The notes under the pieces are model-generated. The model made no database searches, was not told the DNA's origin, and saw only the letters and a program-made list of their open reading frames with translations. Below, in pieces: positions 1 to 64,000 of a stretch of DNA of 64,000 nt. The DNA comes from Candidatus Eiseniibacteriota bacterium. GTDB lineage: Bacteria; Eisenbacteria; RBG-16-71-46; CAIMUX01; VGJL01. How positions within the stretch are numbered: the first letter of the stretch is position 1; each line of letters begins with the position of its first letter. Location of the stretch: assembly GCA_041946735.1 (NCBI GenBank), contig JBHGAY010000009.1, positions 1 through 64,000 on the forward strand, written 5' to 3'. Made by a program: the position numbers and the translations under genes.

Positions 1-275
1 GATTCGCCCGTACCGGCGGCATTCTCGAGATCGAGAACGACCCGGGTGAAACCCTCGTGCGCCCCCGTACGGATGTCGGCAAGGCGGCCGGCGATCGCGG
101 GGCGATCGATCCAGGAGGGCTTGATTGCCAGCAGCAGGGGGAGCAGGAGCATCAACACGGGCAAGAGGGCGAGCGCCCGCGCGACCACGATCCAAGGGAT
201 CGACGGCGAGGAGAACATCGAGAAGAGAGCCATCCGCAGTCCGGGCGTCTCGGGCATCGTTCGTCTCGGGTGCAT
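1..275 (-). CDS. N-terminal part of an exported protein with an AMIN-like domain (possibly N-acetylmuramoyl-L-alanine amidase); runs off the window edge
   Basis: Manual translation gives MHPRRTMPETPGLRMALFSM...ALALLPVLMLLLPLLLA...RLADIRTGAHEGFTRVVLDLE. A hydrophobic leader is followed by an AMIN-type 'IR....TRVVLDL' pattern. Lies downstream of the M23 peptidase. Start uncertain. Confidence 0.5.
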   Translation of the reverse strand, partial: MHPRRTMPETPGLRMALFSMFSSPSIPWIVVARALALLPVLMLLLPLLLAIKPSWIDRPAIAGRLADIRTGAHEGFTRVVLDLENAAGTGE

Positions 276-394
276 GCCGCGTCGGATCCAGATCGGGCCG
301 GATTCGACTGGTCGGACGCAGAATACCTTCGTGCGGCGGGTCGTGCTACAACCCGATCGCGAAGTCGATGCGCCGGCCATCCGGCGCCGCCCGC

Positions 395-1327
395 TCAGTC
401 GACGATGACCGCCAGCGAAAGGATGAACTTCTCCGGATCGACGGGCCGTCCGTCGCGCCAGACCTCGTAATGGAGGTGAGAGCCGGTGGAGCGTCCCGAG
501 GTGCCTACCGCTCCGATGGACTTGCCCCTCCGCACCGGATCGCCCGGTTTCACGCAGGCGGAGGAGAGGTGGCAGTACGAGGTGGTGATGCCTTCGCCAT
601 GGTCGATTTGCACCGAGAGACCGTAGTCCCCATTGTAGCCGACGAACACGACGTCCCCGTCGGCGGTGGCGAGAACCGGCGTTCCCGGGGCCGCGCGCAG
701 GTCGAGACCGTTGTGGTTCCCCCTGGAGCCCGTGAAGGGATCGACCCGAGACCCGAAGCCGCTCGAGAGGCTGTAGCCCGAGCGCAGCGGACAGATGGTC
801 GGGATCCGCGCCAGCTTCTCCCTCCGGTCCTGCAGGCTCGCCAGAACCTCCGACATGCTCTGCGTCTGGAAATGCACCTGGCGCTGCAGAGACTCCAGCC
901 GCTCCCCCTGCCTTCCGAGATCGCGCCGCAGGTCATCCGAACGGATCTGCGAGTCGACGGCGACGGCCAGCATCGGCCCCCCGATCCCGAGCCTTCTCGT
1001 CTGCTCGTCGATCGGATCCAGGCCGGCGAGCAGCCGCGCCTCGCGCTCCTGCTGGCCAAGAAGAGAGATCCCTTCCTGCAGCTCCTTCGCCGTCTTCTCC
1101 AAGCCGGTCAGCCGGTCGCGCAGCGCTTCGTTCTCGCTCGCGAGAGTGCGGGACCGTTCGACATCCCGGATCGTGCGGACGTGGAACGCGAGAGAGGTGC
1201 CGAGACCGAGAACCAGGAGGCCGAGGGTGAGGGCTCCCAGGCGGATCATGCGGGCGGAGATGCGGAAGTTTCGGATCTCCCCGCCGTCCTCAGGCATCAG
1301 GACGACGTGGAGGAATCGACCTCCCAT
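395..1327 (-). CDS. M23 family metallopeptidase
   Basis: N-terminal TM helix and coiled coil, then SSGFGSRVDPF, HNGLDL and STGSHLHYEV (M23 zinc motifs). AGGAGG lies upstream of the ATG at 1327. Confidence 0.92.
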   Translation of the reverse strand: MGGRFLHVVLMPEDGGEIRNFRISARMIRLGALTLGLLVLGLGTSLAFHVRTIRDVERSRTLASENEALRDRLTGLEKTAKELQEGISLLGQQEREARLLAGLDPIDEQTRRLGIGGPMLAVAVDSQIRSDDLRRDLGRQGERLESLQRQVHFQTQSMSEVLASLQDRREKLARIPTICPLRSGYSLSSGFGSRVDPFTGSRGNHNGLDLRAAPGTPVLATADGDVVFVGYNGDYGLSVQIDHGEGITTSYCHLSSACVKPGDPVRRGKSIGAVGTSGRSTGSHLHYEVWRDGRPVDPEKFILSLAVIVD

Positions 1328-1532
1328 GAGCCTCCTCCTTCCTGGCAACGTCGAAGGAGCGCCGCGCGCTGGCAAATCGACGGCACAGCGGTGCTCCGTC
1401 CTCAGGCAAAACCCAGGCAGGACGCTAGCGACGGGCGGAAGGGAGCGTCAAGCGCCGAAATCCCGAGAATGGTGGATTAGGCGGTGGAAATGACGTATTT
1501 AAAGGGCATCCCCGTGGGATCGTAGGCCGAGG

Positions 1533-2984
1533 CTATCGAGCGCGGACGGCGAGGAACGTGCGTCCCGATCCCCTCTGAATGCGGAAGACGACGACGCCCC
1601 TGTCCTCGATCGCATGAGCGACGGCCTTGCGGAACTGAGTCGCAGACTTCACCGGCTCCCAGCCGACGTCGAGGATGAGGTCCCCCGCGCGGAGACCGGA
1701 TCGGAATGCCGGGCCCCCGCTCGTCACCGAATCGACGACCACCCCGTCGGTCAGTCCATTGAAGTCGGACAGGAACAGACCGATGTCCTCCGGCTCGCTC
1801 TTCTCCTCCGGCTCCGGCATCGGCGGGACGGGGTCTTCGCGCTCGATCAGCTCGACGACGAAGTCACGAGGCTCTCCCTTGCGCAGCACGCGGATCGGCA
1901 TCTTCTCGCCGATCCTGGCGCTCGCGACCGTCATCCGGAAGGCGGACACATCCGACACCGGAGAGCCGCCGAACTCCACGACGACGTCCCCCTCCTTCAG
2001 CCCGGCCTTCCCCGCCGGCGTGTCCGGCTGGACGTCCGAGATGACCACGCCGTGCATGCCCGCGATTCCCCAACCGGCCGCAAGATCCGGATCGAGCGGG
2101 ATCAAGTTGACGCCAAGAAATGCCCGGGGCACACGCCCGTTCTTGATCAGCTGGTCGGCCACCTCACGGGCGAGATTGATCGAGATGGCGAAGCCGATAC
2201 CGTTGCCGGGCGAGTTGAAGGCCGTATTGACGCCGACCGCCTCGCCCTCGGCGTTGACCAGAGGCCCCCCGCTGTTGCCGGGATTGATCGACGCATCGGT
2301 CTGAATGAAGTCCTGATAAGAAGGGCTCCCCCCGCGGATCGCGATGTCGCTCCGCCCCTTGCCGCTGACGATCCCCACCGTGACGCTGCCTTCGAGCATC
2401 CCGAGCGGATTGCCGATGGCGATCACCCAGTCGCCGATGCGCACGTCCCGGTCGTCCCCCATCGGAACGACGGGAAGCGGCTCGGGCGAGTCGACACGGA
2501 CGACCGCGATGTCCGTCATCGGATCTCGGCCAACAAGCGTGCCGGCAAGCACGCGACCGCCCGGGAGGTGGACGTCGATCCGGACCCCATCGCGGACGAC
2601 GTGATCGTTCGTGATGATATGGCCCTCGGAGTCGATGACGAATCCGCTCCCGGAAGAGGGAATCTCGAACTCCTCATCCCGCAATTCGGGCTCCATCTCG
2701 TCCCAGATTTCCGAGTCCCCGAGGAGGTCGCTGTGCCGGAACCGCTTCTCGACGTCGATCGAGACGACTGCCGGCAGCACGCGGTCGACGACGGGCGCGA
2801 AGAGAGAGCTTGCGGCCGCTCGATCGCCGGCGCCTTCGGACGCGGGGAGCGCGGACGCGCGGTCCTTCCGCCCGCTCCAGGAGATCAGCCCGATGGCCAC
2901 GAGGGAGGCGGCTGCCAGAAGCAGGACGGCCCAGAGGACCGCCCGGACCGTGGCGACGGCGGATTCGACGCGGTCGCGATTCAG
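1533..2984 (-). CDS. Do/HtrA (DegP-like) serine endoprotease with two PDZ domains
   Basis: SGSGF, TNDHVV (His), TDIAVV (Asp), INPGNSGGPL (Ser), two PDZ-like C-terminal repeats and an N-terminal TM. Start uncertain. Confidence 0.92.
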   Translation of the reverse strand: MNRDRVESAVATVRAVLWAVLLLAAASLVAIGLISWSGRKDRASALPASEGAGDRAAASSLFAPVVDRVLPAVVSIDVEKRFRHSDLLGDSEIWDEMEPELRDEEFEIPSSGSGFVIDSEGHIITNDHVVRDGVRIDVHLPGGRVLAGTLVGRDPMTDIAVVRVDSPEPLPVVPMGDDRDVRIGDWVIAIGNPLGMLEGSVTVGIVSGKGRSDIAIRGGSPSYQDFIQTDASINPGNSGGPLVNAEGEAVGVNTAFNSPGNGIGFAISINLAREVADQLIKNGRVPRAFLGVNLIPLDPDLAAGWGIAGMHGVVISDVQPDTPAGKAGLKEGDVVVEFGGSPVSDVSAFRMTVASARIGEKMPIRVLRKGEPRDFVVELIEREDPVPPMPEPEEKSEPEDIGLFLSDFNGLTDGVVVDSVTSGGPAFRSGLRAGDLILDVGWEPVKSATQFRKAVAHAIEDRGVVVFRIQRGSGRTFLAVRAR

Positions 2985-3346
2985 AAGGAACCCCCTTCTC
3001 GACCGCTCGCGCGGTCCTCGAAGCCGCCCGTGCTCACCGACGACCGGATGCGATCGATCTCCGCCTCGCGCGCCATCCTCTCCGATTCCAGCTCGAGGAC
3101 CCGCCGCACGATCTGCTCGGTCAACGGATCGTCCTCGATCGGGGCCCGGTCCCCGCGCCGGACCCGTTCCAAGGTACGTGTGCCAAGCTCCGCAAGCTCC
3201 TTCTGCATCTCCCGGCGGATCCCGAGAAGATCGAGCTGGAGCCGGCCGACGCGCGCGAACTGCTCGGCGCGATTGCCGGCGGCGGCAACGAGGTCCCGCG
3301 CGTTGCGGGCAATGCGCGAACCCGATCCTTCCTTTTCGTAGGTCAT
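2981..3346 (-). CDS. hypothetical helical/coiled-coil protein
   Basis: MTYEKEGSG...RLQLDLLGIRREMQKELAELG.... Amphipathic helical composition; abuts the htrA start. Confidence 0.6.
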   Translation of the reverse strand: MTYEKEGSGSRIARNARDLVAAAGNRAEQFARVGRLQLDLLGIRREMQKELAELGTRTLERVRRGDRAPIEDDPLTEQIVRRVLELESERMAREAEIDRIRSSVSTGGFEDRASGREGGSF

Positions 3347-3585
3347 CTTCGTCGACCTCGTGCCGACTGGCCGGTCCTTGCCGGATCTGAAGCAGTCCCG
3401 TGTGGCAATCCCGAGAAGCAATCCCGAGCCGTTCGGACCGGTCCTGAGCATCACGAACGCTTCCGAGCGGTTCACGAGCGGCCGCGAGCCCAGCCCGCCG
3501 CCCGAAGGTCGGGTTCACGTGGATGCTAACACAGGGCCGCCGGGCTGAGATGCGGCCCATCGCCCGCTCGGCTACACTCGCCCCG

Positions 3586-4398
3586 ATGCTCGAGCCATTC
3601 GGAGAGAAGCGGGGGCCGGTCGTGTTCGTGAGCGACGCCCACCTGGGAGCGCCCGCTGGGGCCCGGGAGAGGGCGGACTGGTTCGCGGCGTTCCTCCGGT
3701 CGCTGATCGGCAAGATCGGCGGCCTGCTCGTGGTCGGGGACCTCTTCGACTTCTGGTTCGAGTACCGCCGGGCGATACCGAAGGGCCACTTTCAGGTCTG
3801 CCGGGCGCTCGCCGACATCGTGGGGACCGGGGTTCCCGTCCTCTACTTCGGGGGGAATCACGACTTCTGGTCGGGCAGCTACCTGCGAAGCGAGATCGGG
3901 ATGCAGGTGACGGAAAGGCCCCGGTCGCTGCAGATCCAGGGCCGCTCCCTCTTCGTTGCCCATGGCGACGGACTGGGACGGGGCGACCTCGGCTACCGGG
4001 TTCTCAAGCGCGTGCTGCGGAACCCCCTGGCGATCTCCCTCTACCGGGCGATCCATCCCGACCTTGGGATCCCCTTCGCCCACGCCTTCTCCGCCGTCAG
4101 CCGGAAGCACACCCTCCCCCGGGAGGTGCTCGTGCCCAGGCTCATCAGGGATATCGCCCGCCCGCATCTGGAGGAGGGGCACGACGCGGTCGTGATCGGT
4201 CACGTGCACGAGCCGACGCACCTGAGGCTCGCCGAGGGAGAGTTCGTGATTCTCGGAGACTGGCTCGAGAACTTCACCTACCTCGTCATGGAGAACGGAG
4301 CCCTCGAGCTGCGCCGGCACAGGCCGGGGATCGGGGACGTAGCGATCCCATGCGGCAATCCGGCGAATCCCGGAGCGGCTATTGGCGCCGGTAGGTGA
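3586..4398 (+). CDS. lpxH: UDP-2,3-diacylglucosamine diphosphatase (metallophosphoesterase)
   Basis: SDAHLG, GDLFDFWFEY, GNHDFW, HGD and GHVH motifs. Confidence 0.82.
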   Translation: MLEPFGEKRGPVVFVSDAHLGAPAGARERADWFAAFLRSLIGKIGGLLVVGDLFDFWFEYRRAIPKGHFQVCRALADIVGTGVPVLYFGGNHDFWSGSYLRSEIGMQVTERPRSLQIQGRSLFVAHGDGLGRGDLGYRVLKRVLRNPLAISLYRAIHPDLGIPFAHAFSAVSRKHTLPREVLVPRLIRDIARPHLEEGHDAVVIGHVHEPTHLRLAEGEFVILGDWLENFTYLVMENGALELRRHRPGIGDVAIPCGNPANPGAAIGAGR

Positions 4399-5308
4399 TC
4401 CCGATGCGATGCTGCGTCCCCAGGTCGTCGCCGAAGGGGACATACGCATAGTCGGCCTGGACCGAACCCTGATGGAGACCGATACCGAAGCTCACGTCCT
4501 CGCTGTCGAGCCCGCTCCGATAGCCGAGACGAAGCCGGGCGACTTCGCGCAGCCGGTACTCGACGCCGAGCTGCAGGTTCGGGTCCTCCTCCCGCACCTT
4601 GCGGACTTCCGCGGCGAGCAGGGCCGTGGCTCCGATCGACGGGAGCCGCAGGCGGTAGGTTGCGCCTCCCTGGACGGTCATCGGAAGGCTCAGCTGTTGG
4701 TCCACGTAACGGAGGTTCGGGCCGAGATGCAGCAGAGCGAGGCCGAAGTCGAGCCCGGCGAAGACGTCGCGGCCGAGGACGCCCGCGTCGAGGGAGATGC
4801 CGTCGGCGCTGTACGTGTCGAGCTGCTCCCGGACGTAGCTCGCCCCTACGCCGAGACTCCAGGAGTCGCTCATCTGGTATCCCCCCGCCAGACCGGTGGA
4901 GATCCCGTAATAGCCGAACTTGCCCTGATAGATGCCCGCGTTGTCGTAGGAGTCGAGCTGGTCGCTCCACGTCCCATGCAGGGACACTCCGAGGCCGAGG
5001 CGCCCGAAGCTGCGGGTGATCCCGGCGAACTCCTGGCGGATCGACTGGAAGCTCTCGTTGTGCGCGACGGTCGCCTGCAGTCCAGGTTGGAACGCGAGGG
5101 CGGCCGGATTCCAGTACGTGGCCGAGGGCCCTTCGACGTTCGACACGACCGCATTGCCCATCGCGACGGCCTCGGCGCCGGCGCCGATCTTCAGGTAGGC
5201 CATTCCGACGGGAGCGGCGGATGCGGATCCGAGGACGGTGGATCCGAGGACGGCGAGAGATGCGAGCGCGAAGAGAACCGGCGGCAGCCCCAAACGACGA
5301 CGAGCCAT
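4379..5308 (-). CDS. PorV/PorQ family outer-membrane beta-barrel
   Basis: Signal peptide, then YLKIGAGAEAVAMGNA and YWNPAALA (PorV/FadL-type N-terminus), alternating beta strands and a C-terminal DYAY...HRIGITY. Confidence 0.8.
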   Translation of the reverse strand: MARRRLGLPPVLFALASLAVLGSTVLGSASAAPVGMAYLKIGAGAEAVAMGNAVVSNVEGPSATYWNPAALAFQPGLQATVAHNESFQSIRQEFAGITRSFGRLGLGVSLHGTWSDQLDSYDNAGIYQGKFGYYGISTGLAGGYQMSDSWSLGVGASYVREQLDTYSADGISLDAGVLGRDVFAGLDFGLALLHLGPNLRYVDQQLSLPMTVQGGATYRLRLPSIGATALLAAEVRKVREEDPNLQLGVEYRLREVARLRLGYRSGLDSEDVSFGIGLHQGSVQADYAYVPFGDDLGTQHRIGITYRRQ

Positions 5309-5424
5309 GAATCTCCCCTGCGGAATGTGACTCCCCTTCGGGCAGGAAACGCTGCGGCGGGAACCGGACGTCATTGCGGTTGCCCGCAGCAACGTCGTGA
5401 GGATAGGGAACGCCTAGAGGCGGG

Positions 5425-6300
5425 TCAACGTGGCGCTGCCCCGGAGGCTGCGGCCTTGCTGCGGGGCGGCCGCCACGAAGCGAGGGCCGGGCTGGCCTCG
5501 CGCAGCTCCTGATTGCCCGGGTCGATTTGATAGGCCCAATCGAGCACGACCTCCTGCGGTGTCACGCGGACAACGCGGAACTTCGCGTAGTGATCGTCTC
5601 TCGTCCAAGCGACGTACACGTGTCCCTCGATCACCTCGACTTCGGCGCGCGGAGACCAACCGTCCGGTGGCGCCCACGTGACGTCGTCGAACTCCGCGAA
5701 ACCCGCATCCTGGAGCTCCGTCAGGAGGCTCGGATCGTCCGGGTCCTCGAGCCCCAGAATCCAGGCCCCGCCATCGGGATCGTAGAGGTAGGCGATATCG
5801 GCGCGCGGGTCGTCGTATCCCGTCACCATCTCGTGCGAGAAGTCGTAAGCGGAACGAGAAGGATCGTCGTTGTAGTTGCGCAAACGCAGGCCGCGGCCTT
5901 CCGGGCGCGGGGTGTCCTGGACCAGCTCCGGGGAGAGATCACTCTCGTTGCCGTCCCAGTCGAGCGCGCTCACCGCATAGTAGTAGGTCTCGCCATTGGT
6001 CACGTCCTGGTCCACGTACTCGACGGAGCTCGCAGGGACGGAGGCGATCTGAACATACGAGCCGGTCGGATGGTCACCCCTGTAGACGCGGTAGCGATCG
6101 AGGTCCGGCTCCTCGTTGGGGTACCAGAGGATCGTCACCTCTTCGTCCCCCGTGATGCTCGTGACCCCTCGCGGAGCGGCGGGGGGATCGAAGTCCGAGC
6201 ACGGGGACGAAGAATCGTCATCGCATCCGGCGGCGAGGATCGCAAGAACTCCGAAAGCCGCCAGGATGGCGCATCCGTGACGAAAGCGAATGGGTCTCAT
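5425..6300 (-). CDS. lipoprotein with a fibronectin type III-like domain
   Basis: Lipobox ILAAG-C, PAAPRGV...VTILW...YRVYR...NGETYYYAVSALDWDGNESDLS. RBS GAGGAGG upstream. Confidence 0.75.
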   Translation of the reverse strand: MRPIRFRHGCAILAAFGVLAILAAGCDDDSSSPCSDFDPPAAPRGVTSITGDEEVTILWYPNEEPDLDRYRVYRGDHPTGSYVQIASVPASSVEYVDQDVTNGETYYYAVSALDWDGNESDLSPELVQDTPRPEGRGLRLRNYNDDPSRSAYDFSHEMVTGYDDPRADIAYLYDPDGGAWILGLEDPDDPSLLTELQDAGFAEFDDVTWAPPDGWSPRAEVEVIEGHVYVAWTRDDHYAKFRVVRVTPQEVVLDWAYQIDPGNQELREASPALASWRPPRSKAAASGAAPR

Positions 6301-6570
6301 CTCATTCCTCCTCGGTCCCTTGGCGAGCGGCGGTTGCGGCGCGTCACGCGGCCGGGCGCCGCGACACAGTCTCGCGCCCAGAACCCCGCCCCGAATCCTC
6401 GGTTCGCGCTCCGCCGGTTGCGAGCGGAAATTGCGACTTCGACCGTCCGACGCACGACGTACAGGGCAACCACGGGGGCAGGACATCGGGGGCGGCAGCC
6501 AAGGCGGAGCGCCCGAGCAGATTCTCGGCCTCGCAACAGGTCGTCTCCAGCCCGGGTCCTGGCAGAGCAG

Positions 6571-6608
6571 ACAGAAAAACAGGTGGGCGGCGCCTGCGCG
6601 CCGCCCAC
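6571..6608 (-). terminator. intrinsic terminator
   Basis: 11-bp perfect stem GTGGGCGGCGC (6583-6593) / GCGCCGCCCAC (6598-6608) with a 4-nt loop, followed on the minus strand by CTGTTTTTCTGT. Confidence 0.75.
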
Positions 6609-6856
6609 GCCTGAGTCCTCGTCCCCACCGGGCTCGGATGATGGCTCGAGAGTCTCGTGTCTCGAAGCCGGGAGAGGGCTCCAGGCGCTACCCCGAGCAG
6701 GAGGGCTCGATGGCGTGGACCGGAATCCTCGAGGGGAGGAGTGCTCTGGGGAACCGGGTCAGTTTCATCCTGGGCTCTTCAGGAGGCTGACCATGAAAAC
6801 CCTGGGCTCTAATGGACGAACCGACCCGGCCCCGAGCTGGAGGTCCCCCCTCCGGC
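6575..6856 (-). ncRNA. putative sigma54-dependent small RNA (~280 nt)
   Basis: Bounded by a -24/-12 promoter (6867-6883) and a terminator. No convincing long ORF. Five exact GAGCCC motifs and several C-rich CCUCC tracts. Confidence 0.5.
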
Positions 6857-6866
6857 AGTGATGCAG

Positions 6867-6883
6867 AGCACCTTCGGTGCCAA
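6867..6883 (-). promoter_or_regulatory. sigma54 (-24/-12) promoter
   Basis: The minus strand reads TTGGCACCGAAGGTGCT (GG-N10-GC, with an intact TGGCAC). It sits directly downstream of a sigma54 activator gene, beyond an AT-richer spacer. Confidence 0.7.
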
Positions 6884-7079
6884 AGTGCCACCAGTAAGCT
6901 CCAGGAAGGAAAAGTAGGCCGAAACCGGGCGAAAAATGCGGCCTCGTGGTGCCACCCAACTTCCCAGAGGGGCTGTCGGGCGCAACCATATCAGGGGACA
7001 ATTGAAAAGAAAGTTGCGAAAGATCTGGCGACAGTGTTCCAAGTCTATGCTATATAAGCAGATGATCCTGACATGGATC

Positions 7080-10000
7080 TTAAGAGGACTTCTTGGATCT
7101 CTTTCGAGTCTCGAGGTCCTCGAGGCCGTAACGACGGATTTTCTCGAGCAGGGCGGGGTAGCTGAGGCGAAGGCGGCGGCTCGCTTCCGACTTGTTGCCT
7201 CCGCAATCGTGAAGCGCGGTACGGATCAGCTCGGTCTCCAGCTGGGCAACGGCTTCCCTCAACGTGTGGGGCTCGCCGGAGCGTTCCTCCAGCCGCCCGA
7301 GGACCTCGGGAGGCAAGAGATCCGGTCCGATCCACTCGCCGTCCTCGCTCAGAACGACGAGGCGACGCACGCACTTCTCCAACTCCCGCACGTTGCCGCG
7401 CCAGTCATGGTCCATGAGGCGTCGCAGGACCTCCCTGGTGACACCCGCCGGCCGGCGATCCATCTCCTGTGTGAAACGCGACTGGAAGCGGCGAACGAGG
7501 ACGGGAATGTCCTCTCGCCGCTCGCGGAGCGGCGGAATGTGGAATTGGAAGTCGTTCAGGCGGTAATAGAGGTCTTCGAGGAAAAGGCCTTCACGGATGG
7601 CGGCCGAAAGGTCGGTGTTCGTCGCGCAGAGGATGCGGACGTTCGCCGTCTTCGAACGGGTCTCTCCGACCGGTCGAAACTCCCTTCGGTCGAGCACGTG
7701 TAGCAACTTCGCCTGGACGTTCCGGTGCGCCCGATCGACCTCGTCCAGGAACAGCGTTCCCCCCTCGGCCTCCTCGATCAGCCCGCGTTTCGTCCGGATC
7801 GCTCCCGTGAAGGCGCCCTGGACGTGACCGAACAGCTCGCTCTCGAGGAGCTGCTCCGGAAGGGCGGCGCAGTTGACCTGCACGAACGGCGCGCTGCGGC
7901 GCCGGCTCGCCTCGTGGATGCAACGGGCGAGAAGTCCCTTGCCCGTGCCTGTCTCCCCCGTGAGGAGAATGTTGGCCTCGCTGTCGGACACCCGCCGCAG
8001 AAGCGTCAGAAGCTGCCTCATGTTCGAGTCGACGGTGAGGAATCCGGAGAAGGCATCTCCCTCCCGCGAAACGGCTTCCTGTTCGGACCGGTCCCTCGCG
8101 TATTGCTCGCGAGCAGCCACGGTGACCGAGATCAAGCTCCCGAACAGGGAAAGCAACCTCAAATCGCGTGAGCCGAAGGCTTCGGCCGATCCCCCGCGCT
8201 CCGCCATCACGATTCCCCACAGGCCTTCGCTCGGCCGCAGGCGAAGCACGACGAACGGTCCCTCCGGACGCCAGCGATCGGCATGCAGAGGATGCAGAAC
8301 GCCGGGAGACGATCGCCCGCCCAGCCAGATCGTCCGGCCGTTCTTCAGGCTCGCTCGCAGCAGCGGATCGAGAGCGCGCAGGGCAGCGGCCGGCCGGTCG
8401 AACCCGATTCCCGCCTCGGCTCGCAGCCGTTCGAGGGAAGGCCCGACGCCGAGCAAAGCCCGATCGACGCGAAGGCGCCCCGCCATCTGCTCGAGCAGTC
8501 GCTGCAGAGCGTCGCGCCCGCCCCCCGGCTGGGTATCGAGCGGGGTGAACTCCTGCAGGATCTGGAACTCCTCGGTGGTTCCGAGCAGGCACTCGGCCTG
8601 ATTCTCCGCGAGTTCCTGCTTCAAGGCCGCCAGGCGGTCCCGGCCGTCGGTCAATCCTTGCGTCTCGAGGAGCGCGAGCCCGCGATCGAGCGAGCGAAGC
8701 GCTCCTTCCAGATCCCCCTCCGCCATCAAGGCGCGCGCGTGGACGTCGACGAACTCGGGTGCGATGCGGACGATGTCGAGCTTCGTCACCACCTCCCAGA
8801 TCGGCTCGAGCATCTCGAGCGCACCGGGGGATGGAGGGACGTCGTGAGGCGCGAGACGCGCACTCTCGAGCAGCAGAGCCGCGTAGCGGATGCGAGAGAG
8901 GGTCTCCTCGTACACATCGGGAGTCGACGCCAGAGCGTCGCACGACCGCTTCAGGAACTTCAGCGCCCTCTCGGGCCGCCCCGATTCCCACGCGGCTTCT
9001 CCGAGCACGCGCAGGGCGGCGCCCCTCTCGCAGTCATTGTGGATGCGGATCGCGATTCTCGCCGCATCGGTCGCCCAGCGGATCGAGGCCACCGCATCGC
9101 CCCGCTGTAGCGCCTCCTCGGCGAGGCGTCGCTGGATCTCACAGACCAGATCGCCCTCGGGGGCGATCGATTCCGCTTGAGTCAAGGCGTCATGGAGGAG
9201 GTTTCTCGCCTCCGCGAGACTGCCATCCTGCACCGCGCTCTCCGCCAGAAACTCCAACGCCAAGACGCTCTCCCGCCGGTAGCCGTGCTTGCGCGCCATG
9301 TCGAGCGCCTGGTGGTAGTGCGAGGCAGCCGATTTCTTCTGGCCCAGACGATGCTTGACGTTCCCGAGGGCGAGGTGCGCGTTCGCGACCGCCGCGGAAT
9401 TGTCGATCTCGCGGAAGGTGAGGAGGGCGCGAGAGAGAGCCTGCAGAGCGCTGGTCCAGTCGCATCGCTTCGTGTAGAGGATCCCCAGGTTGAGGGAATG
9501 AGAAGCGATGCCGGGGAGATTCCCCGCTTCCTCGCTGACCGCGAGCGCACGCTGCATGTAATCGAGCGCTTCACGCCAACGCGGACCCGATTTCAGCAGA
9601 ACGCCGAGATTGTTCAGCGCTCGGGCAATCCCCTCTCGATGGTCGATTCTCCGGAAGGTGAAGAGGGCGCTCTCGTAGAACTCGCGCGCTCGGTCGAACT
9701 GGCCCGTCCGGTACGCGGTGTTTCCGAGCGTCAACTCCAGGAGACCGATCTCCTCGTTGTCGTTTCCCGCCCGGAGGACCTCGTACGCCTTGCCGCACTC
9801 GCTCTCCGCAAGGCGATGCTCCCCCATCAGGTTGTGGACCATCCCCGTCCTGCCGAGGAGCTTGGCCTCGAGATCCCGGTCGATCTCCGGATCGATGGAC
9901 TGGCGAACGCGGTGTAGCTCCGCGAGCGCTTCCCCGTATTCCGCGCGCCTCCGGTGGCACTCCGCGATTCGGAAACGCGCCTCCGCACGCTCCCGTCTCC

Positions 10001-10175
10001 AGGCGGGATCGTTGCCCAGTAGTCCCAGGGCCCGCTCGAACGACTCGATGGCGGATTGCAGGTCGTCGGCGAGCATCTGCATCTCGCCGAGGGCGATCGC
10101 CTGCCCGAACCCGTTTCCGCTACGAGTCTCGTTCCCCACCTGCCGTGGATGGGAGCTAGCGTGATGCGCGTCCAT
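7080..10175 (-). CDS. TPR-repeat sigma54-dependent transcriptional activator (bEBP) with Fis-type HTH
   Basis: Many TPR-like helices (ALNNLGVLL, SLNLGILY, AHLALGNV), a GAF-like region, GETGTGKG, ESELFGHVQGAFTGA, LFLDEV, WRGNVREL and C-terminal GNKSEASRRLRLS. No receiver domain. Confidence 0.92.
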   Translation of the reverse strand: MDAHHASSHPRQVGNETRSGNGFGQAIALGEMQMLADDLQSAIESFERALGLLGNDPAWRRERAEARFRIAECHRRRAEYGEALAELHRVRQSIDPEIDRDLEAKLLGRTGMVHNLMGEHRLAESECGKAYEVLRAGNDNEEIGLLELTLGNTAYRTGQFDRAREFYESALFTFRRIDHREGIARALNNLGVLLKSGPRWREALDYMQRALAVSEEAGNLPGIASHSLNLGILYTKRCDWTSALQALSRALLTFREIDNSAAVANAHLALGNVKHRLGQKKSAASHYHQALDMARKHGYRRESVLALEFLAESAVQDGSLAEARNLLHDALTQAESIAPEGDLVCEIQRRLAEEALQRGDAVASIRWATDAARIAIRIHNDCERGAALRVLGEAAWESGRPERALKFLKRSCDALASTPDVYEETLSRIRYAALLLESARLAPHDVPPSPGALEMLEPIWEVVTKLDIVRIAPEFVDVHARALMAEGDLEGALRSLDRGLALLETQGLTDGRDRLAALKQELAENQAECLLGTTEEFQILQEFTPLDTQPGGGRDALQRLLEQMAGRLRVDRALLGVGPSLERLRAEAGIGFDRPAAALRALDPLLRASLKNGRTIWLGGRSSPGVLHPLHADRWRPEGPFVVLRLRPSEGLWGIVMAERGGSAEAFGSRDLRLLSLFGSLISVTVAAREQYARDRSEQEAVSREGDAFSGFLTVDSNMRQLLTLLRRVSDSEANILLTGETGTGKGLLARCIHEASRRRSAPFVQVNCAALPEQLLESELFGHVQGAFTGAIRTKRGLIEEAEGGTLFLDEVDRAHRNVQAKLLHVLDRREFRPVGETRSKTANVRILCATNTDLSAAIREGLFLEDLYYRLNDFQFHIPPLRERREDIPVLVRRFQSRFTQEMDRRPAGVTREVLRRLMDHDWRGNVRELEKCVRRLVVLSEDGEWIGPDLLPPEVLGRLEERSGEPHTLREAVAQLETELIRTALHDCGGNKSEASRRLRLSYPALLEKIRRYGLEDLETRKRSKKSS

Positions 10176-10187
10176 GCACCTTCCGGG

Positions 10188-10442
10188 TCAGGGCAACAGA
10201 GCTTCGAGGAGATCGCGAATGATCGGCGGCAATTTGTCGACCCAGTCCGGATCCCCGTCTTGATTCTGCTGCCCTCCTCCTCCAGCAAGAGTATCGGGTT
10301 GTCCGGACTTGCAGTTGTCCAAGGGATTCTGCCCTGTGATCGGTTGCCCGGCGTCCGCAGACAGCTCTCCGGCAAGAGCGACGAGCATGGCGACGAGGAT
10401 GAGAATCCGGACAGGCAGGAGGCAAGAGTTTCTGGCCTGCAC
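10188..10442 (-). CDS. small secreted protein/peptide precursor (84 aa)
   Basis: AAGGAG RBS 6 nt before a GTG. Sequence MQARNSCLLPVRILILVAMLVALAGELSADAG...GGGGQQNQDGDPDWVDKLPPIIRDLLEALLP, with a signal-peptide-like N-terminus. The stop is 12 nt before the bEBP start. Confidence 0.65.
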   Translation of the reverse strand: MQARNSCLLPVRILILVAMLVALAGELSADAGQPITGQNPLDNCKSGQPDTLAGGGGQQNQDGDPDWVDKLPPIIRDLLEALLP

Positions 10443-10623
10443 GACGAACTCCTTTTTGGCGCCTGCCCCTGGGCGCTCAGAGCTGCGTGCCGGGGGACCT
10501 CCCACAGCGTCTCGAGGCAGGTTTACTCGCATAAAGTGTCCATCCGAGCCGCCGCTTTCGTCAAGTGGGAACGCTGCTCAGGCCGTTCTGAGACCCCGAT
10601 CGAGATCGTGATAGGGTGGGCGG

Positions 10624-11667
10624 ATGCAAGCTCGCACGACCAACCTTTTCGGTCTCGGACCCGCGGACATCGCCGCCCTGCCCGAGTTCGAGGGCCAGCC
10701 TCGGTTTCGCTCCCAGCAGCTGGCGAGGTGGATGTACGACCGGCTGACAACGAGCTTCGAGTCGATGACCGACCTGTCCCGGCAGCTCCGAAGCATGCTG
10801 GAGGCGCGATACAGGGTCGAGCGGCTGGCCGCGACGAAGGCGACGGTCGCCGCGGATGACGGGGCGACGAAGTTCCTCTTCCCGCTCGAAGGCAGTCTCG
10901 CCGTCGAGGCGGTCTGGATCCGCGACGGCAGGCGCGACACCTTCTGCGTCTCCTCCCAGGCCGGCTGCGCCTACGCCTGCTCGTTCTGCGCGACCGCCTC
11001 GATGAAGGCTGGGCGGAACCTGACGACCGGCGAGATCCTGAGCCAGGTCGCCTGGCTGCGGGAGGCCCTGGCCGAGCGCGGTCCGATCCCCGTGCACAAC
11101 ATCGTGTTCATGGGGATGGGCGAGCCACTGGCCAACTACGACGCCGTTGCCGGCGCCATCCGGATCCTGACCGGTTCTCCCGGCTACGGTGTCGCCGCCC
11201 GGCGGATCACGGTCTCCACCGTGGGACTCGAACCGGAAATCCGCAGGCTGGCGGAGGAGCCGGCCGGGGTGCGGCTTGCGTTCAGCCTGAACGCAACGAC
11301 CGACGAGGTCCGCTCGGAGATCATGCCTGTCAACCGGAAGTATCCGTTCCGGAAGGTCTTCGACGCGCTCCGGCTCTATCAGGACCGCAAGGGGATGCCG
11401 GTGACGTTGGAGTACGTCCTGCTGAGGGGAGTGAACGACTCGGCTGATGATGCGCGTAGGCTTGCGGGATTCGCTCGATCGCTCCAGTGCAAGGTCAACC
11501 TGATCGGCTTCAACCCTCATCCGTTCTCCTCCCACCAGCCGGTCGGCAGGGAGCGGACCGAGCTTTTCCGTAGCTGGATGCTGCCGATCGCCTCGACCGT
11601 GACCGTCCGGTGGAGCAAGGGGCGGGAAATCGAGGCGGCGTGCGGTCAGCTTGCCTCCTCCCGATGA
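10624..11667 (+). CDS. rlmN: 23S rRNA (adenine(2503)-C2)-methyltransferase, radical SAM
   Basis: CVSSQAGCAYACSFCAT, FMGMGEPL, ITVSTVG and AACGQL. Confidence 0.95.
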   Translation: MQARTTNLFGLGPADIAALPEFEGQPRFRSQQLARWMYDRLTTSFESMTDLSRQLRSMLEARYRVERLAATKATVAADDGATKFLFPLEGSLAVEAVWIRDGRRDTFCVSSQAGCAYACSFCATASMKAGRNLTTGEILSQVAWLREALAERGPIPVHNIVFMGMGEPLANYDAVAGAIRILTGSPGYGVAARRITVSTVGLEPEIRRLAEEPAGVRLAFSLNATTDEVRSEIMPVNRKYPFRKVFDALRLYQDRKGMPVTLEYVLLRGVNDSADDARRLAGFARSLQCKVNLIGFNPHPFSSHQPVGRERTELFRSWMLPIASTVTVRWSKGREIEAACGQLASSR

Positions 11668-11674
11668 GGGCGGG

Positions 11675-12763
11675 TCAGCGAAGGATTCGGACCGGCAGTG
11701 CGCGGCCACGCGCCCCTTCGATCGAGGCGAAGTAGACGCCCGAGGCGAGCTGCTGGCCTGTCCCGCTCCGTCCATCCCAGAGCAGCTCGTAATGCCCCGC
11801 CCCGGTCGCCGTCCATCCCGTGAGGATCCGCACGAGGCGCCCGGAGGCGTCATGGAGCCGGACGACGGGGCTCGTATCCCCTGCGTCCAGAATGAGGGAG
11901 AGCCTTCGCCCGGACGGCAGCGGGTTTGGATAGAGCTTCGCGCGAAGGCCGGCATCCGAAAGGAGGGCCGGGTCGGGCAGCAGGCCGAGGAAGAATGCCT
12001 GAAGACCCGGGACTTCGTCCGGTTCGGGAAGATCCAGGTTCTCGATCGCTCCCGCGTTCCGAGCGAGCTCGCCTCCAAAGAACCAGCGGAAGTCCTCGGC
12101 GAAGATCTCGTGCGGGCGGTCACGGTGCACCGCTCCCGCGTGGAACCGGTTCTCGTCCTCGATCCCCCTCACGGTGCGATACTCGTCCCACCCCTGCAAA
12201 TCGCTGTCGGGGATCAGGATGGCATGGACCAGATGACCGACCTCGTGGGCCACGAGGAAGGAGACCTGACGGGGATCCAAGGCGAGGACCGTGGGAGAGA
12301 GGTAGAGAATCCCGTCGCTCGCCCAGGATCCGAGGGGCTCCGCGACCGGGTACGGCAGGATCCAGATGTCGAAGCGAAGGTCGTGCAGGAAGGCGGGGTC
12401 GATCTGCTCAAGGGCTTCCCTCACCTGGTCGGGCGTGACGCAGTGAAAGCGACCGTCGCCCCGGTTCTGGATTCGGTCGTCATCCACCGAGGTGACGAAG
12501 GGACGGCGCGAGCCGTCGCCATCCCGGAGGTAGAGAAGTCCGTCGGAACCAGTAAAGCTTTGCTGCCCAAGGACATCTGCTGGAGTGAGGATGCGGATGT
12601 TCGCCATCTGCCCGGCATGCGTCGCGGCGGGCTGGAGGAACGGCAGGATCAAGGCGAGGGACAGGACGGTGAGTACTGTGATGAGCGAGTGGCGGGTCGA
12701 GTCGTCGGAACGGTTTGCCAAGGGAACCTCCCCGGGGGCACCTTGCGTGCCAACCTGTCTCAT
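11675..12763 (-). CDS. secreted putative zinc metalloprotease with a C-terminal FlgD-Ig/T9SS-like sorting domain
   Basis: Signal-like hydrophobic stretch, AHEVGH plus a downstream EIFAEDF, and C-terminal YPNP...DASGRLVR...WDGR...ASGVYF. Start uncertain. Confidence 0.7.
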   Translation of the reverse strand: MRQVGTQGAPGEVPLANRSDDSTRHSLITVLTVLSLALILPFLQPAATHAGQMANIRILTPADVLGQQSFTGSDGLLYLRDGDGSRRPFVTSVDDDRIQNRGDGRFHCVTPDQVREALEQIDPAFLHDLRFDIWILPYPVAEPLGSWASDGILYLSPTVLALDPRQVSFLVAHEVGHLVHAILIPDSDLQGWDEYRTVRGIEDENRFHAGAVHRDRPHEIFAEDFRWFFGGELARNAGAIENLDLPEPDEVPGLQAFFLGLLPDPALLSDAGLRAKLYPNPLPSGRRLSLILDAGDTSPVVRLHDASGRLVRILTGWTATGAGHYELLWDGRSGTGQQLASGVYFASIEGARGRALPVRILR

Positions 12764-12852
12764 TTGGTTGACACAAGAGTAGCAGCATCCGGGAAGGCAG
12801 ACAAGCAGCTAAATCGGCAGATACGGAGTTTATGACGGTCCGGAGGGGTAGC

Positions 12853-12883
12853 GCCAGCCGCCGGAGGCGCTCCGGCGGCTGGC
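12853..12883. terminator. GC-rich hairpin at the 3' end of the ECF operon
   Basis: CCAGCCGCCGGAG-GCG-CTCCGGCGGCTGG inverted repeat with no strong U-tract. Confidence 0.45.
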
Positions 12884-12923
12884 ATGATTCCGGCCCTCCG
12901 AGGAGGGCAGGAGGGTCAGGCGG

Positions 12924-13997
12924 TCAGGCGGTAGGGCTCTTCGGCTGCGCCGGCATCTGAGGGCCGGTCACCGGGAAGCCTGTCGGGGTCTCGGCGTCTG
13001 ACCGCATGCCGAGCCGGGTGAGAACCAGGCTTCCGAATCCCGTGAAGAGAAGGACCGCCCAAGCCACGTTGAGGATCGTCTGAAGCGATCGGCCGACGAA
13101 GTCCGCGGACCCGCTCGCCAGCAGCCGCGCGAGGATCTGGATCACGAACAGCGCGCCGAGACCGGCCGCGAGCGTGGCCGCCCACGACGCGTTGTCGGTC
13201 ACGCGGCGTCGCAGGATCAGCTCCCCCAGGAGACTCACGGCTACCGCCCCGGCTCCGACAACGGCGAGACCGACGACCAGCATCCCGGGGATTGCGACCA
13301 GGATGCCGATGCAGGTGATGCAGAGCAGGACGAAGACGACGAAGATCCCGAGTAGCGAACCGAATCCCACGACCAGGCTCAACCAGAAGCGGGAGCGGAC
13401 GGAGCCGCGCACCGCGAGAATCCGCTTCGGCATCGCAAGGAAGAGGATCATTCCGACTGCGAAACAGCCCGCGTAGCGGAGGAAGTCCCACCACAGGTTG
13501 GCCGGGCCCCCTTCTCCGTGGTGTTCGCGTGCGCCCGCAGCTTTCGCCACCCATCGGGCGAAGCCGCTCGGCAGTCCCCCCACGCTCACGTTCTGTCCCC
13601 GGACGATCGCCCCTTCTTGCTTCTCCATCATGCCGCCCACGCTCACCGCGTCCTTCTCCACGACGGCCGTGGGCTTCAAGACCAGGCTGCCTCCGACGCA
13701 GACGACATCGCCTTTCACGTGCCCCGCAACCGTCACGGTCCCCCCGATCACGACGACATCTCCATCGATGGTCTCGCCCTCCTCGATGGAGATGTTCTCC
13801 CCCATCCGGACGATCGCGTTCGACTCGCTCGGACCGCCGCTCTCCCATGTGGCGGCGGAGTCGATGACGACCGCCGCCGTGTCGGGGTCGGCGTCGACGT
13901 CGACGTCGATCTTGAGCCGATCCGCATGGGCCGGGTCCCCGGGGGGCGCGACCAGCGGAACGGCCAGGAACAGGACTCGAAGGATGGCGCGCCGCAT
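12924..13997 (-). CDS. membrane protein with a polymer-forming (bactofilin-like) beta-helix and multiple TM helices
   Basis: GDVVVIGGTVTVAGHVKGDVVCVGGSL repeats followed by about 5 TM segments. Typical third gene of ECF/anti-sigma operons. Confidence 0.65.
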   Translation of the reverse strand: MRRAILRVLFLAVPLVAPPGDPAHADRLKIDVDVDADPDTAAVVIDSAATWESGGPSESNAIVRMGENISIEEGETIDGDVVVIGGTVTVAGHVKGDVVCVGGSLVLKPTAVVEKDAVSVGGMMEKQEGAIVRGQNVSVGGLPSGFARWVAKAAGAREHHGEGGPANLWWDFLRYAGCFAVGMILFLAMPKRILAVRGSVRSRFWLSLVVGFGSLLGIFVVFVLLCITCIGILVAIPGMLVVGLAVVGAGAVAVSLLGELILRRRVTDNASWAATLAAGLGALFVIQILARLLASGSADFVGRSLQTILNVAWAVLLFTGFGSLVLTRLGMRSDAETPTGFPVTGPQMPAQPKSPTA

Positions 13998-14019
13998 GCC
14001 GCGCGCCCCGGCTAGCCTT

Positions 14020-14646
14020 CTACGAGTGTTCCACATGGCCGATCTTCTCCCTTCCGATCGAAGCGATGAATCTCCCAAGCACGAGCAATGTCGCCAGGGC
14101 CAGGGCAACGGAGTCCCAGCGGACCTGGCCCGGCAAAACCCGAACGACCTCCGCCATGGCCCGGCCCACCTTCTCGAAGAGGAGGAGGAGCTGAACCGCG
14201 AGCCGCAGCAGCGGCCCGACGGCGTCGATCTGCGTGATTCCCGCGGAAAGCCATTCGAGAAGCTCGCCGGCCCCTCTCAGCGCCTGATGAGCGAAGCCCC
14301 CGAAGGCCTGCAGCAGAGAGTTGCGGAAGAGACCGAGGAGAACTCCCGCGACGATTCCGGAGACGGCCGCCGCCAACGGCAGCCGAGTCGCCGGATCGCC
14401 CAGCCCCGAGAGGGCGCCCTCCTCGGACGGAGCGGAGCCGAGGCGGGCCAGAACCGCCTGCGGAATGCCGTCCGGGACGGGCACGCGGGGCATCGCCGCC
14501 AGGTCGCCGAACAGCTCCTGGAACTGCTCGACCTCGAGGCGGCAGCGGGAACAGCCTGCCAGATGATCGCGATGACGGGCTGCCTCTTCCCCCCGCATCT
14601 CCCCCAGGGCGAACTCCTGGTTTCGAATCGGGTCACAGCCTTGCAT
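14020..14646 (-). CDS. zf-HC2 anti-sigma factor
   Basis: HLAGCSRC (HxxxCxxC) followed by TM segments; directly downstream of the ECF sigma. Confidence 0.8.
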   Translation of the reverse strand: MQGCDPIRNQEFALGEMRGEEAARHRDHLAGCSRCRLEVEQFQELFGDLAAMPRVPVPDGIPQAVLARLGSAPSEEGALSGLGDPATRLPLAAAVSGIVAGVLLGLFRNSLLQAFGGFAHQALRGAGELLEWLSAGITQIDAVGPLLRLAVQLLLLFEKVGRAMAEVVRVLPGQVRWDSVALALATLLVLGRFIASIGREKIGHVEHS

Positions 14647-15280
14647 CGTCCTGTCCTCCCTCATTTCCTACCTGCCGGGTCCGGCCCGCCTCCTGCGCCT
14701 TCTCGGCCTCTTTGGCCGCGCGCAGGGAGGCGGCCTCCCGGAAGTACAGCGAGCGCAACTCCTCGTGGGACCGGAAGAGCTTCGACTTCACGGTCCCGAT
14801 CGAGAGCCCTAGGATCCTCGCGATCTCGGGAAACTCCAGTTGCTCGGAATGGCGGAGGTAGAGAACAGCCCGATAGTCCGGCCGTAGCTCCGATACGAGC
14901 CGCCAGAGCCGCTCCACCTTGGATCGTTCCTGCCGCTGCTCGTCGATCGCCACCCGAGGATCGGGCGGGAACGGGGAGCCGGAGGGAACCGGTCTTCGGC
15001 GGATCTGCCGGCGCCGGCTGAGATCGGCCACAAGGTTACGGGTGATGCGGAAGATCCAGATCTGGAACGGCTGCTTGGGATCGAGCTTCCGGACATGGCG
15101 CAGGGTCCGGACGAAGGCTTCCTGGGTGATGTCCTTCGCCTCGTCCCGGTCTCCGGTGAGTTGGTAGGCGAACTGGAACACTGCCTCCTGGTGGCGGCGG
15201 ATGAGTTGGTCGATCGCATCGCGTTCCCCCTTCCTGCACCGCAGGATGAGTTCGGCGTCCTGTGGCGGGCGTTCCCTCAT
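14633..15280 (-). CDS. ECF RNA polymerase sigma factor
   Basis: DAELILRC...AKDITQEAFVR...WIFRITRN...EIARILGLSIGTVKSKLFR. Confidence 0.92.
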   Translation of the reverse strand: MRERPPQDAELILRCRKGERDAIDQLIRRHQEAVFQFAYQLTGDRDEAKDITQEAFVRTLRHVRKLDPKQPFQIWIFRITRNLVADLSRRRQIRRRPVPSGSPFPPDPRVAIDEQRQERSKVERLWRLVSELRPDYRAVLYLRHSEQLEFPEIARILGLSIGTVKSKLFRSHEELRSLYFREAASLRAAKEAEKAQEAGRTRQVGNEGGQDDARL

Positions 15281-15390
15281 CCCGAGCTCCTGGTTTCCAT
15301 GAGCCCTACGCACGAGCAGGGTGAAAGGTTGCGAACGACCCCTCCGTGACGCGCCGGGGAGGCGCGCGATCGAAACCGCATGGAATCTAA

Positions 15391-16785
<1,395 letters not shown>

Positions 16786-16808
16786 GAAGGCGGACGACCG
16801 GAGGCGAC

Positions 16809-17276
16809 GTGAAACGTAGCTACGACCCGTGGTCGAATCCGGAGCTCGTGCGTCCGGGCGCCCCGATCGGACGCGCATGGCGTTCGGGGCGCCGGAAGGT
16901 GCTCGTCTTCCTCGTCCTCTCTGCCGTCGCGTACGCGGCTTACTCGGCGATCGGCGGAGAGCACGGCTTCCTCCGTTTGCGTGCCCTTCACGCCGACGAA
17001 GTTCGGCTCGAGCGCGAGATCGCCGCGAGCGAGGACCGGGTTCGAGCGCTGCAGGGCGACCTGAAGGAGATCGATCGGACGATCGAGGAGCGGGCGCGGA
17101 CGACCTTCGAGATGGCGACGCCACGGGAGATGATCTACGAGGTCGTGGAGGACTCCGCGGTGGCGCGGCCGGCGGCTGGCGGTGAGAGCGAGATCGATGG
17201 ACCGGGGGAAGGGGCGGCTCCCTCCGAGGGCGAAGCGAGTCCCGGGCCGAGCGAACGACGGGAGGGCCATCCTTGA
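16809..17276 (+). CDS. ftsB: septum formation initiator (FtsB/DivIC family)
   Basis: Single TM, GEHGF, coiled coil and IEERAR...EMIY. Follows eno, a common gene order. Confidence 0.72.
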   Translation: MKRSYDPWSNPELVRPGAPIGRAWRSGRRKVLVFLVLSAVAYAAYSAIGGEHGFLRLRALHADEVRLEREIAASEDRVRALQGDLKEIDRTIEERARTTFEMATPREMIYEVVEDSAVARPAAGGESEIDGPGEGAAPSEGEASPGPSERREGHP

Positions 17277-17301
17277 CACACCGCGGGCCGGATGGTACAA
17301 A
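17273..17301 (+). promoter_or_regulatory. sigma70-type promoter of the tRNA
   Basis: TTGACA-N17-TACAAA, 11 nt upstream of the tRNA. Confidence 0.7.
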
Positions 17302-17312
17302 GAACGGGCCAT

Positions 17313-17389
<77 letters not shown>

Positions 17390-17397
17390 AGTAAGTC

Positions 17398-17430
17398 GAG
17401 GGGTCACGGCGAGTAGGGCCGTGACCCCTC
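17398..17430 (+). terminator. hairpin downstream of the tRNA
   Basis: GAGGGGTCACGGC / GCCGTGACCCCTC 13-bp inverted repeat. Confidence 0.6.
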
Positions 17431-17747
17431 GCGCATATATCCCTCGCATTCCCACGCAAGAGCCGCCGCCTACGATTCGAGCCCGGAATTCCAGCGCGGG
17501 GCCGGGCGAGGCTCTTGAGCGTGCCACAGCACTTCGCACCGGGATCCGACCATCATGCCGGCGGCGGTTGCCGCCGCTGGCTTCCCCGCACCAGACACCA
17601 GCCGCGCCGCGATGTTTCGGCTCCTCGATGGCGAGGAGAACGTGCTATCGTCTTCTGGCGCCGCTATAGCGTTGGGCGCGGCCCACTCGGCGCCCAGCCG
17701 GACGATCCTTCCGGATCGTCCACCGGTTCTCACGGAAGGAAGGCCCC

Positions 17748-19481
17748 ATGATCCTTCGCAACCTCTGTCTTCCGGTTCTACTTCTCGCCATCGCCATCGT
17801 CCTCGTGACCGTGAGCAGCTCGACGGCCTGGGCGCTGTGGCCCACCGACCCGGCCGTGAACCTCGCGATCACGGACAGGCCCGGGGAGGAGGTGGTTCCC
17901 AAGATGGCCGCGACGTCGGACGGCGGGTGCTACATCGCCTGGTTCGATGGTCCGGCGGGACTGTATACCGTGCGCATGCAGCGGCTCGACGCTCTCGGAA
18001 ACGAGGTCTGGCCGCACAACGGGATCCTGGTCAGCGACAATCCGCAATCCAGCTCGTTGGTCGATTGGGATCTCGACTGCGACAGGGACGATCACGCCGT
18101 TCTCGTCTTCACCGACACGCGAGACGGGGAGGACCTCGACGTCTTCGCGTACCGCATCGGACCCGACGGCTCCTTCGATTGGGGGCCGGACGGGATCCAG
18201 CTCTCCGCGGACGCGATCTTCGAGCCCAGCCCCCAGTGCGCCGCCTTGCCCGACGGCGATGCTGTCTTCGCATGGCCGTGGCTCCCGGATACAGGAGTCG
18301 GCGCCATTCTCATTCAGAAGGTCTCCCCCGAGGGAACCGTGCGGTTCGACCCGCCCGTCCGCATCGATGGAGGCGGGACGAACGAGCGGCCAGCGTTCTG
18401 CGACGTGGTCGCCGCCGGTTCCTCCCAGTTCATCGTTGGATACGTGCGAGACATTCGGACCTTCCAGTCTCCACGTCACCTGCGCGCGATGAAGTTCGCA
18501 GCGGATGGGTCGAAGCTCTGGAACGGGGGCGTTCCCCTGAACGTCTTCGAGCAGACGTCCCTGCCGATCGCATACCAGCCGATCGTCCAGAGCGACGAGG
18601 CGGGAGGAGCGATCTTCTGCTGGCACTACAGCGACGGCAACCTCTATCACAGCGCGGTCCAGCGCGTGGTGACGGGCGGAACCGAGATCTTCCCCCACAA
18701 CGGAGTGCAGCTCTCGCTGGCCCCGGGCGTCTTTCACATCGAGCCGACGATCTGCTTCCGCCCGGGCGAGGATGAGATCATCGCGTTCTGGCAGACGCGA
18801 AGCAGCAACCAGGACCGATGGGGAGTCTCGACGCAGAAGATCACGGCGGTCGGAAACCGCGCATGGACGGACAACGGGCGCGTCCTGGTCCCGATGGACG
18901 AGATCTACGAAGGACAGCCGCGCTGCACCCGGATGGCGGACGGCGCCTGCGTCGTCTACTTCGACGAGCCGACCGGATCGCAGGTGCAGGACCGGGTGAT
19001 GGCGATGCGGGTCGACGCCAATGGATCCCTCGTCTGGGGCGCCGATCCCATGCCCGTTTCGTCGATCTACAGCGACAAGGGAAGGCTACCGGTCGTGATG
19101 CGTCCCGACGAGAAGGTGATCGCGCTTTGGGAGGACAACCGAGCGGGATCGATCGACCTCTACGCGCAGCTCCTGAACCCGGACGGAACGCTCGGCATTT
19201 CGGCCGGATCGGTGCCGGACGTCGGCGCGGTGCCCGCGCTGGCGGGCAGCTTCCCGAACCCATTCCACTCGACGACGCAGATCCTCTTGTCGGGACCGGC
19301 GGGATCGGACCTGCGGCTCTACGACGCGCAAGGCCGGCTCGTGCGCACTCTCGCCTCGCCCGGCGCGCGCGTTCTCTGGGACGGCACGGACGATCGGGGC
19401 GCTCCGGTGCCCGGCGGCGTGTACCTGTACCGGATCGACGGCGGAGGAGAGACGGGACGAGTCGTGCTCGTGCGCCGGTAG
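17748..19481 (+). CDS. secreted beta-rich repeat protein with a C-terminal FlgD-Ig/T9SS-like domain
   Basis: Signal peptide, repeated 'DG.GG..IAW...QR...G...W' units, and a tail FPNPF...YDAQGRLVR...WDGTD...GVYL. Confidence 0.75.
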   Translation: MILRNLCLPVLLLAIAIVLVTVSSSTAWALWPTDPAVNLAITDRPGEEVVPKMAATSDGGCYIAWFDGPAGLYTVRMQRLDALGNEVWPHNGILVSDNPQSSSLVDWDLDCDRDDHAVLVFTDTRDGEDLDVFAYRIGPDGSFDWGPDGIQLSADAIFEPSPQCAALPDGDAVFAWPWLPDTGVGAILIQKVSPEGTVRFDPPVRIDGGGTNERPAFCDVVAAGSSQFIVGYVRDIRTFQSPRHLRAMKFAADGSKLWNGGVPLNVFEQTSLPIAYQPIVQSDEAGGAIFCWHYSDGNLYHSAVQRVVTGGTEIFPHNGVQLSLAPGVFHIEPTICFRPGEDEIIAFWQTRSSNQDRWGVSTQKITAVGNRAWTDNGRVLVPMDEIYEGQPRCTRMADGACVVYFDEPTGSQVQDRVMAMRVDANGSLVWGADPMPVSSIYSDKGRLPVVMRPDEKVIALWEDNRAGSIDLYAQLLNPDGTLGISAGSVPDVGAVPALAGSFPNPFHSTTQILLSGPAGSDLRLYDAQGRLVRTLASPGARVLWDGTDDRGAPVPGGVYLYRIDGGGETGRVVLVRR

Positions 19482-19602
19482 GCGCTTCTGCGCGGCGCTC
19501 GCTCGCTGCCCGATCCTCGTGGTCCGCTTGCGCGCCGTTCGCTTCCGCGCCCGGCCGGCCATCGTCGCCGGCCGGGCGCGGTCGCTGCCGCAAGTCGCCG
19601 GC

Positions 19603-21756
19603 TTACAGGTCGAATCGTCTCCCCACTTTCAGGAATCCCTGCGTGGTCCATCGCCCCCCATCGCTCGTGTCGTTCGCGCGGACGATCCCGGCATAGATGA
19701 CATCGCCCGGACGGACGACGCGGCCGAAGAGGATCTCGGCATGGGCCCGGTCGCCGGGCGCCAGGCGGCGTAGCCCGCCGCGCAGGAAGCTCCGGAGTCC
19801 GAGCGTCCATTCCGCGCGGGCGTCGAGCACCCAGGCGCGGTAGAGGAGGCGTTCCGACCGGCGCATCCTTTCCCATCCCATCGTCAAGTCGGCGCGCAGC
19901 CAGTCGGCGGGCGCCACGGTGGCGGCTCCTGTCAGAGAGAGCAACGAGCCGACGATCGCCTCTGGGTAGAAGGCGGCGCGGCCGGCCGTGCCCTCCGCGG
20001 CAAGCTGGAGATCGCGCCGGCCCGTCGACATGGCCGTAACGGTCCAGAGTCCCTGATCGAGAGGACTGCCTGCGAAGGACTCCCACTGATCGCGATAGGC
20101 GATCGTGACCGAGCGGGTCGGGTCGATCTCGTAGCGCAGCTTCGCCGTCGTACGACGGTCGGTCGGCTTCCCCTTCTCGTCGGCGCCGCGCAGATGGACG
20201 AGAGAAGGGGTGAGAGAGGCGAGGCCGCGGCGGCGTATCCAGAATCGGTAGCTGCCGGTCGCTTCGACGCCCGAGAAGTCCCGGCGGGGAATGTAGCCGG
20301 CCCGGTCGACGAAGCGCGCGGAGTAGTGAAACGGGCGCACCTTGGCCGACAGGCTTTTCGACGTGTAGCCCATCGCCCCTTCGAAAGCCGCGCCCCGCGT
20401 CGTGCCCTTCGCCGTCCGGTCGCGGTCGGCGAGGATGTCGAAGGTGGCGAGGAGGCTGCGGCCGATGCGCAGGCTTCCGTCCAACCCTCCGACGAGGTTG
20501 CGGATCTCGTCCCCGTCGACCGCGATGGCGGTGAGGCCGAGATGCGATCCCGTGTACAGGTCGCGCACCCAGCGGGCGACCAGGTCGTCGCGCGCGGCAG
20601 ACCCCGAGACTCCGTCCTCGCGCCGTTCGCGAGCGAGGAGCAGCGTGTAGTGGGACTTGCCGATCTCCCCCGACGCCCGGCCGCCGTACTCCGGCGCGAC
20701 GATCCGTCGGGAGTAGAAAGCCCGGATCGGCATCTCCTGGAAGAGCTCCGCGTGCTCCAGGAAGAACGGCCGCTTCTCCGGGTAGTAGAGCGGGGAGCGG
20801 TTGTTGACGTCGATCTGCGGAACGTCGGCTTCCACCTGAGAGAAGTCGGGGTGGACCGTGAGGTTCAGGATCGCCGCGCTCGCGAGGCAGGCGACGGCGT
20901 CCGCGCCTGCCTTGGCGCGGCGGCGGGAGCCGTCGGCGTCGGCGTAGACGTAGGGCTGCACCGTCCTCTCTCCCGGCCCACGCAGCGGTCGGACGGCGAC
21001 CGGCAGCGATGTCTTCGTGAAGTCGAGGATCTTTCGGGACGCGCGGGGATGGGTGAGAACCTCGCCGGTCGCGGGAACGAACCGCATCGCCGAGAGGTGC
21101 CAGTCTCGCACGGCCGAGGAGTAGCGGAGGATCGCGAAAGGGATGCGGATCTCGACCGAGTAGCCGGCCGAATCGATCCGCGCGGCCGAGTCCCAGACGG
21201 AATCCCAGGTGAGATCCTCATTCGCCTTTGCGACGCCATCCTCCTGCACGCCGCGCGCGCTCACTCCGAAGAAGTAGCGGGTACGCCCCTCTCCCGAGGT
21301 GTCGAGATAGACGAAGACTCCTTCCGAAGTCGCGGCGTGCATTGCCTGATCCCTCTTGGCGACCGGCGCCCAGAGCGAGGAAGGATCCCGGACGGAGCAT
21401 CGGAAGGCGAAGTAGAGCGCGCGGCCGTCCTGACGGAAGTAGAAGAGCGTCGCCTCGCTGGGCTGGCCGTCCTCGTCGGGCGCGAAGCGGAAGAAACGAT
21501 CGGCGATCGGCGGTCCCCAGTCGTCCTCGACGATCCGGCCGTCGACCCGGAGATCGAGATCGAGATCGCGGTTCGCCTCCCCCGGGAATGCTGTCGACGC
21601 GGCGGCCGGTGGGGTGAGAAGAGCAAGAGGCGCGACAAGAAGAGCAAGAGGCGTGAGAAGAGCGAGAGGGACGAGTAGAGAGCCGGAAATCGCGAGCCTC
21701 CTCCGCCGGAGCGGGTCCGAGCGTCGCTTCGTGCTAGTAGTGAGCGAGCGTGCCAT
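19603..21756 (-). CDS. DUF5916-type outer-membrane protein with an N-terminal CBM9-like domain
   Basis: VDGRI.E.DW, LYFAF, WDSVWDSA, EIRIPF, NLTVHPDFSQVEAD and EKRPFFLE, followed by C-terminal beta strands. Confidence 0.75.
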   Translation of the reverse strand: MARSLTTSTKRRSDPLRRRRLAISGSLLVPLALLTPLALLVAPLALLTPPAAASTAFPGEANRDLDLDLRVDGRIVEDDWGPPIADRFFRFAPDEDGQPSEATLFYFRQDGRALYFAFRCSVRDPSSLWAPVAKRDQAMHAATSEGVFVYLDTSGEGRTRYFFGVSARGVQEDGVAKANEDLTWDSVWDSAARIDSAGYSVEIRIPFAILRYSSAVRDWHLSAMRFVPATGEVLTHPRASRKILDFTKTSLPVAVRPLRGPGERTVQPYVYADADGSRRRAKAGADAVACLASAAILNLTVHPDFSQVEADVPQIDVNNRSPLYYPEKRPFFLEHAELFQEMPIRAFYSRRIVAPEYGGRASGEIGKSHYTLLLARERREDGVSGSAARDDLVARWVRDLYTGSHLGLTAIAVDGDEIRNLVGGLDGSLRIGRSLLATFDILADRDRTAKGTTRGAAFEGAMGYTSKSLSAKVRPFHYSARFVDRAGYIPRRDFSGVEATGSYRFWIRRRGLASLTPSLVHLRGADEKGKPTDRRTTAKLRYEIDPTRSVTIAYRDQWESFAGSPLDQGLWTVTAMSTGRRDLQLAAEGTAGRAAFYPEAIVGSLLSLTGAATVAPADWLRADLTMGWERMRRSERLLYRAWVLDARAEWTLGLRSFLRGGLRRLAPGDRAHAEILFGRVVRPGDVIYAGIVRANDTSDGGRWTTQGFLKVGRRFDL

Positions 21757-22483
21757 CGCGCATCACCCTCCTGTCGGAGGCGCGGAACACGAGGATCCCC
21801 AAGGCAAGCATCGCCGCGGCGGGCGCGAGGGGTCGCGGATCGATCAGGGAGCCGCTCCGAACCCCGTCGAGGAGCACGTCGCGCAGCCGGATCGACATCG
21901 CCGTGTACGGGATCCAGTGCCAGATCGCCCGCCCATCGGTGGTCGCGAAGAAGGCGAGCATCATCATCAGAAACTGAAGCGGTTGGAACAGGGCCGCCGT
22001 TCTCTTCCACCGGAGATCGGCCGCGGTGAACACCAACGCGAGACCGAAGAGGAAGAGGATCGCGAGCGGCAGGTAGAGCAGACCGGCGAAAAGCCGGCCG
22101 GGGCTTCCGAACGCGAGCGTCGCCAGAATGCCCCCGCTCACCAGGTACCCCGGCATGTTCCAGAGGACGTTCGAGCCGATCGTCAGAAGCGTCATCCCCA
22201 GGTGCCCGAGCGGCGAGAGGAACTCCCGCTCGATCAGGCCGCTCGCCGCCTTCCCGGTGATCGCCTGCACCGCCACCTGGCTGATATAGAGGTAGATCAG
22301 CCAGGTCATGTAGCCGGCGAGAATGTTCGCCTCCAGACGAGGATCGACCGTCCCGCGCGGAAGGGCCGTCAGGATCGAGACGAACAGGACCGCGACGCCG
22401 ACCGTGGAGAGCAGCCACTCGAGCGGGTAACGCAGACGCGTGGCGAGATCCTTGCGAAGCGTGAGTTGGAGCAGCCGGATCAT
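21734..22483 (-). CDS. ABC-2 type exporter permease
   Basis: About 6 TM helices and 'GLIEREFLSP'. ATGA overlap with the ATPase stop. Confidence 0.8.
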   Translation of the reverse strand: MIRLLQLTLRKDLATRLRYPLEWLLSTVGVAVLFVSILTALPRGTVDPRLEANILAGYMTWLIYLYISQVAVQAITGKAASGLIEREFLSPLGHLGMTLLTIGSNVLWNMPGYLVSGGILATLAFGSPGRLFAGLLYLPLAILFLFGLALVFTAADLRWKRTAALFQPLQFLMMMLAFFATTDGRAIWHWIPYTAMSIRLRDVLLDGVRSGSLIDPRPLAPAAAMLALGILVFRASDRRVMRDGTLAHY

Positions 22484-23415
22484 GGAGCCTCCCCGATGAG
22501 GCGGAGGTAGGCATCGGCCAGCGTCGGGGCGAGCCGTTGGCAGGCGACGACATCGACGCCGCGCTCGGAAAGCTTCGAGGCGGCGGCAAGCGACTCGGAC
22601 AGGCCTCCGCGGATGACGATCCGCGCGATCGCACCGCGCGCCTCGCTGATCGAGTCGAACGGGATTCCGGAGAGATCGAGGCGACCCGCGCAAGCGCGCA
22701 CGTCGAGCGAGTAGCGGTCCTCGCGGAACAGGTCGCGGAGGACGGGGGCGGGACGATCGATCCGCACCCGACCGGCCTTCAGGATGACGATGCGGTCGGC
22801 GACCGACTCGGCGACGTCGAGCTCGTGCGTCGTCAGGAGGACGGCGCGCCCGTCGCCCGAAAGGGCCCGTAGCATCTCCTGCAGCTCCCGCTTGACCTGA
22901 ACGTCCAGGCCGACCGTCGGCTCGTCCAGGACGACGACCGGGGCGCGGCTCAGGAGCGGCACGAGGAGAGCGGCCTTCTGCCTGGTCCCCTTGGAAAGGA
23001 AGCGAACCTGCCGGTCGAGCGACGAGGCGAGGCCGAGGCGTTCTGCAGCCGCGAGCAAGAGAGGCTCATCGACCCGCTCGTAGCCGACAGCCAGGAAGTA
23101 ATGGACGTTTTCGCGGACGGTGAGCCGGTGGTACAGGTTGCGGTCCCCTTCGAGGCAGGCGCACAGAGCGCGCAGGGCGCGGCCGCGCGATCGCGTGACC
23201 GATCGCCCTGCGATCCGGATGGATCCGCGGTCGGGAAGCAGCAGACCGCAGATCGCCTTGACGAGAGTGCTCTTTCCCGCTCCGTTGGGACCGAGCAAAG
23301 CGACCAGCTCGCCGCGCTCGATCGAGAGATCGAGCCGTTCGAGGACCCAGGGCCCTTTGGCGCCATAGCGTTTCGCCAGATCGTGGACCTCCAGACCGCG
23401 CTGCGCCGGTGACAC
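22480..23415 (-). CDS. ABC exporter ATP-binding protein
   Basis: Walker A GPNGAGKS, signature LSKG, Walker B VVLDEPT and H-loop TTH. Start uncertain. Confidence 0.92.
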   Translation of the reverse strand: MSPAQRGLEVHDLAKRYGAKGPWVLERLDLSIERGELVALLGPNGAGKSTLVKAICGLLLPDRGSIRIAGRSVTRSRGRALRALCACLEGDRNLYHRLTVRENVHYFLAVGYERVDEPLLLAAAERLGLASSLDRQVRFLSKGTRQKAALLVPLLSRAPVVVLDEPTVGLDVQVKRELQEMLRALSGDGRAVLLTTHELDVAESVADRIVILKAGRVRIDRPAPVLRDLFREDRYSLDVRACAGRLDLSGIPFDSISEARGAIARIVIRGGLSESLAAASKLSERGVDVVACQRLAPTLADAYLRLIGEAP

Positions 23416-23488
23416 CGACAGCCTGGCGAAGAGAGAGGGACGAGGGCGGAGAGGGGAATCCCCTCCGCCCACCACCCGGCCGGCTTCC

Positions 23489-23587
23489 CTACTCGTGCGA
23501 ATCGACCGTGCACCCATCGTTGCACTGTCCGTCGGAGCACCAGAGATTGATGCCGAAGATGCTGCTGGAGTCGCTGACCGTATACAT
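23489..23587 (-). CDS. putative RiPP precursor peptide C (32 aa): MYTVSDSSSIFGINLWCSDGQCNDGCTVDSHE
   Basis: Manually translated; CAGGAGG RBS; paralog of the neighbouring 34-aa peptide. Confidence 0.8.
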   Translation of the reverse strand: MYTVSDSSSIFGINLWCSDGQCNDGCTVDSHE

Positions 23588-23663
23588 CACGCACCTCCTG
23601 TCGGGGGAGCGCCTCCCCCGGTTCGGGCCTCAGACTCTGCGCCGCCGCGGCGGCCGGGACGTT

Positions 23664-23768
23664 TCAGTCCCCCGTCACGTGGCAGCCGTCATTGCAGGTT
23701 TCGTCGTGGCAGATGATGTTGAGGAACCCCAGCGTGAAACCGCTCGTAACCTCCGAGGTCGTGTACAT
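23664..23768 (-). CDS. putative RiPP precursor peptide B (34 aa): MYTTSEVTSGFTLGFLNIICHDETCNDGCHVTGD
   Basis: Manually translated; GAAAGGA RBS; shares MYT.S and N-x-x-C-x-D-x-x-C-N-D-G-C-x-V with peptide C. Confidence 0.8.
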   Translation of the reverse strand: MYTTSEVTSGFTLGFLNIICHDETCNDGCHVTGD

Positions 23769-23871
23769 GCGTTCCTTTCTTCCGCCCGCTCGCCGCGCCT
23801 GCCCGGCGCGCCGAGAGCGGGCCTCTTCTCTCTCGGGCGCCGCGCAGGCTCTCTTCGCGCGGCGCCCGGTC

Positions 23872-23949
23872 CTACCAGAATCCGCAGATGAAGTTGATCA
23901 GGGGGATGCGAACGACGTCCTCGTCTTCATCGTGATGGAACAGCCACAT
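23872..23949 (-). CDS. putative RiPP precursor peptide A (25 aa): MWLFHHDEDEDVVRIPLINFICGFW
   Basis: Manually translated; strong AAGGAGG RBS inside the 3' end of the rSAM gene; shares [IL]-N-x-x-C with peptides B and C. Confidence 0.65.
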   Translation of the reverse strand: MWLFHHDEDEDVVRIPLINFICGFW

Positions 23950-25279
23950 GGCTCTCCTCCTTTTGGATTGCCGGGGAGACCGTAGGCGAGAGTCTTCCCG
24001 CCCGTGCCTGATAGAAGAGACCGATCAGCTCCAGCCATCGACTCGCATGGAGCTTCTCGTAGGGACACTGGACCGATCCCTTCTCGATCACCTTTCGCGG
24101 ACAGCTCCCGGCCTGACATGCCGAGAGCAGGAAGCAAGAAGCGCACCCGTTCGCATCCCGGCCAGCGCCGGTCCAGAGTGCGAAGAGACTCGCGTCGATT
24201 TCGAGGGTGCCGTCCTCGCGCAGGCGGCCGATCCGGTTCTCTCGAAGATCGAAAGCGACGGTGCATTTGTACAAGCTGCCGTCGGAGCCGATGACGAGGG
24301 ATCGACGGCATGCGGCGTAGCAGACCAGACGGTGCGGGATCACGTGGGAGAGGATCCAGTACGGGAAGAGGCCGCTTCGGATGATCCTCTCGGTCACCGC
24401 CCGGACCGCCTCGAACCCTTCCTCTCCCCGGAGCTCCTCGATGGGCGCTTCGGGGCGGCCCTTCCAGACGTTCCTCGCGTAGAACTGCACCCGCGGATCG
24501 CCCGCGAATTCCGAGGCGAGCAGGTCGACGAACCAGAGCATGCCGTCGAGGTTCTCCCGATCGAGATTCAGCCGAACGACCGCGCGGGCGGGCGGGTCGG
24601 AGTCGCGAACGCGTCGAATCGCGGCCAGGGCGGCGTGGAACGTGCCAACGCCACGCCGCGAGATCCTCCGCCGGTCGTGCAGCCAGGACGGCCCGTCGAG
24701 CGTGACCTGGAAGGAAACGCACCCGTGGCGCACGAGGAACGCGAGCCGGTCCTCGGTCAGGAGCGTTCCGTTGGTCGTCATCGACATCTGGAATGGGACG
24801 CCGGCATCTGCGGCGATCGAGCGGATCCGGGGAACCAGGTCGCAGATGACGTCCCACGCGAGCAGGGGCTCGCCGCCGAACCAGTCGAGATGCAGGCGTC
24901 GAAGGCTGGACACCCGGGCCGTCAGATGCCGGACGATGGCCTCGCGAACGTCGATCTCCATCGCGCCGCGGGCGAAGTCCTCGTAGCAGTACACGCAGCG
25001 GAGGTTGCACTGCTCGGTCGGCATGAGCGTCAAGTAGAGCTGGCTCGCGTCATCCCTCTGATCGAACGGCGGGCGCGGCGTCCGAGCGTCGAAGCCGTTT
25101 TCGAGGAACTGGCGCGCCAGCTCGCTCCCATCGCTGCGCGCCCGCTCGGGATTCTCGAACCAGGCGAACACTTTCTCCCGGTTCTCCCGAAAGACGATTC
25201 CGCTCTTGCCGGTCGGAATGTGCAGGAACACTTCGTCCCCGTTGGGGAGCGGCTCGGTCAGGAACGTCTCGGTGCGCAT
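23927..25279 (-). CDS. radical SAM/SPASM-domain peptide maturase
   Basis: CNLRCVYC and WFGGEP, then SPASM-type CYAA...IGSDGSLYKC...CASCFLLSACQAGSCP...CP. Short N-terminal extension (RRE-like by inference). GGAGG RBS. Confidence 0.9.
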   Translation of the reverse strand: MRTETFLTEPLPNGDEVFLHIPTGKSGIVFRENREKVFAWFENPERARSDGSELARQFLENGFDARTPRPPFDQRDDASQLYLTLMPTEQCNLRCVYCYEDFARGAMEIDVREAIVRHLTARVSSLRRLHLDWFGGEPLLAWDVICDLVPRIRSIAADAGVPFQMSMTTNGTLLTEDRLAFLVRHGCVSFQVTLDGPSWLHDRRRISRRGVGTFHAALAAIRRVRDSDPPARAVVRLNLDRENLDGMLWFVDLLASEFAGDPRVQFYARNVWKGRPEAPIEELRGEEGFEAVRAVTERIIRSGLFPYWILSHVIPHRLVCYAACRRSLVIGSDGSLYKCTVAFDLRENRIGRLREDGTLEIDASLFALWTGAGRDANGCASCFLLSACQAGSCPRKVIEKGSVQCPYEKLHASRWLELIGLFYQARAGRLSPTVSPAIQKEESHVAVPSR

Positions 25280-25475
25280 CTACCCACCTCCGTCGGCATT
25301 CCGCCGCCGTCGCCCGCCAGCGCGCGGCGGCTCGAGATCATTCGGACGCGGGGATGGGATGAAAGAAGCGTGCCGGCGGAAGGGACGGAGTGGCTGCGCG
25401 AGGATCGGGCAGCGGCGCGTTCCGTGCTGCGGGGACGCGCGCGACGGATCCAGACGACGCGAGAGGACCGAGCGG

Positions 25476-26786
25476 CTAACGTTCGCGCAGAATCGAGACT
25501 TTCGCCCGGAACTCCTGTGGACCGATCCTCGCGTGCACGAAGTAAACCCCGCGGGCGACCGGGCGGCCCTCTTCGTCTCGGCCGTCCCAAATCATCTCTT
25601 CGGTCCCAACCGGAAGAAGCCGGGTCGAGAGGGATCGCACGCGGCGCCCCTCGGCGTCCCAGACGTCGAGCGAGCCGTCCGCCGCGCGGGGCAGGGCGGG
25701 GATCGGAAAGCGAACCTCTCCGGACGACGGATTGGGGAGTATCGAGCCCGCCTTCGACGCGGAGGCATCTCCGTCTCCCCCGCTTCCATGGCGCCCGCCG
25801 CCATCCGGGATTGCGAGGAACGACGGGGGACGGCCGGGAACGAAGATGGCGAGGCTCCGCTCCGGAATCTCGTCCCAGTCGTCTTCGTCCGAGCCAAGAG
25901 GCTGAGAGGCGACGACCCAGTAGGGAGAGCCTTGGGTCCCCGAACTCGCGCCGGCGGCTGGCATGTAGCAGAGCGGGTCCCAGGCGTCGTTGGCGTCAAG
26001 ACGGAGCGCGAAGAGCGTATCGCCGCGCGTCAGGACGCAGTTCAGTCGGGTCCCGGGAAAGCGGGAGAACAGCTCGGAGGCGGCGAGGCGTAGGGCGCCG
26101 GTCCGTCCCAGGTCCCGATGCCGCTCGATCGACTCGAGCAGATAAAGGAAGTACAGCTCCGAGTCGATGTGCCCGTCGACGTAGTCGGGCGGGTGCCGCT
26201 CGAGATAGTGCGGGTCCTCCTGCTGAATCAAGTGATAGAGCGCATCGGACGGCAACGTGCCGTTGTGCGCGAAGAGCATGCCGTCGTGCTGGAACGGGTG
26301 AGGGTTCGGGATTCCCCAGTGGCCGGAGCTGCCCGCCCGCACGTGCGCGATGACGGCCGCGGGACGCACCGCGCTGAGCTCCTCGACCGCCTCTCGGAAC
26401 TCGCTCTCCCCCGGGTGATTCGCCGGCGGGCCGCCCCTCCGCACGATCGGTCCCCGGATGGGCGTCGAAGAATCGGGGGTGGGGAAGAAGCCGATCCCCC
26501 ATCCGTCGCGATTGCCCCCGCCCAGATCTCGCAGGTTCGCGACCGTCCCGTCGCGCAGGTGATCGGCCGCCAGCGCGGAGGGATAGCCCGAACCGATGAG
26601 CGCCCAGAAGCGGCAAGCGGCTGCGGGCCGTGGGAGGAGCGCGAAGGCCAGACCGGCCAGGAGCACTACCGCCGGCAGCAGCAGCGGAACCGCGGACAGG
26701 CCGGCGGAGAGAGGCGCCGGCACTCTAGCGAGGGGCGGGCTTGCGGGGCGCAGAGACGGGGCGAACCGCTGACGGTCCTTCTCCAT
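25476..26786 (-). CDS. exported class II glutamine amidotransferase-like (Ntn hydrolase) protein with a FlgD-Ig tail
   Basis: Hydrophobic signal ending AAA, then CRFW; DGWGIG, IAHVR, PHPF, FAHNG and IDSE; C-terminal PNP...WDGRD...GVYF. Confidence 0.8.
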   Translation of the reverse strand: MEKDRQRFAPSLRPASPPLARVPAPLSAGLSAVPLLLPAVVLLAGLAFALLPRPAAACRFWALIGSGYPSALAADHLRDGTVANLRDLGGGNRDGWGIGFFPTPDSSTPIRGPIVRRGGPPANHPGESEFREAVEELSAVRPAAVIAHVRAGSSGHWGIPNPHPFQHDGMLFAHNGTLPSDALYHLIQQEDPHYLERHPPDYVDGHIDSELYFLYLLESIERHRDLGRTGALRLAASELFSRFPGTRLNCVLTRGDTLFALRLDANDAWDPLCYMPAAGASSGTQGSPYWVVASQPLGSDEDDWDEIPERSLAIFVPGRPPSFLAIPDGGGRHGSGGDGDASASKAGSILPNPSSGEVRFPIPALPRAADGSLDVWDAEGRRVRSLSTRLLPVGTEEMIWDGRDEEGRPVARGVYFVHARIGPQEFRAKVSILRER

Positions 26787-26916
26787 GCGACGCCTCCTCC
26801 GGTGCGGGTCAGGGCGCGAATTCCGGCCCAAGGAGGATCGCACAGCGCCAGCGGTCCTGTCCACCAGAGGGGCGCCGGAAGCCAGCAGTCCGCAACCCGG
26901 GAACGGCGAATCGCGC

Positions 26917-27690
26917 CTACTGGAGCGAGGTGCCGAAGCGCGACAGGCGGAGGCGCTTCCAGATGGGGAGATGATCCTCACGGTCCCAGGAGAGAGTCAC
27001 GACGCGCGCTCGTCCCACGATGTTCGAAACGGGGACCGGGCCGAAGAAGCGGGAGTCGAGCGAGTAGTCGCGGTTGTCCCCCATGAGGAACACGGACCCC
27101 TCGGGGATCACGATCGGGCCGAAGTTGTCCCGGTTGCCGAGATCGGCGGGAATGCCGGGAAGGATCGTGCCGGGCGGGGCCGTCCAGCGGTCGCGGTGCA
27201 CGACGTGCGTCGATTCTTCGACACGGGCACCGTTGACGTAGAGACTCTTGTCGCGGATCTCGACCCGGTCGCCGCCGACCGCCACGACCCGCTTCACGTA
27301 CGGCGTCGTCCGGTCGACGGGGACTTCGACGACCACGATGTCGCCGCGGCGCGGCGAGCGCAGCCCGGGCAGCTTCCACGCGGGGAGGTCGACGCCGATC
27401 TTCGTCCCCGGGATGCCGAGCCATTGCGGCGTGCGGGGCCCGAGGGTCAGCTTGTCGGCAAGAAGGAAGTCCCCGGCCAGGATCGTCCCCTCCATCGATC
27501 CGCTGGGGACGTTGAAGGCTTGGACGATTCCGACCTGAAGCACGAGCAGCAGGCCCAGCATCGTCACGACGTCCCGGACGGCGGCAAGCAGGCGCGACAG
27601 GCGGTGCCCCCCGCCGGACTCCCGAGCGGCCTCGCCGCCCGGCTGCGCGGGCGCTTGCGGCGGCGGGAAAGGCTCCTCGTTGCGTTGCAT
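26917..27690 (-). CDS. lepB: signal peptidase I
   Basis: AFNVPSGSMEGT (Ser), YVKR (Lys) and GDNRDYSLDSR. Confidence 0.93.
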   Translation of the reverse strand: MQRNEEPFPPPQAPAQPGGEAARESGGGHRLSRLLAAVRDVVTMLGLLLVLQVGIVQAFNVPSGSMEGTILAGDFLLADKLTLGPRTPQWLGIPGTKIGVDLPAWKLPGLRSPRRGDIVVVEVPVDRTTPYVKRVVAVGGDRVEIRDKSLYVNGARVEESTHVVHRDRWTAPPGTILPGIPADLGNRDNFGPIVIPEGSVFLMGDNRDYSLDSRFFGPVPVSNIVGRARVVTLSWDREDHLPIWKRLRLSRFGTSLQ

Positions 27691-28032
27691 CGTTCGGTTC
27701 CTCCTCCGGATTCGCCGCCGGCCGCCGGCCATCCGCGGCCGGCCGGAGGCGAAGATCCGACGGTGGTACACACAGCCCCCCTGCCCTCGGTTCCGCCTCC
27801 GGACGCTATGATCCAACGTTCCTCCCGGATTCGGTAGCCCGGAGGGGGCTCGGGCGGCTACGCGGTCGGCAGGGAAACGGCCGGTCGCGCCTTGCACGGC
27901 GTAACGGGCGGTCGCGCGTCGCACGGCGAAACGGGCGGCCGGACGGCCGGGCGGGTGCGCGATGCGTCGTAGCGCGGTCGCGCGGTCGCGCAGGAAGAAC
28001 GAGAGAGGCGAGGAGGAGGAGGAACGCAGGCG

Positions 28033-29430
28033 ATGGAGACACGCGAAGTGCACGACACGATGGGGACGATGACCGTACCGGCCGACGCGTACTGGGGCGC
28101 CCAGACCGCTCGGGCGCGCGAGAACTTCCCGATCAGCGGGCTCGGCCCGCACCCGGAGTTCGTGCGGGCCCTCGCGGCGATCAAGCTCGCTGCAGCGCGG
28201 GTGAACGGCTCGCTCGGCCTGCTCCCGCGGGAGCGTTCCGATGCGATCGCGCAGGCGGCCCAGGAGATCTACGAGGGAAAGCTCCGGGAGCAGTTCGTCG
28301 TCGACGTCTTCAACGCCGGGGCTGGAACGTCGATGCACATGAACGCGAACGAGGTGATCGCGAGCCGCGCGAGCGAGATCCTTGGAGGCTCGCGGGGGGA
28401 CACCGGGCGGGTCCATCCGAACGACCACGTCAACCTCGGCCAGTCGACGAACGACGTCATCCCGACCGCCATCCGGCTGGCCGGCCTCGTCCTGTCCCAA
28501 CGTCTGGCCGATGCCGCCGAGGATCTCGCCGCTGCCTTCGACCGCAAGGCGGCCGAGTTCGACGGCGTGGTGAAGAGCGGGCGCACCCACCTGCAGGACG
28601 CCGTTCCGATCCGTCTCGGTCAGGAATTCCACGCCTGGGGGAGCGCGATGCGCGCGTGCGCTCGCACGATCCGCCATGCGTCGGACGGCCTGAGGGAGCT
28701 GGGGATCGGCGGGAGCGCCGCCGGCACCGGACTGAACAATCATCCCGACAGCCGGCGGCGGATCGTCGCCGAGCTCGCGAGCCTCTACGGGACCGAGCTA
28801 CGCCCGGCAGAGGATCTCTTCGAGGCGATGCAGTCCCACCGTCCCGCCGTGGAGGCGAGCGGCGCCGCCCGAGCGCTCGCCTGCGAGCTGATCCGCATCA
28901 CCAACGATCTCCGCCTGCTCTCTTCGGGCCCTCGCACGGGGCTCGCCGAGGTCGTGTTGCCGGCCGTGCAGCCGGGCTCCTCGATCATGCCCGGCAAGGT
29001 GAATCCGGTGATCGCCGAGGTGACCGCGATGGTCGCCTTCCATGCGATCGGCTGCGACGTGACGATCACCATGGCGGCGCAGGCGGGACAGCTCGAGCTG
29101 AACGTGATGATGCCGGTCATCGCCTTCGATCTTCTCTTCGCGCTCGACACGCTCGCCCGCGCCGTCACGAACCTGCGGGAGCGCTGCGTCGAGGGGATCA
29201 CGGCGAACGAGGAGCGGTGCCGGGCGTATGCGGAGGACTCGGTCGCGATCGCCACGATCCTCAATCCTGTGATCGGATACGAGCGGGCGGCTGCGATCGT
29301 GAAAGAGGCGGTCGCGAGCGGCAGATCGATCCGCGAGACCCTCGAGGCGAGCGGCCTGCTGAGCCGCGAGCAGATCGCGGAGGTATTCGACCTCAGGCGT
29401 TGGACCGAGCCGGGATTGCTGAAGCCCTGA
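28033..29430 (+). CDS. class II fumarate hydratase / aspartate ammonia-lyase family
   Basis: WGAQT, GAGTSMHMNANEV, QSTND, GRTHLQDAVP and GSSIMPGKVNP. fumC and aspA cannot be separated by eye. Confidence 0.9.
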   Translation: METREVHDTMGTMTVPADAYWGAQTARARENFPISGLGPHPEFVRALAAIKLAAARVNGSLGLLPRERSDAIAQAAQEIYEGKLREQFVVDVFNAGAGTSMHMNANEVIASRASEILGGSRGDTGRVHPNDHVNLGQSTNDVIPTAIRLAGLVLSQRLADAAEDLAAAFDRKAAEFDGVVKSGRTHLQDAVPIRLGQEFHAWGSAMRACARTIRHASDGLRELGIGGSAAGTGLNNHPDSRRRIVAELASLYGTELRPAEDLFEAMQSHRPAVEASGAARALACELIRITNDLRLLSSGPRTGLAEVVLPAVQPGSSIMPGKVNPVIAEVTAMVAFHAIGCDVTITMAAQAGQLELNVMMPVIAFDLLFALDTLARAVTNLRERCVEGITANEERCRAYAEDSVAIATILNPVIGYERAAAIVKEAVASGRSIRETLEASGLLSREQIAEVFDLRRWTEPGLLKP

Positions 29431-29487
29431 AGCGGGGGCGGCCGGGCCGTGCCTCGGCCGGTCCGCGCCCCGCGATGCCGCCTTCCG

Positions 29488-31743
29488 CTAGCCCGCGCGA
29501 CGCTGCGCCGCCGCCTGCACAACCCCCATCGCGGTCAGGTTCACGACGTCCTCGACGGAGGCGCCGTACTGGAGCAAGTGCACGGGCCGGCGCGTCCCCA
29601 TCAGCACCGGACCGACCAGCACCGATTCGGCCATGCGTTGCACCAGGTGCAGGGCCAGGTTCCCCGACTGAAGGTCGGGAAAGACGAGGACGTTCGCGTC
29701 CTGCCGCAGATCGGTGAACGGGAAGTAGACGCGACGGATCGAGGAGTCGAGCGCCGTCACGAGCTGCATCTCGCCGTCGGCCGCCAGCTCCGGCGCCCGC
29801 GACTTCAGGATCTCGGTCGCGCGGCGGACCTTCCATGCGTGGGGATGGTCGACCGAGCCGAAGTTCGAGAAGGAGAGCATGGCGACGCGCGGCTCGAAGC
29901 CGAGCGTGCGGACCATCCGCGCCGCAAGCAGCGCGATCTCCGCGAGTTCCTCGGCGCCGGGATCGATGTTCACGGCGCAGTCGGCGAGGAAGTAGACCTG
30001 CTTCGGCAGCAGGACCATGAAGTGACCGGAGATCCTCTGGACGCCGGGCGCGGGACCGATCGCCTCGACCACCGTGCGAAGGGAGTCGACGTAGTGCGCC
30101 GCCACGCCGGAGATCATCACGTCGGCTTCCTCCGCGTCGAGCATCATCGCTGCGAAGAGCTCCGGGGTCGCGACGCGCTTGTGCGCCATCGGCAGCGTGA
30201 CGCCGTGCCTGCCGCGGCGCTCGAAGTACCGCTGCGCGTAGCTTTCGAGCCTCGGGCTGCGGGCGGGATCGAGGATCGCGACCGGGCCGAGATCCAGGCC
30301 GAGCCGCTGCACCGTCCCGCGGACCTCTTCCTCGCTCCCGAGCAGGACCGGGCTCGCGATCCCCTCGTCGGCCAGCACGTGGCAGGCGCGCAGCACGGTC
30401 TCGTTCGATCCTTCCGGAAAAACGACCCGCAGGCGCTCCTGGCGCGCCTTCAGGATCAGCTGCCGCATCGTCTCACGGCCCGTGCCGATCCGGATCTCGA
30501 GGCGCTCTTGATACGCGCCGATCTCGCTCCCCCGCCTCGCGATCCCCTCCGCGATCGCCTCGCGCGCAACCGCCGCCGACTCGTGCACGAAAACGCGAGG
30601 ATCGATCGGCTTGGGCAACAGATACTCCGGGCCGAAGCGGATCGTCTCCCCGCCGTAGGCGCGGATCACGTCTTCGACGACGTCTTCGCGGGCGAGATCG
30701 GCGAGGGAGCGCGCCGCCGCCAGCATCATCCCCTCGGTGATCGCGCTCGCCTGCACGTCGAGCGCGCCGCGGAAGACGTACGGGAAGGAGAGAAGGTCGC
30801 TGATCGCGTTCGGGTGCTCGCCGAGGCTCGTCGCGACGATCGCGTCGCGACGGCTTTCGCGCGCGGAGGCGTAGTCGATCTCCGGTTCGGGCGTCGCCAA
30901 CGCGAAGACGATCGGGTAGCGCGCCATCGCGCGGATCGCTTCGGCGTTGACGACGCCGCCGGCGGAGGCGCCCAGGAAGACGTCGGCCCCTTCCATCCCC
31001 TCGAGCAGCGTCCGCGCCTTCTCGTCGCGCGCGAACGCCCGCTGGTACTCATCCAGATCGTCCCGGTCCGGATGGATCAGGCCGTGGACGTCGTAGAGCA
31101 GCAGGTTCTCCGGGCGAACCCCGAGACGCAGGAGCAGGCGAGCGCAGCCGATCCCGACCGTCCCCGCCCCGCTGAGGACGACTCGGGCCGACTCGATCCG
31201 TTTCTCGGCGAGATCGAGCGCGTTCGTCAGGGCGGCGGCCGCCACGATCGCCGTGCTGTACAGGTTCTCGTGAAAGACCGGGATCGAGAGGGACTGACGG
31301 AGCCGGTCGTAGATCCGGAGCCCCTCCGGCGCGCGGATGTCCTTCAGGTTGATCCCGCCGAACGTCGGCTCGAGCAGCCGCACCGTCTCGATCATCGCTT
31401 CCGGGTCGCGCGTGTCGAGCTCCAGGTCGAAGACGTCGATGTCGGCGAGGCGCTTGAACAGGACGGCGATCCCCTCCTGCATCGGCTTCGCTGCGCCGGC
31501 TCCGACGTCGCCCAGTCCCGGCACGGCGGACCCGTTCGTCACGACGCCGACCAAGTTGCCGCGCGAGGTGTAGCGGTAGATTGCCTGCGGATCGGCCGCG
31601 ATCGCTTCGGACGGAAAGCGCGCGCCGGGAAGATAGGCGAGGCGGATCTCGCGCGGCGAGAGGCACGGCTTGATCGCGCGCAGCTCGATCTTCCCCGGAC
31701 GCTCCCCCCCGTGGTACTCGAGCGCATCGTCTCGGCGGATCAT
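29488..31743 (-). CDS. MaeB-like malic enzyme-phosphotransacetylase hybrid with substituted catalytic residues
   Basis: RGNLVGVVTNG, DVFDLEL, LEPTFGGINL and FPYVFRGALD, then a PTA-like domain (RVVFPEG, ADCAVN, LSFSNFGS, DGEMQ). Substitutions: EGK>EGI, NLED>NLKD, HDDQHG>HENLYS. Confidence 0.85.
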   Translation of the reverse strand: MIRRDDALEYHGGERPGKIELRAIKPCLSPREIRLAYLPGARFPSEAIAADPQAIYRYTSRGNLVGVVTNGSAVPGLGDVGAGAAKPMQEGIAVLFKRLADIDVFDLELDTRDPEAMIETVRLLEPTFGGINLKDIRAPEGLRIYDRLRQSLSIPVFHENLYSTAIVAAAALTNALDLAEKRIESARVVLSGAGTVGIGCARLLLRLGVRPENLLLYDVHGLIHPDRDDLDEYQRAFARDEKARTLLEGMEGADVFLGASAGGVVNAEAIRAMARYPIVFALATPEPEIDYASARESRRDAIVATSLGEHPNAISDLLSFPYVFRGALDVQASAITEGMMLAAARSLADLAREDVVEDVIRAYGGETIRFGPEYLLPKPIDPRVFVHESAAVAREAIAEGIARRGSEIGAYQERLEIRIGTGRETMRQLILKARQERLRVVFPEGSNETVLRACHVLADEGIASPVLLGSEEEVRGTVQRLGLDLGPVAILDPARSPRLESYAQRYFERRGRHGVTLPMAHKRVATPELFAAMMLDAEEADVMISGVAAHYVDSLRTVVEAIGPAPGVQRISGHFMVLLPKQVYFLADCAVNIDPGAEELAEIALLAARMVRTLGFEPRVAMLSFSNFGSVDHPHAWKVRRATEILKSRAPELAADGEMQLVTALDSSIRRVYFPFTDLRQDANVLVFPDLQSGNLALHLVQRMAESVLVGPVLMGTRRPVHLLQYGASVEDVVNLTAMGVVQAAAQRRAG

Positions 31744-34700
31744 CCGTCCTCCTTCCGCCCTGCGGCGGAGTTCTGCGGCGCGTCCCCTTCTTCGGCCCGG
31801 TCGTCGTCCAGCTCGGCGGGCAGCGGATCGCGAGAGCACGAGTCGGCAAGCGCGAGCAGCACGCTCGCGACCGGCCGCGCCTGCAGGATCCGCAGGTCCG
31901 CCCCCTCGAAGCCGAACTCGATGTCGAGGGGGATGCCGTATCCGTCCTCGAGCGCACGTGCGGCGCGCACGAGATCGAGAAGCTCCGGGTATTCGAGGGC
32001 CGCGCGGAATCGCTCGTGGTAGCGCGTCGCCACCCGGATCGTTCCGCTCCCGCGCTGCTCGTCGAAGACGACCTTGTCCTGCTTGTCGCCGATCACGTAA
32101 CGGAAGCGCAGCTCGGGCGCCGCGGCCGGTTGCGACGTCGCGCCGGCGGGCTCCGCGTCCTTTTCGATGAAGATCCGATCGCTACCGACCTGCCCCGAGA
32201 CGATCCCTTCGCCGAGGCCGAGGCAGACGTTCACGACCATCTCGCGCATCTTCCCTTCGGCGGCGTTCACCGTCTGCAGGACCCCGGAGACCCGCGACCA
32301 GGCGATCCGCTGCACGAGGATGCCACCGCCCCCTTCGCGGCGCCCTGGCATGCAGGCGGGGGCGCCGGCGGCGGCGGCGGCTGCGCAGGAACCGGCGGCG
32401 CCGCCCGTCGGACGGCCGAAGAGTGCGCGGTTGTGAATCGCGCGCTCCGTCCAGAAACCGCTCCAGGCGCGCCGGACGTGAGAGAGAAGCTCTCGTTCCC
32501 CGCGAACCATCAGGAAAGTCTCGAACTCCCCGGCCCGCGTCGCGGCGCTCGTATCCTCCTCGAGGCCCGAAGACCGCACGGCGACGAACGGCATGCCCGT
32601 ATCGCGATCCGGGCAGCCCGGGCCGCCCAGGCGGCGGTATGCCTCGACGATGGCGGCGGCGACCGGCTCCGGGATCGAGGCCGCTTCCCAGAGCTTGCCG
32701 ATCATCCAGGACTTCTGGGCGTCCGTCGTATCCGGATCGGCCAGGATCCCGTCGATCGCCTCGCGCAGTGTGCCCGCCTGCCCGTCCCCGAGCGGCGCCG
32801 CCATCGTCCATCGAAGGGCGAAGTCGGTCACGGCGAACCAGGGCGGAACCGGCCGCGGCCCGAGGAGGTGGGCAACTCGCGTGAGATTGGCCGCCTTGCT
32901 GCCGATCCACGGGAGCATCTCGTAGCCGCCATCCATAGGATCGAGAACGATCTTCTCGCCAAGGAGCGCCGCGCGCTCGCAATCTCGAGCCTCGATGGCT
33001 TCGCGGATCGCGTTCGCCCGCGCGTCGCGCGAGCGTCGAATCTCTACGCGGCGCGCGCCCGCCGGCAGCAAGGAGTCGAGCAAGGAGAGCGCCTCCAGAC
33101 GGCCGCGCGCCCGCGCGAGTTGCTCGCCGTTGGCGAGATCGAGACAGCCGCTCGCCGCAAGCTCCTCGGCCAGGCGATCACGGAGGATCCGTAGCCGCCG
33201 GCCGGCGAGGCGGTCGAGACGATCGAGACGATCGAGACTCTCGAGACTCTCGCGACGTTCGAAACCTTCGCGGCGCTCGAGACCCTCCACGCGACCGGGA
33301 GAGTGGAAGCCGCCGGGCGCCGACGATGGCGACGAAGCCCGCGCAGGCTCCGACGCGGCGGCGCACCCGACCTCGTCGAACGCCGCGTCGCGGAGCGCTT
33401 CCGCCTCCCTCGCGCTCTTGAAGACTTCGAGCAGGCGGCGCCGCAGCATCAGGATCTCGAGCGGGTCGCCGGAGGAGGCGACGGCGGCCTCGGTCTCCGC
33501 AAGGAGCCGTTCGCGCCGGCCGGTCCGCTCGCGCGCGACCGCCGCGATCCGCTGTCCCGCCGCCGCTCCGACCCTCGGATTGGCCAGAAGGTTGCGAAGC
33601 AGCGCTCCCCGCGAGGAAGCGAGCGCGGCATCCTCGGGCGCGATGCGGCCGATCTCGTCGATCGCAAAGACGGCGAGGCGAGGATCTTCGATGCGGTCGA
33701 GCAGCCGGCCGAGCTGATGCCTCGCCCGCAAGCGCCGGCCGCGGATCTCGAGCAACTCCGCCTCGTCGGCGGCGCTGCCGAGTCGACGCTCGCAGTCCGC
33801 CAGAGTGGAGAGCGCCGCGCGAAGGGCGAGGGCGTCGGGGTCCTGGCCGAGGACTTCGAGCGTCCCGCTCTCGGCGTCGAGCACGAGGAGGTCTCCTTCA
33901 CGCAAGCGATCCTGGCCGAGCGAACGCCGGGACCGGGCGCGGATCGGAACTCCGCGCACCTCGCTCACGGTCTCCTCCTCCTCGAAGCGCTCGAACGGGA
34001 GAGACCAGGAGCCGCCGGAATCCAGGCGAGGCTCGCCCGGAACGAGGAGAGCCGGCTTGCGGAACTGCAAGGCGAGCAGGCCGGCATGGCTCAGGATCGC
34101 GCCGCCGGTCGAGACGATCCCGGAGGCGCGGTAGAGGAAGGTGTTGTCCTCGGGCCGGAGTGTCGCGCTCACGAGGATCGCGCCGTCGAGATCGGCGGGC
34201 TTGCGCCCCGTCGTGCCGAAACGGGCGAGGCCCGCCGCGCGCCCGCCGGAGACGATGGTACCGGCCAGCAGCCGAGCGCCGGGGGTCGACTCGGCCGGCG
34301 GGGCCGGGCCGGCCCGTTCGAGCATTTCCGCCGCGATCGCCGCGTCCTCCCCCGGCGCCGGCGCGTCCCGGCCTCCGACCGGGAACCCGTAACGCCGCAG
34401 CTCGGCGGTGATCTTCTCCGGATCCTCGGACGCGTTCGCCTTCCAGGGATCCCGTTCGCCCTGCCTACGGGAAAACAGGAGACCCTCGCGCGCGACGAGA
34501 GCGAAGCGCGGGACGCGATCCCGATCGAGCAGCAGGTAGATCCGCGGGCGGGTGCCGGGAAGCTCGACCGTGGCGGCGATCGTCTCGTATCCGTTGACCG
34601 ACCCGGTCGTCTCGACTCGTAGCCCCGGGAAGATACCAGCGAGCAGGCGGGCGCGCTCGTAGGACTTCCACCTCTCCGTCCCCGCGCAGAGCAGGAGCCG

Positions 34701-37163
34701 CGCGAACCGCTCCGTTTCGTGTTCGCGCCGGAACCGCGAGGCAGGGGTCCGCGAGATCCGGTCGAGGCCGGCGATCGCCTCCCCGCGGAGAACGGCGTCG
34801 CGGAGCGGAGCGAGGCAGGCGCGCTCCAGCGCCTCCTGGCCGGGATCGCGGGCGATCGCCTCGAGATCGGGAACGAGGTCGCGAAGTCCCGCCTCGCGGA
34901 GCCGCGCGTCCAGCCGCGAAACGAGCCGCCGGCCGCTGGGAGAAGCGAAGGGGATGGGGCAGGCGCCCGCCCCGCTCCATGGCACCTCGCGGTTCCCGTC
35001 CGGCCCGACGCGCCATCCGGACAGAACGGCCCGGCGGTCGCGCGTGAGGAAGCGCTCGTACGGGATCGTTCCCCAGAGCAGGAAGAAGCGGCTCCACGCG
35101 TCCGCGACGGAGAGCTTCTCCTCGGCCGAGTGCGTCGTGGCGCTTATCGTCCAGTCGAGATCCATCAGGAGCGGCAGCATCCGGAAGAGCAGCGAGGCGC
35201 GCATGCGGAGGTCGCCGAGGGTGGCAGCCCGCTCCTTGTCGTAGCGGGCGTGCACCCGGGTCGAGGCGACGGCGCAATCGAAGTCCAGCCGCTCGAACAG
35301 CGTGCGGATTGCGGGGAGCTGGGGCGCGGGATGGCTCTCCAGCTCGTTCTTGCTGACGCCGTAGTACTCGAGGTCGATCATCCCGCCGCGCGAGGGAGGC
35401 GACCAGTCGATCCGCAGCAGCGCCGGATGGCTCCCGAACGAGACGTAGTAGTGCACCTCGTTGCCGTAGCCGAAGACCTTCACGTCCGGGAGCGGGCCCG
35501 AGCCGGCGGTCAGATGGCGCGCGCACGCTTCGACGAGGAGGCGCACCGACAGCGGGAGATCGAGCGGCTCTCCGTCACGGCGGTCGAGCGGCTCGTACTC
35601 GACGTACTCGATCGGGCGCGCGAGATGGAGAATCCGCTCCGGCGAGGCGTGCACCAGGTCGACCGTGCGGTTCGTCCCTTGAGCGGCGTCCATGAGGCGG
35701 AACCCGAGGCGGAGGCCCTTCTGATGCAGGTAGCGTTTCAATCCGTGCAGCGTCCGCACCTGGTCGAGCGCCCGGGGATCTTCGAACATCGTGACGAGGC
35801 GCGTGAGGTCGCCGCCGAGCGGCGCGTCGGGCGCGGCGTGCTCGAGCCCCCCCACGATCCTTTCGCGCATCGTCCCGTAGAGCTCAGGCAGCCGTCTCGC
35901 CTCCGGATCGTGCTCCGAGAAGAGGACGGTGAAATCTCCGACGATTCGATCGCATGCGCCGACGAGCCGCCGGGCGCGCTCGCCGGTCAGCGGCGAAAGG
36001 CTCAGGATCTCGGCGAGCGCCGTCGCGTGCGCGAGGTTGTAGCGCCGGAAGAGAGCGATCCGATCCTCGCTCCCCTTCTTCGCCGTGCCGCCGCCGTCCG
36101 CCGAGGTTGCTGCGGCAGCTGCCCCGCCGCTTTCTGCTGCCGCAGTTGCCGCGGCGGTTGCCACGCCGCCGCCTGCCGCGGCGGTTGCGCCGCCTCCACC
36201 GTCACCCGCAGCCCCGCCACCGCCATGCGCGATGAGCAGGAACGATCGCGTTCGTCTGCCCGCGGCCGCGGTGGCCGCTCCGTCCGGATCTTCGAGAAGA
36301 AAGGCTTCCGATGGCCGCACCCGGAAGGGGAAGGTTTCTCCGACGGGGATCTCCACCTCTTCCTGCACCTCGAGGCCGAGGTTGACTCGGCTCCATCCCA
36401 GCTCGGCGATCGCGGCACCGAGGAGGCGGTCGCCGCAGCGCGCCTCCGCTTCCCGGAAGCTCTCGAGGACGGCCGGCGGCACCGCCCCGTTCGGAGCGAG
36501 GTCGAGCAGATCGAGATGGCTCGCCCTCGTGTAGGCGAAGTACGGGGCTAGGAAGCGGAATGCCTCCGGTCCGACGATCCGCTCCGCGCGCTTCGGCGGA
36601 ATGGGGGCTCCCCGGTCGTCCAGCGATCGGGCGGCGAGACGCCTCAGCCGCAAGTCGGAATCGTGGAGGAGGAGATCGACCAGCGGCTCGTCTCCGGGAT
36701 GCGGCGCTTCGGAGGCGAACCGCTCGAGGATCGCCCGCACCGGTCCGACCCAGCGCTCCGGAGGGACGGGAGCGGACTCGCCGGTCTCGAAGCGCGAAGC
36801 GAGACCGAGGGCAAGCGCGCGATCGACGGGCAGCCCGCCCTCGGCGGCGGCCCGCGCGAGATCGGGAAGCAGGGAGAAGGCGAGATCGGGATCGCGAGCG
36901 GCCAACAGGCCTCGCAGCAGCGGCCACGGATCGGGAGAGGCAAGCGCGACGGAACGGAGCCGGTCGAACAGCGGCCGGGCGAGCGCTCCGCCCCTTCGCT
37001 GCAGCAGGGGGAGCAAGCGGATCCAGAGATCGGCCCCGACCGCTCCCGATTCCGCCGCCTCCCCAAGGCTGGCACAAGCCGCCGCCACCCGCTCGGGACT
37101 CCCCATCGCGATCGCGAACTCGGCCTCGATCCGGCGACAGGTTTCCTCGGGATCCATCCGCAA
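31740..37163 (-). CDS. large (1807 aa) PEP-utilising/dikinase-like protein: unknown N-terminal region, phospho-His swivel domain, C-terminal ATP-grasp
   Basis: GIVSTGGAILSHAGLLA (swivel His motif), then GSKAANL, VAVRSSGLEED, GEFETFL, GLGEGIVSG and DIEFG. Stop overlaps the maeB-like start. Start uncertain. Confidence 0.8.
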   Translation of the reverse strand: MRMDPEETCRRIEAEFAIAMGSPERVAAACASLGEAAESGAVGADLWIRLLPLLQRRGGALARPLFDRLRSVALASPDPWPLLRGLLAARDPDLAFSLLPDLARAAAEGGLPVDRALALGLASRFETGESAPVPPERWVGPVRAILERFASEAPHPGDEPLVDLLLHDSDLRLRRLAARSLDDRGAPIPPKRAERIVGPEAFRFLAPYFAYTRASHLDLLDLAPNGAVPPAVLESFREAEARCGDRLLGAAIAELGWSRVNLGLEVQEEVEIPVGETFPFRVRPSEAFLLEDPDGAATAAAGRRTRSFLLIAHGGGGAAGDGGGGATAAAGGGVATAAATAAAESGGAAAAATSADGGGTAKKGSEDRIALFRRYNLAHATALAEILSLSPLTGERARRLVGACDRIVGDFTVLFSEHDPEARRLPELYGTMRERIVGGLEHAAPDAPLGGDLTRLVTMFEDPRALDQVRTLHGLKRYLHQKGLRLGFRLMDAAQGTNRTVDLVHASPERILHLARPIEYVEYEPLDRRDGEPLDLPLSVRLLVEACARHLTAGSGPLPDVKVFGYGNEVHYYVSFGSHPALLRIDWSPPSRGGMIDLEYYGVSKNELESHPAPQLPAIRTLFERLDFDCAVASTRVHARYDKERAATLGDLRMRASLLFRMLPLLMDLDWTISATTHSAEEKLSVADAWSRFFLLWGTIPYERFLTRDRRAVLSGWRVGPDGNREVPWSGAGACPIPFASPSGRRLVSRLDARLREAGLRDLVPDLEAIARDPGQEALERACLAPLRDAVLRGEAIAGLDRISRTPASRFRREHETERFARLLLCAGTERWKSYERARLLAGIFPGLRVETTGSVNGYETIAATVELPGTRPRIYLLLDRDRVPRFALVAREGLLFSRRQGERDPWKANASEDPEKITAELRRYGFPVGGRDAPAPGEDAAIAAEMLERAGPAPPAESTPGARLLAGTIVSGGRAAGLARFGTTGRKPADLDGAILVSATLRPEDNTFLYRASGIVSTGGAILSHAGLLALQFRKPALLVPGEPRLDSGGSWSLPFERFEEEETVSEVRGVPIRARSRRSLGQDRLREGDLLVLDAESGTLEVLGQDPDALALRAALSTLADCERRLGSAADEAELLEIRGRRLRARHQLGRLLDRIEDPRLAVFAIDEIGRIAPEDAALASSRGALLRNLLANPRVGAAAGQRIAAVARERTGRRERLLAETEAAVASSGDPLEILMLRRRLLEVFKSAREAEALRDAAFDEVGCAAASEPARASSPSSAPGGFHSPGRVEGLERREGFERRESLESLDRLDRLDRLAGRRLRILRDRLAEELAASGCLDLANGEQLARARGRLEALSLLDSLLPAGARRVEIRRSRDARANAIREAIEARDCERAALLGEKIVLDPMDGGYEMLPWIGSKAANLTRVAHLLGPRPVPPWFAVTDFALRWTMAAPLGDGQAGTLREAIDGILADPDTTDAQKSWMIGKLWEAASIPEPVAAAIVEAYRRLGGPGCPDRDTGMPFVAVRSSGLEEDTSAATRAGEFETFLMVRGERELLSHVRRAWSGFWTERAIHNRALFGRPTGGAAGSCAAAAAAGAPACMPGRREGGGGILVQRIAWSRVSGVLQTVNAAEGKMREMVVNVCLGLGEGIVSGQVGSDRIFIEKDAEPAGATSQPAAAPELRFRYVIGDKQDKVVFDEQRGSGTIRVATRYHERFRAALEYPELLDLVRAARALEDGYGIPLDIEFGFEGADLRILQARPVASVLLALADSCSRDPLPAELDDDRAEEGDAPQNSAAGRKEDG

Positions 37164-37323
37164 AGCATCCTACCTTCCTCGTCTTCCATCGTCAAATCGG
37201 AGCGCGAGTTCCAGCGATGGTGCCTTCCGCCGGATGGGTCACGCGGAGGGTGAAACCTGCCGCTCCTGCCGCTAGACTTGCTTGTTCGCCAGGTTCGACG
37301 AACGGCAACAAGAGAGGAACTCG

Positions 37324-39525
37324 ATGGTCTCGAAGAGGAAGACGAGCGGTTCGGAGGCGCGTGAGCGGCAGGCGGCGCCGCGTCCCGACCGGGAGCTATA
37401 CGAGCGGCTGTGGTTGGTCCGGGAGTTCGACGAGCGCGTCTCGATCCTGCATCGCCAGGGGAAGATCGTCGGCGGCGCCTACTCCGGGCTCGGCCAGGAA
37501 GCGATCCAGGTCGGCGTCTGCCAGGTCATGCAGGAGGGGGACGCGATCTTCCCGATCCATCGGGACATGGGTGTCTTCCTCCTTCGAGGGATCGACCCGG
37601 GCCGCCTGATGGCCCAGTTCCTCGCCCGCCGCGATGGGTTGTCGGGGGGACGGGACTCCTTCCTCCATACCGGAGACCCGGAGCGTGGCGTCGTGGGCGC
37701 GACGAGCATGCTCGGCGCGACCCTTCCGGTCGCCGCCGGAGTCGCGCTGGCGATGAAGCTGCGCCGGCAGCCGAACCTCGCGATCGCTCTTTTCGGCGAG
37801 GGGGCCACGAGCCGCGGCGACTTCCATGAGGCGCTGAACTTCGCAGGGGTCCACAACCTCCCGGTCCTCTTCGTCTGCGAGAACAACCTCTACGCCTACT
37901 CGACCCCGATGCGCCTGCAAATGCCGGTCGACAGCGTCGCGGCGCGGGCCGAGGCGTACGGCATGCGCGGGGTCCGCTGCAACGGCAACGATCTGCTTCG
38001 GGTGCTGTCGACGGTCGAGGAGGCGGCGCAGCGCGCCCGCGCCGGCGAAGGCCCGACCCTGATCGAATGCGTGACGTATCGCATCCACGGCCACTCGGAG
38101 CACGACCCGGCTCGCTATCGGAGCGAGGAGGAGTGGACCGAGTGGGCGGGACGGGATCCGATCGAGCTCTTCGAGCTGTACCTCGCCAAGCGCGGCCACG
38201 ACGTTCCGAAGTTGCGCGAGGAGGTGCGGGCGAAGGTGCGCGAGATCGCGGACCGCGCGATCGAGTTCGGCGAGGCGAGCCCGTTCCCGGATGGCCCGGA
38301 GGCGCTCGAGGGCATCTGGTGCCCGGACGGCCCGGACGCCGGGACTCTCCCGCATCCCGCTACTCGACCCGCCGGAGCGGCCACGGGCCGGCCGGGGAGC
38401 GACGGGAGCGGCGCGCCGGACGGCGGCCATGCCGGCGCAGGCGGAGAGGGCGCGCGCCTCCCGGTGCGCTCCCTGATCCCGGACGGAACGATGCCCGGCA
38501 CGGCAGCCGAGCCGGGGGGCGAGCCGCGCTCCGCCGCGCCGGCGGGCGAGTCGACGTACATCGACGCGATCCGCCAGGCGCTCGACGAGGAGATGGAGCG
38601 CGATCCCAGCGTCATTCTCCTGGGCGAGGACATCGGAAGGCTCGGTGGCGCCTTCGGCGCGACGAAAGGGCTGATCGAGAAATACGGCGAGGAACGGGTG
38701 ATCGACACGCCGATCTCCGAGTCGCTGATCATCGGCGCGGCCGTCGGAGCCTCCATCGCGGGGATGCGGCCGGTCGCCGAGATGCAGTTCGCGGACTTCA
38801 TCTCGTGCGGCTTCGATCAGATCGTGAACACGGCGGCGACGCTCGCCTACCGCCATCCCGGGATGCTCGGCGCCCGGATCGTCATCCGCGCTCCGGCTGG
38901 AGCCCGCATCCATGGAGGCCTCTTCCACTCGCAGAACCCCGAGTCGTTCTTCCTTTCGACGCCGGGGATCAAGATCGTCGCGCCGTCGTCGGCCGCCGAC
39001 GCGAAGGGGCTCTTGAAGTCCGCGATCCGGGACAACAACCCGGTCCTGTTCCTCGAGTACAAGTACCTCTACCGGCGCGTGAAGGAGATGCTCGGCGCGG
39101 CGGACGAGGAGGTCGTGCCGATCGGCCGGGCCGCCCGGGTCGCGAGCGGCTCCGACCTGACGATCCTCGCCTACGGTCCCGCCGTCCCGCTCTGCAAGGA
39201 GGCGGCCGAGACGCTCGGCAAGGATGGGATCGGCGTGGATCTACTCGATCTGCGGACGCTGAAGCCTCTCGACATGGACGCGATCCGCGCGTCGCTCGAG
39301 ACGACCGGACGGCTGATGATCGTCCACGAGGACCGGCGGTTCTGCGGACTCGGCGCGGAGATCGCCGCCCGCGTCGCCGAGGAGATGTTCGAGATGCTCG
39401 ACGCTCCGGTCGCCCGGGTCACGACGCTCGACGCGCCCTACGCGTATAGCCCGCCGATGGAGGAGTTCCTCCTTCCGGACGCCAAGAAGGTGATCGAGGC
39501 GGCTCACCGGCTTCTCGCCTATTAG
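37324..39525 (+). CDS. fused 2-oxoacid dehydrogenase E1 alpha-beta subunit
   Basis: Alpha part: GQEA, GEGATSRGDFHEALN...CENN (TPP motif), YRIHGHSEHD. Low-complexity linker. Beta part: DTPISE, EMQFADF, HSQ, DLRTLKPLD. Confidence 0.92.
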   Translation: MVSKRKTSGSEARERQAAPRPDRELYERLWLVREFDERVSILHRQGKIVGGAYSGLGQEAIQVGVCQVMQEGDAIFPIHRDMGVFLLRGIDPGRLMAQFLARRDGLSGGRDSFLHTGDPERGVVGATSMLGATLPVAAGVALAMKLRRQPNLAIALFGEGATSRGDFHEALNFAGVHNLPVLFVCENNLYAYSTPMRLQMPVDSVAARAEAYGMRGVRCNGNDLLRVLSTVEEAAQRARAGEGPTLIECVTYRIHGHSEHDPARYRSEEEWTEWAGRDPIELFELYLAKRGHDVPKLREEVRAKVREIADRAIEFGEASPFPDGPEALEGIWCPDGPDAGTLPHPATRPAGAATGRPGSDGSGAPDGGHAGAGGEGARLPVRSLIPDGTMPGTAAEPGGEPRSAAPAGESTYIDAIRQALDEEMERDPSVILLGEDIGRLGGAFGATKGLIEKYGEERVIDTPISESLIIGAAVGASIAGMRPVAEMQFADFISCGFDQIVNTAATLAYRHPGMLGARIVIRAPAGARIHGGLFHSQNPESFFLSTPGIKIVAPSSAADAKGLLKSAIRDNNPVLFLEYKYLYRRVKEMLGAADEEVVPIGRAARVASGSDLTILAYGPAVPLCKEAAETLGKDGIGVDLLDLRTLKPLDMDAIRASLETTGRLMIVHEDRRFCGLGAEIAARVAEEMFEMLDAPVARVTTLDAPYAYSPPMEEFLLPDAKKVIEAAHRLLAY

Positions 39526-39537
39526 GGGGCGCACGCG

Positions 39538-40518
39538 ATGCGGATCCTCGCGGGAGACGTGGGAGGGACGAAGGCCCTCCTGTCGATCTTCGAATGGGAG
39601 GGCGGACGGCTCCGGACGCTGCGCGAAGAGCGGTACCCGAGCGCGGAGGTCGAAGGCCTGCACACGCTCGTGGAGCTGTTCTGCGGAGAGGACCTGTGCA
39701 CGATCGACCGTGCCTGCTTCGGCGTCCCGGGCCCGGTCCTCGACGGCGAGGTTCGCGCGGTGAACCTGCCATGGAACATCAGCGCGAGGCAGGTCGCCGA
39801 GCGAACGCGGATCGGGGCGGTGGTGCTGATCAACGACTTCGAGGCGGTCGGATATGGGCTCGAGGCGCTCGAGCCGCATGATCTGCTCGTGCTGCAGGAG
39901 GGGCGCCACGCGCCGCGGCGTCCCGCCGCCTTGATCGGCGCGGGAACGGGGCTGGGCGAAGCCTTCCTCCTTTGGATCGGCGACCGCCGCATCGTCTACC
40001 CGACCGAAGGGGGACACACCGACTTCGCACCCCGCAACGAGCTGGAATGCCGGCTGCTCCTTTACCTCGCGCGCCGCTTCGGTCACGTCTCCTACGAGCG
40101 GGTTCTCTCCGGCCCCGGTCTCGTCAACCTCTACCGGTTCCTGGTGGACGAGGGGATCGAGGGGCGTTCGATCGACGTCGAGAGGGAGATGCAGCGCGAG
40201 GATCCCGCGGCGGTGATCTCCGCGCGCGCGATCGATCGCGCCGACCCGGCCTGCGAGCGGGCGCTCGATCTCTTCCTCTCGATCTACGGAGCGGAGGCGG
40301 GCAACCTGGCGCTGAAGGTCCTGGCGAGCGGAGGCGTGTACGTGGCTGGCGGCATCGCGCCGCGCATCACGACCGCGTTCGCCGCGGGGACGTTCCTCGC
40401 CGCGTTCCGCGACAAGGGGAGGCACGACCCGCTGATGGAGGAGATCCCGGTGAGGGTGGTACGCAACGTGCGGGTCGGCCTGCTCGGCGCCGCGCGCTTC
40501 GCCGCCCTGCTTCCCTGA
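39538..40518 (+). CDS. glk: glucokinase
   Basis: AGDVGGTK, GVPGPV, NLPW, INDFEA, GAGTGLG, EGGH, ERVLSGPG and GGVYVAGGI. Confidence 0.93.
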   Translation: MRILAGDVGGTKALLSIFEWEGGRLRTLREERYPSAEVEGLHTLVELFCGEDLCTIDRACFGVPGPVLDGEVRAVNLPWNISARQVAERTRIGAVVLINDFEAVGYGLEALEPHDLLVLQEGRHAPRRPAALIGAGTGLGEAFLLWIGDRRIVYPTEGGHTDFAPRNELECRLLLYLARRFGHVSYERVLSGPGLVNLYRFLVDEGIEGRSIDVEREMQREDPAAVISARAIDRADPACERALDLFLSIYGAEAGNLALKVLASGGVYVAGGIAPRITTAFAAGTFLAAFRDKGRHDPLMEEIPVRVVRNVRVGLLGAARFAALLP

Positions 40519-40550
40519 TCCTGCTGCCCGGATCCTGCTGCCCGGATCCT
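40517..40550 (+). repeat. 14-nt tandem duplication between convergent genes
   Basis: GATCCTGCTGCCCG twice, plus GATCCT. Confidence 0.6.
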
Positions 40551-40568
40551 TGGAGTTCGCCGTTCGCC

Positions 40569-41438
40569 CTAGCGATCGAGCGAGCGAAGCGCGAGCGATC
40601 CCGCGGCGTCCGGGATTCCGCCCGGCGCGCGCGCGAATGTGCCCTCCCCTCGCCCCATGTCGTGGCATCCGGCGCACAGCTCGTCGCTCGCCGGCTCGAA
40701 GCGAACGAGATTGTCTTCCCCGGCCTCCGTCAGGTCGTGGCAGGTGGCGCACTCGATCCGGCCGTCGAAGAGGCGAATCCGTGGATCGAGCGTGGCGCGG
40801 ATGCGGCTCCCGCCCAGGTCGGAGCCGGGCGTGACCTCGATCCCGAAGGGATGGGTCGCCTCCTCGCGGAATCGCGGAGCGCCGGCGGATAGCGACGCGA
40901 CCACGCTCGCCCCGCCTCGAGTTGCAGCCGCCGAAGCGACGGCGCCCGAAGCTCCGTGGCACGTGAGGCAGAGGTCCGAGGCGCTTCGCGTCGCGAACGC
41001 TTCCCCGTCCGCGTGGTAGAGGCTCGCCGCCTCCCTGTGCCCGCGTGACAAGAGGGAGAGCGGCCGTCCCGGCACGTGACACGCGACGCAGGCCTGGCGC
41101 TCCGACCCTCCGGCATGAAAGCGCGCCTCGCCCGCGAGGATCACGCCGGGATCATGGAAGCGGTGGCAGTCGGAGCAATCGCGCCCCCCGGCGTGGAAAG
41201 CTTGCAGAACGCGGTCCGCGTCGGCAGATTGCATCGCGTGGCATCCCGCGCACGCCGAGGACGGCGGCGCCGAGAACCGGCCCCCATCCGCGTGGCATTC
41301 GGAACACGGAAGCAAGTCGTGCGTACCGCCAGCGGGACAGGAGGAGGACGCGGCGACGCTCGCCGCAACGACAACGCACAACAGGAGCAAGCCGCTTCGC
41401 GCTCGCGCTCTCCGGCGGCACCGATCGAGGCCGTTCAT
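40569..41438 (-). CDS. multiheme cytochrome c (7 CxxCH), probably exported or a lipoprotein
   Basis: CSECH, CAGCH, CSDCH, CVACH, CLTCH, CATCH and CAGCH, with a hydrophobic N-terminus. Confidence 0.85.
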   Translation of the reverse strand: MNGLDRCRRRARARSGLLLLCVVVAASVAASSSCPAGGTHDLLPCSECHADGGRFSAPPSSACAGCHAMQSADADRVLQAFHAGGRDCSDCHRFHDPGVILAGEARFHAGGSERQACVACHVPGRPLSLLSRGHREAASLYHADGEAFATRSASDLCLTCHGASGAVASAAATRGGASVVASLSAGAPRFREEATHPFGIEVTPGSDLGGSRIRATLDPRIRLFDGRIECATCHDLTEAGEDNLVRFEPASDELCAGCHDMGRGEGTFARAPGGIPDAAGSLALRSLDR

Positions 41439-41644
41439 ACCCGCTCCCTCTCCGCGGCCACGGGGCGCTGCCCGCTTCCCACCGCCGACCGGCGAGGGGA
41501 AACCGGGGAGCGTACACGCGGACCGGGCGGGATCGGAGTGCAACGATCGTACCAGCCGAGCTGTTCGCCCGGTTCACTCGTGGCGGGCACCGGGCCGAAC
41601 GGAAGGCGGACAGGATGCCGGCCGTCACCGGCACTTCGTCGCGA

Positions 41645-42883
41645 TCACCGCTTGTGGCACTGGATGCAGAGGTCTCCGTCCGGATTGCGCGGAAGGTACT
41701 TCTCGAAGCGCGCGCCGTGCATCTGATGGCAGCTCAGGCAGGTCACGGACTCGCCCGACCTGGGATCGATGACCTCGGGACCGACCGGGTGCGAGGCCTT
41801 GTGCGCGCTCTCGTGGCATCGCACGCACAGATCGATTTGGCGGGTGGAGAGAAGGAGAGGATCGTCCGACCCATGCGGCGTGTGGCAGTTCGTGCAGTCC
41901 ATCCCCTGATGCGTCAGGTACTTCTGCTTGTCTCCGCCGCTCTCGTTGAAGTGGCACCGCATGCAGAGATCCTTCTGTTCCCCGGCGAGCAGCTTGGTCG
42001 CGTTCGAGGCATGCGGGTTGTGACAGGCCACGCACGACTCCTCGGTGTCCAGGTTGTGCCGGTGCGCGAGCGCGAGCGACTTCTCGATCGACCGGTGACA
42101 ACCGGTGCAGGTCTTCTGCACGGACGCCTTCATCGCGAAGGCGGACGCTCCGTCGGTCGCGGCGTGGCAGCTTCCGCAGGAGCCTGCGGCGAACGGCGCG
42201 TGCTGGTTCGCCCTCAGGAGCTTCCGTGAGGCGGAGGCGTGCGGATCGTGGCAGGCCGCGCAGTCCGACGCTCCGATCGCGTATCCCTTGTGCGCGGCCT
42301 GGAAAGAGGTGTTCTGCGGATGGCACCGCGAGCAGAGGCCCGCGACGTCCTCCACGAGGAGCTTTCCTGCGCTCGATCCGTGCGGCTCGTGGCAGATCGA
42401 GCAATTCCCCGACTTCAGCGGAGCGTGGACGACCGGCGAGGCGAGCCATTGCGCGACCGGGGCGTGGCAGCTTCCGCAAAGCGACTTGGGCTCGGCGACG
42501 AGCTGGTTCGGAAGGGCGGAGGCGTGAGGGGAGTGGCAACCGTCGCACTCTCCCGCCGCCGCCGGCACGTGCACGCTCGCCTTCTTCGTCTCTTCCGCGA
42601 CGGCCGGATGGCAGGAAAGGCAGAGCGGTCCCGTTTCCTCCTGAAGAAGCGCCGCGTGTCGCGATGCATGCGGATTGTGGCACTGGGAGCACTTGCCGCT
42701 CCGGAACGCGGTGTGCAGGTGCGCGGCCTTCGTCTGCTCCCGCACGTCGGCATGGCACTCGTAGCAGACGGCCGGCTCGTCCACGGGCGGGATCTCGGCC
42801 GACACTCTCGCCGCGCTCCAACCGAGAAGCGCGAAGAGAAGCGTGGCGAGGCCGGTGATTCCGGAAGGGAATCGACTCCTCAC
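41645..42883 (-). CDS. periplasmic multiheme cytochrome c (16 CxxCH; doubled-CxxCH family)
   Basis: Signal peptide and 16 CxxCH motifs in repeated H..P...C..CH.PH.S....LL......C..CH units. GTGA overlap with the upstream cytochrome. Confidence 0.9.
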   Translation of the reverse strand: MRSRFPSGITGLATLLFALLGWSAARVSAEIPPVDEPAVCYECHADVREQTKAAHLHTAFRSGKCSQCHNPHASRHAALLQEETGPLCLSCHPAVAEETKKASVHVPAAAGECDGCHSPHASALPNQLVAEPKSLCGSCHAPVAQWLASPVVHAPLKSGNCSICHEPHGSSAGKLLVEDVAGLCSRCHPQNTSFQAAHKGYAIGASDCAACHDPHASASRKLLRANQHAPFAAGSCGSCHAATDGASAFAMKASVQKTCTGCHRSIEKSLALAHRHNLDTEESCVACHNPHASNATKLLAGEQKDLCMRCHFNESGGDKQKYLTHQGMDCTNCHTPHGSDDPLLLSTRQIDLCVRCHESAHKASHPVGPEVIDPRSGESVTCLSCHQMHGARFEKYLPRNPDGDLCIQCHKR

Positions 42884-44880
42884 GGCTTGCCCCCCTCCTT
42901 CCCGGCCGGTTCGCGATGGCAGACTTCGCACGCATTGCTGTCGAACGGCTGATGGCGCAGCTTGGCGATCAATCCTTCCCCATCGGATCCATGCGGGTCA
43001 TGGCACTTCGCGCAGTCCAGATCCGTCCCCGCCTCCCCGAGATGCGCGGCGCGGAACTCGGTCGCCTCCCCGTCGTGGCAGGCGAGACAGGTGGCCGGCA
43101 TGGCGCTCGTGAGAAGCGACGGGTGCTCGCTCTCGTGCGCCTGATGACACGACAAGCACTGTCCTTCCGCGGCCGGCGGGTGCTTTCCCGATTCGGCCAG
43201 CGTCTCCTGCACCTCCTTGTGGCAGTCGAGGCAGAGCGCCCCGGGCTCCTCCGGAAGCAGCTTCGCGATCTTCCCTCCATGGGGAAGATGGCAGCTCGTG
43301 CAGTCCCCTTCGCGGACCGGCTGGTGTCCGGAGGGGGCCGCCGCCGCCTCTCCCCGGACATCGCCGTGGCAGCCGCCGCAAGTCTCTGCGACCGGAGCCG
43401 CCATCAGATGCGCCTGCTCCGACGCGTGAGCAACGTGGCAGGTCTCGCACGCGCGCTCCTCGAACGGAGGATGGTGGACGGTCCGCTCCTGATCCTCGAG
43501 GAGCGACGCATGACAGCCGGTCGAGCAGAGCTCCGCCGGATCCACCTTCAGCAGATGCTCGTTCGCGGAGGCGTGAGCGGCGTGGCAGTCGTTGCAGTCG
43601 CCGGTCTTGACCGGCATGTGGATGCTCGTCTCCGCGCTCCATGCGGCCGTCTGCTCGTGACAGTCGCCGCACAGGTCGGAGCGGTTCTTCGCGGTCAAGG
43701 CAGGATAGTCGGACCCGTGCGGGCGGTGGCAGTCGAGACAGCTGCCTCCTTCGAACGGGGCATGGACGAACGTGGCCTCCGGGCCGCGAAGGTCCGAATG
43801 GCAGCGAAGACAGAGGTCGTTCGCCGGGACGGCGATCAGTCTTGCCTCCGTCCGGCCATGCGCCTGGTGGCAGAGCGTGCAGTCCTTCGAGGCCGGCTCG
43901 TGGCGCGAGGCTTTCGCGATCTCCTGCGCCACCTCTCCGTGGCAGCTGGTGCAGAGCGACGCAGCCGGCTTCACGAGGAGCGCCGGCTGCGTCGAGCCGT
44001 GAGGACGGTGGCAGTCGGTGCACATCCCAGCCGCGACCGGCTGGTGGACTCCCTCGCCCGGCGCCTCGTGGCAGCCGGTGCAGAGTTCGTTCGCGTCGGC
44101 GGCGTTCAAGGCGAACGGCTCCGCGTCGTCGGGCGGATGGTGGCACGCCTCGCACGATCCGTCGGCGACCGGAGCGTGGAAGGATACGGCGAGCAGCTTC
44201 GGACTGGCCGAGGAATGCGGCGCATGGCACTCCCCGCAGTCCTTCGAGGAGAGGTCATAGCCGGCGTGGGCACTGGCGAACTGCGGCTTGCCCGTCTCGT
44301 GGCAGTCGGCGCAGAGCGCGGTCTGCTCCTTCTTCAGTAGATGCTCGGCGTCGGAGCCGTGCATCTCGTGGCAGGCGGCGCAACCGTCCTTGAGGGGTGC
44401 GTGGCGATGCTCTCGTTCGAATCCGGCTCGATCATGGCACGAGAAGCATGCCTCCCCGCCGGCGGCTCGCATCAGGCCCCGGGCGTCGCTCGCATGGGGA
44501 TCGTGGCAGGCGGTGCACTTCCCTTGAGCGGCCGGAGCGTGCGTGTTCGCGCGGTCCAAGCCGAGCGCGGCGCGGTCGTGGCAGGTATAGCAGAGGGCCG
44601 CTCCGTCCTCCTTGAGGCGCAGCGCGCCGACGAGGCCGTGCGGCTTGTGGCAGGAGAGGCATTCCTTCGCCGCGAACGGGGCATGCTGCACTGACCCGGG
44701 AAACTGTGAGACGGGATGGCACTTCAGGCAGGACTCGTCCTTGCCCGAGAAGCGCCGGCCTCGCTTGACCTGGCCGGCAGCGGGATCCGCGGCGACGGCA
44801 GCGAGGCCGAGCGCGAGCAACGCGCAGGCGATTCCTGTCCAGGAAACGGAGCAAGTCATCCGCGCCGGGACTCCCCTCAT
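42880..44880 (-). CDS. very large multiheme cytochrome c (25 CxxCH + 1 CxxxCH)
   Basis: Signal peptide and 26 heme-binding motifs counted by hand, including CSTGCH. Confidence 0.9.
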   Translation of the reverse strand: MRGVPARMTCSVSWTGIACALLALGLAAVAADPAAGQVKRGRRFSGKDESCLKCHPVSQFPGSVQHAPFAAKECLSCHKPHGLVGALRLKEDGAALCYTCHDRAALGLDRANTHAPAAQGKCTACHDPHASDARGLMRAAGGEACFSCHDRAGFEREHRHAPLKDGCAACHEMHGSDAEHLLKKEQTALCADCHETGKPQFASAHAGYDLSSKDCGECHAPHSSASPKLLAVSFHAPVADGSCEACHHPPDDAEPFALNAADANELCTGCHEAPGEGVHQPVAAGMCTDCHRPHGSTQPALLVKPAASLCTSCHGEVAQEIAKASRHEPASKDCTLCHQAHGRTEARLIAVPANDLCLRCHSDLRGPEATFVHAPFEGGSCLDCHRPHGSDYPALTAKNRSDLCGDCHEQTAAWSAETSIHMPVKTGDCNDCHAAHASANEHLLKVDPAELCSTGCHASLLEDQERTVHHPPFEERACETCHVAHASEQAHLMAAPVAETCGGCHGDVRGEAAAAPSGHQPVREGDCTSCHLPHGGKIAKLLPEEPGALCLDCHKEVQETLAESGKHPPAAEGQCLSCHQAHESEHPSLLTSAMPATCLACHDGEATEFRAAHLGEAGTDLDCAKCHDPHGSDGEGLIAKLRHQPFDSNACEVCHREPAGKEGGKP

Positions 44881-44938
44881 CCCCCCATCCTCTCCATCGG
44901 CCAACTGCCCCCTTGCCCCCTCGATCCCGTCCCGCGAC

Positions 44939-46636
44939 CTACGAGCCGGAGCCAAAGTACTCGTCGATCGCCTTCTCGTCCCGCACGATCCTCGAAGCCG
45001 CCTTCAACGCTTCGAGCTGCCGGTCCAGGATCTCGTTGAACTTCTGCTGGAACATCACCCGGCGGATTTCGCCGTCGGCCTCCTCGATCGTTCGAAGCGG
45101 CCCGGGTCGGCGATCCTTCATCTTCACGAGAAGCCAGCCCGTCTCGACCGCGAACGGGCCGCCGATGCCGCCGATCGAGATCGTCTTGAGCTGCTCGGCC
45201 ATGGGCGGCGGCAGCGTCCCAAGGCCGATCCATCCCCGGTCTCCGATCGGATCCCCGGCCGCGGCTTCCGCCTTCTGCTTGAGAAACGCGAAGTCCGCGC
45301 CTCTGTTCAGCCGCTCGAGCGTCGCCTCCGCCTCCTCCTGCGTCGGCAGGAGAATGGTGAGAAGTTGGATGTCGTCGGGTCCCCGGAACTCCTCCTGGTG
45401 GCTCTCGTAGTAGTCGCGAAACTCTTCGTGCCGAAACGTGATCTTCGGGACGACCATCTCCTTCAGATAGAGATCGATCAGCACCTCGGCCCGCTTCTGC
45501 TCCACCTTCCTCCGGACCTCCGGATCGTCCAGGAAGCCGCCGTCCCGAGCCGAGCAGTAGAGCACGAGATCCTCGATCTTCGTGTCGATGCCGCGCTGGA
45601 GAAGGGTGTCGAACGGCGCCGTCGCCTCGGTCATCGCGCCGTGGGAGACGGCCCGGCGAAGCGCCCCCTCCGTCACCGTGTCGCAGCCGGCCACCGTCAG
45701 CGCCGCCCGCGTCGATTCGCGAAGGAACGTCCCGGTGAGAACGGCGTCCGAGTCCGCCTCGAGAGCCGCGATCGCCTCGGGATCGATCTGCACCGGGATC
45801 GCCTGCTTCCGCGCGCCGACGAAATCCCGCCAGGCCTTCTCCTTCGCCGCGCTCTGGAGGAAGCCGATCACCTTCGCGCGAACCTTTCGGTAGTCGCTCG
45901 TGTCCGGCTCGTCCCGTGACTCCATCCGGACGAGGCTGAAGAGGCTGCCATACGCGAACGGCCGGGAGATCTCCCCCGCCTTCAGGTCGATCGCCGCCGC
46001 ACGGACGGGGATCTCGACGTCGATCCAGGGTCCGAGGTGATGGAGGCCACCCCTCGCGGACCAGGAGTCGCGGGAGCGCTGGCGCGCGAGGCTGTCCATC
46101 GAGGCGCCGGCGCGAATCGCGGACAGCACCTCCTCCGCCTCCTCCATCGATGCGACGGAGATCTGGCGTATCTGCAGCTTCCAGTAGTACTCCCGGAAGT
46201 GGGCCAGCGCCTGCTCCTCGGCAACGGGGGGAGGCGGGACATACGCCGAAGCGACGTACCGCCGGATCGCCTGTTGTCGCCGCTCCTCCGCGATCGCCGC
46301 CTGCGCTTCGGGCTCCTCGTCCAGACCGATCGATTCGGCTTCACGGACGAGCAGCCGGTCGTGGATCAGCTTCGTGAGCAGCTTGCGGTAGTCGAACGAT
46401 TCCTTGCGATCGCGACTCATCGTCTGATGAGTCCGGATCAGAAGCTCGTCGAGGTCGCACGCCCGGATCGTGTCTTCGTCGACGATCGCGAGAACGGTCG
46501 CCTCCGCGGCTCCCTTCGGTCCGGAAGATCGAGCCGGCGGGGCGACCGCGATCATAGCCGCCAGGCCGATGCCCGCGAGGAGGACGAGAGGGGGCACGAG
46601 CGCGCGCGCGCCGCTCGGTTCATCGCCTCGACGCAT
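44939..46636 (-). CDS. exported PpiC/SurA-type peptidyl-prolyl isomerase with two parvulin-like domains
   Basis: Signal peptide, VLAIVDEDTI, 'LARQRSRD....RGG', GEISRPF, and a second unit 'GADFA....GDRGWI...IGGPF'. Confidence 0.8.
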   Translation of the reverse strand: MRRGDEPSGARALVPPLVLLAGIGLAAMIAVAPPARSSGPKGAAEATVLAIVDEDTIRACDLDELLIRTHQTMSRDRKESFDYRKLLTKLIHDRLLVREAESIGLDEEPEAQAAIAEERRQQAIRRYVASAYVPPPPVAEEQALAHFREYYWKLQIRQISVASMEEAEEVLSAIRAGASMDSLARQRSRDSWSARGGLHHLGPWIDVEIPVRAAAIDLKAGEISRPFAYGSLFSLVRMESRDEPDTSDYRKVRAKVIGFLQSAAKEKAWRDFVGARKQAIPVQIDPEAIAALEADSDAVLTGTFLRESTRAALTVAGCDTVTEGALRRAVSHGAMTEATAPFDTLLQRGIDTKIEDLVLYCSARDGGFLDDPEVRRKVEQKRAEVLIDLYLKEMVVPKITFRHEEFRDYYESHQEEFRGPDDIQLLTILLPTQEEAEATLERLNRGADFAFLKQKAEAAAGDPIGDRGWIGLGTLPPPMAEQLKTISIGGIGGPFAVETGWLLVKMKDRRPGPLRTIEEADGEIRRVMFQQKFNEILDRQLEALKAASRIVRDEKAIDEYFGSGS

Positions 46637-47681
46637 GATCCTCCCGCGGCTGTTCTTCGATCTTCGCAACGAGGCGATCGAGGGACTCCTCGACAAGGCG
46701 CCCGAGGCTCGTGGTCCAGCCGAGCGGAAGAAGGCCGGCCCGTCGTTCTCCTCCAGTTTGTTCCTCGATCGCCTGGAACAGATGGCCCGTGCGGGCGTCG
46801 ACCAGGCGAACGCCATAGGCGAGCCGCGGCATCGCCATCTGGGCGTCCCCTTGCGACTCGACGGCCTCGTCGACCTCTCCGGTGATCGCGAGATCGATGG
46901 CCAGATCCTCGCGTAGAGCGCGGAGCGTCTCGAGATCGATCCCTCCGCGCGGCGCGACATGCAGGCGCTCGAAGAGCCGCCGGAGCAAGCCCGGCTCGAC
47001 GATGTCATAGCCATGGGCGAACAGCACGGGGAGCAGAAGATCCGAGACGAGGGGGCCGTCCTGGGGATCCTGCGGGCTTCCATCGAACGGGACGATCGCG
47101 ATCCGTCCCTGCGTGGGCCCCGTTCTCTTGCCGTCCAGGCAGGCGGCGAGACGCGCGATCGCCTCGCGCACGACGTCCCTCGCGAGGAGATCCGGATCGC
47201 GGACCCTCCCGATCTCGAACAGCGAAGCGTGGTCGAGCCCTGAGGAGGCGGCCGAAGCGGCGGCGATCACGCGGAGATCGGACGGCGCGAGCAACCGGAG
47301 GGCGACGGCAATCTCGGGGTTCTCCCCCTCCTGGTAGAGAATCACCGAACCGAGCAGGAGCGCCTCGGCGCCTGTCGCCTCCGCAATCCGCGCGCCGTCC
47401 TCTTGATCGAGCGAGGCCAGCGAGCGGATCCGGTGCTCGCGCAGGACTCCGCGAACCTGCTCGTCGTCGAGGAGCCGCCACCGCTTCGCCGCCTCCTCCC
47501 GCACGATCGGCAACACCTTCTCGGCGCCCGAGCCGTCCGCCGTGCCATCGGCAAGGCCGAGGACAGCGACGGCGAGAACGCCTTCGGGCGCCGTCTCGGG
47601 CATGGCCGTCTGCGCGAAAGCCGCGGTGGAAACCGCGGAGATGGAGGCGACGAGAAGGATGCCGAGCAGGGCCGCACGCAT
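46620..47681 (-). CDS. exported protein with two CsgG/TolB-N-like alpha/beta domains
   Basis: Signal peptide; VAVL..., IAIVPF...GYDIVEPG, ITGEV and VRLVDARTG patterns. Confidence 0.55.
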   Translation of the reverse strand: MRAALLGILLVASISAVSTAAFAQTAMPETAPEGVLAVAVLGLADGTADGSGAEKVLPIVREEAAKRWRLLDDEQVRGVLREHRIRSLASLDQEDGARIAEATGAEALLLGSVILYQEGENPEIAVALRLLAPSDLRVIAAASAASSGLDHASLFEIGRVRDPDLLARDVVREAIARLAACLDGKRTGPTQGRIAIVPFDGSPQDPQDGPLVSDLLLPVLFAHGYDIVEPGLLRRLFERLHVAPRGGIDLETLRALREDLAIDLAITGEVDEAVESQGDAQMAMPRLAYGVRLVDARTGHLFQAIEEQTGGERRAGLLPLGWTTSLGRLVEESLDRLVAKIEEQPREDHASRR

Positions 47682-47683
47682 CG

Positions 47684-48280
47684 TCAATGCACCAGGGTGC
47701 GGATCGTCCGGTCGACGCACCGTCGTGTCACTTCGCTCGCCGAGGCATCGTCCGATCCGAGGAGCGAGCCCCAGAAGCTGCGTCCATCCTCCGTGTGCGT
47801 GGCGGACCAGACCGTCGATCCCCTTTCGACCTCCACGAGCCTGGCCGTCAGAGTGATGACCGGCGTGCTGGAGGCGCCGCTGCGAGCCGTACCCGACTCT
47901 CCCACGCTTCCGAGGAACAGCGCTTGCGTACTGAGCTCTTTCCCTATGTCGACGATCTGCTGCTCGGTAAGCTCCGCCGTCCGCGTCAGCCCGTACTTCT
48001 CGAGGACGCGCGTCACCTCCCCCGGCTCGACCACTTCAAACGCCCCGGTCGCGAGAAGCTCCGAGACGAAATACCGGGTCGTGCGGAACGCGGCTCCCTG
48101 GTCCTGGCTCAGGTTCTCGAACGGAATGACCGCGACCTTCTCGACGTAGTTGAAATCGTAGTCGGGATGGAGAAACACAGTCGGCCTGCTTCCGGCGCAT
48201 CCCGAGCCGATCACGGCGGCCAACAGCGGCAGCAGGACTCCGATCCCGGGGAACGAGCGGACTGGTTTCACGGTTCTCAT
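47684..48280 (-). CDS. CsgG/GNA1162-like lipoprotein
   Basis: Lipobox IGSG-C; KVAVIPFENLS, FEVVEPGEV, LFLGSV and RLVEVERGSTVWS. Confidence 0.7.
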   Translation of the reverse strand: MRTVKPVRSFPGIGVLLPLLAAVIGSGCAGSRPTVFLHPDYDFNYVEKVAVIPFENLSQDQGAAFRTTRYFVSELLATGAFEVVEPGEVTRVLEKYGLTRTAELTEQQIVDIGKELSTQALFLGSVGESGTARSGASSTPVITLTARLVEVERGSTVWSATHTEDGRSFWGSLLGSDDASASEVTRRCVDRTIRTLVH

Positions 48281-48287
48281 CCTGTCG

Positions 48288-50423
48288 CTAGAAGGTGGTC
48301 CGGATCCCCTGCTGGAGAGACGTCGTGCTGCTCCCTCCCGCCTCTCGAAAGTCCGAACGGGATCCGGTCAGGTAGAGGCTCGTACGGGAGTTGAGGTCGT
48401 ACTCCAGCGTGGCTCCGTACCTCTCGGTCGCGGTTCCACCCGCGTAGCTGTCCAGCTCCGCCTGGGCGCTCAGGCGCACCTTGCCCGTCAGAAGCCATCC
48501 GAGCGCGTATTCCTGCGTCACCGTGCTGCCATGGTCGTCGCTCACGCTCGCCGCGGCGCGAAGGTCGATCTTTCTCGTGGCGTTCCAGTCGAGATCGAGG
48601 CGTCCCTGCGTCCGCACACGCACCGTCTCGGTCGGGATCGTCCGGGTATCCTGATGCTGCAACGACGCGCTCATATTGAGCGCAGGATGGAGCGAACCGC
48701 CGAGTGTCGCGCCATAGCTCCAGGTGTCGTGTCGAAGGCGGCCGAGGTAGTCATTGTCCCGAATCTTGCCGCCTTCGAGCCCCAGCCGGAGCTCCGGGAG
48801 CGGAGTCCCCTGAAAGCGGACCAGGACCGAGTTGTTCTCCAGGCTCCGACGCTCGTCCAGGAAGCTCAGGCGCGTTTGCGCGGTCAGATCGAGCTGGATC
48901 GTCGACAGAGGATCGAACTGCAGTGTGTAGGAGCCGAGCCTCTCCGTCACGTCCCCGATCCCCTCCCGCGACTCCTCCAGCCCCTGTTGCCAGCGCGCTG
49001 AATGCTGGAACAGGCGCGACTGGCGTAAGCGGCCGGCGAGCCGATAGTACGCGCTCGTCCGGCTTCCAACAACCGCCTCCCCCGTCTTGTGGCGGTAGCC
49101 GAGGTTGATGGAGGCGTCCGCCGCCTCGGAGAACTTCATCTGTCCGCCGACGTCGGCGATATGGGCCAGCTCCTCCCGCCGGTCCTCGTCCTCGCCGGGG
49201 ATCCCCTGCAGCACCTCGATCTCGGTGACGAGGACGTCCACGATCTCATTCAGGCCTTGCTTGACGACCTTGACATATCGCGTCTCCACCGGGACGAGCA
49301 GTATCTCGTAGCGGTTGAGCCCCGGATTGAAGAGTGGCGCTCGATCCTGAGGGACCAACCGCCAGGTCAGATTGTCGTCCGAGACGTAGGCCGCCCAGCC
49401 CGGCTGCGATCCGGAGGACCGGTCCGTGTAGAGGTACAGCGCGCGAATCTCGCGAGAGAATCCTAGATCCGCACCGGCGTTGGTTCCCTCGACCGCTCCT
49501 CCGATCCGGACCGGCGGCTGGGTCGCCCCTTGCCGGTCCCCGTCTCCGAGACCCGGGAGCGGGTCGAGCGAGCCGAACTCCGGCGTCAGATCTTCGGCGA
49601 AGAGAGGAGTGAAGTCGGGAATGGGATCCAGGATCTCCTCGCCAACGGTCCGCCGATCACGCTGGAAGCGGTCGGAGAACGTGTACGCGGCGTTCACGCG
49701 GAGATGATTGGAGAAGCCCCGAGTGGACGTGTCAAGACGAGCGCGGTGCCCCGTGAGGTCGCTCTGCACGCCGTGGATCACGTTCTCGGTCCTACGCCTG
49801 TCGAACTGATAGGTGACCGACTGCCCTTTCCAGGTATGCCGGATCGAGGCCTGCCCTTCCTTGTCGCGGATGTCCTGGGAGAGGTCGGCGCCACGATCGA
49901 AGATGTGATCCGCATCGAAGCGGAAGGTCAGCCTCGGATACCGGACCGCTCGGGTGGACCCATGGATCGTGAAGTTGTCCGAGATCACGTCGCCGGCCAG
50001 GCTGGACGCATGGGCCGTGCGGCGACGGATGCCCGCGCCGAGCGTCAACGCGCGGCCGCCATAGAGGATCTCGGCGGACGGCTGCACTTCGCGGTTCCAG
50101 AGGTCGGTCGCCTCGGCCTGCCGCTGGTCGGCCTTGGTGTAGAGGATGCCGGCGCGTAGATTCAGGTGCTTCACGAACGTCTTCGACCAGTTGAGCGTGT
50201 AGTGCTGCCGGACATTCCCTTGATCGTCCCCGTCGATCTCCGACTGCACCGCGCTGACGTCGATGGAGCCGCTGAACGCCTGCGGAAGGATCGCTGCGCG
50301 AGCGGAGGGAAACGAGAGGAGAAGCAGACTCAGGGCCGCACCCGTCCACCGCCCCGCACTCCCGATTCCGAGCACTCGAGTCACTCCGATCGTTCTCCCC
50401 CTCGGCCGCGAGGACGCCCGCAC
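48288..50423 (-). CDS. outer-membrane beta-barrel protein with an inserted discoidin-like domain
   Basis: Signal peptide, long run of amphipathic beta strands, C-terminal Phe (GIRTTF), and an internal 'YVSDDNLTW...TRYVKV...EIEV' segment. Start uncertain. Confidence 0.7.
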   Translation of the reverse strand: MRASSRPRGRTIGVTRVLGIGSAGRWTGAALSLLLLSFPSARAAILPQAFSGSIDVSAVQSEIDGDDQGNVRQHYTLNWSKTFVKHLNLRAGILYTKADQRQAEATDLWNREVQPSAEILYGGRALTLGAGIRRRTAHASSLAGDVISDNFTIHGSTRAVRYPRLTFRFDADHIFDRGADLSQDIRDKEGQASIRHTWKGQSVTYQFDRRRTENVIHGVQSDLTGHRARLDTSTRGFSNHLRVNAAYTFSDRFQRDRRTVGEEILDPIPDFTPLFAEDLTPEFGSLDPLPGLGDGDRQGATQPPVRIGGAVEGTNAGADLGFSREIRALYLYTDRSSGSQPGWAAYVSDDNLTWRLVPQDRAPLFNPGLNRYEILLVPVETRYVKVVKQGLNEIVDVLVTEIEVLQGIPGEDEDRREELAHIADVGGQMKFSEAADASINLGYRHKTGEAVVGSRTSAYYRLAGRLRQSRLFQHSARWQQGLEESREGIGDVTERLGSYTLQFDPLSTIQLDLTAQTRLSFLDERRSLENNSVLVRFQGTPLPELRLGLEGGKIRDNDYLGRLRHDTWSYGATLGGSLHPALNMSASLQHQDTRTIPTETVRVRTQGRLDLDWNATRKIDLRAAASVSDDHGSTVTQEYALGWLLTGKVRLSAQAELDSYAGGTATERYGATLEYDLNSRTSLYLTGSRSDFREAGGSSTTSLQQGIRTTF

Positions 50424-50506
50424 CCTGCGGCGCGGGCGTCCCCTTCTCGTGCTTCTCTTCTACTGCTTCTCTTCCGGCCGGTAGATGTCCCGGCCGCGCG
50501 GCTCAC

Positions 50507-51562
50507 TTACGGATTCGAGCCCTCGTCGTCCGCGTCCTTGACGTGGCACTTGTTGCAGAGCGAGCGCTGATGCTCGTCGTAGGGGTTCGGGATCGCGTAG
50601 CTACCCGACTCGACGCCGTCTTCGGCCAAGAGCGTGAGATTGAAGTCCCAGCGGCCGGCGTTCGGCGCGGAGGTCGCGTGCGCGCGGTGGCAGCTGATGC
50701 AGGAGACCTGGCTGCCGGCGCTGGGACCCATCGTCGACTCGATCGTCATCGACGCGTCCTCGAAGGGAACCGCGGCCAGGTACGCCGTCGCCTGCGTTCC
50801 GCCCTCGTAGTCGCTCGTCCCGTTGTACATGTTGTAGTTGTCGGCGATGCTCCCGCCGACCGTCTCGCCCGACGGGTGGATGAGCGCGGTGCCGTTGTTG
50901 TGGTAGTCGCCGTGGCAGTTTGCGCACCAGGCGCTCATTCCGCCCTGATAGGCGGTGTGGTAGTTGTTCGCCTCGGGGGCGCTGTCGCTGAAGTTGATTC
51001 CCTCGGCGGTCGGCGCCGCGTTCTCGAAGAGGAAGTAGCCGTCGTTCACCATCCGGCCCGCGCCGTACAGCAGCCGGAACGCCTGGGTCCCGTGCGGGTC
51101 ATGGCAGCTCGAACACGCGAGATGATCCGACCGGAACGAACCTCCGGGAGCGGTGACGAGGACCGGGTCGGCGACCGAGCCGTACGAGGGGGCGATGATG
51201 TTGTGTCCCGCCTTGTGCCCCGGAATCGGGTTCTGGCCACCGTTGTGACCGTCGTTGATGTTGTCCTCGAGCAGGTAGGTGAAGTTGCCGGCGCCCTTCT
51301 CGGGCGGCGGATTCAGCGGGTCGTTCCAGAACACCTTGCCACGGCTCGTCGCGTGGCACGAGAGGCACATCTCGCTCGGGTTGGCCTCTTTCAGGAGCCA
51401 GGCGTTTCCGTTCGGATGGTCCGGGTCGATCGGAACCCCATCCTCGCTGTTGTGCATCGTGTGGCACCCTCTGCAGGCCGCCACTCCGCCGTCATGGAAT
51501 GCGAAGCTGGGGGTCGCGAGGACGAAGCAGATTCCCAGCCCGATGATGATCATCCTGTGCAT
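50507..51562 (-). CDS. OmcS-like hexaheme c-type cytochrome (nanowire family)
   Basis: Signal ending SFA, then FHDGGVAACRGCHTMHNS, CLSCH, GHNIIAP, TAPGG, CSSCHDPHG, GMSAWCANCH, CISCHRAHA and QRSLCNKCHVKD. These are collinear with the Geobacter OmcS motifs as recalled. Confidence 0.88.
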   Translation of the reverse strand: MHRMIIIGLGICFVLATPSFAFHDGGVAACRGCHTMHNSEDGVPIDPDHPNGNAWLLKEANPSEMCLSCHATSRGKVFWNDPLNPPPEKGAGNFTYLLEDNINDGHNGGQNPIPGHKAGHNIIAPSYGSVADPVLVTAPGGSFRSDHLACSSCHDPHGTQAFRLLYGAGRMVNDGYFLFENAAPTAEGINFSDSAPEANNYHTAYQGGMSAWCANCHGDYHNNGTALIHPSGETVGGSIADNYNMYNGTSDYEGGTQATAYLAAVPFEDASMTIESTMGPSAGSQVSCISCHRAHATSAPNAGRWDFNLTLLAEDGVESGSYAIPNPYDEHQRSLCNKCHVKDADDEGSNP

Positions 51563-51693
51563 GGACTCGTTCCTCCCAAGTTTGGAAGCGAATGGAATGG
51601 ATGTCGTGTGCGACCACTTCGAACTGTTCTCCGCAGTGCTTCCCCTCGCGCTCGTTCCTCCTTCCCGGTCTGTCAGCCCCGATTCCGAAATCT

Positions 51694-52806
51694 CTATCGA
51701 CGAACGGCGTATCCACTGTCCGGATCGATCCCGACGGCTTGCGCATTCGCTTCTCGAATGAAGCGCGGCACACGGCACATCTGGACCTTCCCCTCGAACC
51801 ACTGCCCGACGTACACGATCTCCTTGCCGTCCGTGGCGAGCAGAGTCGGGTGGTAGAACCATCCCGGGCTGGATCCCAGCCCGCCGAATTCACCGAGGAA
51901 GGTTCCTTCCCGATCGAAGCAGAGGACCGCATAGCGGTGCTTGTCGAGAACCAGAAGAAGTCCCTCGTCGGTTCCTGCGACGGCCACGGGAAAGTTCAGC
52001 TCCCCGATGTTGTTGCCCCCGTAACCAACCGTGCGCAGGAACTTCCCCGCCAGCGAAAAGACCTCGACGGTCGCGGCCGGCGTGATCGGAACGTAGAGAC
52101 AGTCTCCGATTCGTTCGATCGAGCCGTATCCGACTTCGCTGGGCCGCGGCTCCCGCTCCACCCCGACAGGGAAGGAGCGAACGCGGCGGCCGCCCGCATC
52201 GAGGACGACGACGACGCCCTCATCGGGATCGAGCAGGTAGATCGAGCCTTCGTCATCGACCGCGAAGCTGCTCGCGTGGGCCGGGAGATCTTCCGGCTGT
52301 CCCACGGTTGCGAGAAAAAGCCCGTCGAAGTCGAAGAGGAAGAGTCGGGATCCCTCAGGCGTAGAGCCGAGGACGAGGATCCGGCCGAGTGGATCGATCG
52401 CTACATCGAGGGGTGCCCCGAAGCGAGAGCCACCGCGGAACTCGAAGCGGTAGGTTCCTTCCGCATCGAAGACGAGTATCCGGTTGTGTCCCGCTTCCGC
52501 CAGCACGAGCTCCTTCGCCGCCGGATCGAAGGCGACCGCTTGAGGTCGGAGCAGTTCGTCGGTCTCCCCGGGGAGGTTCACCATCCGGACGAAGTCCGAA
52601 GGAACCGCCCGAGACGGGGGCGCTTCCGCGCGAGGCGGGGGCGCTTCCGATGCTGCAGACTGTGCAATCGACATCGAAAGAAGGCCTGAGGCGAGCGAAA
52701 GGAGAACCGCATGCAGCGCGGCTCTTGCCTGGTGCGGAAAGAAGGCGGGGGCCCGGGTTTGGCGATCCGGCCGGCTCGCCGTTAGCATTACTTTCTGTGA
52801 ATCCAT
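51694..52806 (-). CDS. exported NHL-repeat beta-propeller protein
   Basis: Repeats PQAVAFD, PLDVAID, FAVD, LNFPVAVA and WFYHP, with a signal-like segment. Start uncertain. Confidence 0.8.
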   Translation of the reverse strand: MDSQKVMLTASRPDRQTRAPAFFPHQARAALHAVLLSLASGLLSMSIAQSAASEAPPPRAEAPPSRAVPSDFVRMVNLPGETDELLRPQAVAFDPAAKELVLAEAGHNRILVFDAEGTYRFEFRGGSRFGAPLDVAIDPLGRILVLGSTPEGSRLFLFDFDGLFLATVGQPEDLPAHASSFAVDDEGSIYLLDPDEGVVVVLDAGGRRVRSFPVGVEREPRPSEVGYGSIERIGDCLYVPITPAATVEVFSLAGKFLRTVGYGGNNIGELNFPVAVAGTDEGLLLVLDKHRYAVLCFDREGTFLGEFGGLGSSPGWFYHPTLLATDGKEIVYVGQWFEGKVQMCRVPRFIREANAQAVGIDPDSGYAVRR

Positions 52807-52990
52807 TCGCGATCAATAATATCAATAAGGGACGGCTAGTGACAAAGGCGTTAGCTGCCTTATTTATGAAGTACATCATCAGACGCGCTAATGTAATCTC
52901 TGGCCGGGACACGCATCCACTGAAGCACTTCTGAGCTAAGCTCTTCGAAAATAACAAGATTCAGTGTTGCGTCTGTCGCATTGGGAATGG

Positions 52991-53011
52991 AGCCGTCACA
53001 TGTTGACGGCT
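52991..53011. promoter_or_regulatory. palindromic putative TF site beside the AT-rich upstream region of the cytochrome operon
   Basis: AGCCGTCA-CATGT-TGACGGCT. The region 52790-52970 is markedly AT-rich. Confidence 0.4.
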
Positions 53012-53178
53012 GACGGATGGGAGGATTCCCGGAAGCTACCGGCGGCGCACTCCGACTTCGGATCCGCTGTCCGAATCTCGGCGGGGGCCGGCCACGTGGG
53101 GAGTAGGCGCGGAGGGAGGGAAGCCAGGAGCGAGCTTACCCGATGCGCTCGTCCCGTCCTGCCCGACGGGCGCGGGCT

Positions 53179-53733
53179 TCAATCCCCGTGGGCTTTTGCT
53201 GCCGCGGCCGCGGCATCGAGCCGGCGGCGGCAGTCCTCACAGAAGTCGTCCCCTTTGAGGTCGACCTCCTCCACTCCGGAGGAGAAGTGCATGGCGCAGT
53301 CGAACGAAGCGCAGTGGACGAGGCCGAAGGCGTGCCCCAGCTCGTGGAGCGCCTCCTTCTCGGCCCGGTGGTAGAAAAGCTCCGAGTCCTCCGGCAGCCC
53401 ATAGAAAGTCGGACGGAGCCGGGTGAGCGAGAAGGTGGCGGCGGGCCCGCCGAGATGGGCTTCACCGAACACGAACGTCAGGATCGGGATGTGGAGGTCC
53501 GCGTCGATCACGCCGAGGATCTTCTGCCCGCTCTCTTCCCTTCCTCGGGCCAGGGCATCGAGGATCTTCGTCGAGTGGTGCTGTCGCCGGACCGGGTCAT
53601 AGGCGAAATCGGCCAACAACGGCTCGGGCGCGACACTCACCTCCGCTTCGAGTCTCTCCGCGAGAAAGAGAGAGAGATAGGAGGTGAGAGCCTCGTCGAC
53701 GACCCCCACCGGAACGATGAGGATGCGGCGCAC
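53179..53733 (-). CDS. archaemetzincin family Zn-dependent metalloprotease
   Basis: FVFGEA, EKEALHELGHAFGLVHC, CAMHFS and FCEDC. Confidence 0.9.
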   Translation of the reverse strand: MRRILIVPVGVVDEALTSYLSLFLAERLEAEVSVAPEPLLADFAYDPVRRQHHSTKILDALARGREESGQKILGVIDADLHIPILTFVFGEAHLGGPAATFSLTRLRPTFYGLPEDSELFYHRAEKEALHELGHAFGLVHCASFDCAMHFSSGVEEVDLKGDDFCEDCRRRLDAAAAAAKAHGD

Positions 53734-53736
53734 CTC

Positions 53737-55085
<1,349 letters not shown>

Positions 55086-55089
<4 letters not shown>

Positions 55090-56723
55090 TTCGCCACCTC
55101 CGGTTGCCCTTCCCGGTTTTCCGGGGGCTGGGGAGGAAGATGGAAGCGGAAGCTCGTTCCTTCCCCAGGAACGGATTCCACGTCCACCTTGCCTCCGTGC
55201 CCCTCCAGGATCCCATACACAACGGCCAGGCCGAGCCCGGCGCCGCCTTCCTTCGTCGTGTAGAACGGCTCGAAGAGATGGCGCCGCGTCTCCTCGTCCA
55301 TCCCCACTCCCGTGTCCCGGATCTGCACGCAGATCCCGCGTCCCTCCGAATCGCGCCGGGTCGTCACCGACAGCACTCCGGAGCCCGACTCGCCCTGCAT
55401 CGCTTCGCACGCGTTGATCAGGACGGCGACGAACGCCTGCCGGATCTGCTGCGGATCGCAAACGATCGAGGGCAGATCGGCGGCCAGGTCGAGCTCGCAG
55501 CGCAGCCCCTGCAGGTCGATCTGGTGCTGGACGAGGCGGACGGTTCCCCGGACGAGTTCGTTGATGTCGCACGGCTCCGCCTTCGGCCTCGACGGGCGCG
55601 AAAACTGAAGGAGATTCTTCACGATCTCGCCGCAGCGGGTCGCCTCGCTTTCGATCTGCGCGAGGATCTCCTGGGTTTCCGACGAAGCGGAGTCCGGACC
55701 GTTCTCTGCCGCGCGCCTACTCGCGCGCTTGCCGAGCAGCTTGGCGTAGGTGCGGATACCGGCCAGGGGATTGTTGATCTCGTGAGCGACGATCGCGGCG
55801 AGCTTCCCCATCGACGCCATCTTCTGCGTCTGCAGCATCTCCTCCTGCGCCCTCTCCAGCGCCCGCGACTTCTCCTCCACCCGCGATTCCAGCGTGCGAG
55901 CCCAGGCCGCCTCCTTCTCGCGCGCCAGCGCCAGCTCCGCGGTCATCCGGTTGAACGAGACGGCCAACCGTCCCAGCTCGTCGTCCGACGCGATCGGGAT
56001 GCGCCCGGTGAGGTCGCCCCCGCCGATCCGCTGAGTCTCCTTCATGAGGCGCTTCACCGGAACGTGCACCATCCGGTACAGCAGCCAGGAGCACAGGGCG
56101 ATCAGCGCCAGCAGGACGAGCGAGATCGAGACGATCAGCTGCCGCGAGACGCGAGCCAGCTCGCGATCCACGTTCTCGAGGGTCATCTGCACGTCGAGCA
56201 CTCCCAGCACCCTCTTGTCCGCTGGGTGGGCATGGCACGAGGCATTCGCGCAGCTCGGCTCGTTCTGGATCGGGGCGATCATGCCGAGAGTCCGGTGGCC
56301 GTCCGGGTTGCGGAAGATGCGGAAGCGCTCCGACTGCGGGATCTCCGGGACCGGCTCCTGGCCCCGATGGCAGTTCACGCACGCCTCGGCGCGCGGATCG
56401 ACCATCTGCCCCACTTCCTCGGAGTGAGTCGAGTAGCGGATCCGTCCCCCCTCGTCGTAGATCCGGATCCGGTCGAACTCGGGCTGCTCGCCGGTCGCCT
56501 GGATGATCTCGAAGATTTCTTGCCGTTCGTTGCGGAACATGAAGGACCGGGTGCTGCGACGGATCAGATCGCAGACCCGGTCGGTGTCCCGTACGACCGT
56601 CTTCTCCATCTGCCTTCGGCTCTCGCCCACCACCCAGAAGCCGAGCAGCCCCAGGAACAGGGCCACTCCACCGGCGAGAAGCAGCGAGAGCCGAAACGCG
56701 AGTGCCCTCGGTCCGAACCTCAT
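55086..56723 (-). CDS. sensor histidine kinase with a heme-c-motif periplasmic domain and HAMP
   Basis: TM, CVNCH and CANASCH, TM, HAMP, AHEINNPL, NACEA, DTGVG, FEPFYTTK and GLGL. Confidence 0.92.
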
Positions 56724-57883
56724 CGATTCCCCGCGCGGTCCTCCCTCCCGGCCGCCCCCACGTAGGCAGGCTGCGCGTGCGTGCCGTGCCCGAAGAGGGG
56801 AAGATGGCGCGCGGCGAGCCCGAAGACGGCGAACCCGATCGCGACGATCATGACCGTGATCGAGACCTCCGTCCAGGCGGGGAAGTAGTCCGCCCGAATC
56901 GACGCCTCCATTCCGGTGATGCTGACGTTCAGCCGGTGCATCACGAACCCGAGGATCGCGAGCAGCGAGATCGCGAACTGGCCGCGCGGATGCTGCCGCA
57001 CCTTTCCGACGAGCAGCAGCGCGATCGGCGCGAGCAGCCCGAGGAACACCTCGATCCAGAAGAGGCCCGCCTCGGGCGTGGCCTGGACCGCGTAGCGGAT
57101 CGCCCCGCGCTGGACGACGTCCAGGATCCGCAGCAGGGCGTACGGAACGAGCAGGACCAGCGCCATCCGGCAGAGATCATGACGGACGTCGGGAGCGAGC
57201 GCGTGCCCGAACGCGCGCTGGCTCAGGAACGACTCCATCAGGACCATGCAGCAGCCGACCGCCAGCGCCGAGAGGAAGAACAGCACCGGCAGCCATGACG
57301 AGTACCAGAGCGGATGCAGCTTGTTCGGAACGATCAGGTAGAGCGAACCGAGCGACGACTGGTGCAGCGTCGAGAGGAGCACGCCGGCGATGATGAAGAA
57401 CGGCAGCGCCGATCGAACCAGCGAAAGGGCCCGCTTCCAGCGCAGCCGCTCCAGCACGGCGGGGCTGAACTCGACGGCGAGCACGGTCGTGTAGAGCATG
57501 ACGCACCAGGCGACCTCGAACATCACCGAGCGCGGGTTCCACATGACGATCGGATGCCAGATCATCCACGGCCTGCCGAGATCGATCAGCAAGGCGAAGA
57601 TGACGAGGAGGTAGCCGAGAAACGCGGTGAGGATTGCAGGCCGGATCACCGGCTCGAACCTCTTCACGTTGAAGATGTGGACGGTCGCGGCCATCGCGAA
57701 ACCGCCCGCGGCGAGCCCGACGCCGCAGAGCAGATCGAAGCCGATCCAGAGCCCCCAGGGGAATCGGTCGCTCAGATGGGTGGCCGAACCCAGGCCCTGC
57801 GTGAAACGCAGAACGGTGCTGTAGAGACCGAGACCGAGGATCACCGCGAAGACGACACGCCAGAAGCCGAGGCGCACCTTCAT
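56720..57883 (-). CDS. NrfD/PsrC family (HybB/HmcC-like) integral membrane subunit
   Basis: RFTQGLG, PWGLWIGFD, DLGRPW, SVMFEVAWCVMLY and LSTLHQSSLG; about 10 TM helices. Confidence 0.9.
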   Translation of the reverse strand: MKVRLGFWRVVFAVILGLGLYSTVLRFTQGLGSATHLSDRFPWGLWIGFDLLCGVGLAAGGFAMAATVHIFNVKRFEPVIRPAILTAFLGYLLVIFALLIDLGRPWMIWHPIVMWNPRSVMFEVAWCVMLYTTVLAVEFSPAVLERLRWKRALSLVRSALPFFIIAGVLLSTLHQSSLGSLYLIVPNKLHPLWYSSWLPVLFFLSALAVGCCMVLMESFLSQRAFGHALAPDVRHDLCRMALVLLVPYALLRILDVVQRGAIRYAVQATPEAGLFWIEVFLGLLAPIALLLVGKVRQHPRGQFAISLLAILGFVMHRLNVSITGMEASIRADYFPAWTEVSITVMIVAIGFAVFGLAARHLPLFGHGTHAQPAYVGAAGREDRAGNR

Positions 57884-58656
57884 CACTCCACCCCCATCCC
57901 TTCCGCCCGCTCGCGCGCCGCCATGCGCTCGCGAGCCAGAACCATGCGCCGGTTGATGATCCAGTAGAGGCCCGACAGGAGGCTCCCGCCCACCAGGACG
58001 ACGTTCGGCAGCTTCGAGAGAACCGCCTCGGTGTACTCCTCCATCGGATGGCCGGGCAGGTTCACCGGGAGTCCCAGCTCCGCGAAGGAAACGTCCGAGA
58101 GGATCAGGACCGAGGTCCCGCCTCCCTCCTCCTCGCCATAGACCTGCTGGACGTAGACGTCCGGCTGCTGCGCGATCCTCTCGTGCGCGATCTTCAGCAG
58201 CTCCTCGCGATCCCCGAAGAGGGTCGCTCCGGTCGGGCAGGCCTCGGCGCAGGCGGTGGGAAGTCCCTGTGCGAGTCGCGGCGCGCAAAGGATGCACTTG
58301 CGGACGGCCGGGTTCGTCGAGGACCACTCGTAGCGCGGCACCCCGTACGGGCAGGCCATCATGCAGTAGCGGCAGCCGATGCACCGAGACTCGTCGTAGA
58401 GCACCGGCCCCTCGGGGGTCTTGTGGAACGCGCCGACGGGACAGACGGACGCGCAGGTCGGGTGGAGGCAGTGCATGCACATCCGCCGGATGTTGCGCGA
58501 ACCGTCCGCTACCTGCCTCTCCTGCACGACCGTGTAGGACTTGTCGGAGAGCTCGTTGCCTTCCGTCTCGGGAAGGTGGTTCGCCTCACGGCAGGCCTCG
58601 CGGCACGCACCGCATCCCACGCACTGGGTGACATCGAACAGGATCCCCTTACCCAT
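57883..58656 (-). CDS. 4Fe-4S dicluster electron-transfer subunit (HybA/HmcB-like)
   Basis: CVGCGACREAC, CMHCLHPTCASVCP, CIGCRYCMMACP and CILC...CAEACP, with a C-terminal TM. Confidence 0.92.
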   Translation of the reverse strand: MGKGILFDVTQCVGCGACREACREANHLPETEGNELSDKSYTVVQERQVADGSRNIRRMCMHCLHPTCASVCPVGAFHKTPEGPVLYDESRCIGCRYCMMACPYGVPRYEWSSTNPAVRKCILCAPRLAQGLPTACAEACPTGATLFGDREELLKIAHERIAQQPDVYVQQVYGEEEGGGTSVLILSDVSFAELGLPVNLPGHPMEEYTEAVLSKLPNVVLVGGSLLSGLYWIINRRMVLARERMAARERAEGMGVE

Positions 58657-58717
58657 GACCTCCCTCCGTCGTGAGCGTGCTGCAGCGCGCGCTCGCCGTA
58701 TCGATCCCCTCTTGAGA

Positions 58718-59371
58718 TCACTCCTGCGGGATCAGGAACTCGTGGACCAGCTTCTGACGGCTCGACGGATCCAGGGCGCGGAGCAGCCCGTGCGCCGGCT
58801 CTCCGCCGTCGGGAAGAGCGGCCGCGACCTCCGCGCGCAGACCGTGCAGCGACTCGCGCAGCCGGGCGAACTCGGCCGCGAGCCAGGCGGTTGCGTCCTC
58901 GGCGATCCGCAGAGGACGGATCTCCTCGCCCAGCCTCTCGGCCTTCAGCGTGCAGAGCCAGCGTGAGGGATCCGGCAGATCGGAGCCGCCCTCGGGACGC
59001 TGCGTCTCGAGGAGAACTCCGGAGACCGGAGAGGAGATCGGGATTTCCTGATTGCCGATCACGACCGAAAGCAGCGTCTGGCCGCGCTCGATCCTCGATC
59101 CCTCGGCCGCGAACCGCACCTCGTCGATCGGGCCGAAGAGCCGCTCCGCCAGCTCATCGAGACCCACATGCACTCTCCCGTCCGCCGCCACCGTCAGCCA
59201 GACGTGGGACGGATGGAGGAACATTCCCGCCGGCATGCGACGCGGGCCGGGCAGCTCCCGAACCGGCGCCGCTACAGGCGCCAACGCTGCCTTCCTCTTG
59301 CGCGACGCGACGACGATCGCGTCGACGCCGAGGAAGAACAGGATCGTCCCCAGCACGAAAAGCGGAACCAT
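58718..59371 (-). CDS. membrane-anchored GcvH-like protein lacking the lipoyl-lysine
   Basis: N-terminal TM, HPSHVW, VHVGLDE, SPVSG and W. VVIGNQ occupies the place of the ESVK hairpin. Confidence 0.75.
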   Translation of the reverse strand: MVPLFVLGTILFFLGVDAIVVASRKRKAALAPVAAPVRELPGPRRMPAGMFLHPSHVWLTVAADGRVHVGLDELAERLFGPIDEVRFAAEGSRIERGQTLLSVVIGNQEIPISSPVSGVLLETQRPEGGSDLPDPSRWLCTLKAERLGEEIRPLRIAEDATAWLAAEFARLRESLHGLRAEVAAALPDGGEPAHGLLRALDPSSRQKLVHEFLIPQE

Positions 59372-59383
59372 GACGTACCTCCT

Positions 59384-60121
59384 CTACCGGCGGCGCTCGC
59401 CGGACCGGAGCATCCGCTCCTCGATCAGGCGCCGCCGCACTTCGGGCTCGATGTGATCCAGAACCGCGAGATCGAGGGTGCCCCCATCCGGCACGCTGCC
59501 GAACGCGATCGTGCGCTCCTCGACGAGAAGGTCGCGGACTCTCTCCAGCTCCTCGCGCAGCCACGCGACTGTCCGCTTGCCGTAGAGCAGGCGGGAGAGA
59601 TCGTCCTGAAGCCGGTCCGGACGCACCCGGGCAAGCCAGGCGTGCGCGCGATCCAGCTTCCGAAAGCCTCTCGGGTCTTCCACGAGCGTTCGGTTGACGG
59701 AGAGGACTTTCCCGCTCACGGGACACGGGAGAACGACCTCGCCGGCATCGCCGAGGAAGACCCAGTTGCGCCGCTTGGGACCGACGTTCGCACCGGCGTC
59801 GGGGACTCGGAGCTCCTGGAGAGATCCCAGGAGCCGGCGGCCGAGATCATCGACACCGACGTGAACGTTCCCCAGCCCGCTGACGCGAACGCAGAGATGG
59901 CTCGGGTGGTAGAAGCCGGTCCGCGAGTAGCGGAGACCGCCGATCGCCTTGGGCGCCCCTCGCGCCTCCGCTGCCTCCTCATGCAGGGCGTGCACGGGCG
60001 GCGACGATCCCTCCCGCAACGCCTGGTCCACCAGGCAGTGATCGCAGTCGTAGCCGCGATCACAGAGTCGGAAGGACAAGACTCCGGCAGACATCCAAAC
60101 GCACTTGTAGAGCGGCTCCAT
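59384..60121 (-). CDS. GcvH-like protein with an N-terminal Cys cluster, lacking the lipoyl-lysine
   Basis: CVWMSAGVLSFRLCDRGYDCDHC, then HPSHL, VHVGVDD and PVSGKVLSVN. GAGGAG RBS region. Confidence 0.75.
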   Translation of the reverse strand: MEPLYKCVWMSAGVLSFRLCDRGYDCDHCLVDQALREGSSPPVHALHEEAAEARGAPKAIGGLRYSRTGFYHPSHLCVRVSGLGNVHVGVDDLGRRLLGSLQELRVPDAGANVGPKRRNWVFLGDAGEVVLPCPVSGKVLSVNRTLVEDPRGFRKLDRAHAWLARVRPDRLQDDLSRLLYGKRTVAWLREELERVRDLLVEERTIAFGSVPDGGTLDLAVLDHIEPEVRRRLIEERMLRSGERRR

Positions 60122-60160
60122 GACCTCTCTCCTCGCCATTCCGCGACCACATTCTTGTGA

Positions 60161-60176
60161 AGCAGGGAACATGCCC
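60161..60176 (-). promoter_or_regulatory. sigma54 (-24/-12) promoter of the gcvH-like/NrfD operon
   Basis: The minus strand reads GGGCATGTTCCCTGCT (GG-N10-GC). The operon encodes its own NtrC-type activator. Confidence 0.55.
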
Positions 60177-60326
60177 GATGCTACTCGTCCTCCAGAAAGC
60201 TCGCATCTCCTTGGGTTCCCTAGCTTTCCCGCCCCGCTGGTGAGACTCGCGAAGACTCGGTGTAGAGGAGTTCTGTTGATGGATTCATCACTGCAACAGG
60301 GAGTATAACACCGATCGGACGTGGCC

Positions 60327-60391
60327 TGTTGCGCTGTCAACACTTACGGAGCCGCTGAAATTTTTATCAGCAGGTGTTGTATCTCTTAACA
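60327..60391. promoter_or_regulatory. putative bEBP upstream activator sites
   Basis: TGTTG-CGCTGT-CAACA (60327-60342) and TGTT-GTATCTCTT-AACA (60375-60391), 150-215 bp upstream of the sigma54 promoter. Confidence 0.45.
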
Positions 60392-60435
60392 GACGCCGGA
60401 TGACTCGCGCTCGCTGGGTGGTGGGACGAAAGGGC

Positions 60436-61191
60436 CTACGGCTTCGACCAGATCTCGTAGCACTCCCCAAAGACGCGGAGGACCGCTGCGGGAGCCAGGA
60501 GGGCGACCGGATCGAGGAGGGCCCCCGCCGCGCGCCTCTGCAATCGCGTGCTCGCTTCTCCCCTGGGCCGGCGGCATCGCTGCCGCGCGATGGGGCGCAG
60601 CGCGACCGATCCGCTCCTGCTCCATCCTCGTTCGAGCAGGATGTCCGGCTGCTCACCTCTCCATGCCGCGAAGAACAGCCGGCCACCCCGGCGGACGGCG
60701 GCGCCGATGGCGAGGATCTCCTTCTCCCGAGGGGGTGACGGGCGGCAGGCCGGATCCCCGATCAGCAGCGCTGCGTCGCATTCCTCTTCCCCGGGGAGGT
60801 CGGCGGGGCATCGCGCCCGCCCCTCGACCCCCGCATGCCGCAAGCGCTCGGCGCGCAACGGCCGATAGACGGGATTGGAGTCGAACGAGTCGATCCGCGA
60901 GAATCCCAGGCGCGCGAGCGCTACGGTCGCCGCGCCGGCGGCCGCGCCTCCGTGGAGCAGGCGCGCTTCGCGCGGAAGCTGCTGCAGCAGCATCCCCAGC
61001 CTCGCGCCGAGCCTCCCCGGCTCCTCCGAGACGAGCAGATCCTCGACGAGCGCCGGCCCCCTCCACGCGGCGGAGAGCCTCGAGAGGAACTCCATCGGGT
61101 ACGGCGTGGGGCGTCGATAGGAGGGCCCGACGAGAACGGCGAGCCCGCCGGAATCGGACTCCACGCGGACTCCGGCCGACGACCAGTTCAG
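60436..61191 (-). CDS. hypothetical protein, degenerate class I SAM-methyltransferase-like
   Basis: LLHGGAAAGAATVALA...IDSFD...DAALL...RRGGRLFF resembles the MTase fold motif order. Start uncertain. Confidence 0.4.
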   Translation of the reverse strand: MNWSSAGVRVESDSGGLAVLVGPSYRRPTPYPMEFLSRLSAAWRGPALVEDLLVSEEPGRLGARLGMLLQQLPREARLLHGGAAAGAATVALARLGFSRIDSFDSNPVYRPLRAERLRHAGVEGRARCPADLPGEEECDAALLIGDPACRPSPPREKEILAIGAAVRRGGRLFFAAWRGEQPDILLERGWSRSGSVALRPIARQRCRRPRGEASTRLQRRAAGALLDPVALLAPAAVLRVFGECYEIWSKP

Positions 61192-61505
61192 CGCCGCAGC
61201 CTCCGGCCGAGATGCCTCTCCACGGACTCGATTTTCGATTCGAGCCGTCCCGCTCCCCCGCGGCGATAGTCGATGCGGATCGAGACGGAGATCCGCTCGC
61301 AATCGGATCGAAGCTCCTCGAAGCAACGGGTGACGACGTCGAGGACCTCCGCCCACTCCCCTTCCAGTACCGTCCCCATCGGGTGAAGCCGGTAGTCGAT
61401 GCCGCTGCCGTCGATCACGTTCAGCACCCGGGCCACGTACGGACTCACCGAGACCCCGGCGCCAACCGGGCTCATCGAGAAATCGAGCAGAACGGGACCG
61501 CTCAT
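61188..61505 (-). CDS. MTH1187 family thiamine-binding protein
   Basis: LDFSMSPVG..VSVSPYVA...YRLHPMGTVLEGEW...IRIDYR. Confidence 0.85.
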   Translation of the reverse strand: MSGPVLLDFSMSPVGAGVSVSPYVARVLNVIDGSGIDYRLHPMGTVLEGEWAEVLDVVTRCFEELRSDCERISVSIRIDYRRGGAGRLESKIESVERHLGRRLRR

Positions 61506-62092
61506 TACGGATCCTCCTCCTGCGGCCGCATTCCAGCCTCCGGGGGACGCGGGATCTCCAACCCGGCTGCGGAGCACCGAGCACCCGGTCCGTCTCCGAA
61601 TCCAGAATGTCCGCCATACCTTGCCGGATCTCGGGTTTCGTCGGTTTCGCCGGTTGCACCGGTCTCTCCCATCCCCGGCACCCGACCGCCGGCCAGCACG
61701 GCCCGCAGCCATTCCGGAGAACGGACCGCTCTCCCCGAGGAGCGTTCCACGGGAAGGTGTGACGTCGTTCCATCGGCGAGGCATTCGCCGCCTCGCAGAA
61801 TCCGGTAGCCGAACACGATTCGTCTCGGGTGGTCCTCGTCCACCCACGATTCGATGTCCAGCAGATCGTCGTAGCGAGCTCCACGACGGAAGCGCAGCCG
61901 GGCTTCGACGACCGGAAGGGCGATCCCTCTTTCCTCGACCTCCCGGTAGGTCAGGCCCACCGCGCGGAGCCACTCGGTCCGCCCGACCTCGAACCAGACC
62001 AGATAGGCCGCGTTGTATGCGACCCCCATGGCATCGACGTCGGCATAGCGCACGCGAATCGGGACCCGGATCGCGTTCCGGGGATCCTCCAT
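61505..62092 (-). CDS. acyl-CoA thioesterase (YbgC/4HBT family)
   Basis: IRVRYADVDAMGVAYNAAYLVWFEVGRTEW and LPVVE. Confidence 0.88.
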   Translation of the reverse strand: MEDPRNAIRVPIRVRYADVDAMGVAYNAAYLVWFEVGRTEWLRAVGLTYREVEERGIALPVVEARLRFRRGARYDDLLDIESWVDEDHPRRIVFGYRILRGGECLADGTTSHLPVERSSGRAVRSPEWLRAVLAGGRVPGMGETGATGETDETRDPARYGGHSGFGDGPGARCSAAGLEIPRPPEAGMRPQEEDP

Positions 62093-62249
62093 TTTCACCC
62101 CCTTCCGTCAAGCCGGCGGAAGGGTAGCATGTCCGCAAGCCTTGCCCGGCGCTTTGCGCCGGTGCTACCCTTATTCACGAAGCTTCTATCGAGGGAGCGC
62201 TCGAGCCATTCACGAAGCTTCCATCAAGGATTGCTCGAGGAGGATGTGT

Positions 62250-62828
62250 ATGCGCCCGCGCAATGCGCTGCGGCATCGAGTGCTCGGCCTGATCGTTAGC
62301 CTCTGGCTCGGAGCCGCCGCGGGCTCGACGGCTTTTGCCATCGAGGTAGGCGATCATGCCCCGGACTTCACGCTCAGCGATTTGAGCGGGATGTACCACA
62401 CGCTCTCGGGCTACTCCTCCCACCCGGTGCTCCTGATGTTCCTCGAATGCGACGGGGCCACATCGATCTCGACCGCTCCCCTCGTCCAGAACGATTTCTT
62501 CTATCCCTATGTCAGCCGGGGGCTGTTCGTGCTCGGCCTCGACACGGCGGGGTGCGACTCGGAAGCCCTCACTCAGTTCCAGTACCAGACCAGCGTCGAT
62601 TTCCCTCTGCTCAGCAACGCGGGCAGCACCGCCTCCGCCTACGGTCTCGTCGCTCCAAGCTTCGTGATCCTCGATGGTGGCGGCACCGTCCGGTACGTCG
62701 GCCGGGGTCCGGGAACGGGGGGATACGACCCCTCGACCATGCGCGGAGTCGTCGAGCAGTGTCTGCGCGAGGCGAACAACACGAAGACGGCGACGTGGGG
62801 GCTGATCAAGAGCCTCTATAGCGGATAG
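62250..62828 (+). CDS. exported redoxin (TlpA/AhpC-like fold) without CxxC, with a C-terminal TWGLIKSLY motif
   Basis: Signal peptide, VGDHAPDFTLSDLSG, FPLL, P..VILD..G.VRY; ends KTATWGLIKSLYSG. Confidence 0.75.
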   Translation: MRPRNALRHRVLGLIVSLWLGAAAGSTAFAIEVGDHAPDFTLSDLSGMYHTLSGYSSHPVLLMFLECDGATSISTAPLVQNDFFYPYVSRGLFVLGLDTAGCDSEALTQFQYQTSVDFPLLSNAGSTASAYGLVAPSFVILDGGGTVRYVGRGPGTGGYDPSTMRGVVEQCLREANNTKTATWGLIKSLYSG

Positions 62829-62849
62829 GCCCGGCTCCCACCTTCTCGC

Positions 62850-63863
62850 CTAACCTGCCCGCATCACTCCGAGACCGGGTGTCTGCGTCGGCGCGACCGT
62901 CGCCCCGGCCAGCACCAGCCCCGTGTACGGATCAGCTTCGAGATGCAGGGGCGAATCGAGGTCGATCCGGTCGGCCAGCGCCTGCAGATGCGCGGACGCG
63001 GAGATGCCGAGCGAGCTCTCGAAGAAGCAGCCGAGCAGGACCTGAAGCCCATGCGCCCGGGCGACGTGGATCGCCCGAAGCGCCTCGCGGATGCCTCCCA
63101 TCTTCGCCATCTTCACGTTGACGCCGTCGATTCCTCCCGCGCAGGCGGCCAGCGCGACGTCCTCCGAGGAGCGCACCTCCTCGTCGAGGAAAATCGGGAT
63201 GCCGAGGAGGGGCCGCACGCGCGCGTATTCCTCATAGCGCCCGATCGGGAACGGCTGCTCGATCAGCTCGACCGAATCCCTCTGAAGGATCGGCGCGAGC
63301 CTCACCAAGGACTCCGGATCGAGACCCTGATTGGCGTCCACCCAGATGCGGACCTCCTCTCCTCCCGCCATCCGGATCTCGTGGATGATGTCCGGATCGG
63401 TGTCGCTCGCGACCTTGATCTTCAGGATGTGAAAGCCGGCCGCAAGCCATCGCCGCGCCGCATCGAGCATCGCGGACGGCTCGTCGACGCCGATGGACAC
63501 GCAGGTCGAGCGGTTCTCGAGGGCGAGGCCGAGGAGATGGCAGACCGGCAGTCCGGTGAGCTTCCCGAGCAGGTCGTGCAGCGCGATATCCACCGCGGAG
63601 CGGGCGGGCGCGCTCGGGATGTCGCCGAGAATATCGTCCATCAGCCAGGGGGTGCGCCCGCGGAGCGGGAGCTGCTGCAGCAGGTCCCTGTCCTCGTCGA
63701 AGCGCATGGTGTACGCCTCCCCCTCTCCCCAGACTCCACCCGCGCGAATGCGATAGAGAAGTGTGCGGTGCTCGCGGATCGTCTTGGTGTTCGTGCGGAA
63801 GGTCGACCGCAGCGTCAGGTCGAGCGAATCGATCTCAACGTCTTCGATCCGGATCCGGATCAT
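62850..63863 (-). CDS. dipeptide (L-Ala-D/L-Glu) epimerase, enolase superfamily
   Basis: GEGEA, DIALHDL, KIKV, VDANQ, IEQP, LDE, NVKMAK and DLD. Confidence 0.88.
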   Translation of the reverse strand: MIRIRIEDVEIDSLDLTLRSTFRTNTKTIREHRTLLYRIRAGGVWGEGEAYTMRFDEDRDLLQQLPLRGRTPWLMDDILGDIPSAPARSAVDIALHDLLGKLTGLPVCHLLGLALENRSTCVSIGVDEPSAMLDAARRWLAAGFHILKIKVASDTDPDIIHEIRMAGGEEVRIWVDANQGLDPESLVRLAPILQRDSVELIEQPFPIGRYEEYARVRPLLGIPIFLDEEVRSSEDVALAACAGGIDGVNVKMAKMGGIREALRAIHVARAHGLQVLLGCFFESSLGISASAHLQALADRIDLDSPLHLEADPYTGLVLAGATVAPTQTPGLGVMRAG

Positions 63864-64000
63864 TCAACTCCTCCTACTCGGCGGATCGGAAAAGCCCGCT
63901 TCGCGGAATCCCTTCGCGCGAAGCGAGCATGCGTCGCAGCGGCCGCAAGGGCTCCCGTCGGGGAGCGGGTCGTAGCAGCTGGAAGTGAGGGCGAAGTCGA
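63864..64000 (-). CDS. queC: 7-cyano-7-deazaguanine synthase, C-terminal fragment
   Basis: Manual translation [37 protein letters not shown] matches the QueC Zn-binding C-terminus. Confidence 0.85.

Follow-up and report, generated by a model that had tools for sequence, protein, structure and literature searches.

A four-part cassette comprising a small ORF, an activator gene, a sigma-54 promoter and a structured RNA is carried, once per genome, by members of the uncultured soil phylum Candidatus Eisenbacteria, and all four parts are conserved across the phylum. The small protein, the TPR-GAF activator and the sigma-54 RNA are read here as a self-contained Eisenbacteria system in which the small protein is the cognate signal of the activator, a reading that the evidence leaves evenly balanced. 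The cassette may represent a form of peptide signalling that has no known counterpart among bacteria with two membranes.

In the proposed mechanism, one operon would yield two proteins, a small one exported by the Sec route and a cytoplasmic enhancer-binding protein (bEBP) with a TPR-GAF-AAA+-HTH architecture. The latter would bind the ~200-nt spacer 3′ of its own gene and, together with sigma-54 RNA polymerase, drive transcription of a structured non-coding RNA of ~280 nt, which would start with a hairpin bearing a G-rich loop and end at a terminator. The TPR array would recognise the acidic G-[DE]-P core of the small protein, with or without its tail, by one of two routes: the small protein could be processed, re-imported and then bound, as in RRNPP systems, or it could be bound before export, with secretion releasing its partner. 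After this recognition, the GAF domain would gate the ATPase of the activator. In the family of the analysed genome, the mRNA for peptide and activator has a 5′ UTR with which the RNA hairpin can pair, and this would provide feedback.

Overall Architecture and Distribution

An initial annotation of the window, the 64,000-nucleotide stretch of DNA analysed here, had described an 84-aa ORF with a signal peptide, situated 12 nt before the gene of a 1031-aa activator that has a TPR array, a GAFTGA AAA+ domain and an HTH but no receiver domain, followed by a -24/-12 promoter and a ~280-nt terminator-bounded unit. All of these elements are confirmed in place on the minus strand (Table 1), the last of them measuring ~282 nt.

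Table 1. Features of the cassette and its downstream neighbours in the window
Feature	Position	Strand	Basis
Upstream region/5′ UTR of the peptide-activator operon	10443-10560	minus	promoter assignment inferred
Small exported protein (predicted), 84 aa	10188-10442	minus	ORF, conservation
Activator TPR array, residues ~36-509	8649-10070	minus	Pfam
Activator GAF domain (by profile), residues ~514-698	8082-8636	minus	profile matches
Activator sigma-54 AAA+ domain with GAFTGA, AAA lid, HTH_8, stop codon	7080-8030	minus	Pfam, translation
Spacer from activator stop to promoter, 196 nt	6884-7079	minus	coordinates
Sigma-54 (-24/-12) promoter TTGGCACCGAAGGTGCT	6867-6883	minus	motif, conservation
Structured RNA, ~282 nt	6575-6856	minus	fold, covariation; start and end inferred
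Fn3-like lipoprotein, conserved downstream neighbour	5425-6300	minus	homologues downstream of RNA
PorV/PorQ-family outer-membrane protein, next gene downstream	4379-5392	minus	NCBIfam

Activator orthologues of ~1000-1100 aa are present across the family, order and class. Of 206 phylum genomes, 174 contain the 5′ hairpin of the RNA, which has the pattern GGAGG-G(4-7)A-CCUCC, and in nearly all of them it occurs a single time; the reversed pattern, which served as the control for this genome-wide scan, is nearly absent. In all 48 loci that have the hairpin, it lies 213-391 nt 3′ of the activator stop and behind a -24/-12 promoter. It occurs once per locus, on the strand of the activator, in 28 of 32 related loci, and an activator is located upstream in each of 20 loci from six other families that were picked by the hairpin.

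Two checks had been set beforehand, namely whether the small ORF is kept beside homologous activators and whether a sigma-54 promoter and a conserved transcript follow them. An ORF with a signal peptide, a G-[DE]-P core and a strong ribosome-binding site precedes the activator in 30 of the 32 related loci. In the 20 loci from other families, the core is exact in 15, degenerate in three and missing in one, and the remaining locus has no upstream sequence (18 of 19 evaluable loci). The promoter and transcript follow the activator in 28/32 and 20/20 loci, respectively. Given this conservation, the output half of the cassette, in which the bEBP would act through sigma-54 on the RNA, is well supported. 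In genus g8, the parts of the cassette come apart: two loci (L029 and L031) have the RNA and no intact peptide ORF, and three (L027, L032 and L045) have the peptide and no RNA.

The Small, Predicted Exported Protein

The small ORF begins with a GTG codon at 10442, 6 nt downstream of an AAGGAG ribosome-binding site, and ends with a stop codon at 10188-10190; the gap to the activator gene spans 10176-10187. Across 30 loci, this gap varies from 6 to 154 nt; within the order, most loci have a gap of 6-30 nt. The protein is composed of a signal-peptide-like N-terminus, in which a basic stretch is followed by a hydrophobic region, a variable Gly/Pro/Asp linker, the G-[DE]-P core (DGDPDW, continuing as DGDPDWVD) and an 18-aa amphipathic tail. 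In 30 of 30 orthologues, the N-terminus combines a basic n-region with an h-region whose mean Kyte-Doolittle hydropathy is at least 2.3. Among 24 aligned orthologues, G63 and P65 of the core are invariant and D64 is retained in at least 90%. The propeptides range from 83 to 126 aa, and 20-35 residues separate the core from the tail in families f17 and f18.

The small protein has no match in Pfam or NCBIfam. Its C-terminus, a short conserved motif and then a hydrophobic segment, is similar in layout to a sorting signal of the PEP-CTERM/LPXTG type. Such signals, however, mark many proteins per genome, whereas the small-protein pattern fits a single ORF in the 4.9-Mb genome (11 raw hits, three past the filters, one true). 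In addition, the tails contain charged residues and, in many orthologues, are too polar to span a membrane, and the sorting-signal reading is close to refuted.

The TPR-GAF-AAA+ Activator

The activator (7080-10175, minus strand) adopts a modular architecture. TPR_12 (Pfam, E 9.4e-34) and other TPR families cover the N-terminal array, Sigma54_activat is found at residues 716-877 (E 6.7e-64) together with AAA_lid_14, and HTH_8 is found at residues 976-1016 (E 9.8e-9). The GAFTGA and Walker A motifs are both visible in the translation, and no receiver domain was found by Pfam. The TPR array had been described as the only input, which is incorrect: the region between the array and the AAA+ domain forms a GAF domain of the NifA/Nlh2 type. 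The Pfam GAF match is below threshold (E ~1e-3) and extends over the full profile length, and a profile of the region matches the GAF domains of NifA (8jrc, E 1.8e-6) and Nlh2 (4g3v, E 3.6e-5). Among solved structures, the TPR array is closest in sequence to the TPRs of kinesin light chain and LGN/Pins, whose ligands are short linear peptides; the match to NprR is weaker (E 1.3e-7). Comparisons within two genera show the mature peptide to be evolving fastest of all (identity 0.32 and 0.43); in the activator, the TPR array changes most quickly (0.71 and 0.79) and the GAF domain is the most conserved part (0.91 and 0.93).

Is the Small Protein the Ligand of the Activator?

The presence and conservation of the GAF domain provide an alternative sensor. 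The activator could respond through this domain, or through contacts between its TPRs and another protein, with the small protein merely co-expressed as an envelope factor or regulon product. The nearest relatives of the activator are GAF-containing bEBPs such as NifA and Nlh2, and the separate occurrence of peptide and RNA in the g8 paralogues points the same way. Against this stand the phylum-wide pairing of peptide and activator with its short intergenic gaps, the juxtaposition of an invariant acidic core with TPRs of a peptide-binding type, and the lack of a second copy of the peptide elsewhere in the genome. A non-ligand role for the small protein is judged somewhat unlikely.

Strict RRNPP-like quorum sensing is one sub-case of the cognate-signal explanation. 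It would require that the small protein be exported and cut near G-[DE]-P, that a C-terminal fragment accumulate outside and be re-imported by Opp or OPT transporters, and that its binding to the TPRs switch the activator. Four of the five signature criteria, as far as they are set out in the account of PMC10075063, are recognisable by inspection (propeptide, Sec-type N-terminus, TPR receptor and adjacency). Within genera, the core stays fixed while the rest of the mature region diverges very fast, in the fashion of pherotypes, and the genome encodes peptide importers (two OppA-type and ~5 OPT-type genes). However, the receptor is 1031 aa long rather than 250-500 aa, its TPRs are of the kinesin light chain/LGN type with NprR matching only at the E value given above, and in a two-membrane organism mature fragments of 15-50 residues would have to cross the outer membrane twice. 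The long separation of core and tail in f17 and f18 also argues against it. Co-variation between peptide and TPR array gave differing results in two genera. In g65, once the rest of the protein is taken into account, the divergence of the peptide follows that of the TPR array (r = 0.59, p = 0.0008); in g53, the peptide follows the remainder of the protein no less closely than it follows the array (r = 0.39, p = 0.001 vs r = 0.24, p = 0.03). This inconsistency weighs against the cognate-signal explanation in general as well as against its strict form, and the strict form is considered quite unlikely.

The Sigma-54 Promoter and the Spacer

The motif TGGCAY-N6-TGCW has one match in the 64-kb window, compared with 0.14 expected; at least one match is seen in 11 of 100 shuffles. 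All 28 related loci with the hairpin, and all 20 of the further loci, have a TGGCA[CT]...GC element 14-17 nt 5′ of it, and RpoN is present in the genome. The distance from the activator stop to the -24 element is 185-362 nt in all 48 loci. The spacer of the window is the expected place for enhancer sites and contains a weak terminator-like hairpin (6938-6955). No conserved enhancer motif was recovered from the spacer for the family of the window, so that activation of the promoter by the TPR activator is predicted from position and conservation.

The Structured RNA

The RNA is composed of the 5′ hairpin GGAGG-GGGGA-CCUCC (6839-6853), a long helix, P2 (~6744-6834), and a 3′ domain, and is predicted to end at an intrinsic terminator formed by an 11-bp stem with 10 G-C pairs (6583-6608) and a T-run. 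Its minimum free energy is -146.5 kcal/mol (z = -4.07), and none of 200 shuffles folds as well. In the P2 alignment, 95% of helix cells are paired, compared with 33-54% when the partner is slid; compensatory changes occur at 8 of 20 pairs, and none of 500 shuffles attains the covariation score of the real alignment. Between families, the P2 sequences are unrelated, and a helix of the same kind is still formed. A terminator with at least five T in its tail is present in 18 of 48 loci, and long G+C-rich terminal stems recur at loci besides the window, in 34 of 48 by a laxer rule.

No Rfam family matches the RNA at E up to 1, and a true 6S RNA is found elsewhere in the genome. In family f10, the gene of a WHD-AAA ATPase follows directly on the promoter, hairpin and P2, and the element acts there as a 5′ leader. 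The output had been likened to the Qrr RNAs; this comparison fails because the RNA is long and structured, Hfq was not found in the genome and the same element leads into a coding gene in f10.

Possible Modes of Action of the RNA

Feedback on the operon is suggested by GGAGGTCCCCC (10492-10502) in its 5′ UTR, which is complementary to the 5′ hairpin of the RNA (inverted repeat I6). In the window and in L022, L023, L024 and G002, the UTR motif is found 60-82 nt before the start of the peptide ORF, and the complementarity is present in 5 of 5 genomes of the family. A CTTGAC box upstream of the operon is conserved in 3 of 3 alignable family members. Complementarity between RNA and mRNA is not general across the phylum: it is stronger than in the best control at 7 of 48 loci, with a mean longest match of 9.46 nt vs 8.79 nt in controls.

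Alternatively, the transcript could be mainly a cis-acting leader; the promoter would then serve the lipoprotein and PorV/PorQ genes, with the terminator functioning as an attenuator. Downstream of the RNA, 42 of 48 loci encode a homologue of the Fn3-like lipoprotein, the f10 arrangement is that of a leader, and a terminator with the longer T tail is restricted to the 18 loci noted above. On the other hand, the stem and T-run of the window would end the RNA 275 nt before the lipoprotein start, long terminal stems recur in other loci (34/48 by the laxer rule), and the gap between RNA and lipoprotein gene is variable and unconserved, at ~150 to 600 nt. A predominantly leader role is unlikely. 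The lipoprotein may be a second output of the promoter. The lipoprotein has no Pfam match, and its Fn3-type match is weak. The PorV/PorQ-family gene scores 121.7 bits against NCBIfam PorV_fam (cut-off 90), and a homologue is seen in 15 of 48 loci, most fetched flanks being too short to show the gene.

A third possibility is that the RNA acts as a CsrB/RsmZ-type protein sponge, titrating CsrA through two conserved G-rich loops that end in GGA. GGA is indeed found at the 3′ loop edge of both conserved hairpins, CsrA is encoded in the genome of the window and, across the phylum, in 110 of 125 genomes of good quality, and the failure to find Hfq fits such a role. Known CsrA sponges, however, carry many binding sites, whereas this RNA has just two candidates, and the family of the window is without the second hairpin. 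Moreover, all 8 genomes of family f10 carry the hairpin, yet CsrA is found in 0 of 6, and few functional CsrAs are predicted in Eisenbacteria by PMC13443453. A sponge is very improbable.

Comparison with Known Systems

Qrr RNAs are short and Hfq-dependent, and they feed back on the mRNA of their own activator. Similar to the Eisenbacteria cassette, the LuxO-Qrr system of Vibrio, as outlined in PMC10162802, uses a sigma-54 activator of cell-cell signalling that drives an adjacently encoded regulatory RNA. LuxO is a receiver protein of a phosphorelay, and the Eisenbacteria activator scores 244.6 bits against NCBIfam LuxO (cut-off 800); its RNA is ~280 nt or more. The PxrR (Nla19)-Pxr system of Myxococcus xanthus also places a sigma-54 activator gene immediately upstream of a non-coding stem-loop RNA, and its ~260-bp spacer contains a sigma-54 promoter together with a region predicted to act as enhancer, as far as the account in PMC5684412 describes them. 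PxrR is, in that account, a response regulator that has a receiver domain and is paired with a kinase, whereas the Eisenbacteria activator has TPR and GAF domains as its input and a co-transcribed, predicted exported small protein; the Eisenbacteria RNA is larger than Pxr and unrelated to it by Rfam. The step from activator through sigma-54 promoter to RNA resembles both systems.

The RRNPP systems of Bacillota share the adjacency of a small Sec-type propeptide gene and a cytoplasmic TPR receptor that acts as a transcription factor, by the criteria of PMC10075063. The Eisenbacteria receptor differs in its length, its GAF and AAA+ domains and its sigma-54 output, the propeptides are longer, and the phylum is diderm; no specific homology of its TPRs to RRNPP receptors was found. 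The core of GAF, Sigma54_activat and HTH_8 is shared with NifA, Aquifex Nlh2, NorR and FhlA. The best NCBIfam alignment is to NifA (residues 635-947), and no equivalog cut-off in NCBIfam is reached (NifA, 309 bits vs 528.85). The Eisenbacteria activator differs from these proteins in its added N-terminal TPR array of ~500 residues and in having an RNA as its predicted target.

Secretion-coupled switches include FlgM-sigma28 and the TPR chaperones IpgC/SicA with MxiE/InvF. They are alike in logic only, in that an exported protein holds a cytoplasmic regulator or TPR protein and its export sets transcription; they differ in using type III export and sigma-70-type activators.

Distribution of the Cassette

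The cassette occupies ~3.9 kb of the window and is read from the minus strand in the order small ORF, activator gene, σ54 promoter, and structured RNA (table). With residues 1–700 of the activator as the query, full-length relatives are found in the same family, order, and class; a few short contigs that carry other labels are probably binning errors. A first set of 32 loci was fetched from 29 genomes, and L043, without a full-length GAFTGA ORF, was dropped, leaving the window and 31 other loci. Twenty-eight of these carry a short hairpin at the 5′ start of the RNA. A second set of 20 loci, selected by this hairpin with no other criterion, comes from families f10, f13, and f15–f18, and in all 20 a 1027–1071-aa GAFTGA protein ends 228–366 nt upstream and the promoter is present. 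The hairpin pattern GGAGGGGGG-N(0–2)-ACCTCC is found in 174 of 206 genomes of the phylum (106 of the 121 good-quality ones), a tally that includes the unpublished genome G072, on which no conclusion depends, and nearly always in exactly one copy per genome; a reversed control pattern is almost absent.

Features of the cassette and of the two genes that follow it
Feature	Position	Strand	Remarks
Small ORF, 84 codons	GTG at 10442, stop 10188–10190	minus	AAGGAG site 6 nt 5′ of start
Activator ORF, 1031 codons	10175 to 7080	minus	starts 12 nt after small ORF
TPR array	residues ~36–509		Pfam TPR_12, E 9.4e-34
GAF domain	residues ~514–698		profile match to NifA and Nlh2 GAF
Sigma54_activat (PF00158)	residues 716–877		E 6.7e-64
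AAA lid	in activator		Pfam
HTH_8, Fis-type, C-terminal	residues 976–1016		E 9.8e-9
σ54 promoter TTGGCACCGAAGGTGCT	6867–6883	minus	pattern TGGCAY-N6-TGCW
RNA	6575–6856 (predicted ends)	minus	predicted MFE −146.5 kcal/mol, z = −4.07
Terminator	6583–6608	minus	predicted; 11-bp stem then T-run
Fn3-like lipoprotein of no known family	5425–6300	minus	after RNA
PorV/PorQ-family outer-membrane protein	4379–5392	minus	121.7 bits vs cut-off 90

Domain Architecture of the Activator

The initial annotation had described an 84-aa ORF, followed 12 nt later by a 1031-codon activator with a GAFTGA-containing AAA+ domain and an HTH motif, and both ORFs and both domain assignments are confirmed. By its domain content, which comprises AAA+, the GAFTGA and Walker motifs, and a Fis-type HTH, the activator is predicted to be a σ54 enhancer-binding protein (bEBP); the motifs GAFTGA, GETGTGKG, and LFLDEV are all seen in the translation. 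Orthologues are 1002–1108 aa long, and the genome contains one RpoN gene (Sigma54_DBD, E 7.1e-61).

The input region had been described as a TPR array without a receiver domain. Pfam finds the array and no receiver, but a GAF domain located between the array and the AAA+ domain had been overlooked. The Pfam GAF families score just below their cut-offs in this region, over the full length of the profile, and a 24-sequence profile of residues 514–698 matches the GAF domains of NifA (8jrc, E 1.8e-6) and of Aquifex Nlh2 (4g3v, E 3.6e-5). With GAF directly N-terminal of AAA+, the activator has the layout of the GAF-type (NifA/Nlh2-like) bEBPs.

Promoter and Upstream Region

The −24/−12 promoter proposed to follow the activator is conserved in all 48 loci, the 28 hairpin-bearing loci of the first set and the 20 of the second. 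The pattern TGGCAY-N6-TGCW matches once in the 64-kb window versus 0.14 expected, with at least one match in 11 of 100 shuffles. In the 28 hairpin-bearing loci of the first set, the promoter takes the form TGGCA[CT]-N5/6-(T)GC, and its GC sits 14–17 nt 5′ of the hairpin, so that the transcript would start 2–4 nt before the hairpin. That the activator drives the RNA through σ54 is considered likely.

No enhancer motif for the window's family was recovered by k-mer counting or by alignment of four family spacers, in which conservation is seen only from the promoter onwards. An AT-rich palindrome, CTTTATAAAG, seen in family f3 only, lies just after the activator stop codon, ~205 nt 5′ of −24. It may be an enhancer or serve as some other site in f3; L026, L029–L034, L040, and L044 carry it with 0–1 mismatch, and 15 of 48 loci do so when up to 2 mismatches are allowed. 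The window has no copy. A second TGGCAC (CTGGTGGCACTTTGGCACC, 6877–6893, minus strand) overlaps the promoter of the window, 7 nt upstream of its −24 element, and is absent from three aligned family relatives.

Structure of the RNA

The hairpin, GGAGG-G(4–7)A-CCTCC, is 15–17 nt long and occurs once per locus in 28 of the 32 loci of the first set, on the strand of the activator and 213–391 nt past its stop codon. The four loci without it are the second activator copies L027, L032, and L045, and L046, whose contig ends 77 nt after the gene. In each locus, the RNA folds into this 5′ hairpin and, after it, a long irregular helix termed P2, whose sequence is wholly different between families. For ten f1 and f2 sequences aligned with MAFFT, RNAalifold predicts 20 pairs, and compensatory changes are seen at 8 of these. 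Paired cells amount to 95%, versus 33–54% after a shift of the 3′ partner by 1–3 columns, and the covariation score is 0.433, versus at most 0.147; no score as high arises in 500 shuffles. In this alignment the 5′ hairpin is constant at all five of its pairs, which are therefore uninformative on structure. The covariance model built from the same alignment, R1, has a single match in the window (6742–6855) and weaker matches in most other loci; since many distant matches align the 5′ hairpin alone, the pair count was not taken from the R1 alignment.

The terminator-bounded unit of the initial annotation is likewise recovered, and the RNA in the window is predicted to have its own promoter, structure, and terminator. 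A terminator-like hairpin closes the unit in 18 of 48 loci under a strict rule and in 34 under a lax one. The RNA forms of f17 and f18 are longer. Close to the 3′ end, many families share a further conserved hairpin, ACAU-UGGGGG-AUGU, which is absent from the window's family. Searched against Rfam, the window yields nothing at E up to 1 and ten other loci yield nothing at gathering scores; the RNA family is absent from Rfam and is a new element of the cassette. An identity with 6S RNA was rejected, as a true 6S RNA is found elsewhere in the genome (contig C25), and a 26-aa ORF within the window RNA, which is not conserved among family members, was rejected as coding. If only the better-founded part of the reading holds, this would be a new phylum-wide structured regulatory RNA family with a dedicated σ54 activator, and it would offer a defined regulatory handle (one promoter, one activator, and one RNA) in a lineage without a cultured member.

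Possible Roles of the RNA

In family f10 (L050, L145, L146, and L147), the gene of a ~490-aa WHD-AAA ATPase comes immediately after the promoter, hairpin, and P2, and there is neither a free-standing RNA nor an Fn3-like lipoprotein. Because the element is joined to a coding gene in this family, it can act as a 5′ leader, which keeps alive the alternative that the RNA is partly cis-acting.

Complementarity to the operon points to possible feedback in the window's family. The hairpin loop and 3′ arm (6839–6849) have an exact 11-nt complement at 10492–10502, 60 nt upstream of the peptide start, which extends to a 20-nt match with 80% complementarity. A site at the same place is found in L022 (15 nt), L023 (11 nt), L024 (10 nt), and also genome G002, so that 5 of 5 family genomes with data contain it; the surrounding region is otherwise poorly conserved. 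Measured as the longest exact complement against coding-region controls, complementarity shows no general excess across the 48 loci (mean longest 9.46 nt versus 8.79 nt) and exceeds the locus's own control maximum in 7 of them. Scattered matches at other places are seen in L038–L041, L049, and L145. Feedback of the RNA on the peptide-activator operon is thus plausible for the window's family, as judged from these sites, and unproven across the phylum.

CsrA is found in the genome of the window and in 110 of 125 genomes of the phylum. A CsrB/RsmZ-type CsrA sponge is not supported, since CsrA is present in none of the six f10 genomes, though f10 has the RNA element, and since the RNA has at most two conserved GGA-ended loops.

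The Small Protein

The proposal that a small ORF accompanies homologous activators holds in 30 of 32 loci; the two without it, L029 and L031, are both second copies in one genus. In the 30 loci, the small ORF has a strong ribosome-binding site and ends 6–154 nt 5′ of the activator, with one exception that overlaps the activator start by 14 nt. The encoded proteins share a basic then hydrophobic N terminus, a variable Gly/Pro/Asp/Ser linker, a [DE]-G-[DE]-P-x core, and a partly hydrophobic tail with a median of 24.5 residues. The basic n-region and hydrophobic h-region, present in 30 of 30 orthologues, are a predicted Sec-type signal. The proteins are 83–126 aa long (84 aa in the window), 14 of them exceeding 100 aa. 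Across 24 aligned sequences, the sole invariant positions are the start Met, G63, and P65, D64 is kept in at least 90%, and there is no Pfam or NCBIfam family match. In the 20 hairpin-picked loci, the small ORF carries the exact core in 15 cases and a degenerate one in 3; one further locus has none, and the last lacks upstream sequence.

Genus g8 (G022, G007, and G020) has two activator copies. Those followed by the RNA (L029, L031, and L033) are missing an intact small ORF in two of the three genomes, whereas the others (L027, L032, and L045) have a core-bearing small ORF and are followed by neither hairpin nor promoter. In f17 and f18 (L136–L175), the core reads GEPD and is followed by a Pro-rich stretch of 20–35 residues and a Trp-rich amphipathic tail with a basic end; because the Pro-rich stretch parts them, the core and tail are separable.

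A scan of the 4.9-Mb genome for the ORF pattern gave 11 raw matches, 3 of which passed the filters, and only the small ORF of the window is real, the other two being a wrong-frame ORF and a dehydrogenase fragment. With a single genuine ORF of this pattern in the genome scanned, a multi-protein sorting signal was ruled out.

Is the Small Protein a Ligand of the TPR Array?

The phylum-wide pairing of the small ORF with the activator and the closeness of the two genes favor the small protein as a signal, as does the invariant acidic core encoded next to a TPR array of the peptide-binding type. Among solved structures, this array is most similar to peptide-binding TPRs from kinesin light chain and LGN/Pins, at E about 1e-20 to 1e-22, and NprR matches with E 1.3e-7. 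Within two genera, mean identity is 0.32 and 0.43 for the mature peptide, 0.50 and 0.55 for the signal peptide, 0.71 and 0.79 for the TPR array, 0.87 and 0.91 for AAA+, and 0.91 and 0.93 for GAF, rates that would fit a fast-changing signal and receptor. The suggested co-variation between peptide and TPR array, measured as a partial Mantel correlation given the rest of the protein, is inconsistent between the two genera: it is r = 0.59 (p = 0.0008) in g65 but only r = 0.24 (p = 0.03) in g53, where the rest of the activator tracks the peptide as well as the TPR array does (r = 0.39, p = 0.001). A complex prediction for activator residues 1–691 and peptide residues 31–84, with a 24-row alignment for each partner, gave a score of 0.01 against a threshold of 0.32, which has no bearing either way.

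The separate occurrence of the RNA and small ORF in g8 argues against the small protein as the signal, and the GAF domain is an alternative sensor. On balance, there is a little under an even chance that the small protein is the cognate partner of the TPR array. Re-import in the strict RRNPP manner is improbable. Importer genes are encoded (two of the OppA type and about five of the OPT type), which does not in itself indicate their use here. The outer membrane is a barrier for any re-import model.

With the small protein as the signal, the invariant G-[DE]-P core would be a recognition or processing site of a Sec-exported pro-protein whose tail diversifies rapidly. The TPR-GAF σ54 activator would sense this pro-protein in the cytoplasm, and the large, Hfq-independent structured RNA, as the dedicated output of the activator, would exert feedback on the signal-receptor operon through its mRNA. 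This complete circuit, with genetically encoded peptide signalling in use across an entire diderm phylum, is regarded as unlikely. If the peptide is the ligand, RRNPP-type sensing would extend to two-membrane bacteria, with σ54 and RNA outputs. The compact cassette could be studied in a heterologous σ54 host.

Comparison with Known Systems

Of the known architectures, PxrR-Pxr of Myxococcus comes nearest; there, as excerpted from PMC5684412, the activator gene is followed by a ~260-bp spacer with an enhancer and σ54 promoter and then by the sRNA. LuxO-Qrr, to which the cassette had been likened initially, is the second closest. Unlike LuxO, the activator has no receiver domain, and it scores far below the cut-off of the NCBIfam LuxO model; unlike the Qrr RNAs, the RNA has no Rfam match, Qrr included, and Hfq was not found in the 94.78%-complete genome. 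New with respect to both systems are the TPR-GAF input, the obligatory small protein, which is predicted to be exported, and the RNA family outside Rfam.

The RRNPP signature, as excerpted from PMC10075063, comprises a Sec-secreted propeptide of 10–100 aa and a receptor of ~250–500 aa with TPRs, encoded by directly neighboring genes. The cassette agrees with this excerpt on four points, among them the small propeptide, the TPR receptor, and the neighboring genes (adjacent in 30 of 32 loci), and departs from it in receptor size, which is at least twice the stated upper value in the window and orthologues alike. No description of the cassette was found among the open-access papers listed for Eisenbacteria regulation and quorum sensing, TPR/σ54 activators, and RRNPP systems in Gram-negative bacteria; the one paper on Eisenbacteria and small RNA concerns CsrA, and Eisenbacteria with σ54 gave none.

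Neighboring Genes

Downstream of the RNA, an Fn3-like lipoprotein homologue is encoded in 42 of 48 loci and a PorV/PorQ-family homologue in 15 of 48, most fetched flanks being too short to reveal the latter. Upstream of the cassette, at 11675–12763 (minus strand) and 10624–11667 (plus strand), lie RlmN, in divergent orientation, and a protein that has a FlgD Ig-like domain at its C terminus.

Follow-up and report, generated by a model that had tools for sequence, protein, structure and literature searches.

Within a 64,000-nt stretch of DNA from an Eisenbacteria-class soil bacterium (Candidatus Eiseniibacteriota, GCA_041946735.1, JBHGAY010000009.1:1-64000; hereafter the window), an operon encodes a radical SAM (rSAM)/SPASM maturase, three small cysteine-containing peptides (P1, P2 and P3) and a linked ABC transporter, and very likely makes peptides that are cross-linked at cysteine by the radical SAM enzyme. 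The most likely product is a thioether RiPP of ranthipeptide-like character that carries either one small ring or three. The operon is documented here by its gene order, by the coding signatures and motifs of the small genes, by the class and fold of the enzyme and by its lack of close relatives, and the core of the first-pass annotation is borne out: this genome has an operon of radical SAM/SPASM RiPP type in which the enzyme is accompanied by dedicated small precursor genes and by a linked ABC transporter.

Table 1. Features of the operon, in positions of the window.
Feature	Position	Strand	Basis
Radical SAM/SPASM peptide maturase, 450 aa	23927..25279	-	Pfam Radical_SAM, E 3.1e-16
P1, 25-aa candidate precursor, one NxxC (N19-F-I-C22)	23872..23949	-	RBS, GC3
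Perfect 13-bp GC-rich stem-loop directly 3' of P1 stop	23834..23868	-	RNA fold
P2, 34-aa precursor, N17xxC20 + D22xxC25 + N26xxC29	23664..23768	-	GC3, paralogy with P3
P3, 32-aa precursor, N14xxC17 + D19xxC22 + N23xxC26	23489..23587	-	RBS, GC3, paralogy with P2
11-bp stem-loop 3' of P3 stop, then C/U-rich tract	23444..23470	-	RNA fold, weak
ABC transporter ATP-binding protein	22480..23517 (longest ORF)	-	Pfam ABC_tran, E 4e-29
Putative ABC-2-type permease, 249 aa	21734..22483	-	Sub-threshold Pfam ABC2_membrane_3, E 0.063
DUF5916 protein, 717 aa	19603..21756	-	Pfam DUF5916, E 1.1e-7

All genes of the cluster lie on the minus strand, in the order maturase, P1, P2, P3, ABC ATPase, permease and DUF5916 gene. 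The ATPase can be read from an ATG at 23517, which overlaps P3, or from an in-frame GTG at 23415, which would avoid the overlap; its best NCBIfam match is of the DrrA type, at 145 bits below the cut-off of 312. The permease ATG overlaps the ATPase stop codon (ATGA), and the start of the DUF5916 gene overlaps the end of the permease gene by 23 nt. The permease, used as a query, had a match in none of the genomes of 40 relatives and is therefore accessory, as is the maturase. The DUF5916 protein, which possibly belongs to the cluster, comes from a multi-copy family of the lineage, with matches in 38 of the 40 relatives and five in its own genome, and its best match outside that genome shares 27-37% identity. 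Neither a leader protease in the operon nor a sulfatase among the six large ORFs scanned with Pfam was found. At the RNA level, the segment 23875..23780 (minus strand) folds with -63 kcal/mol (z -3.86, 0 of 200 shuffles as good), and the 13-bp stem-loop within it would serve as a transcript stabiliser or attenuator. The segment 23492..23416 on the same strand, behind P3, folds with -39.2 kcal/mol (z -1.72, 8 of 200 shuffles as good).

The three small ORFs look like real genes. They are present with the lengths and sequences first given for them; P2 and P3 do lie between the maturase and ABC genes, as had been described, and P1 is not strictly intergenic because it overlaps the final 23 nt of the maturase gene. 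P3 has 32 residues from its ATG and 33 from a GTG at 23590. Each ORF has its own RBS, as was claimed: AAGGAGG for P1 and AGGAGG for P3, both 6 nt upstream of the ATG, and a weak AAGGA 4 nt upstream of the ATG for P2. The host genome uses SD-type sites; SD-like 4-5-mers accompany 44% of 1887 crude ORF starts vs 17% of internal control sites, and the strong 6-mers 14% vs 1.4%. The GC3 values of P1, P2 and P3 (0.80, 0.88 and 0.84) stand beside an overall GC of 0.53-0.59 (0.53 for P1), a signature shared by only 245 of the 8521 small ATG ORFs of the genome (2.9%). P2 and P3 are paralogs conserved at the level of protein, not of codons: 16 of 28 aligned residues are identical, eight of these 16 differ in codon, and pS is 0.67 with pN 0.36. 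Direct comparison of the two sequences confirms the shared MYT.S and N..C.D..CNDGC.V. Both are already called proteins in a public collection (sources NCBI and Logan), P3 as one of 32 aa, so the genes first described as hidden reduce to P1, whose exact sequence is absent from that collection and for which no relative was found. Of the candidate precursors, P1 is the least certain.

The peptides share a cysteine motif: (N/D)xxC is found at all seven cysteines of P1-P3, five of them with Asn at position -3. Joint placement of N/D at -3 of all seven cysteines arose in 0 of 200,000 shuffles, and the fractions of shuffles with the full motif were 0.15, 0.0018 and 0.0034 for P1, P2 and P3, the last two of which are not independent because P2 and P3 are paralogs. 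C-x-D is likewise conserved in P2 and P3, which fits another ring topology also.

The maturase belongs to the radical SAM superfamily (Pfam PF04055, 60.4 bits vs a cut-off of 29.5), and its CxxxCxxC motif, C91-x3-C95-x2-C98, is invariant in an alignment of 34 sequences. The canonical SPASM region has seven cysteines in the form CX9-15GX4C...CX2CX5CX3C...C, which serve two auxiliary Fe-S clusters. The enzyme has seven C-terminal cysteines (C320, C339, C379, C382, C388, C393 and C405), each of them invariant or conserved in no fewer than 90% of the same 34 sequences, spaced C320-x13-G334-x4-C339 ... C379-x2-C382-x5-C388-x4-C393 ... C405; this is the SPASM pattern, but with x4 instead of x3 as its last spacing, and the Pfam SPASM model itself gave no match at E 0.01 or better. 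In the AF2 model of the enzyme (mean pLDDT 87.2), strands at residues 6-10, 16-20 and 25-29 are followed by helices at 31-42, 44-50 and 53-60 (block pLDDT 72-90), so that residues about 1-60 are modelled as an RRE-like (beta3-alpha3) domain. An RRE is a PqqD-like winged helix of three strands and three helices that binds the leader peptide. The best fold match is CteB, a thioether-forming SCIFF maturase (PDB 5why/5wgg; E 1.5e-20, TM 0.65-0.70 over about 450 columns); among solved structures CteB also ranks first by sequence (E 2.9e-18). CteB and the anaerobic sulfatase maturase anSME, which the fold also matches, are both SPASM enzymes.

The top NCBIfam matches (TIGR04463, CefB, PapB, Clo7bot, QhpD-type, CcpM and SCIFF; E 1e-42 to 1e-23) are in most cases families that mature Cys-rich or thioether peptides. 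Together with the CteB fold, these similarities make thioether-type chemistry the most likely, as the first-pass annotation had proposed. The enzyme nevertheless reaches none of the curated cut-offs of the NCBIfam families listed and falls outside each of the following: TIGR04463 (E 1.2e-41, 142.9 bits vs 525), CefB (NF038107; E 8.8e-40, 136.8 vs 600), PapB (NF047865; 122.8 vs 340), Clo7bot (TIGR04334; 122.2 vs 600), the SCIFF maturase (TIGR03974; 82.1 vs 425) and the anaerobic sulfatase maturase (anSME, TIGR03942; 78.3 vs 349). No relative above about 43% identity was found, and no close one in 60 kin genomes; a search at E 1e-20 gave no match in any of five same-family genomes, the best hit showing 40% identity. 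On these comparisons the enzyme is an orphan maturase.

It is very unlikely that the small ORFs are not substrates at all, being chance ORFs or independent proteins such as Cys/His/Asp metal binders while the enzyme acts elsewhere. Such a reading could draw on the second-best structural class of the enzyme, anSME, which modifies proteins, on the abundance of metal-liganding residues in the core CHDETCNDGCH and on P1, which has no conservation support. Chance is opposed by the coding signatures of P1-P3 and by the protein-level conservation of P2 and P3, and a protein substrate by the low score of the anSME model; the predicted RRE-like peptide-binding domain, the same-strand position right behind the enzyme gene and a parallel arrangement in distant homolog loci fit precursors. 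We infer that P1-P3 are the substrates of the maturase.

These distant homologs span more than ten phyla, among them Bacillota, Actinomycetota, Acidobacteriota, Gemmatimonadota and Pseudomonadota, as well as archaea, and none of 39 enzymes tested from the clade reaches E 1e-70 with any NCBIfam family. Near the homologs, 41/959 small ORFs on the enzyme's strand have NxxC at their end, vs 16/1096 on the opposite strand (Fisher p 1.2e-4) and 67/4317 in distal DNA (p 8.9e-7). Asn stands at position -3 of 10.7% of the C-terminal cysteines near homologs (controls 4.3% and 4.2%), and -3 has the highest Asn frequency of the 12 offsets tested; because -1, -5 and -6 show more Asn as well, this preference is moderate. 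By the unbiased criterion, an NxxC-tailed ORF is present in only 32 of 83 homolog loci, the control strand giving 13 of 83. Some neighbour peptides are conserved across genera, for instance METRGVNIIC and METRGTNVIC, ...IDFGC (two loci) and MTWIAK...NGNCGIC. The exact core motif occurred at 13 metagenome loci, none precursor-like and none with an rSAM ORF. A P2/P3 profile searched against 1.84 billion representatives matched P2 and P3 alone, and neither search returned an orthologous cluster for comparison.

The conserved C-x-D raises the question of ring direction. Thioethers oriented as in PapB would join each Cys to an Asp lying downstream; P2 and P3 would then have two C-x-D links followed by one C-x(2-4)-D link. 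Both peptides keep C-[HS]-D and C-N-D, and an Asp follows the last Cys by two or four residues. PapB, whose model is the third-best NCBIfam match, forms Cys-X3-Asp/Glu links and tolerates Cys-Xn-Asp spacings of n = 0-6 (abstract of PMC9413430). We consider this orientation quite unlikely. In P1 neither Asp nor Glu follows the single Cys, so that it could not be a substrate; in a hand-picked and hence biased set, 13 of 30 neighbour peptides from the homolog clade end in Cys with nothing downstream; Asn is enriched upstream and not downstream of the C-terminal Cys in the unbiased count; and the PapB model scores far under its cut-off.

A different change on the same substrates, whether an aromatic-to-C-beta cyclophane, epimerisation or Cys oxidation, is also unlikely. 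Within one superfamily, SPASM maturases form C-C, C-O or C-S bonds or epimerise residues, and similarity over the full length is a poor guide to function (PMC10288494). The enzyme sits in no curated family, cyclophane-forming families and DynA are among its matches, and the peptides contain F, W and H, with Trp or Phe adjoining the motif in P1 and P3. The cyclophane families, however, match at only E 1e-19 to 1e-13, behind the thioether-type families, CteB is the best structural match, and the sole feature common to P1-P3 and the homolog neighbours is a Cys with Asn/Asp upstream, with no aromatic motif.

We propose a mechanism in which thioethers are formed to the upstream Asn or Asp. The RRE-like domain of the maturase would bind each precursor by its short N-terminal portion. 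SAM would be cleaved at the cluster held by C91, C95 and C98, and a hydrogen abstracted from the residue, Asn or Asp, at position -3 of each Cys; the resulting carbon, beta as in NxxcB or alpha as in QmpB by analogy, would then be joined to the Cys sulfur, which an auxiliary Fe-S cluster of the SPASM region would hold in place. P1 would thereby acquire a single four-residue thioether ring (N19-C22), and P2 and P3 three consecutive rings (NxxC-x-DxxC-NxxC). The ABC transporter would export the product or protect the producer. The thioether bond, the (N/D)xxC topology and export all remain predictions, and we give about even chances to the complete reading, a functional RiPP operon of maturase, three precursors, ABC ATPase, permease and possibly the DUF5916 protein that works by this upstream-(N/D) mechanism.

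The cluster is one more of many uncharacterised radical SAM peptide clusters. More tentatively, P2 and P3 may represent a new ranthipeptide subtype, 'tandem NxxC', and the first RiPP chemotype of the Eisenbacteria, with the cluster flagging a large uncurated clade of (N/D)xxC maturases. The subtype could be defined by three thioether rings of four residues each in direct succession, by precursors about 32-34 aa long and by a deep-branching orphan maturase; no description of three such rings back to back was found in the literature searched. If true, NxxC-type cross-linking would extend far beyond the NxxcB family of streptococci, the three rings would form a compact, rigid peptide scaffold, and the enzyme would offer a new handle for Asn/Asp-to-Cys staples. 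It would also give a first defined natural-product target in the Eisenbacteria, a little-studied group for which the literature search brought up survey-type titles alone. A pan-phylum SPASM clade beside NxxC-tending peptides is a testable functional hypothesis that may be more useful than the single cluster, covering hundreds of enzymes annotated merely as 'radical SAM/SPASM domain-containing protein'.

Among known systems, TIGR04463 (rSAM_vs_C_rich) and CefB (Cys-every-fifth) provide the two best HMM matches and, judged by family names alone, mature short Cys-rich peptides; the enzyme scores so far under their cut-offs that it is not a member of either. CteA/CteB (SCIFF/thermocellin) resembles the present system in the full-length fold of the enzyme, including the N-terminal domain, whereas identity in the structural alignment is only 17-18% and the precursors are not SCIFF-like. 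PapA/PapB (freyrasin, a ranthipeptide with six Cys-X3-Asp beta-thioethers) shares several in-line small thioether rings, predicted here, that link Cys to an acidic or amide residue, and an rSAM/SPASM enzyme with an RRE, modelled here as RRE-like. It differs in its unrelated precursors and in the acceptor, which lies downstream at +4 in freyrasin and would lie upstream at -3 here.

The closest parallel is NxxcA/NxxcB. Excerpts of PMC9389541 and PMC8326336 describe NxxcB as joining the C-beta of Asn to the Cys sulfur within NxxC (Asn20-Cys23 in NxxcA) and as tolerating Asp at the acceptor position. P1-P3 carry the NxxC acceptor-donor motif by which NxxC-type ranthipeptide precursors are recognised, and both systems pair a SPASM-type rSAM enzyme with an adjoining, very short precursor whose NxxC lies near the C-terminus. 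Set against these excerpts, two earlier statements give way: the repeated (N/D)xxC at seven cysteines does match a described class, the NxxC subfamily, and the leaders are not unusually short but usual for it, with Asn19-Cys22 in P1 beside Asn20-Cys23 in NxxcA. The systems differ in host, an Eisenbacteria-class soil bacterium vs a streptococcus, and no Streptococcus protein is among the best 120 relatives listed for either query; shp/rgg quorum-sensing genes were not seen in the operon. They differ, finally, in the precursors themselves, P2 and P3 having three tandem (N/D)xxC units where NxxcA has one.

A radical SAM gene accompanied by three small cysteine-containing peptide genes, as noticed in the first-pass annotation, is confirmed by the sequences, motifs and coding signatures of the region, and we consider it very likely that these genes belong to a genuine radical SAM-peptide maturation operon. 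Genes, motif and enzyme class all lend good support to a RiPP assignment. The full mechanism, for which we infer both the thioether chemistry and the ring topology, has in our estimate about an even chance of being correct. From 25279 to 19603, every gene lies on the minus strand.

Genes of the proposed maturation operon, with the [ND]xxC motifs of the candidate precursor peptides P1, P2 and P3
Feature	Size	Coordinates	Strand	Basis or boundary	Motifs
Radical SAM enzyme	450 aa	25279..23927	-	ORF and sequence	
P1	25 aa	23949..23872	-	small ORF	N19xxC22
P2	34 aa	23768..23664	-	small ORF	N17xxC20, D22xxC25, N26xxC29
P3	32 aa	23587..23489	-	small ORF	N14xxC17, D19xxC22, N23xxC26
ABC ATPase		longest ORF from 23517	-	in-frame GTG at 23415 avoids P3 overlap	
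Membrane protein (putative permease)	249 aa	22483..21734	-	ATG overlaps ATPase stop	
DUF5916 protein	717 aa	21756..19603	-	23-nt overlap with permease end	

The three peptide sequences and their shared motifs, as first reported, proved correct on re-reading the ORFs. Their placement between the radical SAM gene and the ABC exporter holds for P2 and P3, but not strictly for P1, which begins inside the enzyme gene, 23 nt before its end, and is thus not fully intergenic. Similarly, the ribosome-binding site ascribed to each ORF is evident for P1 (AAGGAGG) and P3 (AGGAGG), both 6 nt ahead of the ATG, but P2 has only a weak AAGGA; among 1887 crude ORF starts across the genome, 14% have a strong Shine-Dalgarno hexamer in front, vs 1.4% of internal controls. 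With GC3 at 0.80 in P1, 0.88 in P2 and 0.84 in P3 but a total GC content of only 0.53-0.59, the three ORFs follow the pattern of the adjoining real genes, a signature shared by 2.9% of the genome's 8521 small ATG ORFs. In the P2/P3 alignment 16 of 28 residues are identical, 8 of those 16 being encoded by different codons; pS is 0.67 against a pN of 0.36, and the flanks do not align beyond GC-rich noise, so the two are conserved at the protein level. Both are already called as proteins in a public collection, from which P1 is absent. A perfect 13-bp hairpin (z -3.86) lies 3' of P1, and a weaker one 3' of P3. No further copies of the three peptides were found in the organism's own genome, and a P2/P3 profile run against 1.84 billion representatives matched P2 and P3 themselves only. 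Our confidence that these ORFs are genes is high for P2 and P3 and moderate for P1.

The N-x-x-C-x-D-x-x-C-N-D-G-C pattern originally described reduces to a simpler rule, namely Asn or Asp at position -3 of every cysteine (7/7), an arrangement that none of 200,000 joint shuffles reproduced. Taken singly, the corresponding shuffle fractions are 0.15 for P1, 0.0018 for P2 and 0.0034 for P3, the last two not being independent, since P2 and P3 are paralogs.

The enzyme carries the radical SAM cluster motif C91-x3-C95-x2-C98; towards its C-terminus, seven conserved cysteines are laid out in SPASM-like fashion, and its AF2 model (mean pLDDT 87.2) places a predicted RRE-like domain of three strands and three helices at the N-terminus. 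By both sequence and fold, the SCIFF maturase CteB, which forms thioethers, is its closest solved relative, and anSME comes next. Most of the top NCBIfam matches are to enzymes that mature Cys-rich or thioether peptides, but every match falls far under its cut-off (at best 143 bits vs 525). A search of 5.8 billion clustered proteins gave 36% identity over 97% of the length for the top match other than the enzyme itself; none of the other 119 matches listed exceeds 43%, a value reached over only 64% of the query. Seven of 60 related genomes contain a match at E 1e-20, with identities of at most 40%, and none of the five same-family genomes does. A complex prediction combining the enzyme alignment, three 4Fe-4S clusters, SAM and P2 scored 0.04, a value that weighs neither for nor against binding.

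Downstream, the permease has matches in none of 40 related genomes. The DUF5916 protein is a member of a multi-copy family of this lineage (five matches within the window's genome, and hits in 38 of 40 related genomes), and its place as a putative cluster member is therefore uncertain; copies of the family lie at 19603-21756 in the window and on contigs C2, C7 and C56 of the same genome. About 2.2 kb past the DUF5916 end of the operon lies a tRNA-Met gene (17313-17389, +), which may mark an island boundary, given that the radical SAM and permease genes are without orthologs in related genomes. The genes flanking the operon on both sides (17748-19481, +, and 25476-26981, -) encode a C-terminal FlgD_ig-like domain, to which the latter, upstream of the radical SAM gene, adds a class-II glutamine amidotransferase domain; no connection of either to the cluster was seen. 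A sigma-70 promoter scan returned no sites, a terminator scan found four against 2.6 expected, and Rfam gave no matches in 23300-25600, so that no Rfam family accounts for the region. Near-identical operon DNA (21700-25300) occurs in public metagenome contigs from at least three other studies, of industrial waste, rhizosphere and landfill, and the organism is therefore not restricted to one sample. Four DNA sequencing runs, drawn from three other studies, contained just near-identical contig fragments, and the peptide genes showed no informative variants in them.

Pattern scanning of species-representative genomes yielded 546 relatives, of which 80 loci were kept. In an 87-row tree, the window enzyme forms a long branch (0.9) within a basal polytomy, tied weakly (SH-aLRT 90) to two acidobacterial sequences, L029 and L032, whose context is uninformative. 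In the L029 enzyme (3050-4357), encoded directly upstream of ccmA/B/C-like genes, a C-terminal tandem repeat of SPQASCP/GPEASCPL units replaces the SPASM CxxCx5Cx3-4C part; this end could reflect a frameshift or a fusion or point to another function, and together with the ccm-type neighbours it leaves L029 without a usable precursor comparison. Of the 39 clade members tested, none matches an NCBIfam family at E 1e-70, and the named members among the matches listed bear generic names only. A homolog search from the Lachnospiraceae enzyme of locus L065 likewise returned generically named proteins, with no Streptococcus among the 120 matches listed.

Beside homologs of the enzyme, small ORFs with an NxxC tail are enriched and in several cases conserved between genera. 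A metagenome scan with the longer core, back-translated N..C.D..CNDGC, gave 13 loci, none precursor-like and none with a radical SAM-type ORF. Of 89 homolog loci, 83 had a recognisable radical SAM ORF, and in these small ORFs were counted within ~600 nt. Those ending in NxxC number 41/959 on the enzyme strand, as against 16/1096 on the opposite strand (p 1.2e-4) and 67/4317 in distal DNA (p 8.9e-7); by locus, 32/83 have one on the enzyme strand vs 13/83 on the control strand. Asn occupies position -3 of the C-terminal Cys in 10.7% of cases, the highest of 12 offsets, compared with ~4.2% in controls; offsets -1, -5 and -6 are raised too. Tiny ORFs kept between genera include METRGVNIIC/METRGTNVIC, two peptides ending in IDFGC, and an xWIxK-leader family ending in NxxC.

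The first pair (L065:3630-3659 and L047:3635-3664) are ten-codon ORFs ~110 nt upstream of two Lachnospiraceae radical SAM/SPASM genes. Their hydrophobic N-x-x-C ending matches the first motif of the window peptides, and, should these ORFs be real, few RiPP precursors would be shorter. One well-supported clade (L011, L017, L018 and L021, from Calidithermus, Ktedonobacteraceae, Catenulispora and Actinoplanes) has 22-30-aa ORFs downstream of the radical SAM gene, all of which open with an xWIxK/Q leader and finish in NxxC. Three tandem precursor paralogs follow the radical SAM gene in L025 (~5300-5800) and L041 (~5590-5970), as in the window, each with two NxxC motifs in L025 and all ending N-x-x-C-N-[VI]-V-A-G-C-S in L041. 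The occurrence of [ND]xxC in 27 of 30 neighbour peptides is circular, these having been picked by eye partly for the motif, and we do not count it as evidence. None of 27 candidates scanned reaches a curated precursor family, and six neighbour-peptide motifs had no match in one supplementary file of PMC10288494.

A literature search covering NxxC, NxxcB, ranthipeptide mining and radical SAM RiPP atlases gave no title that points to an account of this clade or of tandem NxxC cores, although the clade could be described in subscription papers or in supplements. The Streptococcus orisratti enzyme NxxcB joins Cys23 to Asn20 of the short precursor NxxcA through a beta-thioether, with the thiol probably bound to an auxiliary cluster, and accepts Asp, Ala or Gln in place of the acceptor Asn (PMC9389541, PMC8326336); PapB installs six Cys-X3-Asp links with promiscuous spacing (PMC9413430); and QmpB links Asn C-alpha to Cys S (PMC11851443). 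Since QmpB uses C-alpha and NxxcB makes a beta-thioether, the carbon used is not predictable from the motif. On these comparisons, the window cluster would work most like an NxxC-type ranthipeptide system. It differs from NxxcA/NxxcB in that two of its precursors, P2 and P3, each carry the unit three times in tandem.

Follow-up and report, generated by a model that had tools for sequence, protein, structure and literature searches.

A shortened OmcS-family hexaheme cytochrome encoded within a predicted reduced osc-type gene cluster

The window, by which we mean the whole 64,000-nucleotide stretch of DNA that was analyzed, carries on its reverse strand a gene for a multiheme cytochrome within a run of nine co-oriented genes (52806 to 40569, minus strand) separated by gaps of no more than 131 bp (Table 1). 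The open reading frame begins with ATG downstream of a GGAGG ribosome site, has a GC3 of 0.90 and agrees in base composition with the rest of the window. Hydropathy revealed a hydrophobic leader of 21 residues, after which the mature chain starts with FHDGGVAACRGCHTMHNS. Six CxxCH motifs are located at precursor residues 30, 66, 150, 213, 288 and 336, and the segments GMSAWCANCH and QRSLCNKCHVKD are both found. A search of sequencing runs returned two rows from one study, with shares of 0.45 and 0.21, neither of which was an RNA run.

Table 1. Features of the locus and its upstream region, in window coordinates
Feature	Position	Strand	Remarks
GcvH-like proteins, two	58718-59371, 59384-60343	-	
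HmcB/HybA-like Fe-S protein	57883-58656	-	
NrfD/HmcC-like membrane protein	56720-57886	-	
HAMP histidine kinase, one CxxCH in sensor domain	55086-56723	-	
Sigma-54-type response regulator	53737 to about 55090	-	
M54 peptidase	53179-53733	-	
Sigma-70-like promoter consensus match (extended -10)	52816-52845	-	AT-rich gap upstream of NHL gene; consensus match only
NHL-repeat beta-propeller protein	51694-52806	-	Pfam NHL, E 1.5e-8; homologs adjoin omcS in related loci; start codon uncertain
OmcS-family hexaheme c-type cytochrome	50507-51562	-	351 aa precursor, 330 aa mature
21-residue Sec-type signal peptide	51500-51562	-	hydropathy and alignment; ending A-x-A-like, SFA
Codon of His37 (mature His16)	51452-51454	-	equivalent to OmcS His16
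Acidic 8-residue C-terminal extension past OmcS end point	50510-50533	-	
Predicted outer-membrane beta-barrel-like protein, about 700 aa, OscE position	48288-50423	-	likely start 50384 or 50375
LpoB/GNA1162-like lipoprotein, OscF position	47684-48280	-	33% to Geomonas counterpart, E 1.7e-27
Second secreted lipoprotein-like protein, OscG position	46620-47720	-	no Pfam match; 25% to Geomonas counterpart, E 7.5e-12
SurA/PpiC-type peptidyl-prolyl isomerase (PPIase), OscH position	44939-46636	-	Pfam Rotamase_2, E 2.4e-20; 22% to Geomonas counterpart, E 3.9e-17
26-heme cytochrome, OscI/GSU2495 type	42880-44955	-	25 CxxCH and one CxxxCH; 36% to Geomonas 26-heme protein, E 5.9e-125
16-heme cytochrome, OscJ/GSU2494 position	41645-42931	-	motif count and Geomonas counterpart
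7-heme cytochrome, last gene of cluster	40569-41543	-	homologs beside cluster in L005, L011, L012, L022

When the hexaheme protein was compared by phmmer with 177,635 distinct PDB sequences, OmcS of Geobacter sulfurreducens (6EF8/6NEF) was the single match at E ≤ 0.01. With an E value of 2.7e-42, this sole match led us to dismiss chance resemblance; it spans both halves of the protein and the last motif. The six CxxCH motifs are collinear with those of OmcS, and mature Phe1 (precursor Phe22) aligns with OmcS Phe1 (6EF8 residue 1). AlphaFold2, run without templates on the mature chain, gave a heme-free model with a pLDDT of 93.0 and a pTM of 0.90 from a 150-row alignment; a 30-row alignment gave a pLDDT of 37.9 and was discarded. 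Foldseek returned one match to this model at E ≤ 0.001, which was 6EF8 (E 2.2e-22, TM 0.77), and the next stood at E 1.5. Similarly, VIA-align over 48,161 chains gave 6EF8 a Z of 30.9 (rmsd 2.3 Å over 313 residues, 40% identity in the structural alignment), followed by MtrA in 6R2Q (Z 5.1) and OmcE (Z 4.1). The April 2019 release of 6EF8 falls later than the training cut-off of AlphaFold2, so this match was probably not memorized. The gene product is thus confirmed as a genuine, shortened OmcS-family hexaheme cytochrome. An earlier, sequence-only reading of the locus had proposed an OmcS-type protein of about 350 amino acids with this mature N-terminus and six CxxCH motifs, and all of these points stood; it had named a non-OmcS fold as evidence that would count against it, and the model matches OmcS. 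It misplaced the C-terminus, at CHVKD, after which eight further residues follow.

The RpoB protein of the genome is 64% identical to that of an Eisenbacteria genome, 60% to Zixibacteria, 57% to Acidobacteriota, 56% to Krumholzibacteriota and 52% to Geomonas, and in a small, six-row RpoB tree (just five references) it groups with Eisenbacteria, Zixibacteria and Krumholzibacteriota. A protein of G006, from the same GTDB family, is 100% identical to P0002, and one of G034, from the same order, is identical to P0024; NCBI labels both as Candidatus Eisenbacteria. Because the RpoB comparison and the labels of the relatives' proteins agree, a Desulfobacterota origin of the genome was ruled out. Judged from these sequences, the host is an uncultured member of Candidatus Eisenbacteria and is FCB-related, in keeping with what had been supposed from the letters of the window.

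Homologs of the hexaheme are numerous: 4,429 of 6,752 candidates passed E ≤ 1e-10, and the best 119 non-self matches of these 4,429 are 61-69% identical and 341-398 amino acids long, with named entries from Eisenbacteria, Zixibacteria and Acidobacteriota. A GTDB scan yielded at least 72 loci from 148 relatives, which form a biased sample. We built a quick maximum-likelihood tree of 82 mature proteins (SH-aLRT only, midpoint root), from which truncated loci, proteins with fewer than five motifs and one further homolog (L023) were left out and the G. sulfurreducens proteins were absent. It split with a support of 98 into 37 sequences from Eisenbacteria relatives, Krumholzibacteriota, Zixibacteria, Fibrobacterota, Ignavibacteriota, Gemmatimonadota, Acidobacteriota and one alphaproteobacterial label, and 45 sequences mostly from Desulfobacterota, Nitrospirota and Myxococcota. 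The window hexaheme falls in a 26-sequence subclade (support 100). In this quick tree it branches apart from all of the Desulfobacterota/Nitrospirota group and is therefore not placed nearer to OmcS than to the hexaheme paralogs OmcT, OmcJ and OscC (GSU2503, GSU0701 and GSU2501). These paralogs belong to the same family; they are extra copies beside a true omcS, whereas the window gene stands alone, directly after the NHL gene. As judged by sequence, the clade that contains it, called short-form below, spans Eisenbacteria, Zixibacteria, Krumholzibacteria and Acidobacteriota. A recent transfer from Geobacteraceae is unlikely, because the gene nests among FCB-related homologs (60-67% identity, versus about 30% to Geobacteraceae) and its composition matches that of the window.

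Beyond the motifs and the fold, the protein shares with OmcS (GSU2504) an F-H mature start and six equivalent histidines. It differs in size: the mature chain has 330 residues versus 407 in OmcS, 77 fewer, which amounts to 55 versus 68 residues per heme. The spacing is 84 versus 93 residues between motifs 2 and 3, 63 versus 99 between 3 and 4, 75 versus 89 between 4 and 5 and 48 versus 72 between 5 and 6 (OmcS counted from the alignment), whereas the distance from His99 to motif 3 is 30 in both. Eleven residues follow the sixth motif, compared to three in OmcS. Compactness is graded across the family, with lengths of 326-375 residues (median 337) in 38 short-form sequences (L001-L029, L075-L082) and 352-441 (median 401) in the 45 others (L030-L072), the two groups having been divided by locus number after the tree was seen and containing kin that are not independent. 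A tail of 6-38 residues past the sixth motif is found in 38 of 38 short-form sequences, whereas in 38 of the 45 others the chain ends three residues past this motif; a tail of some length is thus common to the whole short-form clade. The C-terminus is expected close to the interface between subunits. The segments that surround motifs 1, 5 and 6, which meet at this interface, rank among the most conserved regions in both groups.

Filman et al. (PMC6584659) described all 12 axial ligands of OmcS as histidines, 11 from the same subunit and one, at heme 5, from the neighbor, and two reviews (one of them PMC12203936) agree on the neighbor-donated histidine. Because all 12 ligands are histidines, six are needed outside the CxxCH motifs. 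By hand count and alignment, mature His2, His16, His99, His136, His208 and His274 of the window protein correspond to OmcS His2, His16, His110, His147, His257 and His335, and they are conserved in 83, 79, 82, 82, 83 and 83 of 83 locus-derived homologs, respectively; two other histidines, 181 and 200, are kept in just 45 and 53 of the 83. The alignment to OmcS that the sequence-only reading had called for thus shows all six positions present, and they are candidate distal ligands for bis-histidine ligation of all hemes. The sole loss at His99 and His136 occurs in L023, a homolog with five motifs and an apparent frameshift.

We take OmcS His16 to be the inter-subunit ligand of heme 5, a role reportedly assigned by Wang et al. 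in 2019. In the literature searched, including the accessible text of PMC9094664, the residue number of this ligand was not found. The histidine of an HTMH segment that the sequence-only reading had singled out is mature His16, and the absence of an inter-subunit histidine, which that reading had listed as counter-evidence, was not observed in the alignment. His16 is kept in 38 of 38 short-form sequences and in 120 of 120 top matches. It is also kept in 41 of 45 sequences of the Desulfobacterota/Nitrospirota group, second copies included, so its retention does not discriminate wire-formers. It is the sole position lost in several intact proteins, which makes a role outside the monomer core plausible. 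The four homologs without it (L039:434-1501, L052:1008-2261, L060:10058-11209 and L069:10004-11146) are all Geobacteraceae or Geobacterales hexahemes, and they are natural candidates for non-polymerizing or chain-capping paralogs.

The surroundings of the gene, on which the sequence-only reading was silent, are the strongest supporting evidence. The order NHL, hexaheme, barrel, two lipoprotein-like genes, PPIase, 26-heme and 16-heme is that of the osc operon as represented in Geomonas and Geobacter (L042, L058, L062, L064), and Geomonas edaphica (L058) has homologs of the first eight cluster genes in the same order at 22-38% identity. The Osc letters used here follow gene order, size and heme count rather than a direct alignment with the G. 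sulfurreducens proteins. The NHL gene lies in what we take to be the position of OscA/GSU2505, and there is no room inside the cluster for a homolog of OscB, presumably GSU2502. The barrel-like protein, for which no Pfam or NCBIfam match was found, is 23% identical to its G. edaphica counterpart and has Atlas look-alikes in Acidobacteriota and Thermodesulfobacteriota. The CxxxCH of the 26-heme gene lies at residue 477 (window 43540 region), where relatives have 26 canonical motifs.

Three features set the cluster apart. It has one hexaheme gene, whereas the osc operon has omcS, omcT and oscC; it lacks the OscD-like beta-propeller between omcS and the barrel, represented in L058 by a protein of about 480 amino acids, and the intervening gap of 83 bp is otherwise empty; and it has the 7-heme gene in addition. 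A profile of eight homologs found no full-length OscD-like ortholog in the genome, only repeat proteins of about 950 amino acids elsewhere. Because the OscD-like gene is absent from it, we file the locus, on gene content, as a reduced osc-type cluster and not a full osc operon. Additional hexaheme paralogs (omcT, oscC) were not found in the genome either. For the G. sulfurreducens operon studied by Shen et al. (2025), PMC13194489 lists OscH as acting in folding, OscE, OscF and OscG in secretion, and oscC, oscI and oscJ as cytochromes, and OscD (473 aligned amino acids) was proposed to shape wire morphology. GSU2495 has 26 hemes (bioRxiv 2025.11.06.686851).

Homologs of the lipoprotein, the PPIase and the 26- and 16-heme cytochromes occur together in at least 30 of the 72 loci listed, many others being cut by contig ends. 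An OscD-like match was present in 20 of these 30 otherwise complete loci and undetected in 10, and 12 of the listed loci span at least 16 kb and have an OmcS homolog but none of the cluster genes. Among 40 relatives of the genome, an omcS-like match was found in 9 and the lipoprotein (E ≤ 1e-15) in 13, including 7 of the 9; the barrel query matched in 2 of 40 at E ≤ 1e-10, a low count that reflects how far the query has diverged as much as any absence. Upstream of the NHL gene, two overlapping matches to a sigma-70-like consensus, against a shuffle mean of 0.2, mark a candidate operon promoter. The sigma-54 consensus had three matches in the window versus 1.7 expected, none of them upstream of the cluster.

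Directly upstream lie seven further genes in the same orientation (53179-60343, minus strand). Among these, a putative heme-sensing regulator and a putative quinol-oxidizing module could control and feed the cluster. Homologs of the kinase and regulator flank several related loci, and the Fe-S/NrfD pair flanks almost none. Elsewhere the genome encodes system I cytochrome c maturation (CcmF, a CcmC-like protein and CcmE on C41), an NrfAH nitrite reductase pair and four heme-copper oxidase subunit I matches; the latter suggest a facultative respirer. A second multiheme cluster on C23 (G000:C23:78474-88135, L089) comprises six ORFs with 4, 4, 5, 9, 11 and 13 CxxCH motifs, including a cytochrome c/b fusion and a NapC/NirT-domain protein. 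The 11-motif protein is fused to a cytochrome b domain and is 33% identical to a Geomonas silvestris frame; by its architecture we take it to be CbcL-like. In all, 22 ORFs have three or more CxxCH motifs, compared to 70+ given for G. sulfurreducens (PMC13712944). There are six type IV pilin-like N-termini, which may be pseudopilins; pili have been implicated in OmcS secretion in Geobacter (PMC12307469).

We consider OmcS-like filament formation by the window hexaheme rather probable on this analysis. Our preferred reading goes further and holds, with a probability of roughly 0.55, that the filament would serve outward electron transfer and that the hexaheme is the single extracellular client of the reduced osc-type cluster. 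The protein would be exported by Sec and then receive its hemes from Ccm. Five hemes would be bis-histidine ligated from the protein's own chain, heme 5 would be completed by His16 of the next subunit, and the subunits would join head to tail to give an unbranched wire of hemes. The PPIase would chaperone the chain, and the barrel and the two lipoprotein-like proteins would pass it through the outer membrane. Electrons would cross the periplasm on the 26-, 16- and 7-heme cytochromes, coming from a quinol oxidase in the inner membrane, for which the CbcL-like protein on C23 and the NrfC/NrfD-type pair just upstream are candidates. Overall, the cell would respire in the absence of oxygen by passing electrons out to minerals, humics or partner cells.

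The main caution against a filament is that, among the four paralogs of G. sulfurreducens, a wire is known for OmcS alone; homology does not separate the four, and which of the many OmcS homologs are wires has been called an open question (bioRxiv 2025.11.06.686851). The strongest reply is that here a single gene serves the cluster as a whole: since the genome, which is 94.8% complete, has a single omcS-like gene, the machinery has only this candidate client. Also counting against the preferred reading are the position of the protein in the quick tree, the retention of His16 across the Desulfobacterota/Nitrospirota group, the C-terminal tail, the lack of an OscD-like gene, the OmcS homologs found without cluster genes, the four heme-copper oxidase matches and the small number of multiheme ORFs. 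The secretion mechanism has been called speculative even in Geobacter (PMC12307469), and in some studies neither growth on anodes nor the reduction of Fe(III) oxide is reported to have required OmcS (PMC13194489).

The same genes could be arranged differently. The barrel with the 26- and 16-heme cytochromes may form a porin-cytochrome conduit, with the hexaheme sitting at the outer end of this conduit or in the periplasm as a monomer or short oligomer, and His16 or an open heme 5 site would then dock a partner cytochrome and not another copy. This is unlikely in our estimation, though it has support in the three G. sulfurreducens paralogs without a known filament (bioRxiv 2025.11.06.686851) and in the structural neighbors of the barrel-like protein, which are outer-membrane barrels (MtrB/PioB, TM 0.48); the clade-wide tail and the missing OscD-like gene could also accompany a loss of polymerization. 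Against it, His16 would have no intra-subunit role in OmcS if it is the ligand of the neighbor's heme 5, and yet it is invariant among the short-form sequences, with its four losses all in Geobacteraceae or Geobacterales copies. The motif 1, 5 and 6 segments, at the interface, are among the best conserved in both groups, and dedicated chaperone and export genes have been retained for a single client.

The hexaheme may also polymerize for a purpose other than outward respiration. Its filament may take up electrons from Fe(II) minerals or partner cells and deliver them inward to reductases for oxygen or nitrite, or it may store electrons or act as a scaffold for biofilm. The heme-copper oxidases and NrfAH could be the sinks for an inward flow, a Krumholzibacteria MAG has both OmcS and Cyc2 (bioRxiv 2020.09.22.307553), and the roles of even the solved nanowires were described in a review as an outstanding challenge (PMC12954529). 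We nevertheless judge this to be quite improbable: the OmcS-like proteins characterized in the literature covered all act in electron export, including the Desulfurivibrio homolog (PMC12545173), and the genome encodes the CbcL-like protein. What probability remains beyond electron export through a filament and these two alternatives falls to a silent cluster.

Extending the filament reading from the window to its relatives, we tentatively propose, with less than even confidence, that OmcS nanowires have a second, deep branch in the short-form clade, assembled there by minimal machinery, with one 330-residue subunit, no OscD, OmcT or OscC, and a tail that would remodel the interface or act as an export or anchoring signal. 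If so, about 20% less protein per heme would make the wire thinner or less insulated than Geobacter OmcS, conductive filaments would be common in uncultured Eisenbacteria, Zixibacteria, Krumholzibacteria and some Acidobacteriota, and the nine-gene cluster would offer the simplest set of parts with which to reconstruct an OmcS wire in a different host.

This is not a new system. Wide distribution of OmcS with its companion genes has already been claimed in print, and the title of Shen et al. 2025 (Cell Chem Biol 32:239) calls the OmcS machinery widespread and ancient; the supplements of that paper may list this lineage. OmcS homologs are reported from diverse bacteria beyond Geobacter (PMC10954620; PMC12954529), among them the Krumholzibacteria OmcS, encoded alongside the iron oxidase Cyc2 (bioRxiv 2020.09.22.307553), Desulfurivibrio DA_402, induced over 100-fold on iron oxide (PMC12545173), and Thermincola CwcA (PMC12203936). 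These three, like the window protein, are non-Geobacter OmcS-like hexahemes for which filaments are predicted but not solved. The sequence-only reading, which had stressed OmcS in a non-Geobacter background, thus overrated the novelty, given thousands of homologs and the published Krumholzibacteria and other cases. The differences noted here are real: a chain shorter by 77 residues, the extra C-terminal tail and the minimal cluster. In the accessible text of the papers on these three proteins, neither an Eisenbacteria OmcS nor the short-form clade or its tail is described, and PMC8478452, which counts Eisenbacteria among taxa with iron-cycling genes, does not in its accessible text tie OmcS to them. 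Similarly, the short-form clade, its tail and a solved non-Geobacter OmcS filament were not found in the main texts accessible to us, including PMC9473688, PMC9094664, PMC13712944 and PMC12307469. The solved OmcS filaments in the literature covered come only from G. sulfurreducens. With this locus, Eisenbacteria join the lineages whose genomes point to a potential for extracellular electron transfer. The single-copy gene in a stripped cluster removes paralog confusion, and it offers a test case for whether His16 and the core cluster are enough for a filament and for which osc genes are essential.

Several minor observations were made on other genes. A seventh CxxCH is present in the OmcS homologs of L018, L020, L021, L026, L078 and L079, and the long-locus cases (L018, L020, L026) have no cluster genes nearby. 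The Acidobacteriota omcS homolog of L023 (L023:9980-11157), with its five in-frame motifs, has matching pieces in other frames and a complete cluster around it, and is probably an assembly or real frameshift. Outside the cluster, a 120-aa open frame with one CxxCH (window 15440-15802, minus strand) may be due to chance. Two multiheme proteins, G000:C71:127578-129101 (L090, 7 CxxCH) and G000:C1:238974-241679 (L092, 6 CxxCH), were considered as a second nanowire type and rejected, as neither matched OmcZ or OmcE in the PDB. Both end in a C-terminal FlgD Ig-like domain, which is possibly a secretion or surface tag.
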